Shown piece after piece: positions 1 to 32,000 of a stretch of 32,000 nucleotides of DNA. The stretch comes from Candidatus Nanoarchaeia archaeon (GTDB lineage Archaea > Nanobdellota > Nanobdellia > Woesearchaeales > JANQNC01): NCBI GenBank assembly GCA_028279745.1, contig JANQNC010000001.1, positions 870,001 to 902,000 on the forward strand. The letters are read 5' to 3'. How positions within the stretch are numbered: position 1 is the stretch's first letter; each line of letters begins with the position of its first letter. Under the pieces are notes generated by a model. It worked only from the letters and a program-made list of their open reading frames with translations. It made no database searches and was not told where the DNA came from. The position numbers were made by a program, and so were the translations under genes.

Positions 1-2
1 GA

Positions 3-719
3 AAAGTAATCAATGTAACAGATGCAAAAGTAAGTAGTGCAGTGAAAGGAGAAACTCTTTATGACACAATAAAGATGGTTGAAAGCTATTCTGACGTTAT
101 TGTAATGAGACATAACAAAGATGGAGCTGCAAGATTTGCTGCAGAAGCAACAGGAAAGCCCGTAATAAATGCAGGAGATGGTAAAAATCAACATCCGACA
201 CAGACAATGTTGGATATGTACTCAATCCAAAAAACACAGGGGAAACTGGATGGATTGACAATAGCAATGGTTGGAGATCTAAAATATGGAAGAACCGTAC
301 ACTCATTAGCAACTGCAATGTCACACTATAACACAAAATTCAGATTTGTCTCGCCATCATTCTTACAGATGCCGGATTATTCAATAAAAGAGCTAGAAGA
401 AAAAGGGTTAGATTATTCATTACATAAAGATATGAATGAGGTAATAAAAGATGTTGATGTTTTATACATGACAAGAGTGCAGAAAGAAAGATTCTCAGAT
501 GCTTCAGAATATGAAAAAGCAAAAGATATGTACATACTAACAGGAAACATGCTGGAAGGAGCAAAAGGGAACATGAAAGTAATGCATCCGTTACCAAGAG
601 TAAATGAGATACAACCTTCAGTAGACCAAACAGCATATCATTATTATTTTGACCAAGCAGCAAATGGGGTGCCGATAAGACAGGCACTACTTGCTTTAAC
701 TTTGGGTGTTATGAGATGA
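3..719 (+). CDS. pyrB: aspartate carbamoyltransferase catalytic subunit, 5'-truncated by the window edge
   Basis: The frame is open from nt 3 ([22 protein letters not shown]...). ATCase motifs are present: KGETLxDT, HPTQ (GKNQHPTQ) and HPLPR ([11 protein letters not shown]). It is followed by pyrI with an ATGA overlap. Confidence 0.93.
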
Positions 720-1174
720 CTGAATCAGAATATACAATACAAAAAATCAAGAACGGAACAGTGATAGATCATCTACCTTATCTAACACATCTGTGGTTGG
801 TAGGAAAGATACTCAAATTTCACAAGCTAGACGAACCAGTCTTGATAGCGTCAAAACTTAAAGGAGAAAACGGATATAAAGGAGTAATCAAAGTAGAGAA
901 CAAAGCATTGACGCAGGACGAATACAACAAAATAGCGATAATAGCTCCAGATGCAACGGTAAATATAATAGAGAATTATAGGGTGGTTGACAAAAAGAAA
1001 GTAGAATTACCTGATGTTCTGGAAGGGATAGTTAAATGTGCAAATGAAGGCTGCATAACAAACAATGAAAGATGGGCAAAATCAAAATTAAATGTTTTGG
1101 ATAGAAAACCGCTGGAACTCAAATGTCACTATTGTGAGCACACATTTGGAAGAGATAATGTTTATATTCTGTAA
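716..1174 (+). CDS. pyrI: aspartate carbamoyltransferase regulatory subunit
   Basis: It has the N-terminal [14 protein letters not shown] motif and a C-terminal 4-Cys zinc domain (CANEGC ... CHYCEH). It is about 150 aa and overlaps the pyrB stop (ATGA at 716-719). Confidence 0.9.
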
Positions 1175-1804
1175 TCACTTTAGAACTTTACCTGTCTTGA
1201 TATACCAAAGATAAAGATCTAATTCTCCTTGTTTAAGACTTAAAGAATCACAAAGTTTATCGAGAACTTTTTCAAACTCTAAATATTTCTTTTTGTTCAT
1301 GGTCTTTGGCAAAGTTATCAGCTTCATTTCTGCCATCAGTCTTTGGACATGTTTGTCAAGAATCGCATAATCTAAGAAGCCAACATTTCTTAGAAAGTGA
1401 GAGGCTTCTTTATAACCCATACCTTTTATGTTTTCAACTAACCACTGTCTCTTTTCATTTTTGTTTTTTATCTTTTTTAGAATATCTTTAATGTTTTTAT
1501 GCTTGTTTGCTAAGTGGATAAAATGAGCCCTTCTGTTGTAAAATCTGTACTTTGCTTTTTTTAATCTCTTTGCAAGATCTGCTTCAGTTTTGTAGTTGGT
1601 GAAGCCTTTATAACCAAGCTCTTTCTGAATTCTTATCCCGAGTTCTGCAGAAGTGTTGGCAGTTAGAATGCAGAAGCATAATTCGGAGAACCAGTCTTTG
1701 TTATCTTTCTTTTTTAGACTGTTAAATTCTTTAATCCTTTTATCAATCTGTTTTTTAATATCAGAATTTCTAACATCTTCGACCTTTTCGATAAGGAAAT
1801 CCAT
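1175..1804 (-). CDS. ogg: N-glycosylase/DNA lyase (8-oxoguanine DNA glycosylase, Ogg2-type HhH-GPD)
   Basis: It has the helix-hairpin-helix motif GMGYKEASHFLRNVG followed by AILDKHV (Lys/Asp catalytic pair) and the FCILTANTSA motif. At about 209 aa it has the typical Ogg2 size. Confidence 0.8.
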   Translation of the reverse strand: MDFLIEKVEDVRNSDIKKQIDKRIKEFNSLKKKDNKDWFSELCFCILTANTSAELGIRIQKELGYKGFTNYKTEADLAKRLKKAKYRFYNRRAHFIHLANKHKNIKDILKKIKNKNEKRQWLVENIKGMGYKEASHFLRNVGFLDYAILDKHVQRLMAEMKLITLPKTMNKKKYLEFEKVLDKLCDSLSLKQGELDLYLWYIKTGKVLK

Positions 1805-1921
1805 TTTATAACAGGAAATTATTCCTCTTTTATAAAGCTAGTTAAATTGATACAAAACTATTTATACTTAGAGCAGAACCCCAATATAAAAGAGGTTTTG
1901 GTGGAAATATGGTTAAGGAGA

Positions 1922-3058
1922 ATGAAACAAGACTTAAAGGTGAAAGTATTAAGCATCACATCTTTATTTCCGAATTGTATTAATAGAACTCGGGGAATTT
2001 TTGTTTTAAATAGGCTTAAGGCACTGAGCAAGTATGCAGATATAGAGGTTATAGCACCAATACCTTGGTTTCCTTTTTTTAAGAATGGAGGGGGGCCTCC
2101 TTTTTTTGAAAGAATTGAAGGCATCAAGGTATATCATCCAAAGTTCTTTTCAATTCCTAAATTCTTTAAATCTTTAGATGGATTGTTTTTCTATCTTTCT
2201 TTAAAAAAATTCAGGAAAAAAGCTATGAATTCAGATATTATAGATTCTCATCTGGGTTGGCCAGATAGTTACGGCGCTTGGTTATTCTCAAGAAAGTACA
2301 GAAAGAAGTTTTCTGTTACTTTGAGAGGTTCAGATGTGCACTTTTGGGCAAAACAAAAGAGTACTTCACATAAAATAAAAAATATGATTTTTCGATCAGA
2401 AAAGGTTATTTCAGTATCTAAAGAATTGAAAATGTTAGTTAAAAGGAAAGATGTAGAAGTTATTTCAAATGGTGTTGATTTGGAACAATTTGTTAAAGTG
2501 AGTAAAGTAAAAGCAAGGGAAAAGATAGGTGCAGATGGAAGGAAAAAGATAATTCTTGCAGTAGGAAATTCTTTCTTTAGAAAAGGATTCTTTGATCTGG
2601 TAAGTGCAATTGCTGAATTAGATTCAAAAGAAATTTTATTGTTGATTGTGGGTAAAGATAAGCCAAGGGTTCATAGTAGGATAGTAAGTAAGATAGATAG
2701 ACTTAATCTTGGCAAAAGGATTAAGTTAATTGGAAAGGTAGATAATGATCTATTAAAATATTATTATTCAGCAGCGGATATTTCTGTTTTAGCCAGTTAT
2801 AAAGAAGGGTGGCCTAATGTATTGATGGAATCACTGGCTTGTGGAACTCCTTGTGTTGTCACAAAAGAGGCAGGAGGGGAGTTTATCACTGATAGTTTAG
2901 GGATAGTAACTAGTCGCAGGGATTTAGCTAAAAACATAAAAAAAGCATTAGATAAAAAGTGGGACACTAAAAAAATATTAAAATTTGCAAAAGAAAACAG
3001 CTGGGATAAAACGGCTAGAAAATTGTTTTCTTCTTTTGAGAAGGTAATAAAAAGTTAG
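1922..3058 (+). CDS. glycosyltransferase, GT4 (GT-B fold) family
   Basis: The C-terminal motif EGWPNVLMESLACGTPCVVT is typical of GT4 enzymes. The ORF track starts at 1847, but the ATG at 1922 is preceded by taaggaga, so I prefer that start. Confidence 0.8.
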   Translation: MKQDLKVKVLSITSLFPNCINRTRGIFVLNRLKALSKYADIEVIAPIPWFPFFKNGGGPPFFERIEGIKVYHPKFFSIPKFFKSLDGLFFYLSLKKFRKKAMNSDIIDSHLGWPDSYGAWLFSRKYRKKFSVTLRGSDVHFWAKQKSTSHKIKNMIFRSEKVISVSKELKMLVKRKDVEVISNGVDLEQFVKVSKVKAREKIGADGRKKIILAVGNSFFRKGFFDLVSAIAELDSKEILLLIVGKDKPRVHSRIVSKIDRLNLGKRIKLIGKVDNDLLKYYYSAADISVLASYKEGWPNVLMESLACGTPCVVTKEAGGEFITDSLGIVTSRRDLAKNIKKALDKKWDTKKILKFAKENSWDKTARKLFSSFEKVIKS

Positions 3059-3126
3059 TTTCTTCTTTTATAAATAAAGTTAGTCCAACCACAAACTATA
3101 TATAGTATAATCCATAATTTCAGTGT

Positions 3127-3774
3127 ATGATAAGCATAATTAGAACTATCTGGTTAAGATTACTAAACAACTTATTCAAAAAGAAAAAAGAGGTAAAGAT
3201 AGGACTATACGGGCCTCCAAACGCAGGAAAAACAACATTAGCAAATAAGATATGTGGAGACTGGCTGGGAGAAGAGATGGGAACTGCTTCAGGTGTAGCA
3301 CACGAAACAAGAGAGATCCAAATAAGAGAAGAAGTAACAATAAACAAAGGAGACAGATCATTAACATTTAACTTGGTGGACACACCAGGGATAGCAACAA
3401 AGATAGATTATGAAGAATTTCTAAAAGAAGGAATCCCTGAGGATGAAGCAAAACAAAGAGCGAAAGAAGCAACTAAAGGAGTAATAGATTCAATCAAATG
3501 GTTAGATGACATGGACGCAGTTGTAGTTGTTTTAGATTCAACAACGGACCCTTACAGTCAGGTAAACGTAACAATTCTAGGAAACTTAGAAGCAAGGGAT
3601 GTTCCTGTATTGCTTGTAGGAAATAAAGTTGACACAGACCAAGCAGATATCAAAAAGATGAGACAAGCATTCCCACAATATGATATAGTTGGAATAAGTG
3701 CATTACAAGGGGATAATATAGAAGACTTTTACGAAGCACTATTTACAATAACATCAAATCAAGAAAAAAATTAG
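3127..3774 (+). CDS. small P-loop GTPase (TRAFAC class)
   Basis: The GTPase motifs are G1 GPPNAGKTT, G3 DTPG, G4 GNKVD and G5 SAL. A hydrophobic/basic N-terminal segment precedes the P-loop. A Zn-ribbon gene lies immediately downstream. Confidence 0.8.
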   Translation: MISIIRTIWLRLLNNLFKKKKEVKIGLYGPPNAGKTTLANKICGDWLGEEMGTASGVAHETREIQIREEVTINKGDRSLTFNLVDTPGIATKIDYEEFLKEGIPEDEAKQRAKEATKGVIDSIKWLDDMDAVVVVLDSTTDPYSQVNVTILGNLEARDVPVLLVGNKVDTDQADIKKMRQAFPQYDIVGISALQGDNIEDFYEALFTITSNQEKN

Positions 3775-3793
3775 TTGAAAAAAGAGGTGAAAT

Positions 3794-4243
3794 ATGCCAC
3801 ACGAATGTGTAAGATGTGGAGAAGTCTATCCAAACGACTCTTCAAAAATAATAGAAGGTTGTGATTGTGGTAGTAAACTATTCTTTTATGTTAAACAAGA
3901 AGTAGCTGATAAACTGAAGCATGAGTCGGAAAGATTATCTGAAGAGGATAGAAAGCAGATAGAGAAAGATATCTATGAACTGATAGAAGAGACTGATGAA
4001 AAAACAGAAGAAGATCCAGTTAAGGAAAAAATAAAAAAATCAGTTAAAAAATCAGACAAAGGGGTGGTTGTCGTGGATATAGAATCAATAAAAATAATAG
4101 AGCCTGGTAAATATGAGATAGATTTGGCAGGATTATTCAAGAAAAAACCTCCAGTCTATGGTGTGGAGGATGGAAAGTATGTTGTGGATTTAAACACAGC
4201 ATTTGAAATGGCTAAAAAAGAAAAAGAAGAAAAGAAAGAATAA
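3794..4243 (+). CDS. Zn-ribbon protein with an acidic/lysine-rich linker
   Basis: The N-terminal CxxC...CxC ribbon (CVRCGEVY...CDCGSKLFFYV) is followed by a charged low-complexity region. An SD-like gaggtg lies upstream. The gene follows the GTPase closely. Confidence 0.65.
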   Translation: MPHECVRCGEVYPNDSSKIIEGCDCGSKLFFYVKQEVADKLKHESERLSEEDRKQIEKDIYELIEETDEKTEEDPVKEKIKKSVKKSDKGVVVVDIESIKIIEPGKYEIDLAGLFKKKPPVYGVEDGKYVVDLNTAFEMAKKEKEEKKE

Positions 4244-4246
4244 AAA

Positions 4247-5050
4247 ATGGGATTTGAAATAGACAAGAAAAATAAGAAGTTAGTAAAAGTAGTTGATAGA
4301 GTATCTAAGAATAAAACACTTCAAACATATTGGGTGTGTTCAAACATAAACGCAATAGATAGGATGGGAATACATGACCATGGTAAAACACACGTTTACA
4401 TAACCGCAAACCACGCACTAGAGATGATGAAGTTGTTGAAGCAGAATAAGATATATCCAAGCTTAGTTGAGAATTTTTCTTTGAATAAGAATATCAAAAA
4501 ATACAAATTAGACTATAATGATGCGGAAGTTGTTGTATTGTTGGCATCTTGTTTGCATGATATTGGGATAAGTATGCACAGAAGTGGACATTCATTAAGC
4601 TCAACATACATAGCAATACCAATACTTGATGAATTATTAAAAGGAATATACCCTGAAGAAGAGAAAACAATAATAAAATCAGAAGTTCTGCACTGTATTG
4701 TAACTCACGATTCAAATGCTGAACCATTAACAGTAGAAGCATCAGTAGTAAGGATAGCAGATGCTTTAGATCTGACAAAAGGAAGAGCAAAAATACCTTT
4801 CTCAGTCGGCACAACAGACACGCACGTAATATCTGCAATGGCAATAAAAGACCTAAATATAAGGACATCCTCAGAAAAACCAATCGTAATAGATATAACT
4901 ATGGGAAACTCAGCAGGAATCTTCCAGATAGAGAAACTTCTTAAATCGAAAATAAAGGGAAGCAAGCTAGAAAACGATGTTAAAATAGAGGCAACAATAG
5001 ACCCTTCCAGAGAAGACAAGAACATTCCCAGGAATATAACCTTTGAGTAA
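4247..5050 (+). CDS. HD-domain metal-dependent phosphohydrolase
   Basis: It has an H...HD...D pattern: HDHGKTH, CLHDIG and VRIADALD. There is no GYP motif, so it is not an HD-GYP protein. Confidence 0.65.
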   Translation: MGFEIDKKNKKLVKVVDRVSKNKTLQTYWVCSNINAIDRMGIHDHGKTHVYITANHALEMMKLLKQNKIYPSLVENFSLNKNIKKYKLDYNDAEVVVLLASCLHDIGISMHRSGHSLSSTYIAIPILDELLKGIYPEEEKTIIKSEVLHCIVTHDSNAEPLTVEASVVRIADALDLTKGRAKIPFSVGTTDTHVISAMAIKDLNIRTSSEKPIVIDITMGNSAGIFQIEKLLKSKIKGSKLENDVKIEATIDPSREDKNIPRNITFE

Positions 5051-5120
5051 CCATTCTTGAATAGAAACATATAAATACTTCTTTACAACATTTAGTATAT
5101 TCTTAACTAGGGAGGGTGAA

Positions 5121-6143
5121 ATGGCTAAAATAGTAGGAATAGACCAAGCACTAAACGATATTACAGTAGATGTAAAAAGTTCATTCTTAAGAAAGTTAGG
5201 CATTCAAAAAGGAGATAGAAAGACAATAAACGATGCGGAATTGGAGAAAATTCTCCCAGTCATAGAATCTTTACAGACTAGAGCAGGAGGAACTGTGAGA
5301 AATGTAATAAGGAATTTAGCTTCATTTGGAGAAGATACGGGCTTAATTGCGGCAATAGGAAATGATGCAAGAGGGAAAGAGTTTAGAGAGTCACTTAACG
5401 GAATAAAAGACTTAACAGTTCAATACCCTGGAAAAACAGGAGTGGTTATAGCATACCTTACTGAAGAAAAAGAAAGATCGTTCCAAACTTATTTGGGAGT
5501 GTCATCACAGCTATCAAAAACATCAATAGAAAAAAGAATAAAAGAAGGTGAGTTTGAAGATACAAAAGTATTAGTTATGTCTGGGTTTTTATTTGAAAAG
5601 ATAACTGCACCACTATATTCTATGGCGTGTTACGCCCTTGATTACGCAAACAAGAACGGGATTAAAGTTGCACTAAGTTTGGGTGCGATAGGATTTTTAG
5701 AAAGAAACTCAAAAAACATAATGCGAATCCTAAATAAATATGAAGTTGGGCTAGTATCATTGAATGAACAAGAGATAAACACTCTGACAGGAAAGAAAGA
5801 TTACAGGGATTCTGCAGTAAAAATAATGCCTTACTGTGATGTACTTACTATAACAAGAGGTCACAACGGGATATTTCTGAAAACAAAAGATGTTGAGACA
5901 GGAATAGGTTTAAGTGAAAAAGATAAAGTCGCAATAAAAAGTAAAAATGGTGCAGGTGATGCAGCATTCTCAACAGTAATCTATGAATATGCAAATTATC
6001 CTTTTAATGTGAGTATAGTGGGAAGAGCGGCAAACAAAATAGCGGGGAAAGTGATATGTTCAGATTCTTCAAGCATAGATAAAAAAATAGATTATTCCAA
6101 GATAAGGGATGAAGCCAAAAAAGAATTTTATGGTATAAAATGA
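5121..6143 (+). CDS. PfkB-family sugar/nucleoside kinase
   Basis: The N-terminal motif is GGTVRNVIRNLASFG and the C-terminal ATP motif is NGAGDAAFS. The SD gggagggtg lies upstream. Confidence 0.8.
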   Translation: MAKIVGIDQALNDITVDVKSSFLRKLGIQKGDRKTINDAELEKILPVIESLQTRAGGTVRNVIRNLASFGEDTGLIAAIGNDARGKEFRESLNGIKDLTVQYPGKTGVVIAYLTEEKERSFQTYLGVSSQLSKTSIEKRIKEGEFEDTKVLVMSGFLFEKITAPLYSMACYALDYANKNGIKVALSLGAIGFLERNSKNIMRILNKYEVGLVSLNEQEINTLTGKKDYRDSAVKIMPYCDVLTITRGHNGIFLKTKDVETGIGLSEKDKVAIKSKNGAGDAAFSTVIYEYANYPFNVSIVGRAANKIAGKVICSDSSSIDKKIDYSKIRDEAKKEFYGIK

Positions 6144-7189
6144 AAGCGATAAAATGGAACGCATTGTATAAAATAGTGCTAGAACTAAACAGAAGAGTAG
6201 ATGATTTTTCAGTTTATGAAAATTTAGCAAAAAATGTTCTTCCAACTGTGCTGCTTCTTAATAAGACGCATCTAACACTTTTTGATGAGAATGGAAGCGC
6301 ATCAAAAGAGTATCTTCATGGGTTTACTAAGGCAAATATGAAACTTTTAGGTGAAAGAGGAATTGTTGAGGAGACAAAAAGAGATCTACTAAAAGAGGGA
6401 ACGGTAGTAATAGTGAATGATACGCAGAAAGATAAACGAGCTGATAGAGACATAGCAAGAAAACTAGATGTTGGTTCATACGCAAACATAATATTTAGAG
6501 CATACGAAGATGAAACCCCTTCAGGATATTTGCATCTGTGTAAGTCAATGAAGGCAATAAAAAAAGGAGAAGTGCACAGGTTTACAAGAGAGGATATACC
6601 TTTTTTGGGTTCTGTGGGGGGGCTAGTTGCAATTTCGTTAAGGAATTTTGGTCTTTATGAGAAACTAAACTATGAAGCATTAACACATGGGTTAACAAAA
6701 TTGCCAAACATGCGATCTTTTTACAGGACACTTGATCAAAAATTGAGAGAGGTACAAGAAACTAAAGAAAACTTTTCAGTTGTGATGTCTGATATAGATA
6801 ATTTCAAGAGGGCAGTTAAGAAATACCAACATTTGGCTGGAAGTGAGATAATTAAAGAGCTAGCACGTCTTCTTAGAGAAAATATAAAAGATGAAGACTA
6901 TGTTTCAAACTATGCGGGAGATGAGTTTATATTCCTGCTTCCAAAAACAAAAAAAGAAGCAGCAGCAGTTCTAACCGATAGATTGAGGGAGGTTATTTCT
7001 CAGCATACTTTTTATCCAAAACATCCTAGAACCAGAAAAAAAGAAGAGTACAGAATGACCTGTTGTTTTGGGATAGCTGAATCAACACCCTCAATCAGCA
7101 GGGAAGAGATAATTAGGAGAGCAGATTATGCTTTAAATAAAGCAAAAGAAGAGAAAGGGAAAAACGCTTCGTTGGTTTATAGGAAATAA
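6140..7189 (+). CDS. GAF-like sensor plus degenerate GGDEF-domain protein (AGDEF)
   Basis: GGDEF-fold landmarks are present (LTKLPNMRSFY, SDIDNFK, YAGDEFIFLLP), but several conserved substrate-binding positions are substituted. The start overlaps the PfkB stop (ATGA at 6140-6143). Confidence 0.75.
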   Translation: MKAIKWNALYKIVLELNRRVDDFSVYENLAKNVLPTVLLLNKTHLTLFDENGSASKEYLHGFTKANMKLLGERGIVEETKRDLLKEGTVVIVNDTQKDKRADRDIARKLDVGSYANIIFRAYEDETPSGYLHLCKSMKAIKKGEVHRFTREDIPFLGSVGGLVAISLRNFGLYEKLNYEALTHGLTKLPNMRSFYRTLDQKLREVQETKENFSVVMSDIDNFKRAVKKYQHLAGSEIIKELARLLRENIKDEDYVSNYAGDEFIFLLPKTKKEAAAVLTDRLREVISQHTFYPKHPRTRKKEEYRMTCCFGIAESTPSISREEIIRRADYALNKAKEEKGKNASLVYRK

Positions 7190-7308
7190 AATGGGAGCTG
7201 TAAAAGTACGTGAAGAATTTAAGTCACTATCTGGGTTGCAGAACTCTGCTTAACGAAGCAAAAATAACAAAAAGATATAAACAAACTTTACAAAAATAAT
7301 AAAAGAAA

Positions 7309-8784
7309 ATGAACAAGGAACTGTTTAAACATATTGATGTTGAAGCCTGGAAAAAAATACAGGATAAATTCTCAAAATCTATCGGTTTGCCAGTAATAAC
7401 TATCGATGAAAAAGGGAATGAACTGATAACATCGGAGTTTCCATTCTTTTGTCAACTTATAAAGTCAAGAATAGGCGAAAAATGTCTTAAATGCAGAGAA
7501 CAGTATTTTGAAAGATTGAAGAAGCAGGAAAATAAGATATTGGTTTATTATTGTCATGCAGGACTTCTGAATATAATGGTGCCGATCCATGTAAATGGAA
7601 AACAGATGGGTGCAGTAGTCTGTGAAGGTGCATTGAACACAGACAAAAATATAGCAAAATGCAGAAGATTGTCTAAGGAAACAAGGATACATACTCTTGA
7701 GCTTTTGGATGAGTTAAAGAGTATGAGGTTGCGTAGGAATAAAGATATAGAAAAGTATGCGACACTGTTGTTTTTACTTTCACAAACAATACCTGAAGTA
7801 GTACATGAAAAACATGAAGTAGAAAAGAAAGCAAATGAGCTTCAGATACTAAATAGTATGAGTGGGATATTAAATTCTTCGCTTGAGATGGATAAGATCA
7901 TGGATGAAGTTATCAAGTTCTTATGTGAGATGCAGATGGTGGATGGTTGTTCTATCATATTATTAAACAAAAACGAAAGATATGGCAATGAGATAGAACA
8001 GAAAATATTGTACCCTTTGGAGAGGAGGATAATACAACAGATAAAGAAGACAAAAGAGACAATAACTGTTAAGGATTTCCAATCAGAACCTGAGTTTGAG
8101 GATTTGCCAAAAGTACATTACAGCGCGATGATATCAATCCCTTTGATATCTAAAGGGGAACTGCAAGGAGCTTTGAATATCTATCCGAAGCCAGGTGAAG
8201 AGATAACTGAGAATGATTACAAATTCTTTTCAATCATAGCAGATCAGATAACGATGGCGATAATAAACGCACAACAGTATGAACTAATCAGATTAATGGC
8301 AATAACTGATAAATTGACAGGGTTATATAACAGAAGGCATTTCATGAAAATATTAGATAATGAAGTAGAGAGAGTGAAGAGGACAGAGAAGTCGATTTCT
8401 ATTGCGTTGATAGACTTAGATAACTTTACAAACTACAACAATACCCACGGGCATCCAGCAGGAGACAGACTATTACAAAAAATATCAGAAATATTCAGAA
8501 AGAATGTGCGTACTATCGATACTGTTGGGAGATATGGTGGAGAAGAGTTCATAGTTATTTTACCTGAAGCAGACATAAATCAAGCAGGAGAGATATCAGA
8601 AAGACTAAGAAGATTTGTTGAGATAGAAGATTTTGAAGGCCAACACGCAACAATAAGCATGGGTGTAGCAACATTCAGAGGGAATGTCCCAGACAAAGAA
8701 CAGATGATACAAAAAGCAGACGAACTTCTTTACAGAGCAAAAGATTCAGGAAAAAATAAAGTAGTTTCAGAAGAGATACAATGA
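7309..8784 (+). CDS. PocR-GAF-GGDEF diguanylate cyclase
   Basis: The N-terminal region is a Cys-containing PocR-like sensor (GLPVITIDEKGN...FC...CLKC...YYCHAGLLNIMVPI) and the central region is GAF-like. The C-terminal domain has LTGLYNRRHF, DLDNFTNYNNTHGHPAGD, RYGGEEFIVILP and an RTID I-site five residues upstream of GGEEF. Confidence 0.88.
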   Translation: MNKELFKHIDVEAWKKIQDKFSKSIGLPVITIDEKGNELITSEFPFFCQLIKSRIGEKCLKCREQYFERLKKQENKILVYYCHAGLLNIMVPIHVNGKQMGAVVCEGALNTDKNIAKCRRLSKETRIHTLELLDELKSMRLRRNKDIEKYATLLFLLSQTIPEVVHEKHEVEKKANELQILNSMSGILNSSLEMDKIMDEVIKFLCEMQMVDGCSIILLNKNERYGNEIEQKILYPLERRIIQQIKKTKETITVKDFQSEPEFEDLPKVHYSAMISIPLISKGELQGALNIYPKPGEEITENDYKFFSIIADQITMAIINAQQYELIRLMAITDKLTGLYNRRHFMKILDNEVERVKRTEKSISIALIDLDNFTNYNNTHGHPAGDRLLQKISEIFRKNVRTIDTVGRYGGEEFIVILPEADINQAGEISERLRRFVEIEDFEGQHATISMGVATFRGNVPDKEQMIQKADELLYRAKDSGKNKVVSEEIQ

Positions 8785-9996
8785 TTATTTGCCGCTGATA
8801 ATTTCTACAACATCACCATCTTTTAACAAGTGTTCTTTACCGACAGTCATTTTTGTTTTTACATCTATTGCTCTTATGAAATTATCTCCGAAATCTGAGT
8901 GAAGCCTGTAAGCAAAATCCAGTGCGGTTGAGTTGGGTGGAAGCAAAAAACAGTCGGGGAGAGTGTTTCCATGCTGATCTTCTAATTTATTCACTCCTCC
9001 AGGGAATATTGCTATGTACTTCAGTAATTTTTGAACAGAATCATCTAGAACTTGTTGAACGCCAGTAGATCCGAACTTTTTTAGAATGTTATCTTTAATG
9101 AACTCTAAAGCTTTAGTCTGTTTTTCATTTAAAGAGTCTTGTTTTAACATCTCGAAACTGTCTTCACCAGGAGTGTACTTGATCAATTCAGCTTTAGCAG
9201 CTTCTCTTAGGGCCAATTCAGATTCTGCAGAACATGCAATAAGCATATGGTCAGGAAATTCATTTTGTAATCGAGTGAAGTTGTTGGTTGCATTTTGAAC
9301 ATCAATCTTATTACAAGCGATAATCATTGGCTTAGTTATCTGTCTTAATTGTTTGGCAATATCTTTTAGCTGATCATCAGTCCACTTCTCAGGAATAATA
9401 TCTTTAAGATTTTTAGTAACGTCTTTAATCATATCCTCATCCACCTTTAGACCTGAAAGTTGTTTAGCTAAAGCTTTAGCAACATCCATCTTTTCTTGCT
9501 GAACCTGTTTAGCAAACTTTTCCCAACCTTTCTTAAGAATGCCATAATACCACATGTCAAGCTCAATCTCTAAGAATTTTATGTCATCCGCAGGGTCGTA
9601 CTTTCCTGGTCCGATCGGTTCTCCTTTTTCGTTAGTTGAACCTGAAACGTCTATAACATGAATTAAAACATCAGCCTGTCTTAGATCATCTAAGAATTGG
9701 TTACCCATGCCTTTACCTTCGTGTGCTCCTGGAACAAGGCCTGCAACATCAATCATCTCAACAGGAACAAAACGCTTATGATTAATGCAAAAACCTTCTC
9801 TTGGATTACATTGTTTATTGAAGAATTTATCAGCACAATCTACTTTAATATATCCAACACCTGAATTTGGCTTAATAGTTGCGAAAGGATAGTTAGCTAT
9901 CTCTACTTCTGCTAATGTAGATGCTTTGAAAAAAGTGCTTTTTCCAACATTTGCCTTTCCTACTACTCCTACGATCATTTTAGTTTCAGTTTTCAA
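8785..9996 (-). CDS. Obg-like GTPase/ATPase of the YchF/OLA1 (Ygr210-like) type with a C-terminal TGS domain
   Basis: Motifs seen are GVVGKANVGKSTFF, DVAGLVPGAHEGKGMGNQFLDDLRQADVLIHVID, NKID and a TGS-like end (DGDVVEIISGK). The start could instead be Met7 (nt 9978). Confidence 0.85.
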   Translation of the reverse strand: MKTETKMIVGVVGKANVGKSTFFKASTLAEVEIANYPFATIKPNSGVGYIKVDCADKFFNKQCNPREGFCINHKRFVPVEMIDVAGLVPGAHEGKGMGNQFLDDLRQADVLIHVIDVSGSTNEKGEPIGPGKYDPADDIKFLEIELDMWYYGILKKGWEKFAKQVQQEKMDVAKALAKQLSGLKVDEDMIKDVTKNLKDIIPEKWTDDQLKDIAKQLRQITKPMIIACNKIDVQNATNNFTRLQNEFPDHMLIACSAESELALREAAKAELIKYTPGEDSFEMLKQDSLNEKQTKALEFIKDNILKKFGSTGVQQVLDDSVQKLLKYIAIFPGGVNKLEDQHGNTLPDCFLLPPNSTALDFAYRLHSDFGDNFIRAIDVKTKMTVGKEHLLKDGDVVEIISGK

Positions 9997-10057
9997 TAGC
10001 CGTATAAAAATCTTTCTTATGAAAAGGCTTATAAAAGCTTACAATATTATTTTTACT

Positions 10058-10708
10058 ATGCTAAAAGGAGACTTTCACATACACACAAAAGAAGATCCAA
10101 AAGATATGATAAAGTACACAGCAAAAGATCTAGTTAAATTTATGGCCAAACTAAAATATGAAGTGATGGCATTAACACCCCATGAAAAACCTGTGCGTAT
10201 ACCTGGAATAAAAGAGTATGCAAAGAAGCATGGCATACTATTGTTAGAGGGGTCTGAACGATTCATAGAAGGACATGATGTTGTAGTTATAGGCTATGAT
10301 GGACCTTTGAATAAGTTTGAGGATCTAGACAAAGTAAATGATGAAAATGGGTTGGTTATAGCACCCCATCCATTCTACCAAACACACACCTGTCTAATGG
10401 GGGATTTAGAACCAAACCTAAAACGGTTTGATGCAATAGAATACTCGCACTTTTACACTTGGTTCATGAACTTTCCAAATCGAAAGGCTGAGAAACTCGC
10501 AGAAGCTAATGGCAAAACTTTAGTAGGAACGTCAGACTCACACGACCTAGCACAAATAGGACACACATACACGGTTTTAGATGCGGACAAAAATTATGAC
10601 TCAATACTTGAGTCCATCCGTAAGAATAGAGTTAGAGTTGTGACAAAGCCATTGCCTAGCACATTATTCTTCAAAATAGCATTTAACCACTTCTTCAAGA
10701 AATGGTAG
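10058..10708 (+). CDS. PHP-domain metal-dependent phosphoesterase
   Basis: PHP motifs are present: GDFHIHT, APHPF and SDSHD. The ORF track begins at 9926 inside the neighbouring gene. The ATG at 10058 lies about 25 nt downstream of the TATA-like cttataaaag, so I prefer it. Confidence 0.7.
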   Translation: MLKGDFHIHTKEDPKDMIKYTAKDLVKFMAKLKYEVMALTPHEKPVRIPGIKEYAKKHGILLLEGSERFIEGHDVVVIGYDGPLNKFEDLDKVNDENGLVIAPHPFYQTHTCLMGDLEPNLKRFDAIEYSHFYTWFMNFPNRKAEKLAEANGKTLVGTSDSHDLAQIGHTYTVLDADKNYDSILESIRKNRVRVVTKPLPSTLFFKIAFNHFFKKW

Positions 10709-10745
10709 CACAAGATTTATAAAAAACAAAAACGAGGAATAACAT

Positions 10746-11315
10746 ATGGTAAAGAAGTATACAGGGGATGTAGGAAAAATATCAATAAAAGTGGAACAGC
10801 CATTCCACCTGAAGAACCTATACCAATTTATGCATCTATGGCTATTAGAAAACGGATTTGTCTCTAAGGATGGGGATAAAGACAAATGGGAAACATTCTA
10901 TCTTGAGAAAAGGGGTCAAGTGAATGAACATTGGATGGAATGGGATCTGATAAAAAATATTGAAGGAAATTCTTATTATAGATTTAAGCTTAACATAAAA
11001 ATGCACACTCTAGGCATGAAAAAGATAGAAGTAATGCAGGAAGGAAAGAAAGTAAAACTGGATCATGGAGAGATAGAGATAGTGTTTAAAGGCTCATTAG
11101 AAACAGATATAGGTGGCAAATGGAAAAGTCACTGGTTCCTAAAGCACTTCAAGGATAATTACGATCAAAGAATATTCAAAGAAGAGTTCTACTCAATGCA
11201 TGAAGAGAATCTGTACAGATCTATGTATGGATTACAAGGTATGGTGAAGAAATATATGGCACAGAGATGCTATGCACCAGTCACAGGATTCTTACATAGT
11301 CAAGAAAACAAATGA
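10746..11315 (+). CDS. hypothetical protein
   Basis: It is a 189-aa ORF with purine-rich coding-strand composition like its neighbours. I recognised no motif. Confidence 0.5.
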   Translation: MVKKYTGDVGKISIKVEQPFHLKNLYQFMHLWLLENGFVSKDGDKDKWETFYLEKRGQVNEHWMEWDLIKNIEGNSYYRFKLNIKMHTLGMKKIEVMQEGKKVKLDHGEIEIVFKGSLETDIGGKWKSHWFLKHFKDNYDQRIFKEEFYSMHEENLYRSMYGLQGMVKKYMAQRCYAPVTGFLHSQENK

Positions 11316-11384
11316 AATTGTTGTATTTTCTCACTAGATTGCAGTATAGCGACACTCCTCCTGTCGTGTCTTAAAAGGACAAAA

Positions 11385-11392
11385 TTTATAAA
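11385..11392 (+). promoter_or_regulatory. archaeal-type TATA box upstream of tRNA-Thr
   Basis: The sequence tttataaa, preceded by an A-run (BRE-like), is centred about 30 nt upstream of tRNA position 1. Confidence 0.5.
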
Positions 11393-11418
11393 ACAGTCCC
11401 GGAAAATATATTACAAAC

Positions 11419-11491
11419 GCCCCCGTAGCATAGTAGCTATTGCGTTTGACTTGTAATCAAAAGGTCGCGAGTGCAAATCTCGCCGGGGGCT
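11419..11491 (+). tRNA. tRNA-Thr (anticodon UGU), CCA not encoded
   Basis: Hand fold: a perfect 7-bp acceptor stem (gcccccg/cgggggc), a D arm, a 5-bp anticodon stem (tttga/tcaaa), the loop c-t-TGT-a-a, a 5-nt variable loop and a 5-bp T stem (gcgag/ctcgc). It is 73 nt long with canonical numbering throughout. Confidence 0.88.
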
Positions 11492-11495
11492 TTCT
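11481..11495 (+). repeat. attL-like direct repeat (3' end of tRNA-Thr plus 5 nt of trailer)
   Basis: The sequence cgccgggggctttct is identical to 15522-15536. Confidence 0.8.
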
Positions 11496-11524
11496 GTATT
11501 TTTACTCAGTGAAAAGGGCTTTTT

Positions 11525-12346
11525 TCACAGATTAAATTTAGAATTCTTTAAAACTATCTCAACTATATCAGAATAAAAAGAATAAAGATTGGGTCCTGAT
11601 ATTGGTGCTTCTCCTGGATGAGCGCTATGATTTCTCATCATAAAACAATGTCTTAATCTAGCATGTTGATTAAGATCTATATATCCCAAATATTCTAGGA
11701 TTAATAAGAGATCTGTGTCAAAGATTTCTCTTATTTCAGATAATGAAGATATTTCATATTTCTTATTAAACTTCTTAAATCTTCCAATTGTTTTTGACTT
11801 CATCTCAAGAACTGCTTTGTTGAATTTATCAAAACCTTCTTTCGCTATTTTGTTGTGTATCCTGTTTATTGTCGCACACCATCCTAGAATGATTGCTGCC
11901 CTTAAGCACCCTGATTGAGCACACTTAGCTGCTTCATTAAGGTATTCTTTTTCATCATTCTCAATATCATCAATAAAAGGATTGATGTTTAATCCTGATG
12001 AGATGCTTATATCGCTAGTCTCTATAATTTGTATGAGTTCTGACAGATATCCTTTACTAATCTCTTCAAGTAAAGAGACATATGTTGCTTTCCGCGTGGC
12101 TTTTTTTGAATATGCCAAGAGATTAGAAAAATACTCAGAATACTTACTCAACAAGTCTTTATCTAAATTAGTTCTATTAAGTAAGATTTTTAAATCATCA
12201 AACCAATCTCTGCATATTTTTACTACTTCCTCTTTAAGGTCGCCTCTGTTCACAATAGCAGACTGGTACTTTACCATCTTACCAAGTGTCTTTTTTATCT
12301 CTTTGTGATGTTCTTGTAGCTTGTTAAGGATTTCTTCTTTAGTCAT
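11525..12346 (-). CDS. HEPN-domain protein (Rx4H motif), putative RNase effector
   Basis: The C-terminal helical domain (EAAKCAQSGCLRAAIILGWCATINRIH ... RLRHCFMMRNHSAHPGE) carries R-N-H-S-A-H, which matches the HEPN Rx4-6H signature. The N-terminal half is helical and uncharacterised. Confidence 0.65.
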   Translation of the reverse strand: MTKEEILNKLQEHHKEIKKTLGKMVKYQSAIVNRGDLKEEVVKICRDWFDDLKILLNRTNLDKDLLSKYSEYFSNLLAYSKKATRKATYVSLLEEISKGYLSELIQIIETSDISISSGLNINPFIDDIENDEKEYLNEAAKCAQSGCLRAAIILGWCATINRIHNKIAKEGFDKFNKAVLEMKSKTIGRFKKFNKKYEISSLSEIREIFDTDLLLILEYLGYIDLNQHARLRHCFMMRNHSAHPGEAPISGPNLYSFYSDIVEIVLKNSKFNL

Positions 12347-12954
12347 TCTTGAATCAAGTCTCTTATTATTTCAGCCATTTTTACGTACCCTTGTCCACTA
12401 AGTTCAACAGCTCCTGCTTCATTTATTTTTTTCTCGGTTATTGCCCCTTTAAAGAATTTATGCTGGTTTTTTAGACTAGTTGTAAAGTTGCTATCGAATA
12501 GTCCTTCTTCCCTGCAGGTTTCTCTAACTTCAATGTAATCTGCTTTGAATTGTCCAGATGATAATGCATTTTCAAGGAGAATCATAAATACTTTCTGTAC
12601 TTGTGCTTTAGCCATCTGATCGCTATTTATTTTGTATATTGGCAGAATAGGTTCATGATCCAACATAAATAATTTTTCCAAGTCCTTTTCTGAAAGACCA
12701 TTTTTTCTAAGCATAACCAAAACGTTTCCTGGCAACTTGTACCCTTGACTCATACTTTGAGTAACAGCGTCTTCATTAGCAACCTCTTCTTGTTCTTGTC
12801 CTTTTTCTACAGGCAAATTGAAGTCTATATTTCCAAATGCAAGACCAAATAGCATTTCAAAACACTTTTCCTGAACATTTTCAGGGCTCTTACTAACTAT
12901 ATTGTTGATTTCATCAACTTCTTCTTGTACTTTTTTCCAATCTTTTTTGTCCAT
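12343..12954 (-). CDS. hypothetical protein, upstream partner of the HEPN gene
   Basis: It is a 203-aa ORF with an SD (ggaggat) 6-7 nt upstream. Its stop overlaps the HEPN start (ATGA at 12343-12346). I recognised no motif, and it has no MNT-type GSx(n)DxD motif. Confidence 0.6.
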   Translation of the reverse strand: MDKKDWKKVQEEVDEINNIVSKSPENVQEKCFEMLFGLAFGNIDFNLPVEKGQEQEEVANEDAVTQSMSQGYKLPGNVLVMLRKNGLSEKDLEKLFMLDHEPILPIYKINSDQMAKAQVQKVFMILLENALSSGQFKADYIEVRETCREEGLFDSNFTTSLKNQHKFFKGAITEKKINEAGAVELSGQGYVKMAEIIRDLIQE

Positions 12955-13118
12955 TTTGTAATCCTCCGATAAGTGATTTTAATTGGGTTTTCACTTATAC
13001 TTATAAATGTTTCGTCGGATAAATCACTTTTTCTCAAAAGTAAGAGGTATATTTGTCACTTAATGGATATGAATTTAATATAAGTGTATAAGAACATCAT
13101 AGAGGGTAAACTTGAAAA

Positions 13119-14345
13119 TTAATCACTTCTTGACATAAGTGAGCGGTAAACGCCCTCTATCAAATCTCTGCTCTTTTCCACATTTACTTTTTCCATTGTT
13201 TCGAACATTTTGAGTTGTTGTTCTTGCATTTGTTCTAGTTTTTGTTGCATTTCTTGCATTCTTTGAGCGTAGAGTTTTTCTCTCATTTTGCTTTCTTCTA
13301 GTTGTCCGTTTAGTTGGGACATGTTATGTTGGTATATTTTGCTTTTGGATCTTCTTCCATCAATTGCTAGAAAGTTTACATATTTATCTATCTCATCACT
13401 TGATGGTTTGTGTCCTAGTCTTTTGTTTACTTCGTCTGTTGTCCAGTCTTTTTTCAGCAAGTCACAAGCCATACTGCTTCTTAGATCTTTCCATGTGACA
13501 TTTTCTCCGTTTGGAAGACATTTTGATTTGGTGATTCTTACTGCTCTTTTTAGAATCTGTTTTGCACTAGAATAGCAGAATTTGAATAATTCTTCTTGAG
13601 GTTCTAGATCTTGCAAGTAAACTGTTAATAATCTTACAGTTTCGTCATAGTTTGTTATTTCGCTTCTTGGTGTTCTTGATCTCTTAAGAATTTCTCTTCT
13701 AAGGTTTACTCTGTATTCTTCTTGTTTTGTTTCAGGATTAACAATCTTTGTAAAATCACACTTTCTAAGTCTTAATAACGAATTTATGTTTTCTCCTATG
13801 TCAAAAGCCAACCAAACCAATAATTTTCCATCAAATCTACCGATAACATCAATTATTGTTCTTACTGTTTTTTCTTCTATAAATCTTACTTCATCACTTT
13901 TCTTTGTTGGTGCAAATTCCATCACGTCTTGCACTATTTCGTGTTTTCCTGCGAGCTTGAATAATTTACTTCTAAATATCTTGTTATAATATGATGTTAA
14001 GTCTTTGAATGGTCTGCCTTGTTTGTTAAGGATTTTTCCATCTTCTAATGCATCATAGACTCGTTTAAAATCTTCTTTTGTAATGTGTTTTAACGGCTTA
14101 TTCTTGAACCACTTATTGATATTGGTGAACTTAATAAGATAGCCATATAAGGTTTTATAGCACCCGTCGTCAAGTTCAGGAAGCCCATTCTGTCTCTTTA
14201 ACTTATACTCCTGTTTTTCAAAGAATTCTCTATACAAATCCCTATTTTCCTGACAAATATAAGGATCTCTAAGAAACTTTCGTACTCTTTTCCTATACCT
14301 TTTTTCATAAGTGCTTTTCCATGCCATCGTCGGAGATGAGTCCAT
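13119..14345 (-). CDS. tyrosine recombinase / integrase (divergent)
   Basis: The C-terminal catalytic region is TWKDLRSSMACDLL ... KRLGHKPSSDEIDKYVNF, which fits the box II pattern xLRxxxA ... LGH ... Y. A box I-like segment (SLLRLRKCDF) lies upstream. A glutamine-rich coiled-coil tail follows the catalytic region. Confidence 0.7.
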   Translation of the reverse strand: MDSSPTMAWKSTYEKRYRKRVRKFLRDPYICQENRDLYREFFEKQEYKLKRQNGLPELDDGCYKTLYGYLIKFTNINKWFKNKPLKHITKEDFKRVYDALEDGKILNKQGRPFKDLTSYYNKIFRSKLFKLAGKHEIVQDVMEFAPTKKSDEVRFIEEKTVRTIIDVIGRFDGKLLVWLAFDIGENINSLLRLRKCDFTKIVNPETKQEEYRVNLRREILKRSRTPRSEITNYDETVRLLTVYLQDLEPQEELFKFCYSSAKQILKRAVRITKSKCLPNGENVTWKDLRSSMACDLLKKDWTTDEVNKRLGHKPSSDEIDKYVNFLAIDGRRSKSKIYQHNMSQLNGQLEESKMREKLYAQRMQEMQQKLEQMQEQQLKMFETMEKVNVEKSRDLIEGVYRSLMSRSD

Positions 14346-14373
14346 AACTCATATATAAAGAGGCTCGATTAAT

Positions 14374-14505
14374 TTAATACTCATAATACCTCTTAACCTT
14401 TCTTTTCTTCTTATCCAATTCACACAAATAGTCGTAGATCTTATCAAAATCCCAACCCCACTTAATACGATCTTTCATGATTTTTAGCAATTCAGTCCTT
14501 TTCAT
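14374..14505 (-). CDS. small 43-codon ORF upstream of the integrase (possible excisionase-like or DNA-binding protein)
   Basis: I translated it by hand: MKRTELLKIMKDRIKWGWDFDKIYDYLCELDKKKRKVKRYYEY. It is co-oriented with the integrase and ends 28 nt before the integrase start. There is no homology evidence. Confidence 0.3.
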   Translation of the reverse strand: MKRTELLKIMKDRIKWGWDFDKIYDYLCELDKKKRKVKRYYEY

Positions 14506-14752
14506 AATACTCATTTACAACATAGGAGGTATATAAATCATCCAAAAAGATAAAATGTTTAAAGATGATAAATTTATAAAGAGGGAAAAAGTCCAAAAGG
14601 AAAAGAAAACTTCTGTCATTTAATTCTAAAAGATTCTTGTAAATAATTCTCCTCCCACTTTATTTATAAATAAAAGCCATTTATAAAGGCAGATTAAAAA
14701 GCAGTGGTTTGTTTGCATTAATTTTATATATGCATTTAGATTTCTTGCTATT

Positions 14753-15169
14753 ATGATAATTACAATTGGAGGCAGTATGGTCTTTGCTAAAGAGCAAGTA
14801 GAAGCTAAGAAAGTTCTAGAAAATAAAGGGCATGAAGTACTATTAACAGATAATATCGAGGAATATGTTAATTCTCCAAGTATTAAACAAAGTTATGAAG
14901 AAGAGCTAAGAATTTCTTTAGAAAATGATATAATGATGAGTTTCTTCAATAAATTAGCTAAAAGTGATGCATTTCTTGTTTGTAATTATGATAAAAAAGG
15001 GATAAAAGGATATCTAGGTACTTCAGTTTTGATGGAAATGGGCTTAGCATACTATCTAAACAAAAAGATTTTCTTGTTATATGATATAGATAGAACACAA
15101 GGTTACGCATTAGAAGTTGATATAATTAAACCAACAGTAATTAATGAAGACTATTCTAAAATCAAATAA
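14753..15169 (+). CDS. nucleoside 2-deoxyribosyltransferase-like protein
   Basis: It begins with a small Rossmann-like strand (MIITIGGSM). The motif DAFLVCN...GYLGTSVLMEMGLAYYLNKKIFLL resembles the NDT-family D..GT..E.G.A motif that contains the catalytic Glu. Confidence 0.5.
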   Translation: MIITIGGSMVFAKEQVEAKKVLENKGHEVLLTDNIEEYVNSPSIKQSYEEELRISLENDIMMSFFNKLAKSDAFLVCNYDKKGIKGYLGTSVLMEMGLAYYLNKKIFLLYDIDRTQGYALEVDIIKPTVINEDYSKIK

Positions 15170-15240
15170 ACGGACGATTTTTTGTTTCTTAAATAAGGTT
15201 ACCCTTTTTTAGTTTTATATATCAGGGGACGATTATTTGG

Positions 15241-15265
15241 TGCTATCAAAGAGTTTGTTTAGGGC
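15241..15265 (+). repeat. 25-nt direct repeat, copy 1, in the non-coding arm of the element
   Basis: The sequence tgctatcaaagagtttgtttagggc matches 15378-15402 at 21 of 25 positions. Confidence 0.6.
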
Positions 15266-15377
15266 TATGATTTCAACCTTACAAGAAGATGATTCTTAAG
15301 CCACAAAGTTTATACCCCCTGAATCCAACCTGACAATCAACCTTACAAAATTCAAGAAAACTACATCAAGAAAAAGA

Positions 15378-15402
15378 TGCTATCAAGAATTCTGTTTAGG
15401 GC
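15378..15402 (+). repeat. 25-nt direct repeat, copy 2
   Basis: The sequence tgctatcaagaattctgtttagggc matches 15241-15265 at 21 of 25 positions. Confidence 0.6.
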
Positions 15403-15521
15403 AAAAATTTAAGAGGATTTTTGCTCAATTCATGCAGTACAACGTTTAAGACGTGCAGATTCAAGAGGAGTTTCGGGGGTGAGTAAAAACCCTCTGTTTA
15501 TGAGTAAAAATTATCTCGAGC

Positions 15522-15536
15522 CGCCGGGGGCTTTCT
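15522..15536 (+). repeat. attR-like direct repeat
   Basis: The sequence cgccgggggctttct is identical to 11481-11495. The partial tRNA-like atctcg lies just upstream. Confidence 0.8.
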
Positions 15537-15540
15537 AAAC

Positions 15541-15915
15541 TTATTTCTTACAACAATCTTTACAAATTCCTTTTACTTCTAGTTGGAAGCTTGTGATTGT
15601 TCCAGGAATTTTGTCTTTTAGAAAATCAATGTTATCAATTGTAAAGTGAATAATCTTTCCACTCTTTTCACATTCAAAATGACAATGACTTTTCTTACCC
15701 TTAGAATAAATTGTTTTTCTATTGCAAAGGTAGGTAAATAATTCACCCTTTTCTTTAGCTTCTCTTAAAAATCTGTAAATTGTAGCCATTCCAATACTTT
15801 TTTCTTTTTGTTTTACTCTTTCAAAAAGTTCTTCTGCATTGAAAAAAGAGTCTATTTTATCTAATTCAAATTTTATTGCTTCTTTTTGTTTTGTAGCTCT
15901 ATTCTGTCTTCCCAT
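15541..15915 (-). CDS. zur: Fur-family metalloregulator (probably Zur)
   Basis: It has a winged-helix motif (MATIYRFL), metal sites HCHFECEKSG and CKDCC, and is 124 aa long. It is divergent from the znuA-like operon. Confidence 0.8.
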   Translation of the reverse strand: MGRQNRATKQKEAIKFELDKIDSFFNAEELFERVKQKEKSIGMATIYRFLREAKEKGELFTYLCNRKTIYSKGKKSHCHFECEKSGKIIHFTIDNIDFLKDKIPGTITSFQLEVKGICKDCCKK

Positions 15916-15924
15916 CTTCTTATT

Positions 15925-15943
15925 GATAATGAGAATCAGTAAT
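15925..15943. promoter_or_regulatory. Fur-box-like operator in the zur/znuA divergent promoter
   Basis: The sequence gataatgagaatcagtaat matches the classical 19-bp Fur box GATAATGATAATCATTATC at 15 of 19 positions. Two atttaaat TATA-like boxes follow it. Confidence 0.55.
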
Positions 15944-16010
15944 GTATTTAAATACTCTTCCTTTTTTGAGTCAATAAGGATTATTTAAATAATAATCAGG
16001 AGGGGTCTAA

Positions 16011-17267
16011 ATGAAAAAAACAATAATTATGGTTGTACTTCTAGCAGCTTTAATTCTAGCTGGATGTAGTCAAACAACAAATACACAAATAGAAGATAAA
16101 GAAATGAAAATAAGTGTGGTTACAACATTATTCCCACTATATGAATTTGCAAGAGAAGTCGGTGGAGACAAAGTAGATGTTAATTTATTACTTCCTCCTG
16201 GATCAGAACCTCATTCTTTTGAACCAAAACCAAGTGATATTAAGATAATAGCGGAAGCTGATGCATTTATCTACATTGGTGAAATGATGGAGCCTTGGGC
16301 ACATGATATTTTAGAAGGTTCAAATAATGAAGAATTACAAGTTATTGATGCAAGCAGTTTAGTAACTTTACTTGAAAGCGATCATCACGATGAACATCAT
16401 GACGATCATGAAGATGAAGAGCATGATGAAGAACACGAAGAAGATGATGAACATCACGACGAACACACTGTAGAAGAAGAATGTTTAGAACATGAAGGAA
16501 CATGGGTAGAAGAACATGAAGAATGTGAAGGAATCAGTGAAGAAGTTTGTGATGAGTTAGGTGGAGAATTTAATGAATGTGGAAGTGCATGTAGAAATGA
16601 TCCAAGTACTGCAATCTGCACTTTACAATGTGTGTTAGTATGTTCTTTTGAAGAGCATGAAGAGGAACATCATGACGATCATGAAGATGGAGAGCATGAA
16701 GATGAACATGAAGAAGATGATCATCATCATGGAGAACACGACCCGCATATTTGGTTAGATCTAAGCAATGATCAAGAAATTGTGGATGAAATTGTAAGAG
16801 TATTCAGTTTACTTGACAGTGAAAACTCAAAAGTTTACGAAGAAAATGCAGAAGCATATAAAGCTAAGTTAGCAGCACTTGATCAGAGATATAAAACAGA
16901 ATTAAGTGAATGTGAACAAGACGAGTTTATTGTAGGCGGACATAACTTCTTTTCTTACATAGAAGAAAGATATGAAATTGAAGGAATCTCAGCAATTGAG
17001 AATCTAGAGCCAAATACAGAACCAACTCCAAAAAGAATCAAAGAAATAACAGATATTGCTGAAGAACACGGTATAAAGTATATATTAACCGAAGTTTTAA
17101 TAAGTAAGCAAATGGCAGAAGCAATAGCGAGTGAGGCAGGAGCAGAAGTTTTAACATTTAATCCAGCTCCAAACTTGCCAAAAGAAGACTTTGACAAAGG
17201 AGTTACTTTCATTTCTGTTATGGAAGATAACCTTGAAACTTTGAAGAAGGCTTTGGAGTGCGAATAG
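16011..17267 (+). CDS. znuA: ABC metal-binding lipoprotein, ZnuA/TroA (cluster 9) family, with an expanded His/Asp/Glu loop and a Cys-rich insert
   Basis: It has a signal peptide with the lipobox LAGC and metal ligand motifs GSEPHSFEP and HDPHIWLD. Two His-rich acidic stretches flank an 8-Cys segment. Confidence 0.85.
   Translation: MKKTIIMVVLLAALILAGCSQTTNTQIEDKEMKISVVTTLFPLYEFAREVGGDKVDVNLLLPPGSEPHSFEPKPSDIKIIAEADAFIYIGEMMEPWAHDILEGSNNEELQVIDASSLVTLLESDHHDEHHDDHEDEEHDEEHEEDDEHHDEHTVEEECLEHEGTWVEEHEECEGISEEVCDELGGEFNECGSACRNDPSTAICTLQCVLVCSFEEHEEEHHDDHEDGEHEDEHEEDDHHHGEHDPHIWLDLSNDQEIVDEIVRVFSLLDSENSKVYEENAEAYKAKLAALDQRYKTELSECEQDEFIVGGHNFFSYIEERYEIEGISAIENLEPNTEPTPKRIKEITDIAEEHGIKYILTEVLISKQMAEAIASEAGAEVLTFNPAPNLPKEDFDKGVTFISVMEDNLETLKKALECE
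16392..16456 (+). repeat. His-rich-loop coding repeat, copy 1
   Basis: The sequence gaacatcatgacgatcatgaagatg... recurs at 16665-16726 with about 58 of 62 identities plus one 3-nt indel. Confidence 0.75.
16665..16726 (+). repeat. His-rich-loop coding repeat, copy 2
   Basis: See copy 1. The first 25 nt are identical between the copies. Confidence 0.75.
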
Positions 17268-18059
17268 ATGGGAAACCTTGTTGAGATAAAAAATATAAGT
17301 TTTAATTTTGGAAGTACAGAGGTACTTTCAAAAATTAATTTTTCTATTAGTAAAGGGGACTTTGTAGGTCTAATAGGACCTAATGGATCAGGCAAGACAA
17401 CACTAATAAAATTACTGTTAGGGCTTTACAAACCACAAAAAGGATCAATTAAGATTAATGGAAAAGATATTTCAGAATTTTCTGACTGGGGAAAGATTGG
17501 ATATGTTCCTCAAAAAGCAACAAACTTCTCAGATACATTTCCTGCAAGTGTTCAAGAGATAGTTTTAACAGGAAGTTTATCAAACAAAAGATTTCTTAAA
17601 AAGTATACTTCAAAAGATTATGATTTGGCACTCGAAGCTTTAAAAAAAGTGGAGATGCAAGACTTTCTAAACAGAAGAATAGGTGAACTTTCTGGAGGGC
17701 AACAACAAAGAGTCTTTATTGCAAGAGCTCTGATTACAAATCCAGAAATATTAATACTTGACGAACCAACAACGGGAGTTGATCAAGAAACTCAAACAAA
17801 ATTTTATGATCTGCTACATACTCTAAATAAAGAGGGGATCAGCATCATTATTGTTTCACATGATCTCCAAAGAGTAACTAAATATGTTACAAAAGTGGCT
17901 AGTTTGAATAAAAAACTGGACTTTTATGGGTCTCACAAAGAATTCTGTAGTCACCCAGACCATGATAATGAACATCATTGTTTAATTATTAAAAAAGGAC
18001 ACGAATGTAAAGAACCAAAGTGTGACGAACCTGCATGTATGAAGGAGAAAAAATGTTAG
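17268..18059 (+). CDS. znuC: ABC transporter ATPase (ZnuC-like) with a C-terminal Cys/His-rich tail
   Basis: It has Walker A GPNGSGKTT, the signature LSGGQQQR, Walker B ILILDEPT and the H-loop VSHD. A 37-aa tail contains 6 Cys and 5 His. Confidence 0.88.
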   Translation: MGNLVEIKNISFNFGSTEVLSKINFSISKGDFVGLIGPNGSGKTTLIKLLLGLYKPQKGSIKINGKDISEFSDWGKIGYVPQKATNFSDTFPASVQEIVLTGSLSNKRFLKKYTSKDYDLALEALKKVEMQDFLNRRIGELSGGQQQRVFIARALITNPEILILDEPTTGVDQETQTKFYDLLHTLNKEGISIIIVSHDLQRVTKYVTKVASLNKKLDFYGSHKEFCSHPDHDNEHHCLIIKKGHECKEPKCDEPACMKEKKC

Positions 18060-18871
18060 AAATATTAGAATATGCATTTATGCAAAAAGCATTTATCACA
18101 GGCATTGTAATTGCAATAGCTTGTTCTCTTTTAGGAGTATTTTTAGTTCTTAGGAGATATGCGCTTATTGGTGATGGGATTGCACATATTTCTTTTGGGG
18201 GGGTTGCAACAGGATTACTTTTCAATATAACTCCTTTTTTTGGAGCTTTGATTTTCTCACTAATTGGATCATTAGGAATTCTTAACATAAAAGCGAAAAC
18301 AAATCTTTACGGAGATTCTGCAATTGGAATTGTGAGCCATTCAAGTTTAGGCATAGGGATATTTATTCTATCGGTAGCAAATGGGTTTAATATAGATATA
18401 CTTAGTTTTCTATTTGGGAGTATTTTGGCAATTAAGCAAAGTGAGATGGTGTTATCAATTGTTTTGGCAGTTATAGTAATTGCAGTAATCTATTTTTTTT
18501 ACAATGAACTATTCTCAATAACTTTTGATGAAAACACATCAAAAACATTCGGAATAAAAACAGGATTTTTAAACACTCTTTTAATAGTTCTAACTGCACT
18601 GACTATAGTTGGATCAATGAGAGTTGTAGGATTAATGTTAGCATCATCCTTGATAATCTTACCTGCTGCATCCGCACTGCAGCTTAGACTTAGTTTTAAG
18701 AAAACCCTATTTGCATCAGCAATTATAGCTGTGTTAAGTGTGATATTAGGGCTTTATTTAGCCTACATGTTTGATTTTGCAGTGTCGGGAACAATAGTGC
18801 TGCTAAATACAATAATGTTTATATTGACACAAATTTACAAAAAAGTAAAGAGTATGTTAATCAAAAAATAG
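18053..18871 (+). CDS. znuB: ABC-3 family metal permease (ZnuB-like)
   Basis: It is polytopic and hydrophobic, with a LRRYALIGDGIAH motif. The ATG at 18053 is preceded by aaggaga and overlaps the znuC stop. The ORF-track start at 18035 is less likely. Confidence 0.85.
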   Translation: MLEILEYAFMQKAFITGIVIAIACSLLGVFLVLRRYALIGDGIAHISFGGVATGLLFNITPFFGALIFSLIGSLGILNIKAKTNLYGDSAIGIVSHSSLGIGIFILSVANGFNIDILSFLFGSILAIKQSEMVLSIVLAVIVIAVIYFFYNELFSITFDENTSKTFGIKTGFLNTLLIVLTALTIVGSMRVVGLMLASSLIILPAASALQLRLSFKKTLFASAIIAVLSVILGLYLAYMFDFAVSGTIVLLNTIMFILTQIYKKVKSMLIKK

Positions 18872-18900
18872 GGTCGTAGGACTGGACTGGAGTTTCCAGG

Positions 18901-18917
18901 CTCGCAGAGGGCTTTCT
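18901..18917 (+). repeat. degenerate third copy of the tRNA-Thr 3' end / att sequence
   Basis: The sequence ctcgcagagggctttct matches tRNA/trailer 11479-11495 (ctcgccgggggctttct) at 15 of 17 positions. It has the same orientation and lies 30 nt after the znuB stop. Confidence 0.55.
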
Positions 18918-18960
18918 ACTTCCAGTTAAGTTTATATATTTTCTAAGATTGCCCAATGAT

Positions 18961-19239
18961 ATGAATCTTGAAGCTAGAGCAGGTGTAGAAACACGAGAGA
19001 AAGTATGGAAGGGAATAACCTATGGAACAGCTGCATGGATGTTTGCTACAGGAATAACTGGAACTGCACTGAACATTTTGGGTTATAAGGAAGCAGCACA
19101 TTTTGTTAATGAAATTCTTTTAGAGTATGGGACAGGTTCTGGTTTAACAGCATTTTTAGCAAGTTCAATTTACAACTGGACAGGTCAAAGAGATAAAGAC
19201 CGAAATGAATATTATGGACTTGAAAAACAAACATTTTAA
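18961..19239 (+). CDS. small membrane protein, hypothetical
   Basis: It has two hydrophobic segments. The ATG at 18961 lies about 25-30 nt downstream of the TATA-like tttatata. The ORF track shows a TTG start at 18949. Confidence 0.45.
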   Translation: MNLEARAGVETREKVWKGITYGTAAWMFATGITGTALNILGYKEAAHFVNEILLEYGTGSGLTAFLASSIYNWTGQRDKDRNEYYGLEKQTF

Positions 19240-19264
19240 AAAGAAACTTCTTGTCAAATAATAC

Positions 19265-19765
19265 ATGGATACAATAGTAATTACGACGATATTTTTTATG
19301 TTTATAATATTCTACATAATGTATAATGTGAAAAAGAAATATTACAGGTCTTTTTTCGTAGCATTTGTTATGTCGTTATCATGGACAATCTATTATGGAT
19401 ATAATTACAAAGGAACAAACCTTTACCTGTTTGGAAGCATAAACCTGTTTGCATTATTAGGATGGACTGCAGGGCTTATGGTGTTGTTTACAGCATTCTG
19501 CAAACTACATGAAAAACTAAAAAACAAATGGAAAGCGTTAGGAGTAACATACGCACTATACTTAATACTAATATTCCCATTTGAATGGTTTGGATACAAC
19601 ATACTAAAAATACAACTAACCTCATCATTCCACGGAATATTTAATCTGCCATTGATGCATGGCAGCCCATTATTGAAAGTATATTATCTTACAGCAGGAG
19701 CAATATATCTGTTAATACTTATTGCAATAGGAGAAATAAAAGACGAAAAAAAGAAAAAGCGTTAA
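19265..19765 (+). CDS. integral membrane protein, hypothetical
   Basis: It has about 4-5 hydrophobic helices and a lysine-rich C-terminus. I recognised no motif. Confidence 0.5.
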   Translation: MDTIVITTIFFMFIIFYIMYNVKKKYYRSFFVAFVMSLSWTIYYGYNYKGTNLYLFGSINLFALLGWTAGLMVLFTAFCKLHEKLKNKWKALGVTYALYLILIFPFEWFGYNILKIQLTSSFHGIFNLPLMHGSPLLKVYYLTAGAIYLLILIAIGEIKDEKKKKR

Positions 19766-19793
19766 ATATAACATATACAGAATATAAGACAAA

Positions 19794-20243
19794 ATGGAAG
19801 GATACGAACAACTAAAGCAAGAATATGACTTGCCTGAGTATAACGAATTAGACAATGAATTCGAGATAAGTCTACTAGAAGATGCACCATTTCCATTAAG
19901 AAACATAAGAAGAAAAATAATGGAGAAAGTGGATTTCTATGCAAGACTATTGGAAGAACAACTACAGCCAGAAGCACAACTTCCATTAATACATGAATGT
20001 AAATATTTCACAGATGAAGACAAATCAAGAATGTTCAAATTCTACATGAAGCTAATGTTAATAGTGCGAGCTTCAGCACAGCTAGGGATAGAGGAAGATG
20101 ACCAAAAAACAGCAAAGTTCATAACAAAAACACTAGCTGAATGGAAAGAGATGAAACCAGAACTATTACAATACTTAAGAAAAGTAAGAGATGCATGGAA
20201 AGAAGACATAAGCACAACAGAAACACTGGGGTATTTAGGATGA
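19794..20243 (+). CDS. hypothetical protein, translationally coupled to adk
   Basis: It is a 149-aa acidic helical ORF. Its stop overlaps the adk start (ATGA at 20240-20243). Confidence 0.5.
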   Translation: MEGYEQLKQEYDLPEYNELDNEFEISLLEDAPFPLRNIRRKIMEKVDFYARLLEEQLQPEAQLPLIHECKYFTDEDKSRMFKFYMKLMLIVRASAQLGIEEDDQKTAKFITKTLAEWKEMKPELLQYLRKVRDAWKEDISTTETLGYLG

Positions 20244-20863
20244 AACTATTGATCGTAGGACCGCAAGCAGCAGGAAAAGGAACACAAGCAAAACTAATCT
20301 CTGAAAAATATGATATTCCACACATTTCTACAGGTGACATGTTTAGAAGTGCAGCAGAACAAGGGACTGAAGCAGGACTAAAGGCTAAGGAAGAGTATTG
20401 GGGACAAGGAAAACTAGTTCCAGACGAAGTAACAAACCAACTATTATATGATAGAATACAACAAGACGACTGCAAAAACGGATTTGTACTGGATGGATTC
20501 CCAAGAAACATCCCCCAGGCAGAATACTTAGATGGAATAACTTCAATAGACAAAGTAATATCTTTAGAATTATCAGACGAAGAAGCAATCAAAAGAATAT
20601 CGGGAAGAAGAACCTGTAAAGGATGTAGTGAGATATACAACATAACCTCAAACCCGCCAAAACAAGAAAACATATGTGACAAATGTGATAATGAGCTATA
20701 CCAAAGAGACGACGATAAACCAGACGCAGTTAAATTAAGACTACAAACATACCACGATCAAACAGAACCGATCCTAGAACATTACAAAGACAAAGTTGTG
20801 AAAGTAGATGCTTCAAAAAGTATTGAAGAAGTGAGTGAAGCGGTATTTAAAGAGCTAAACTGA
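20240..20863 (+). CDS. adk: adenylate kinase, long (bacterial-type) form with a Zn-binding lid
   Basis: It starts MKLLIVGPQAAGKGTQAKL (P-loop) and contains GFVLDGFPR, the lid cysteines CKGC...CDKC, and RDDD. The ORF-track start at 20141 is an upstream extension inside the previous gene. Confidence 0.9.
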   Translation: MKLLIVGPQAAGKGTQAKLISEKYDIPHISTGDMFRSAAEQGTEAGLKAKEEYWGQGKLVPDEVTNQLLYDRIQQDDCKNGFVLDGFPRNIPQAEYLDGITSIDKVISLELSDEEAIKRISGRRTCKGCSEIYNITSNPPKQENICDKCDNELYQRDDDKPDAVKLRLQTYHDQTEPILEHYKDKVVKVDASKSIEEVSEAVFKELN

Positions 20864-20975
20864 TTCTATTTAAAAAAGATATACCAACATTTATAAGAAA
20901 CTTGTAAGTTTTCTATACAAAAAAAAGAGTGTAGATTAAGTCACTCAAGAATAATTCTTGAGGAGGGGTTGAAGA

Positions 20976-21290
20976 ATGGGATTTAAAGAAAACTTAGCAG
21001 AACTAAAATCTATAGATACACTAGAATGCATAGAGATATATAATCATGAAGGCAAGATAGGAACAATACCGAATGAAGAAGGAAAGAGAGGATCATTGCA
21101 AGTTTATGCAAATATTTTAGGGTTTCAAAATGGAAACATAACACAAGAGATGGCAGAAAGAGGTTTGGAAATTTTTGGAGAATACGTTGCAGATGAGACA
21201 AAAAATCCAGGGAAACATCCTAACATAGCTCATCTACTTAATGTTACAAAAAAAGGAGAAAGACTAGACGCGATAATAAAATACAAGTAA
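20976..21290 (+). CDS. hypothetical protein
   Basis: It is a 104-aa ORF with a strong SD (gaggagggg) upstream. I recognised no motif. Confidence 0.45.
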   Translation: MGFKENLAELKSIDTLECIEIYNHEGKIGTIPNEEGKRGSLQVYANILGFQNGNITQEMAERGLEIFGEYVADETKNPGKHPNIAHLLNVTKKGERLDAIIKYK

Positions 21291-21350
21291 ACGGAGGCAA
21301 TCAGAAACAAAATGTTTCTGAGCCCCCAATTAAAATTGGAGGAATAAAAA

Positions 21351-22648
21351 ATGAAAATAAATGAAAATTTTAGAAAATTCGAAGGAGCACCTTACCTGTT
21401 TAAAGCAGTACAAGAGAAAGAAGATGAATACAGAAAGAATAATCCAGATGTAAAAGTTATAAGTTTAGGAATAGGAAATACAAAACTTCCTTTGCATGCA
21501 GGGATTGCAGAATACATTGCAGGAGCAACAGCAGGACTAGGAAGATTAGAAGGATTTACAGAAGAACAACTGGAAGCAGGAACACAGATGGTTAAGGATT
21601 TCACGAAGCAGGACTAGACAGATACAACGGATACGGAGCAGAACAAGGAAACAAACTACTAAGAAAAAGAATAAACCAGATAAAATACAATGGGCAATTT
21701 GACTTAGACGAAGTATTTGTAAGTGATGGTGCTAAGTGTGACTCTGCTAATATACAACAAATATTCTCAATAGACTCAAAAGTAGCACTACAAAACCCAG
21801 CATACCCTGTGTATGAAGGAAGCAATGTAATAGGTGGAAGAACAGGAAACGTAGATCCAAAAACAGGAGAGTTTGACGGACTAGTATACATGGCATGCAA
21901 CGATAAAAACAACTTTTTCCCATCAGAACTACCAACAGATGTAGATGTGATGTACATATGCAATCCAAACAACCCAACAGGAGCAGCAATGACAACAGAT
22001 CAGTTAGCACAACTAGTGGATCATGCACTAGACAACAAAATACTGGTACTGTATGACTCAGCATATGAAAGGTACATAACAGATGACAAGCTACCAAAAA
22101 CAATCTATGAAATAGGTGGAGCAGAAAGATGTGCAATAGAGATAGGAAGTTTCTCAAAAGAAGCAGGTTTCACAGGAGTAAGACTTGGATGGAGTGTAGT
22201 TCCAAAGAACTTATCTGTATTAGAGAAAAAAGACGAAAAAGACCCAACACTAAACTGGGTATGGAACAAAAGAACATGCACATCATTTAATGGAGCTAGC
22301 AACATAGTACAAGCAGGTGGGTTATTTGTAATGACAAAAGAAGGCCAAGAAAAGACACAAGAATACATAGACTACTACATGGAAAACGCAAGAATAGAAA
22401 GAAAAGCATTAGAAAGTATAGGACTTACAGTATTTGGAGCTGAAAACGCACCATACGCATTTGCAAAAGTTCCATCGGGAGAAACATCAACAAGCTTCGC
22501 AGGCAAGTTGTTAGAAAAATGTGGAATAGTCTCAACACCAGGTGTTGGATTTGGTTCAGCAGGAGAAGGATTCGTAAGATTAAGCGGATACGGAATCAGA
22601 GAAGATATAGAAGAAGCAGCAAGAAGAATAGAAGAGAACATGAAGTAA
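21351..22648 (+). pseudogene. dapL: LL-diaminopimelate aminotransferase (DapL-type), interrupted by a frameshift near 21550-21617
   Basis: The N-terminal part occupies one frame (YLF, VISLGIGNTKLPL) and ends at TAG 21615-21617. The rest occupies the -1 frame from about 21594 (GYGAEQG, VFVSDGAKCD, NPAYPVY, NPNNPTG, SFSKEAGFTGVRLGW with the PLP Lys). Confidence 0.8.
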
Positions 22649-22690
22649 TTTTTTGTTTTTTTTCTAAATTTTTTTATTTTATTTTTAATT
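22649..22690 (+). terminator. oligo-T tract (archaeal-type terminator) after dapL
   Basis: The sequence ttttttgttttttttctaaatttttttattttattttt begins immediately after the stop codon. Confidence 0.45.
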
Positions 22691-22791
22691 AATTTAGTGC
22701 TATTTTGTGTTGTTAGTTTGGTTAACAAATACTATATTTTATTGGTTTTTTGTTAATTTAACTTATTTTTAGGTACTTTATGTTAACTTGG

Positions 22792-23778
22792 TTAACAGAA
22801 CATATTTTTGATTACAATTGTTGCATAACTGCCTTTATTCAGTTTAAAATTAAGTTTGCAAACTGAGTCTTTGCAGTCAATTGTTAGATCTTTAACTTCA
22901 GAAAAAACATCTCTTTCACTGCCTTCACTAGAAAGATTTGGGATCTCCCTGATTATGAAATCACGTTGAGTCAGATTTTCTTTTTCAAGAAGTTTAGTGT
23001 AAGCAGATTCAAGTTCTTTATCTTCAAATTCAGTTCCGAAACCTATTAATGGGATTGAGATGTTATTTGGTTTGTCTAATTCTTTTGGGAATGCTAGTTT
23101 ACCTTGAGAATAACCACACTCTTTGACATCTTTGAACTCTTTTCTTATGTACTTTGAAACAACTTCGTTCCATAAATAACTTTGAAATGAATTAATGTAA
23201 AATGAAGCGATCTTTTTTGGAAGCTGTCTGATGGCACCAACAAAGTCTGTTGGTTTTTCTTTCAAGTAATCGTCGACAAACTTATTTGTTTTAGCAATCA
23301 ACTCTGCAGCACTCTTGAAATCTTTCTTAAGAATAAACTTTCCAATCTTAACATTATCTGTGCTAAATCTTTGATCATCAAAATAGTTTACTGTGAAATT
23401 TATTTTGTCTGGTTCTTTTTCAACAGCTCTTATAGTTATAATGAACTCATTACCTTCTAGATCACCAAGACTTATCGGTTTATTGCATGAGCCGATAAAG
23501 TTTAATTTAATGTTGTCTATGTTTAATTTGGTTACTTTGTCTTTGTTAACATTCTTTATCGATATTACTTGCTCAGTAACTGCATGTCTATCTTTAGTGC
23601 CAGCAAAACCGATATCATTCAAATTGATCCTCAAAGCGAAAGCTATTTTCTTACACGCATCAATGGTGTTGAGTTCTGTTTTCTTAAGTTTGAAATAGTT
23701 GTATTGTCCTTCTGAAGTTTTAATGTTTGAAATCTCCTTAACAATGAAGTCTTCTGGCTTCTCTTTTATCTTGTACAT
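22792..23778 (-). CDS. truD: tRNA pseudouridine synthase D (TruD/Pus7 family)
   Basis: It has the N-terminal PEDFIVKEI motif and the catalytic motif GFAGTKDRHAVTEQ. It is about 328 aa. Confidence 0.85.
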   Translation of the reverse strand: MYKIKEKPEDFIVKEISNIKTSEGQYNYFKLKKTELNTIDACKKIAFALRINLNDIGFAGTKDRHAVTEQVISIKNVNKDKVTKLNIDNIKLNFIGSCNKPISLGDLEGNEFIITIRAVEKEPDKINFTVNYFDDQRFSTDNVKIGKFILKKDFKSAAELIAKTNKFVDDYLKEKPTDFVGAIRQLPKKIASFYINSFQSYLWNEVVSKYIRKEFKDVKECGYSQGKLAFPKELDKPNNISIPLIGFGTEFEDKELESAYTKLLEKENLTQRDFIIREIPNLSSEGSERDVFSEVKDLTIDCKDSVCKLNFKLNKGSYATIVIKNMFC

Positions 23779-23852
23779 TTTACCTCTTTAAGCTGTGAAA
23801 GCTATATAAAATTATCCGTAATACTTAAATAAGACATAACTGTAACTTTTGC

Positions 23853-24917
23853 ATGGAAAAACAAGCTTTTGATGAGTTACTTAGAAAATCAGAGACAGTT
23901 TCTTTAAAAGAATTTAATGAGATTAAAGAAGGATTTGGAGATGATAAGCTTTCACGAAACAAACTAGAACAAAGAAGGAGAAAATATGTTAGTGATTCAC
24001 TTCAGAGTATCATTGTAAACTCTAATGTAAGAAAAAGAACTGTTTATGAAAGAAGTTTTACGCCAAGAAAAGCAGGATCCATAAACGAGCTGGAACAACA
24101 GATAGACTCAAGGTTAGATCAAGGGTATGCTTTTGCAAAAGAGTTAGTCGAAGGAGTTTTTGATCAAAACTTGATTGACTTAAACGATTCTTCAGAATTT
24201 GGGGATGACTTTTTACTTCTTAACCACCACTTCAGCCAAGGGATGATATTTACTGAGTTTTATCAATACATAAGCGATTTGGCATGTTTAGATATGTTAG
24301 TAGCAAAAGATGGAATTTTGTTGATGCAATACTTGCATGCTGTGAGCTTAGACGATTCAACAGAACATATGTATATAGTTGCGCCAGAACATGAACGCTT
24401 TGAGGATGCACTTGCCAAGATAACTGGTGGAAAACATTTCATAGAAAGAAAAATAGATAGTGTTGAAAAAGATCAGCCAAGGGGGAGTATTTTTGGACCT
24501 TACCTTAAGGGGAATGAGGTGAGTTTGGAAGCATTAACTGATAGGGACCCAATAAAACCTGTAGAAGCAGGAAAAGTATTTGTTTATGATTTGGTAAATA
24601 GATACTTAAAACACATTGTAAACGCCCAAGATAGACAAGAGTATGGAACTATGGATGCCTTATTCAACAAGTTTGACGAAGAAGTTTTAAAGTTCAGAAA
24701 AGTACCAAAAGACCAAGAGAAATTTGAGATAGAAAAAGCAAGGATGGAGTTAAACTATGGTTTGCTTAAGCATTATTTTAGAGTTGAAGGGTGGAGTTCA
24801 AAGACCACCCAATCTTTTTTTGAGGAGATAACAACATTTGAGAATAATAATCCTGAAACTGTTGAAAAGTTAGATTACGACCCAGTCAAAAGAAGGATGA
24901 GGCTCTTTAGAGAGTAA
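23853..24917 (+). CDS. hypothetical protein
   Basis: It is a 354-aa ORF with coding-like composition. I recognised no motif. Confidence 0.5.
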   Translation: MEKQAFDELLRKSETVSLKEFNEIKEGFGDDKLSRNKLEQRRRKYVSDSLQSIIVNSNVRKRTVYERSFTPRKAGSINELEQQIDSRLDQGYAFAKELVEGVFDQNLIDLNDSSEFGDDFLLLNHHFSQGMIFTEFYQYISDLACLDMLVAKDGILLMQYLHAVSLDDSTEHMYIVAPEHERFEDALAKITGGKHFIERKIDSVEKDQPRGSIFGPYLKGNEVSLEALTDRDPIKPVEAGKVFVYDLVNRYLKHIVNAQDRQEYGTMDALFNKFDEEVLKFRKVPKDQEKFEIEKARMELNYGLLKHYFRVEGWSSKTTQSFFEEITTFENNNPETVEKLDYDPVKRRMRLFRE

Positions 24918-25006
24918 TAACTGATAAGTTAGGAATACTGTTTTCTTTATATTTAATTAAGGTAAAAGTTTAAATAAAAAGTGGGAACCTTAGACTTGGG
25001 GGAAGC

Positions 25007-26350
25007 ATGGTTAAGATGGGATCATTTAAGGTAGGCAAGCCAAACATTTACATATTAACAATATTTTTTGGAGTATTATTGGGAATATTATCTGCGTTTT
25101 CATTTAAGTTATTCATACTTGCGGTTGTATCAATACCTTTACTTGTTTTATTATTCTACAAATTAGAATGGGGGTTGTTTTTGTATTTGTTAATACTGCC
25201 ATTTCATACTGTGCTGCCTTCTATTCCGATAGTTGGAATTAATTTTAGGACACTCTTGGTGTGTTTGATTTTTGTTATTTTCATCATTAAACTATCTTTA
25301 GGCAAGATAAAACTTAGATTTGATAAACTGAGTTTATATGTTGTCCTGTTCTTTCTAACTAACTTATTGTCGCTTGTTTTCACTAAACAGATAACTGAGT
25401 ATGGTATAGATGTTTTGTGGAGATATATTTATGCGATGGTCTTATATTTTTTATTGATACAGATGGTAGACTCTAAAAAATTATTTAAACAGACATTGTG
25501 GGTTCTTGTAACGTCAGGACTGATCTTTTCTTTTGGCGGAATTTTTCAGTTACTTGTTGGAGAAGGGTTGAATGTTGTGGGGGGCGTAGAGTTCTTAATA
25601 GATAATAACCGGTACGTTAGATTAATCATACCTTTAATACCTCTGTGTTTTTTCTTGTCAGGTTCTCAAAAAGAACCCTACAAAAAACTTTTTCTTGTTA
25701 TTGTATTTTTTATCTTAGTTTTTGCGGGGTTGATTGCAGTGTCTAAAGCAGGTCTTTTAGTTATTTTTTTGATGCTATTTTTGATTTTTATTAAGCAAAA
25801 GAACAAGTTAAGGATATTGTTTATTATGTTTGTCTTGTTTTTATTCATGCTTCCTTTTGTTCCAACCACGCTATGGCAGAGAGCGGGAATCTTAGTGGGT
25901 GTAACTGAAGGGATAAAAGGGGTGGATGATAATTCTTTGTGGGATAGAGCCAATATTGTGGTAGGTGGTGTGAGGATGTTTGCGCATAACCCTATTTTGG
26001 GAGTAGGAACGGGGAATTTTCCATCAAGGTATGCAGATTATAAGAATGTTGGTGCAAGACTTGGAGAAAAAGCGGCACATAACAGTTTTCTGAGTATACT
26101 TGCAGAGACAGGCATAGTCGGATTCTTAATTTTTGGCATGATCCTGATTGCATCAATTAAAAATGTGTGCGATTCGAAAAAAATATTTGAAAAAAATAAA
26201 GAGATGCTGGGTTTATCGCAGGGTGTGGAAATAGCATTAGTGGGTTTTTTGGTATTTGCATTTTTTATGACTTCTGAATATGTTTATTCTTTTTGGGTTT
26301 TATTTGCTTTGACAGGTTGTTTGAGAAACATTGCAGAGGCTGAAAAATGA
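25007..26350 (+). CDS. O-antigen ligase / Wzy_C-family polytopic membrane protein
   Basis: It has about 10 or more hydrophobic helices and a periplasmic-loop region with the conserved motif AHNSFLSILAETGIVGFL. Confidence 0.75.
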   Translation: MVKMGSFKVGKPNIYILTIFFGVLLGILSAFSFKLFILAVVSIPLLVLLFYKLEWGLFLYLLILPFHTVLPSIPIVGINFRTLLVCLIFVIFIIKLSLGKIKLRFDKLSLYVVLFFLTNLLSLVFTKQITEYGIDVLWRYIYAMVLYFLLIQMVDSKKLFKQTLWVLVTSGLIFSFGGIFQLLVGEGLNVVGGVEFLIDNNRYVRLIIPLIPLCFFLSGSQKEPYKKLFLVIVFFILVFAGLIAVSKAGLLVIFLMLFLIFIKQKNKLRILFIMFVLFLFMLPFVPTTLWQRAGILVGVTEGIKGVDDNSLWDRANIVVGGVRMFAHNPILGVGTGNFPSRYADYKNVGARLGEKAAHNSFLSILAETGIVGFLIFGMILIASIKNVCDSKKIFEKNKEMLGLSQGVEIALVGFLVFAFFMTSEYVYSFWVLFALTGCLRNIAEAEK

Positions 26351-27303
26351 CTTATTTTATAGTTACGGTGGATGTGGAAGAACAGTTTGAATGGGGTGTT
26401 GATTTTAGAAAAGAGTATGGTGAAGGAGATGTTTCAAATGTTGAAGAACTAATCAAGTTTCAGTTTTTATGTGATGAATATAACGTTAAGCCAACGTATC
26501 TTATAGATTACCCAGTACTTGCAAATAAAAACTCATCATCTGTAATAAAAGAATTGAAGAAGAGAAGATGTGAGCTGGGCACGCATTTACATACTTGGTG
26601 CAACCCTCCATTCGAAGAAGAGATATGTGAACGAAATACTTATGCTGATAATCTAGATATAAGATTAGTAGAAAAAAAGATGAAAGTACTTAATAAAAAA
26701 TTTATAGACACTTTGGGAATGGCGCCTAAGACGTTTAAATCGGGAAGATATGGCATTAATAATAAAATTTTTGGGTTGTTAATCAAACAAGGATATAAAG
26801 TGGATACAAGTGCAGTGCCGTTTAATCCTTCGAAGTATTTTAGCAGATCAAACAAGCTGTATGGCAGGGTGCGCCCTTTTTTTGTCAGGTTAGGCAAAAA
26901 AAGTATTTTGGAGTTGCCAGCAAGTGATGGATTTAACTTTAAAAATTTTAGATTGCTAAGTGAGGATAATCTTTTGATGAATTCTTTGAAAAGAATAAAT
27001 GTTGTCAAGCGAATTAGGTTAAGTCCTGAAGGCCACTCTTACACTGAGCTGAGGAAAATATGCGACGTGCTTATTGCAAAAGATGTGCCTGTACTGCATC
27101 TTGAGCTTCATAGTTCTGATCTTATCGTGGGTGGCGCACCATACGTTAAGAATAAAAAAGAATTGAAAGAGTTTTATGAAAAACTTGAGAATGTTTTTAA
27201 TTACGTAATCAATGTTTTAGGCTGCAACCCCGTGGGTTGTTCTGATGTAAAAATAACTAGAAAAGTTTCTTATTTGGATCTAGACCGTCAAAGTAAATCC
27301 TGA
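26347..27303 (+). CDS. polysaccharide deacetylase-like protein
   Basis: It has an N-terminal FIVTVDVEEQFEW motif and an ELGTHLHTW motif. The start overlaps the preceding stop (ATGA at 26347-26350). Confidence 0.45.
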   Translation: MTYFIVTVDVEEQFEWGVDFRKEYGEGDVSNVEELIKFQFLCDEYNVKPTYLIDYPVLANKNSSSVIKELKKRRCELGTHLHTWCNPPFEEEICERNTYADNLDIRLVEKKMKVLNKKFIDTLGMAPKTFKSGRYGINNKIFGLLIKQGYKVDTSAVPFNPSKYFSRSNKLYGRVRPFFVRLGKKSILELPASDGFNFKNFRLLSEDNLLMNSLKRINVVKRIRLSPEGHSYTELRKICDVLIAKDVPVLHLELHSSDLIVGGAPYVKNKKELKEFYEKLENVFNYVINVLGCNPVGCSDVKITRKVSYLDLDRQSKS

Positions 27304-29113
27304 ACCATAATTCTAATACAACAAGATTCCATAAACTTTGATTTTCTACTGAATTTGGATTGTTAATCTTTTTAGTTAATCTGTTGATGTATTCTTTTTT
27401 GAACAACCCTCTTTTTGCGATAGTCTTATCATCTAAAAATGTAGAAACGTGCTCTTTAAGTTCAGGTATCCACATCCGGGTAGGAACGTCAAAACCTCTC
27501 TTTTTTCTTTTTAGGAGAGAAGGCGGAAGCATTCCTTTCAAAGCCTGTCGGTATATGTATTTTTCGGTACCTCTGTTTACTTTATATTTGAAGGGTATTG
27601 TAAATGAAAAATCAACTATGTCTGAGTCTATCAAAGGCAGGTTTAGGTTAAGTCCTTGAGATCTGGTTGTTCTATCCTGCTTTACTATGTATCCATGTAC
27701 TGCAAGATTATCTAAGCTTTTCAGAAGCAGAAGGTTCTTCATCTTGTTTATTTTGGTGTTGTGGTTTATGTATCGTTTAGTTATTGATGCTTTAGGTTTA
27801 CTTGTCATATCTACCTTTTTTATGAAATCGTTTGAGTATAGTTTTTCTTCATCTTCAGCAAAGTTTGCTTGTCTATTGTAACATCTGATGGGATCGTAGA
27901 ACCTGTCGCAGTGATCAAGCAAGGTCCTAAATTTTGATTTTGGAAGGATAGAAATAAAGGAGGGCGCAAGTTTTCTTCCGATCGGTCCAGGAAAAAATAA
28001 TTTTGAGAACCTCATCCGGTTTGGAACCTCTACATACTCTTCATAACCTCCCCACACTTCATCATTAGTCTCCCCGCTGAAAACATTATTCATTTTTTTA
28101 TCCTTTGTATGTTTGCTCATAACATAATTGGGGACTGTTGCCAGATCTGCCATGGGTTCATCTAATTGCCAAACTATTTTTGGAAACTCTTTCATTATAT
28201 CTGGTTTTATGTTTATTTCTGTGTGTGTTGTACCATAGAATTCAGCAGTTTTTTTTGCACGTTCTAACTCATCAAAACCATAACCTGCAAACCCAACAGA
28301 GAAAGTATTTATTTTGTCTGTAAATTGTCTTAGTAATCCAACAACACCTCCAGAATCAACACCCCCGCTCATAAATGCAGCAACCGGTTCATCTTGCTCT
28401 AGCCTTTCTTCAGTTGATTTTAGTAATAGGTGTCTTAGTTTTTTCGTAAAATATGATTCGGATTTGGTGAAATCCTCTTTGATTATAGTTTGGTAATATC
28501 TTTTTAATTCAATACCTTCTTTTGAAAATTTTAAGTAATGACCAGCAGGAATTTTTTTAATTCCCTCAAACAGTGTGTTGTTTGAGTAGTTGTACCTAAA
28601 TGCTAAAAAGTTCCTCACTGATTCAGGATTGTGATCTAATTTATAGTTTTCATATTTTAATATGCCTTTCTGTTCAGAACAGAAAACAAGCTCTTTATTT
28701 TTATGGTAGTAAAATAAGGGTTTAGTTCCCATCCTATCTTTATACAACAGAAGTCTTTTGCTTTTATCATCCCATAAAGCAAATGAAAAAACACCTTTAA
28801 CCCTTTTGATGAAGTCTTCCCCATATTTTTCGTATAAATGTAAACAGATTTCCAGGTCTGATTTATCATCTAAGTTAATCTCTTTTTTGTTGAAGCATCT
28901 AATGTCCCCAATAATTGTGACTGTTCCTTCTTTATTGGTTACGGGTTGGGTATGTTTTGTGTTTAGTCTAGCATGAAGTGTTATACTCTTATCGTAGAAT
29001 GGTTTACTGTCTTTTTTTCCTGCATGAGAGATAGGTTTTGTCATATCTTTGAAGTTTTTTAAATTTATAGATGGTGTGTTGTTTAAGTCGCAGATGCCCA
29101 TTATAGATGTCAT
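27257..29113 (-). CDS. asparagine synthase (AsnB)-like amidotransferase without the canonical N-terminal Cys
   Basis: The synthetase domain has the PP-loop AFMSGGVDSGGV. The N-terminal Ntn-like domain is recognisable (FALWDDKSKRLLLYKDRMGTKPLFY), but the protein begins MTSIMGICD rather than MCG. Confidence 0.8.
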   Translation of the reverse strand: MTSIMGICDLNNTPSINLKNFKDMTKPISHAGKKDSKPFYDKSITLHARLNTKHTQPVTNKEGTVTIIGDIRCFNKKEINLDDKSDLEICLHLYEKYGEDFIKRVKGVFSFALWDDKSKRLLLYKDRMGTKPLFYYHKNKELVFCSEQKGILKYENYKLDHNPESVRNFLAFRYNYSNNTLFEGIKKIPAGHYLKFSKEGIELKRYYQTIIKEDFTKSESYFTKKLRHLLLKSTEERLEQDEPVAAFMSGGVDSGGVVGLLRQFTDKINTFSVGFAGYGFDELERAKKTAEFYGTTHTEINIKPDIMKEFPKIVWQLDEPMADLATVPNYVMSKHTKDKKMNNVFSGETNDEVWGGYEEYVEVPNRMRFSKLFFPGPIGRKLAPSFISILPKSKFRTLLDHCDRFYDPIRCYNRQANFAEDEEKLYSNDFIKKVDMTSKPKASITKRYINHNTKINKMKNLLLLKSLDNLAVHGYIVKQDRTTRSQGLNLNLPLIDSDIVDFSFTIPFKYKVNRGTEKYIYRQALKGMLPPSLLKRKKRGFDVPTRMWIPELKEHVSTFLDDKTIAKRGLFKKEYINRLTKKINNPNSVENQSLWNLVVLELWFRIYFDGLDPNKKLF

Positions 29114-29247
29114 TTTTTAGATTGATTTAGAGGAATATTATAAAGATTATTATATGTTGTGAGATTATTGGTGCATTTTATAATGGGTGGGTGATGAATT
29201 TTAACGGATAAAAAGGTTAATATAGGAGATGCAATTTTTTTCTGTTT

Positions 29248-29976
29248 ATGGCTAATAAAAAAAATGTAATTATCCTTACTTCAGGCATATCGGGGAGTTC
29301 GGTGCTTGCTTCTTTTATAGCGGGTGCAGGATATTTTATTGGTGATAAAACATTTAAGAAAAAACAGTATGACACGAATGAGAATCTTGAGTTAGTTGAG
29401 TTGAATAAAGAGATAATGTCTGAATCCGGGTTTAATATTGATTACACTATGCACTTTTCTTCCAGGGGAGTGTCTAACATAGATTCATTAAAGTCAACTA
29501 GGCTAGATAAAAAATGCAAGTCTTTTCTTAAAATATTAAAGAATAAACAACCTTGGCTCTGGAAGGATCCTCGTCTTTGGTTGACTATAAGATACTGGAA
29601 GAGATTTCTAAATTTTAAAGAGTGCAAATTTATTTTCTTGACAAGAGACTCTTTACAGGTTTGGGTTTCTGCAGCATTGAAAAGACAGATACAAACATAT
29701 AGCTATTCTAAAAATTACAATGGAGGGATCAACAAGTCATTGCTATCTTTTTTTAAAGAAAACAATCTTGAATATTTGCATATTCATTTTGAGGACTTGC
29801 TTTTACGTCCAGAAAAGAACATAGAAAAGCTTAATGGGTATTTAGGTACTGATTTAACTATTTCAGATCTTAAAAAAGTTTATAATGATCCGCTTTATAA
29901 GAAAAGGAAAAACTTATTTGACTTTATCAAGGCAGTTCTAATTTACTTTAAGAACTACCCTCAACGATACAAGTAG
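29248..29976 (+). CDS. sulfotransferase-family protein (putative)
   Basis: It has a 5'-PSB-like loop (LTSGISGSSVL), a WKDPR motif and a 3'-PB-like segment (IFLTRDSLQVWVS). Confidence 0.5.
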   Translation: MANKKNVIILTSGISGSSVLASFIAGAGYFIGDKTFKKKQYDTNENLELVELNKEIMSESGFNIDYTMHFSSRGVSNIDSLKSTRLDKKCKSFLKILKNKQPWLWKDPRLWLTIRYWKRFLNFKECKFIFLTRDSLQVWVSAALKRQIQTYSYSKNYNGGINKSLLSFFKENNLEYLHIHFEDLLLRPEKNIEKLNGYLGTDLTISDLKKVYNDPLYKKRKNLFDFIKAVLIYFKNYPQRYK

Positions 29977-30094
29977 GAAAGAGATTATTCCTGAGTGGTT
30001 AAACAAAAGGAGGCATTTAAATAGATCGATTGAATATTTTAGAAATATTTATAAGTGATTAGTAAACATTTTAACAATATATGGAGGGGTAATA

Positions 30095-30436
30095 ATGAGG
30101 GAATTTGCATCATCAAAAATACACAAAGCGAACGTAACGCAAGCAGACTTGGACTATGTAGGTTCAATTACTATAGATCAAGATCTGATGGACAAAGCAG
30201 GTCTTATGGAAAACCAGAAAGTGCTGGTTGTAGATAACACAAACGGAGCAAGACTAGAAACTTATGTAATAGTCGGAGAAAGAGGGTCTGGTGTTATATG
30301 CATGAATGGAGCAGCAGCACATCTGATAAAAAAAGGAGATGAAATAATCATAATAGGTTTTGACATTGCAGAAAAACCTGTTGAGATGAAAAACATCTTA
30401 GTAGATAAAGACAACAATTTTGTTCGTTATTTATAA
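30095..30436 (+). CDS. panD: aspartate 1-decarboxylase, pyruvoyl-dependent
   Basis: It has [22 protein letters not shown], which includes the Gly-Ser self-cleavage site, plus [10 protein letters not shown] and [16 protein letters not shown]. It is 113 aa with the SD ggagggg upstream. Confidence 0.9.
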
Positions 30437-30452
30437 TTTTTTTATTTAGGGG

Positions 30453-31991
30453 GTGGAGTTTAAGTTGGAGATAAAGTTAATTCAAGATATCTTGAAGTAC
30501 AACGTTACGAGAAATCCTGACAAAACTTGCTGTGTTTTCCCCAGAGATAACGACTCAAGCTTAACTTATTCTGAACTTGATAAGAAATCAAATACTTTTT
30601 CAGGCAACTTAATTGATTTTGGTTTGAAGAAGGGAGATAAAGTGCTTGTAATGACTACAAATCTTCCCGAGTCTTTGATCGTTTATTATGGTATACTCAA
30701 AGTGGGAGGAGTTTTAGTTAATGTAAGTGCGAATTCTTCCGAGAAAGATGTTAAAAGGCTACTGAAAGAGACAGAGGCTAAGCTAGTAATTTATGAGAAT
30801 GTTTTTTCTGATGTTATCAAAGAAGTAAAAAATAGTGAGATGTGTAATTTTATTGGAATAAGAACAACTGATGAAAAGTTGAATATCGATTATAAAACTG
30901 TTAAAGAGAGCGATAAAGAACTTAATGTTGATATTTTAGATGATGATAATACTTTAATACTGTATACTTCTGGATCCACAGGGCTACCAAAAGGGTCTAT
31001 ACTGACACATAAAAACTTTGTCAGTACTGTAAAAAGCATACTTGAACGAGGTTTGTTTAAAGAAGGGGATAAAGCTTATTGTGTACAACCACTTTATTAT
31101 ATTGATCAAACCATATTTTTACATACTCCTTTTATGCTTGGGGGCACAGTATATGTTTCACCAAGATTCAGCAAAACAAACTTTTGGAATGATATAAAGA
31201 GTTATAATATAGATTATGTTTCTACTGTGCCTGTGATGCAGAGGATATTGTTGAAAGAATGTATTGAAGAAGCAAAAGGGCATTCTTTAAGGTTGATGTT
31301 CTCAACAGGACAACATTTACCTTTAGAGCTTATGGAAGAAGTTGAATCAAACTTTGACGTGGGTTTAGTGGATTGTTACGGGATGACTGAAGGGAGCGGA
31401 TTCTCAACGTTTAATCATTTTGATAAAGATAAGAGGAAAAAAGGGTCTATAGGGACAGTATTGAGTTGTTGTGAACATAAAGTTATAGATGAAGAAGGCA
31501 ATGCTCTTGGTGTAAACAAAATAGGTGAAATAATGGTCAAAGGAGACAACCAGATAAAAGGATATTTTAATGATGTTGGATCTTCCTCTGAACTTTTAGA
31601 TGATAAAGGGTGGATGCACACAGGGGACTTAGGATATTATGATGAAGAGGGGTTTTATTATCTGGTTGGAAGAATAAAAAATTTGATAATAAAAGGTGGA
31701 GAGAATATTTCTACTTTAGAGATTGAAGATATGATAAACAGTATTGGGGGAGTTGCAGATTGTTGTGCTGTGCCAATACCTGATGATATTTACGGAGAGG
31801 AGATAGGTTGTTTAGTTGTACTGAAAAAAGATGTTAAATGCAATGAAAAAGAGGTGATCGATTACTGCTTTGAGAAAAAAGGTAAACTAAAAACGCCAAA
31901 AAAAGTGTTTTTTGTGCCTGAGCTGCCAAAAACGGCTTCAGGAAAACACGACTTGGTGAAAATAAAAGAAATGGTATTGAGTTTGATGTAG
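30453..31991 (+). CDS. AMP-dependent synthetase/ligase (adenylate-forming, acyl-CoA-ligase-like)
   Basis: Motifs present are LYTSGSTGLPKG, GMTE, HTGDLGYYDEEGFYYLVGRIKNLIIKGGENI and PKTASGKHD. The track start is the GTG at 30453. The TTG at 30465, about 8 nt after gggggtg, is an alternative start. Confidence 0.85.
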   Translation: MEFKLEIKLIQDILKYNVTRNPDKTCCVFPRDNDSSLTYSELDKKSNTFSGNLIDFGLKKGDKVLVMTTNLPESLIVYYGILKVGGVLVNVSANSSEKDVKRLLKETEAKLVIYENVFSDVIKEVKNSEMCNFIGIRTTDEKLNIDYKTVKESDKELNVDILDDDNTLILYTSGSTGLPKGSILTHKNFVSTVKSILERGLFKEGDKAYCVQPLYYIDQTIFLHTPFMLGGTVYVSPRFSKTNFWNDIKSYNIDYVSTVPVMQRILLKECIEEAKGHSLRLMFSTGQHLPLELMEEVESNFDVGLVDCYGMTEGSGFSTFNHFDKDKRKKGSIGTVLSCCEHKVIDEEGNALGVNKIGEIMVKGDNQIKGYFNDVGSSSELLDDKGWMHTGDLGYYDEEGFYYLVGRIKNLIIKGGENISTLEIEDMINSIGGVADCCAVPIPDDIYGEEIGCLVVLKKDVKCNEKEVIDYCFEKKGKLKTPKKVFFVPELPKTASGKHDLVKIKEMVLSLM

Positions 31992-32000
31992 AATGATAAA

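Follow-up and report, generated by a model that had tools for sequence, protein, structure and literature searches.

Genes and features of the locus

We analyzed a 32,000-nucleotide stretch of DNA, hereafter the window, in which 34 ORFs of at least 100 amino acids that were judged likely to be genes were scanned against Pfam. A preliminary description of the sequence had proposed a three-gene cassette encoding a PfkB kinase, a degenerate GGDEF protein, and a PocR-GAF-GGDEF protein, and all three ORFs were found, each with the corresponding Pfam domains (Table 1). The kinase gene and the second GGDEF gene share the ATGA overlap that had been noticed before, with the start codon at 6140-6142 and the stop codon at 6141-6143, and they are predicted to be translationally coupled through it. 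The kinase gene has a TATA-like box and a GGAGGGTGA site upstream, and the PocR-GAF-GGDEF gene is preceded by an upstream gap of its own. The TATA-like box in this gap carries low weight in a genome of 33% GC.

Table 1. Position of genes and features around the cyclase gene (coordinates are those of the window)
Feature	Coordinates	Strand	Evidence and remarks
ArvA/OapA-like small GTPase	3127..3774	+	First gene of the conserved upstream block; Pfam MMR_HSR1 2e-14, Arf 3e-7
ArvC/OapC Zn-ribbon protein	3794..4243	+	Pfam OapC 2.5e-25; no ArvB between ArvA and ArvC
HD-superfamily hydrolase, not HD-GYP	4247..5050	+	First gene of the accessory module; weak Pfam HD 1.5e-3
PfkB-family kinase, purine-nucleoside-kinase-like	5121..6143	+	Pfam PfkB 1.6e-21
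Second GGDEF protein (GAF-like N-terminus and variant GGDEF)	6140..7189	+	Pfam GGDEF 4e-31, weak N-terminal GAF_2
TATA-like box (GATATAAA)	7274..7281	+	Read from sequence; lies in the 119-nt gap, ~31 nt before the ATG of the cyclase gene
PocR-GAF-GGDEF sensor diguanylate cyclase (predicted), 491 aa	7309..8784	+	Pfam PocR 1.2e-28, GAF_2 1.2e-13, GGDEF 7.5e-43
PocR domain of the cyclase	7330-7791		
GAF domain of the cyclase	7882-8262		
GGDEF domain of the cyclase	8299-8760		
I-site RTID of the cyclase	8509-8520		
A-site GGEEF of the cyclase	8536-8550		
YGR210-type Obg-like GTPase with TGS domain	8785..9996	-	NCBIfam NF007171, 547 bits (cut-off 387); convergent neighbor that marks the locus

The 491-aa protein is a predicted product-inhibited diguanylate cyclase

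The GGDEF domain of the 491-aa protein is recognized by both Pfam PF00990 (146.5 bits, cut-off 23.8) and NCBIfam TIGR00254 (177 bits, cut-off 37.4), and residues 8-161 match the PocR domain (PF10114, 100.3 bits, cut-off 23.9). All of the hallmark motifs that had been quoted for this protein are present: KLTGLYNRRHF at residues 335-345, IDLDNFTNYNNTHGHPAGD at residues 367-386, the A-site GGEEF at residues 410-414, and the I-site RTID at residues 401-404, separated from GGEEF by exactly five residues, the spacing seen in PleD. The metal-binding residues are Asp369 and Asp371, and the guanine-contact positions (Asn335 and Asp344 in PleD) are Asn341 and Asp350. Its sequence, with all catalytic residues and a complete RxxD I-site, is that of an active, product-inhibited diguanylate cyclase, as the preliminary description had held, and the protein would be expected to synthesize c-di-GMP from GTP.

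In an AF2 model of the protein (pLDDT 87.8), residues 144-188 and 301-332 form two long linker helices, and the GGDEF domain superimposes on c-di-GMP-bound 3ign at 1.3 Å (TM 0.91). The domain shares this fold with PleD/WspR-type cyclases (PDB 1w25, 3bre, and 3ign; 35-42% identity), along with the GGEEF A-site, the DxD...F Mg/phosphate motif, the guanine-contact Asn and Asp, Lys478, the RxxD at its characteristic distance, and the ER(L)R helix. Unlike those enzymes, the 491-aa protein receives its input through PocR and GAF rather than receiver domains, its host is archaeal, and neither the window nor the neighboring loci examined revealed a cognate phosphodiesterase or receptor. The best whole-chain fold match (E 7e-25) is the Idiomarina bacteriophytochrome-activated cyclase (PAS-GAF-PHY-GGDEF, PDB 5llw), which likewise has N-terminal sensors that include a GAF domain. 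In both proteins a long signaling helix joins the sensors to the GGDEF domain, which implies a dimeric register-shift mechanism. However, the archaeal protein lacks the bilin-binding phytochrome module, with PocR in place of PAS/PHY, and the whole-chain TM-score is only ~0.35 because domain orientations differ.

Homologues of the same architecture number at least 57 (31-55% identity), and every family member with a named source is labelled Woesearchaeota or Nanoarchaeota. When residue conservation was counted in 54 full-length members (median pairwise identity 37%), GGEEF, Asp369, Asp371, and the I-site Asp404 were invariant, Asn341 and Lys478 were kept in 53/54, and the I-site Arg401 in 50/54. 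The PocR cysteines Cys48, Cys59, Cys82, and Cys105 co-occur as a set in most members. The closest homologues beyond the family are bacterial GAF-GGDEF proteins, and the GGDEF domain taken alone weakly supports monophyly of the family (NJ bootstrap 56/200). The sole archaeal GGDEF protein accepted in earlier censuses is Methanocella arvoryzae RCIX2274, a REC-PAS-PocR-GGDEF-HD-GYP protein (bioRxiv 10.1101/2021.11.05.467447). As described, RCIX2274 also joins a PocR sensor to a GGDEF domain in an archaeon, but it is one ORF in one methanogen with an HD-GYP domain of its own, whereas the proteins described here make up a whole DPANN family that has a GAF domain, lacks HD-GYP, and occupies a conserved locus.

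A genuine archaeal GGDEF protein could have a physiological product other than c-di-GMP, either a linear dinucleotide or, like Hypr GGDEFs, 3',3'-cGAMP or c-di-AMP, or could serve only as an NTP-binding or NTP-hydrolyzing module. The guanine-specificity position equivalent to PleD Asp344 does vary in the family (Lys 21, Glu 17, Asp 10, Thr 3, Val 1), and the second GGDEF protein has AGDEF and no I-site. Moreover, c-di-GMP has to date been detected in no archaeon (PMC10249747), and no dedicated phosphodiesterase or receptor for it was seen nearby. EAL, HD-GYP, and PilZ domains are missing from the 34 scanned ORFs, in line with the preliminary description, and from the neighboring loci examined, and no c-di-GMP riboswitch was found in these loci or, at Rfam gathering thresholds, in the window. 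However, the same position is likewise variable among the bacterial homologues retrieved, the Hypr signature Ser/Thr occurs in only 3/54 members, and Asn341 and Asp350 of the window protein itself are as in GTP-specific enzymes. The family also retains the c-di-GMP-binding I-site almost throughout. We therefore consider a different product unlikely and, given the predicted guanine contacts and intact I-site of this protein, do not favor for it the earlier suggestion of a cyclase repurposed for another nucleotide.

HD, PfkB, and the second GGDEF protein form an accessory module

The genes between arvC and the cyclase were compared across nine loci of related genomes (cited below by L numbers), and HD, PfkB, and the second GGDEF (GGDEF2) were gained or lost together. 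HD is found together with PfkB/GGDEF2 in the window, L086, L087, and L092, and all three are missing in many genomes that retain the main cyclase. HD, PfkB, and GGDEF2 are thus an accessory module confined to one sub-lineage and inserted between arvC and the cyclase. The single cassette of the preliminary description comprises two layers, a broadly conserved cyclase and a sub-lineage HD-PfkB-GGDEF2 module, whose HD partner had been missed.

The 267-aa HD protein belongs to a large, conserved family, with more than 2200 matches (46-50% identity) from Nanoarchaeota, Bathyarchaeia, and Bipolaricaulota. The best PDB folds for its AF2 model (pLDDT 85.5) are Ppx/GppA HD-like domains (E 3e-3). We considered and rejected an HD-GYP phosphodiesterase for this protein, as its HD match is weak and generic, it has no GYP motif, and the PA4781 HD-GYP fold was matched only at E 0.12.

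The 340-aa kinase contains a clear PfkB domain (PF00294, 77.4 bits, cut-off 25.8) with the motifs AGGTVRN (GG), SLNEQE (NxxE), and NGAGDA (the GAGD catalytic base). Its best NCBIfam match is inosine/guanosine kinase (NF011655, 92 bits; next family 49 bits), and among PDB structures E. coli Gsk ranks first (6vwo, 2e-15), ahead of adenosine kinases. Judged by these profiles, it most resembles a purine-nucleoside kinase. Orthology to Gsk was rejected, since 92 bits compares with a cut-off of 367 and only the N-terminal 250 residues align; unlike Gsk, the protein is ~100 aa shorter and is coupled, or in relatives fused, to GGDEF.

The second GGDEF domain, in a 349-aa protein, is recognized at 108 bits by Pfam and keeps the Asp-x-Asp and DEF residues. 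It deviates in having AGDEF for GG(D/E)EF, KDED for RxxD, QH..GS (QHLAGSE) for GH..GD, and NMR for NRR; an intact A-site and I-site are therefore absent, and the domain may still be active. Only two close relatives were found among 5.8e9 proteins, both with the same variant motifs. The GGDEF domain previously termed degenerate is thus a conserved AGDEF variant lacking the I-site rather than a product of random decay.

PfkB-like and GGDEF parts occur as adjacent genes in L085 and L086, the L086 GGDEF2 counterpart being a separate gene (GGEEI, RESD), and are fused in L087 and L092. L087 encodes a single 555-aa PfkB+GGDEF protein (Pfam PfkB 38 bits, cut-off 25.8; GGDEF 127 bits), and L092 a single 786-aa protein with weak PfkB, GAF-like, and GGDEF regions. 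The GG, NxxE-Asn, and GxGD residues are common to all four PfkB-like modules. Our literature search returned no description of a PfkB protein coupled or fused to a GGDEF domain.

The PfkB, HD, and two GGDEF genes might nevertheless be mere neighbors, with PfkB and HD acting as ordinary nucleotide-salvage enzymes that have no tie to the cyclases. The large HD family is found also in organisms without these cyclases, all kinase motifs are intact in the window PfkB, and many genomes dispense with the module while keeping the main cyclase. Mere adjacency is nonetheless quite improbable, given that PfkB-like and GGDEF parts share one polypeptide in two divergent genomes, that elsewhere their genes overlap or abut, and that HD, PfkB, and GGDEF2 come and go jointly. 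The fusions indicate that the PfkB-like and GGDEF parts work together.

The cyclase gene occupies a conserved archaeal position

The preliminary description had placed the locus in an archaeal context, and OapC/ArvC, an Arf-like small GTPase, Ogg2, the YGR210-type GTPase, and TruD were all identified in the window, as was PyrI; NucS lies upstream in L001, and deoxyhypusine synthase is present in L002. The window contains no rRNA or ribosomal-protein marker, and taxonomic placement, down to phylum level, rests on flanking genes and synteny. The window and the Woesearchaeota MAG YT2_768 are collinear (ArvA and YGR210 64-68% identical), and L005 is a named Woesearchaeota MAG. The arrangement arvA(B)C-[variable]-cyclase, or the cyclase tail-to-tail with YGR210, or both, recurs in L002, L004, L005, L086, L087, L091, L092, L093, and L094/95/99, and genes farther upstream vary among these loci. 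The YGR210-type GTPase is 62-73% identical where it lies tail-to-tail with the cyclase (L002, L004, L005, L092, L093, L094, and L095).

Upstream, the window small GTPase is 64-80% identical to those preceding OapB/OapC in L002, L005, L086, L087, L091, and L093-95. OapA has been renamed ArvA, the vesiculating GTPase, and ArvA homologues occur in DPANN, including Nanoarchaeota (PMC10927574). By family profiles, relatives carry a gene for a small Arf-like GTPase and then OapB and OapC genes, the order of the ArvA/ArvB/ArvC (OapA/B/C) vesicle operon of Haloferax volcanii. The window holds a putative version of this operon, in which Arf scored 30.5 bits (cut-off 22.3) and OapC 89.7 bits, with no OapB at that position. 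ArvB is present in L002, L005, L087, L091, and L093-95 and absent from the window and L086. Unlike in Haloferax, a diguanylate cyclase gene follows arvC in Woesearchaeota.

GGDEF domains are regarded as essentially bacterial, as the preliminary description had stated, and as essentially absent from archaea or suspected contamination in archaeal MAGs (PMC5847659; bioRxiv 10.1101/2021.11.05.467447; PMC10249747). This general worry, which extends to HD-GYP ORFs (PMC5847659; bioRxiv 10.1101/2021.11.05.467447), and the bacterial affinity of the nearest extra-family homologues would fit bacterial DNA, for example from CPR, that was mis-binned or mis-assembled into an archaeal contig. However, the genes lie inside a 1,301,350-bp contig with archaeal-type genes on both sides, and the same junctions recur, at 33-54% protein identity, in more than 10 other assemblies that come from different samples. 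GC content is uniform, and both it and codon usage are native, codon usage matching that of the rest of the window (r = 0.93 for the cyclase, 0.92 for GGDEF2). The gene order from NucS through the cyclase is reproduced in a separate Logan assembly, which may have been built from the reads behind the long contig, so that its independence is one of method, not of data. These observations support an archaeal (Woesearchaeota/DPANN) contig and a non-chimeric locus, and mis-binning, hardly credible on this evidence, is effectively already refuted by synteny. Because its chromosomal position is conserved across relatives, the gene for the putative c-di-GMP cyclase is genuinely archaeal and not bacterial contamination.

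Inheritance in this lineage-wide family is vertical, and the gene keeps its fixed locus even in relatives with as little as 33% identity. Horizontal acquisition, which had been raised before, is accordingly not recent: fixed-locus inheritance and native codon usage make any transfer from bacteria ancient. Instead of housekeeping signaling, the cassette might serve nucleotide-signaling antivirus defense, with the palm-domain cyclase used as in CBASS or type III CRISPR systems. This is very improbable, for although both GGDEF domains weakly match the Cas10/Cmr2 palm domain below threshold and an integrated element lies 3 kb downstream, these matches reflect generic palm-domain similarity, the cassette proteins have no PADLOC match, an effector gene is absent, and the gene occupies a stable place in the core genome rather than a variable island.

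Proposed function and implications

We propose, with a probability of roughly 0.7, that the 491-aa protein acts in the cytoplasm as a sensor diguanylate cyclase and is native to Woesearchaeota (DPANN), a member of a vertically inherited lineage-wide family, accompanied in this genome by a PfkB-GGDEF2 unit. The cyclase would dimerize via its two long linker helices, a signal perceived by the PocR domain, the GAF domain, or both would set the register of the two GGDEF domains, and these would condense two GTP into c-di-GMP, which would bind the RxxD I-site and switch the enzyme off. The PfkB-like and GGDEF2 parts would act as a single unit, encoded by overlapping genes here and fused in relatives. 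The PfkB part would most likely be either a nucleoside- or sugar-binding dimerization/input module or a local supplier of GMP, and in both cases nucleotide-salvage status would be coupled to a second cyclase or a nucleotide-binding output. This mechanism is canonical; its archaeal host and the coupling to PfkB are new.

Gene order within a single order-level lineage suggests that the cyclase may also be linked to ArvABC. We know of no functional link between c-di-GMP and vesicles. A broader picture, which we offer as a doubtful extrapolation, is that c-di-GMP signaling is ancestral and vertical in Woesearchaeales, with the cyclase wired to ArvABC vesicle/membrane remodeling and hence to host contact or surface behavior; PfkB::GGDEF would feed nucleoside-salvage status into the same messenger pool, and receptors and turnover enzymes would be unrelated to EAL, HD-GYP, and PilZ. 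A small-genome DPANN archaeon encodes what looks like a working sensor enzyme for cyclic di-GMP, a messenger regarded as 'bacterial', and the putative 491-aa cyclase is a direct candidate for asking whether archaea use c-di-GMP.

Genes and domains of the cassette

Open reading frames and Pfam searches placed the three genes of the cassette where the preliminary description had them: a PfkB-family kinase, a variant GGDEF protein (GGDEF2), and a PocR-GAF-GGDEF protein, the predicted sensor diguanylate cyclase. The ATGA overlap claimed for the kinase and GGDEF2 was borne out at sequence level, as it consists of the stop codon of the first gene and the start codon of the second. All of the catalytic and inhibitory motifs listed for the cyclase were also found, with RTID located exactly five residues before GGEEF, and the mechanism of the enzyme is canonical. 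As had been stated, EAL, HD-GYP, and PilZ domains were absent from the window (none among 34 Pfam-scanned ORFs), and, according to Rfam, neither the window nor three related loci contain a c-di-GMP riboswitch. A reading of the cassette as a defense system was set aside, as it had no PADLOC matches. Overall, the earlier interpretation was supported, with refinements.

Features of the window and related loci
Feature	Position	Strand	Remarks
arvA-arvC interval lacking arvB (OapB)	3775-3793
arvA-arvC interval lacking arvB, closest relative	L086 592-673
HD protein	4247-5050
PfkB kinase	5121-6143		Pfam PfkB 1.6e-21
GGDEF2, 349 aa	6140-7189		Pfam GGDEF 4e-31; weak N-terminal GAF_2 match
Cyclase, 491 aa	7309-8784	+	Pfam PocR 1.2e-28, GAF_2 1.2e-13, GGDEF 7.5e-43
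PocR cysteines of cyclase (Cys48, Cys59, Cys62, Cys82, Cys105)	7450-7623
YGR210-type GTPase	8785-9996	-
15-nt direct repeat, first copy	11481-11495		Overlaps 3' end of tRNA-Thr
Region resembling an integrated element	11481-15536
Tyrosine-integrase-like gene	13119-14345	-	PHROG integrase 6.8e-13
15-nt direct repeat, second copy	15522-15536
Fur-ZnuA-ZnuC-ZnuB block	15541-18917
ZnuA coding repeats	16371-16748		87-nt and 21-nt units
Degenerate third repeat copy	18903-18917		13/15 identical
Adenylate kinase, longest ORF	20141-20863		~100 nt overlap with orf149
Adenylate kinase, probable true start	near 20240
Split class I/II aminotransferase gene	21351-22648
Aminotransferase N-terminal ORF, 88 aa	21351-21617
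Aminotransferase C-terminal ORF, 279 aa	21809-22648
Divergent sub-clade cyclase context	L088 6678-11551
Divergent sub-clade cyclase context	L100 7142-11566
Divergent sub-clade cyclase context	L090 2195-11563
Divergent sub-clade cyclase context	L101 263-8978

The cyclase occupies a conserved archaeal locus

According to a 2023 review (PMC10249747), c-di-GMP has not been detected in archaea, and GGDEF and HD-GYP ORFs in archaeal metagenome assemblies have been viewed as possible bacterial contamination (PMC10249747; PMC5847659; bioRxiv 10.1101/2021.11.05.467447; PMC10086821), a doubt that Galperin & Chou voiced for HD-GYP (bioRxiv 10.1101/2021.11.05.467447); Romling 2022 held that presence in archaeal contigs needs confirmation. 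The preliminary description had likewise raised the concern of a chimeric assembly. Native codon usage, flat GC content throughout the window, and the recurrence of the same locus in other samples answer this concern against chimerism. Codon usage of the cyclase, GGDEF2, HD, and PfkB genes matches that of the other genes in the window (r = 0.93, 0.92, 0.87, and 0.76, respectively). The 491-aa protein is recorded in the protein database on a contig of 1,301,350 bp, and the Logan assembly of run SRR20820740 has the same gene order (NucS-PyrB-PyrI-Ogg-GT4-GTPase-OapC-HD-PfkB-GGDEF-cyclase).

The archaeal surroundings described earlier were confirmed by archaeal-type genes on either side, namely an Arf-like small GTPase with OapC, Ogg2, a YGR210-type Obg-like GTPase (NCBIfam NF007171, 547 bits against a cut-off of 387), TruD, and PyrI, and by the same position being kept in other assemblies. 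We found 57 cyclase homologues with the same three-domain architecture and 31-55% identity, and every one with a named source is labeled Candidatus Woesearchaeota or Nanoarchaeota. In loci from samples other than that of the window, a cyclase orthologue lies tail-to-tail with a YGR210-type GTPase that is 62-73% identical to the window's (L002, L004, L005, L092, L093, L094, L095), and/or downstream of GTPase-(OapB)-OapC, the arvA(B)C genes (L002, L005, L086, L087, L091, L093, L094, L095, L099). The arvB gene lies between arvA and arvC in L002, L005, L087, L091, and L093-L095, and is absent there from the window and from its closest relative, L086. L005, a named Woesearchaeota MAG, shows collinearity with the window over the stretch from the GTPase to TruD, including PHP, orf189, orf149, and Adk, despite a cyclase of only 33% identity. 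Genes farther upstream are not common to the loci, and the conserved core is therefore arvA(B)C-cyclase-YGR210. Contamination or chimerism is argued against most strongly by these homologues and their shared position.

Catalytic residues, predicted structure, and sensing

Across 54 full-length family members (median pairwise identity 37%, minimum 26%), GGEEF, Asp369, Asp371, Phe373, His382, Gly385, Asp386, and the I-site residue Asp404 are invariant (54/54), Asn341 and Lys478 are each present in 53/54, and the I-site Arg401 in 50/54. Such a pattern would be expected if purifying selection acts on both catalysis and product binding. The window cyclase has Asp350 where PleD has Asp344; in the family this position holds Lys (21), Glu (17), Asp (10), Thr (3), or Val (1), and it also varies among the retrieved bacterial homologues. 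Since this residue is variable in both groups, it was rejected as a product predictor, and no family-wide inference of product was drawn from it.

In a confident AlphaFold2 model (pLDDT 87.8), based on the family alignment, the cyclase starts with PocR (~residues 1-140), which a 45-residue helix connects to GAF; a 32-residue helix then leads to GGDEF. In Foldseek comparisons, the modeled GGDEF domain superposed on the c-di-GMP-bound domain of 3ign at 1.3 Å (TM 0.91), and the best matches over the whole chain came from 5llw, a phytochrome-activated cyclase, and from other sensor cyclases. The predicted layout is that of dimeric cyclases switched through a signaling helix. In the PocR domain, Cys48, Cys59, and Cys82 co-occur in 36 of the 54 members, mostly together with Cys105, and all of the PocR cysteines are absent from the most divergent sub-clade; they could form a putative metal- or redox-sensitive site.

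An accessory module couples a PfkB-like kinase to a second GGDEF

In the window, L086, L087, and L092, the HD, PfkB, and GGDEF2 genes separate arvC from the cyclase; they have no counterpart in L002, L004, L005, L091, or L093-L095. The cyclases of L086, L087, and L092 are 54%, 42%, and 44% identical to the window's, respectively. PfkB-GGDEF2-cyclase is also present on the short contig L085. The PfkB and second-GGDEF genes abut in L086, and in L087 a PfkB domain (38 bits against a Pfam threshold of 25.8) precedes a canonical GGDEF domain (127 bits, RWGGEEF) within a single 555-aa protein. L092 has a single 786-aa protein that is weakly PfkB-like toward its N-terminus, GAF-like in the middle, and ends in a GGDEF, equivalent to the window's PfkB and GGDEF2 genes fused end to end; compared by eye, the cyclase of this locus appears to match P0014, labeled Woesearchaeota by NCBI. 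In the loci that carry the module, PfkB and the second GGDEF behave as a single unit.

The four PfkB-like modules align collinearly and all keep the GG dipeptide, the NxxE Asn, and the GxGD catalytic-base motif. The window kinase scored 92 bits against the NCBIfam inosine/guanosine kinase (cut-off 367) and 49 bits against the next family, and its PDB matches were led by E. coli Gsk, with adenosine kinases next. It is thus closest to the purine-nucleoside kinases without being an orthologue of any.

Among 5.8 billion proteins, GGDEF2 has just two close relatives. Both share with it the AGDEF motif, the lack of RxxD, and GS for GD, so the variant form is itself conserved; counterparts in other genomes have GGEEI, GGDEM, or GGEEF. 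GGDEF2 may nevertheless be active, because an AGDEF enzyme of Vibrio cholerae is reportedly active. The HD protein falls in a large and well-conserved family with members in Bathyarchaeia and Bipolaricaulota as well. This HD family is generic and widespread, and the protein lacks both HD-GYP features and a close solved structure; it could therefore not be called the missing phosphodiesterase.

A divergent sub-clade and the family tree

The cyclases of a more divergent sub-clade (L088, L090, L100, and L101; 32-38% identity) lie in a different, internally conserved context. They follow a conserved trio, made up of an unknown 260-aa protein, a ~370-aa DHH-DHHA1 protein, and a second unknown protein of 275 aa; genes for glycogen metabolism and a PKD-repeat protein exceeding 1100 aa lie nearby. 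The DHH-DHHA1 neighbor was considered as a pGpG or c-di-NMP phosphodiesterase and rejected, having weak RecJ/GAN nuclease matches only.

In the point estimate of a neighbor-joining tree of GGDEF domains, the 57 archaeal members formed one clade with two further proteins, P0061 and P0120 (bootstrap only 56/200), and the secondary GGDEFs received no placement; the domain is too short for dating or sourcing an acquisition. A scan of genome representatives, in which the generic GRYGGEEF motif seeded the full-length alignment, supplied outgroups rather than a survey: among the matches listed, 79 loci were bacterial and one (L005) was archaeal. An exhaustive PocR-GAF profile search was abandoned as a measure of family size, as it was swamped by giant multi-GAF proteins and true ~500-aa representatives made up 11 of the best 150. 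Three giant proteins of 2500-2900 aa (P0341, P0367, and P0397) match the full PocR-GAF profile at the N-terminus and continue with many GAF-like stretches.

Other features of the window

Two exact copies of a GC-rich direct repeat, CGCCGGGGGCTTTCT, bracket ~4 kb containing two unknown ORFs, the integrase-like gene, and a small nucleoside-deoxyribosyltransferase-like ORF. At the corresponding position, L002 and L005 have a tRNA gene and no insertion. The region looks like an integrated element with attL/attR. The adjoining Fur-Znu block, also missing from relatives at the corresponding position, is bounded by the second and the degenerate third repeat copies and may be an older tandem island at the same tRNA insertion site. 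Imperfect coding repeats rich in His, Asp, and Glu, arranged in two blocks, give its ZnuA a long metal-binding loop such as some ZnuA proteins have. The two aminotransferase ORFs, ~190 nt apart with no continuous frame, indicate a frameshift, pseudogene, or sequencing error. Family models match the adenylate kinase from residue 34, and its true start probably lies within the longest ORF.

Proposed function and significance

This family is native to archaea and, judged by conservation, holds all residues needed for GTP condensation and c-di-GMP feedback binding. Its sensor domains are joined by signaling helices, its chromosomal position after arvA(B)C is fixed, and a kinase-like module is tied genetically to a second GGDEF, with physical fusion of the two in two genomes. 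In the mechanism we propose, the 491-aa protein would dimerize, sense a ligand or a redox or metal cue via PocR and/or GAF, make c-di-GMP, and then be inhibited by its product. PfkB/GGDEF2 would provide a second input related to nucleoside availability, which is plausible because DPANN organisms are expected to depend on salvage. More speculatively, the output may concern the vesicle-forming ArvABC system. That system has been characterized in Haloferax, and ArvA homologues have been reported in DPANN (PMC10927574).

Archaeal GGDEF ORFs are not new in themselves, given that Braun et al. 2021 mentioned more than 300 archaeal BLAST hits, many from Asgard and DPANN, without analysis, that Galperin & Chou noted PocR joined to GGDEF in a Methanocella ORF (bioRxiv 10.1101/2021.11.05.467447), and that several family members are already labeled 'diguanylate cyclase' at NCBI. 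What is new is the demonstration that such ORFs are genuine and vertically inherited, comparative evidence suggesting selection on the family for catalysis and product binding, the conserved locus adjoining arvABC, and the PfkB-GGDEF coupling, of which no earlier description was found in the literature searched. Host domain, conserved locus, and kinase-GGDEF unit set the cyclase locus apart.

The locus offers a concrete, contamination-proof case, on a megabase contig, with a position among archaeal genes that is kept in many independent assemblies and with catalytic and product-binding sites that appear to be under strong purifying selection, and whether archaea use c-di-GMP is now directly testable with a defined protein. 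For host-dependent, small-genome archaea, it suggests two hypotheses, one of which links it to the vesicle GTPase operon ArvABC and the other, via the kinase-GGDEF unit, to nucleoside salvage. If these genomes truly lack bacterial-type receptors and phosphodiesterases, there should be new classes of effector.

Follow-up and report, generated by a model that had tools for sequence, protein, structure and literature searches.

A gene pair within a candidate mobile element encodes a 273-aa HEPN-like protein and, immediately upstream, a 203-aa partner. We propose, at a probability of about 0.55, that these two genes make up a conflict module that is self-contained, moves horizontally and belongs to the toxin–antitoxin or abortive-infection (Abi) kind. 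Because the two genes travel together across archaea and bacteria, an uncharacterised toxin–antitoxin or anti-virus module is their most likely identity; this function is one that we infer throughout. The observations behind it are the pairing itself, the co-occurrence and co-divergence of the two genes, an invariant motif and its position, the complementary charges of the two proteins, and the mobile context.

Prokaryotic immunity and toxin–antitoxin systems repeatedly employ HEPN RNases as effectors, and the modes by which these are silenced vary. Since HEPN conflict modules are already numerous, a further one is not conceptually surprising. The pair described here joins a catalogued but unstudied HEPN family (Pfam PF27235) to a partner family without annotation. 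The partner family and its obligate pairing appear to be undescribed; the HEPN family already has a Pfam entry. Should the pair prove to be a toxin–antitoxin or defence system, the HEPN repertoire would gain a new neutralisation partner, the uncharacterised PF27235 would gain a function, and a compact unit of 1.4 kb, simple to test in E. coli, would become available.

The features discussed below lie in the window, that is, the whole 32,000-nt stretch of DNA that was analysed:

11419-11491, plus strand: tRNA-Thr(TGT), the putative integration target (ARAGORN; Rfam tRNA, 67.9 bits)
11481-11495, plus strand: attL candidate, a 15-nt direct repeat CGCCGGGGGCTTTCT spanning the final 11 nt of the tRNA and 4 nt beyond
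11525-12346, minus strand: HEPN-like AF_1680-family gene, 273 aa (ORF list)
11618-11635, minus strand: predicted catalytic motif RNHSAH (R238-x4-H243), from the translation; R238, N239 and H243 are invariant, and the structural position comes from AlphaFold
12343-12346, minus strand: ATGA, in which the stop codon of the partner and the start codon of the HEPN gene overlap (from the sequence)
12343-12954, minus strand: partner gene, 203 aa (ORF list)
12969-13142, no strand assigned: intergenic, preceding the partner gene; holds clustered (AT)AAGTGA/TCACTT(AT) motifs and inverted repeats
13119-14345, minus strand: tyrosine-recombinase-like integrase, 408 aa (phrog_1 integrase, E=6.8e-13)
14753-15169, plus strand: second cargo ORF, 138 aa, with a weak likeness to nucleoside 2-deoxyribosyltransferase
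15522-15536, plus strand: attR candidate, a second exact copy of the 15-nt repeat, 4041 nt downstream

The two genes are arranged as in a type II toxin–antitoxin system. Both open reading frames are present as first described, and they lie on the minus strand. The preliminary description had claimed a 4-nt overlap between the genes, and the junction (...caagaATGActaaa) bears this out: the TGA stop of the partner overlaps the ATG of the HEPN gene. Inspection of the junction found no Shine-Dalgarno-like sequence upstream of the HEPN ATG, and GGAGGA stands in front of the start of the partner gene. Across the family, the partners are acidic (median pI 5.5) and the HEPN proteins basic (median pI 8.7). 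Abutting, co-directional genes with the acidic protein encoded upstream of the basic one are the layout found in type II systems.

The HEPN-like protein, earlier taken as unclassified, belongs to Pfam PF27235, 'AF_1680'. This precomputed assignment is recorded for an identical protein (P0001) and for every one of the 172 homologues returned by a word-seeded search, and one UniRef homologue bears the name 'RiboL-PSP-HEPN domain-containing'. An exhaustive profile search with the HEPN domain collected 844 representatives at E<=1e-3, a total that takes in fragments and other domain architectures; limits of E<=1e-10 and E<=1e-30 left 276 and 102. Searches of the literature on AF_1680 or PF27235 found no function and no record of the partner, and those under the name 'RiboL-PSP' found nothing related.

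Conservation is concentrated on the presumed active site. The HEPN-type Rx4H motif that had been noticed in the translation, RNHSAH, falls inside RLRHCFMMRNHSAHPG; it is present and invariant, and its predicted structural position is the canonical one. Seven residues, C234, F235, R238, N239, H243, P244 and G245 (CFxxRNxxxHPG), are invariant in 34/34 aligned homologues. The overall identity of these homologues is 40-50%, so the motif is conserved beyond chance. Furthermore, the R and H of the motif are at least 90% conserved among 32 divergent or variant-architecture members. HEPN motifs are of the form Rx4-6H with a polar residue (N/D/H) after the R, and R238-N239-H-S-A-H243 has this form.

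The AlphaFold model of the 273-aa protein (mean pLDDT 90.7) has two domains: an N-terminal four-helix domain (aa 3-110, or about 1-110) and a C-terminal HEPN-like domain (aa ~128-273). The latter is a predicted bundle of helices 133-144, 148-170, 225-241 and 251-266, with a long insert (aa 171-224) separating helices 2 and 3. The motif at 238-243 is predicted to run from the end of helix 3 (225-241) into the next loop. In published HEPN domains, the motif occupies the final part of helix 3 and the loop after it, and a long insert stands between helices 2 and 3 (PMC3710099). The modelled layout fits both the motif position and the insert pattern. On this prediction, the bundle places the motif as a canonical HEPN domain does.

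The two genes are also tightly linked. In a profile search, the partner lies directly upstream in 24/24 loci encoding the full two-domain HEPN protein, a set that includes a distant clade whose partners are just ~25% identical. At 19 other loci, the two genes overlap by as much as 4 nt or stand up to 7 nt apart (-4 to +7 nt). Conserved co-occurrence was the outcome for which a neighbourhood survey had been suggested, and the 24/24 count is consistent with obligate pairing. Conversely, the partner is missing in 6/6 loci where the N-terminal domain of the HEPN protein is replaced or lost. Four of these are fusions, three to ParB_N and one to LRR; the others are a truncated copy and a 57-aa remnant. 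This pattern links the partner to the N-terminal domain of the effector. In addition, the pairwise distances of the partner and of the HEPN protein correlate (r=0.91), a value reached by 0/5000 permutations; co-divergence of this kind is a mark of co-inheritance and no demonstration of physical contact. Two sequences that match both profiles (P0302 and P0307) were considered as Rosetta-stone fusions and not counted, as they resemble deletion chimeras of partial genes.

The C-terminal HEPN-like domain occurs in other settings as well. It is also fused to ParB_N, LRR, NTP_transf_2 or zinc-finger modules, which are typical HEPN companions and lend the assignment contextual support. An association with ParB is described for the RiboL-PSP HEPN domain too (PMC3710099). 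The ParB_N fusion adjoins radical-SAM-like, HATPase_c_3 and type I HsdM genes.

The partner is the smaller of the two proteins. A first search returned 7 relatives, and a profile including locus-derived sequences returned 112. The protein has no match in Pfam, NCBIfam, PADLOC or PHROG, and consensus sequences of the family and its isolated domains gave no credible match in Pfam or NCBIfam. Its AlphaFold model (pLDDT 87.9 overall) divides into three segments: a helical hairpin (aa 6-40) that holds a conserved CFE(L/M)LF, an acidic, disordered linker (aa 46-67), and a C-terminal alpha/beta, winged-helix-like domain (aa ~72-203) modelled at a pLDDT of ~97. The top Foldseek matches of this last domain are nearly all winged-helix proteins (MarR, PadR, forkhead, STIV F93, MCM8 WH), with probabilities up to 0.9 and E values of just 0.1-1. 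The statement that the partner has no obvious HTH is, on this prediction, probably wrong. A second statement, that the partner is not an MNT nucleotidyltransferase, is upheld: the partner, the family consensus and 5 other members have no match to NTP_transf_2/Polbeta at E<=1, and the fold predicted for the partner combines a helical hairpin with a winged-helix-like domain.

DNA binding by the winged-helix-like domain is uncertain, because the domain is not basic (net charge -1; the pI of the whole window copy is 4.9). Of the 28 copies of AAGTGA in the window, 6 are packed into 172 nt ahead of the partner gene, and ATAAGTGA-N14-TCACTTAT lies 14 nt upstream of the ATG. The window has an 8-nt palindrome upstream of the gene. 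The AAGTGA cluster could be an operator or a set of integrase arm sites. Palindromes upstream of the partner gene show no enrichment in 18 homologous loci, and none is conserved. Classical autoregulation through DNA binding is therefore unsupported, given a non-basic winged-helix-like domain and no conserved upstream palindrome.

These features suggest a model for the pair. The 273-aa protein would be the effector, and its C-terminal domain a predicted metal-independent HEPN RNase from the RiboL-PSP/Swt1/Abi2-like branch, whose catalytic motif would be formed by R238, N239 and H243. The effector would dimerise to build the active site, as other HEPN RNases do. The acidic 203-aa partner would be translated first from a shared mRNA, with translation of the effector coupled to it, and would hold the effector inactive by binding, probably at the N-terminal four-helix domain. 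If the partner were lost or sequestered, the RNase would be released to cut cellular RNA and arrest growth. Loss of the element or proteolysis could act as the trigger, as could a viral product or a nucleic acid sensed by the winged-helix-like domain. The RNase activity, toxicity, physical binding, bound domain and trigger in this model are what we infer for the pair. A more specific version is possible, and we hold it tentatively: the partner and the N-terminal four-helix domain of the effector may form an undescribed sensing and inhibition module, where a winged-helix-like protein cages a HEPN RNase and releases it on encountering a viral protein or nucleic acid. The pair might then be a new and widespread cross-domain, two-component Abi system, a stand-alone, retron-free counterpart of the HEPN-WH logic recently described for type IX retrons.

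The role of the partner could also be the opposite one. It may be an obligate co-effector, a sensor or activator in a constitutive complex that an invader switches on, with a HEPN protein that alone is neither toxic nor active, which would make the pair a two-component Abi system and not a toxin–antitoxin system. At ~200 aa, with three segments and a folded domain at a pLDDT of ~97, the partner exceeds typical labile antitoxins in size and structure; its presence strictly tracks the N-terminal domain of the effector, and other architectures swap that domain for a sensor-like LRR or ParB_N. Even so, we regard a co-effector as unlikely, since the upstream position, the acidic–basic pairing and the coupled translation follow the type II antitoxin pattern. 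Retron Kva2 speaks on both sides: deletion of its winged-helix gene abolished defence, but its winged-helix protein doubles as an antitoxin.

The mobile context also supports a conflict module. The preliminary description had placed the pair as cargo on a mobile element, and the integrase together with the tRNA-overlapping 15-nt repeats that flank the pair confirm this placement. In 100 shuffles of the sequence, the number of such repeats expected by chance was 0. Between the repeats, the order is the HEPN-like gene, the partner gene, the 408-aa integrase, a 46-aa ORF and the 138-aa ORF. The integrase has weaker matches to Phage_integrase (E=6.6e-5, below the cut-off) and XerA_Arch (E=1.1e-6), and the 138-aa ORF matches PF05014 at E=3.9e-4 with 21 bits, where the cut-off is 28.8. 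We read this arrangement as a predicted ~4-kb tRNA-integrated element, at about 11481-15536, of which the pair is the main cargo. Searches of the PLSDB plasmids and INPHARED phages found no homologue of the HEPN protein or the integrase.

The element had been called archaeal, a label for which the window offers mixed indications. The nearest solved enzyme to the window's TruD is that of Methanosarcina, and the window's GTPase is of the YchF-related PRK09602 type; both favour the label. Against it stand two GGDEF diguanylate cyclases and an adenylate kinase of bacterial type, also encoded in the window. An archaeal origin is likely.

Beyond the window, the pair has a patchy, cross-domain distribution. 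Its hosts include Bradyrhizobium (one of the Alphaproteobacteria), Rhodopseudomonas, Micropepsaceae, FCPU426, Bacteroidetes, Deltaproteobacteria and archaeal MAGs, and identities of 40-50% link the window genome with Alphaproteobacteria, FCPU426, Bacteroidetes and archaeal MAGs. The genes around the pair are unrelated from one locus to the next. An IMG/VR viral contig also carries a copy, adjacent to a phage-type exonuclease; in that assembly, a frameshift splits the HEPN gene. The 130 neighbouring ORFs from 19 loci are mainly housekeeping genes; a DNA methylase is present in 3/19 loci and DUF3800 in 2/19. The expectation that the pair would always sit in defence islands is therefore rejected. 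Neither protein matches any PADLOC v2.0 model; at E<=1, PADLOC-DB v2.0 has no match for either, nor for the integrase or the flanking ORFs.

The same neighbourhoods bear on a simpler function. The pair may be a plain addiction module that stabilises the 4-kb element through post-segregational killing, with no part in anti-virus defence. Such a role would suit the main cargo of a minimal integrase element, loci that mostly lie outside defence islands, and proteins that PADLOC does not match. However, most other loci have no integrase homologue beside the pair, and none is among the 25 commonest neighbour families, so that an addiction module would lack an obvious element to stabilise. Related HEPN architectures, moreover, adjoin restriction-modification and HATPase genes. 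We consider plain addiction improbable.

The assignment of the C-terminal domain to the HEPN superfamily draws on weak matches that converge. The window protein itself has no match at E<=1 to the curated HEPN Pfam models. HEPN_RiboL-PSP (PF18735) matches a consensus of distant members with 25.5 bits (E=1.4e-5), below its cut-off of 28.4, and the family member P0115 at E=1.1e-3; this near-threshold similarity spans the motif-bearing half of the domain. HEPN_Swt1 and DUF4145 also match family members or the consensus weakly, at E 0.003-0.01. The matches thus point to three HEPN Pfam families, near threshold and with none reaching its cut-off. Foldseek of the model against the PDB returned nothing significant (best, Csm6 at E=1; a HepT toxin at E=8.4). 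PDB sequence and profile searches with the HEPN family gave coiled-coil noise (Vipp1) only, and those with the partner or the integrase were uninformative. A viral library likewise yielded no match to the HEPN protein. Among the PHROG families, phrog_27609, from phages and without an assigned function, matches the C-terminal domain at E=2.6e-11. Although curated HEPN models all score below cut-off, no structural match is significant and some HEPN domains are known to lack catalysis, it is very improbable that the domain is not a catalytic RNase and that RNxxxH is a ligand-binding or structural motif in a regulator with an accessory protein and a housekeeping role: R, N and H stay invariant even in highly divergent members, the motif takes the canonical HEPN position, fusions typical of HEPN domains (MNT, ParB) are found, and a patchy, horizontally transferred distribution is atypical of housekeeping genes.

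Several known systems resemble the conflict module that we propose. The RiboL-PSP HEPN (PF18735), Swt1, Abi2 (AbiD, AbiF) and DUF4145 families have an RN-x2-[AS]-H-type motif in common with the 273-aa protein. The 273-aa protein differs from RiboL-PSP HEPN proteins in that it has no L-PSP fusion and carries an extra N-terminal four-helix domain. It differs from all of these families in its obligate ~200-aa partner; AbiD and AbiF function as single genes.

RnlA-RnlB and LsoA-LsoB likewise combine a multi-domain HEPN RNase toxin with a dedicated protein antitoxin and an anti-phage role. Their antitoxin gene is small and downstream, whereas the present partner gene is upstream, and neither a PDB sequence search nor Foldseek matched RnlA to the 273-aa protein in sequence or fold.

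HepT-MntA is a two-gene operon of a HEPN RNase toxin and an adjacent neutralising gene, and one AF_1680-type domain is fused to NTP_transf_2. The present HEPN protein, however, is not of the DUF86 type. Neutralisation by AMPylation of the HepT/MntA kind was considered and excluded, as neither a nucleotidyltransferase domain nor its motif is present in the partner.

The best mechanistic analogy for the pair appears to be Retron-Kva2, a type IX retron whose winged-helix protein wraps the HEPN toxin and can neutralise it unaided. Retron-Kva2 has an RT and an ncRNA, and the present pair has neither. An association of the pair with a retron was rejected: the 4-kb element has no RT-like ORF, Rfam finds the tRNA alone in the window, and no RT family is among the 25 commonest neighbour families of the homologous loci. 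Gene order is reversed between the two systems. The Kva2 HEPN protein lacks Rx4-6H, which is invariant in the family of the 273-aa protein, and its winged-helix protein has two alpha-beta HEPN-binding domains where the present partner has a helical hairpin and a disordered linker. Given the RT, the ncRNA, the reversed gene order and a HEPN protein without Rx4-6H, Kva2 serves as an analogy and not as a demonstrated homologue. What the two systems would share is their logic: a HEPN toxin silenced by a protein of ~200-250 aa that ends in a winged-helix/HTH domain.

The HEPN domain of the AF_1680-family protein, and the gene pair that it forms with its partner, recur at homologous loci in several settings:
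L020, 1585-2862 (Thorarchaeota MAG): LRR-HEPN fusion in an open frame of 425 aa or more
L028, 5001-6548: ParB_N-HEPN fusion, 515 aa
L022, 5977-6150: HEPN gene remnant, 57 aa from the C terminus
L031, 5383-6827: pair on the IMG/VR contig UViG_3300044703_000055
L001, 3099-4574: RtcB RNA ligase gene, two genes upstream of the pair
L027, 1682-4661: pair with its flanks

At the Thorarchaeota locus, an AF_1680-type HEPN domain is joined to an N-terminal leucine-rich-repeat region, and the partner gene is absent from this locus; the arrangement suggests that a sensor domain has been exchanged for the partner-linked N-terminal domain. After the ParB_N fusion come a gene of 369 aa that matches radical-SAM faintly, one of 677 aa for a HATPase_c_3 protein, and one for a type I HsdM. 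The cluster resembles a defence island and may represent a distinct system. The 57-aa remnant lies directly downstream of an ORF that we recognized by eye, from its translation, as an Mrr-like restriction endonuclease; it is a decayed HEPN copy beside a defence gene.

Among the copies of the pair, that at L031 alone is on a viral contig, with a phage-type exonuclease and a tRNA-Ala nearby. Its HEPN gene is broken into two ORFs, either by a frameshift or by an assembly error. RtcB mends 2',3'-cyclic-phosphate ends, and HEPN RNases generate such ends. An RtcB neighbour was seen at a single locus, L001, the closest metagenomic relative, and its proximity may be coincidence. At L027, genes for Ogg-HhH, PfkB-Nuc_deoxyrib_tr, and QueC are found near one side of the pair, with a 931-aa gene of unknown function and an N6_N4 methylase on the opposite side. 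Since the window too carries Ogg-HhH and PfkB-like genes (1175-1804 and 5121-6143), the two hosts may be related.

Within the window, these further features were recorded:
6140-7189 and 7309-8784: genes for two GGDEF diguanylate cyclases
12969-13142: AAGTGA/TCACTT hexamer cluster in the interval that separates the stop codon of the integrase gene from the start codon of the partner gene
14753-15169: 138-aa ORF within the element
15241-15273 and 15378-15410: 33-nt imperfect direct repeat (79% identity, copies 137 nt apart)

The GGDEF genes share the window with a TruD and a YchF-related GTPase that both look archaeal, a combination that would fit either an unusual archaeon or a bacterium carrying genes of archaeal type. 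Inspected by eye, the tRNA-Thr (11419-11491) has an atypical T-loop, TGCAAAT, where TTCRANN is usual, and a D-loop without the GG pair; it scores 67.9 bits in Rfam despite these atypical loops.

Upstream of the partner gene, 6 of the window's 28 AAGTGA/TCACTT hexamers are packed into 172 nt, including the spaced motif pairs ATAAGTGA-N14-TCACTTAT and AATCACTT-N6-ATAAGTGA. The cluster could serve as an operator or, alternatively, as arm-type sites for the integrase. The element's right arm, which is non-coding, carries both copies of the 33-nt repeat immediately inside attR. The 138-aa ORF, possibly the element's second cargo gene, matches nucleoside 2-deoxyribosyltransferase below the threshold (E=3.9e-4); some retron systems use Ndt-like proteins as effectors.
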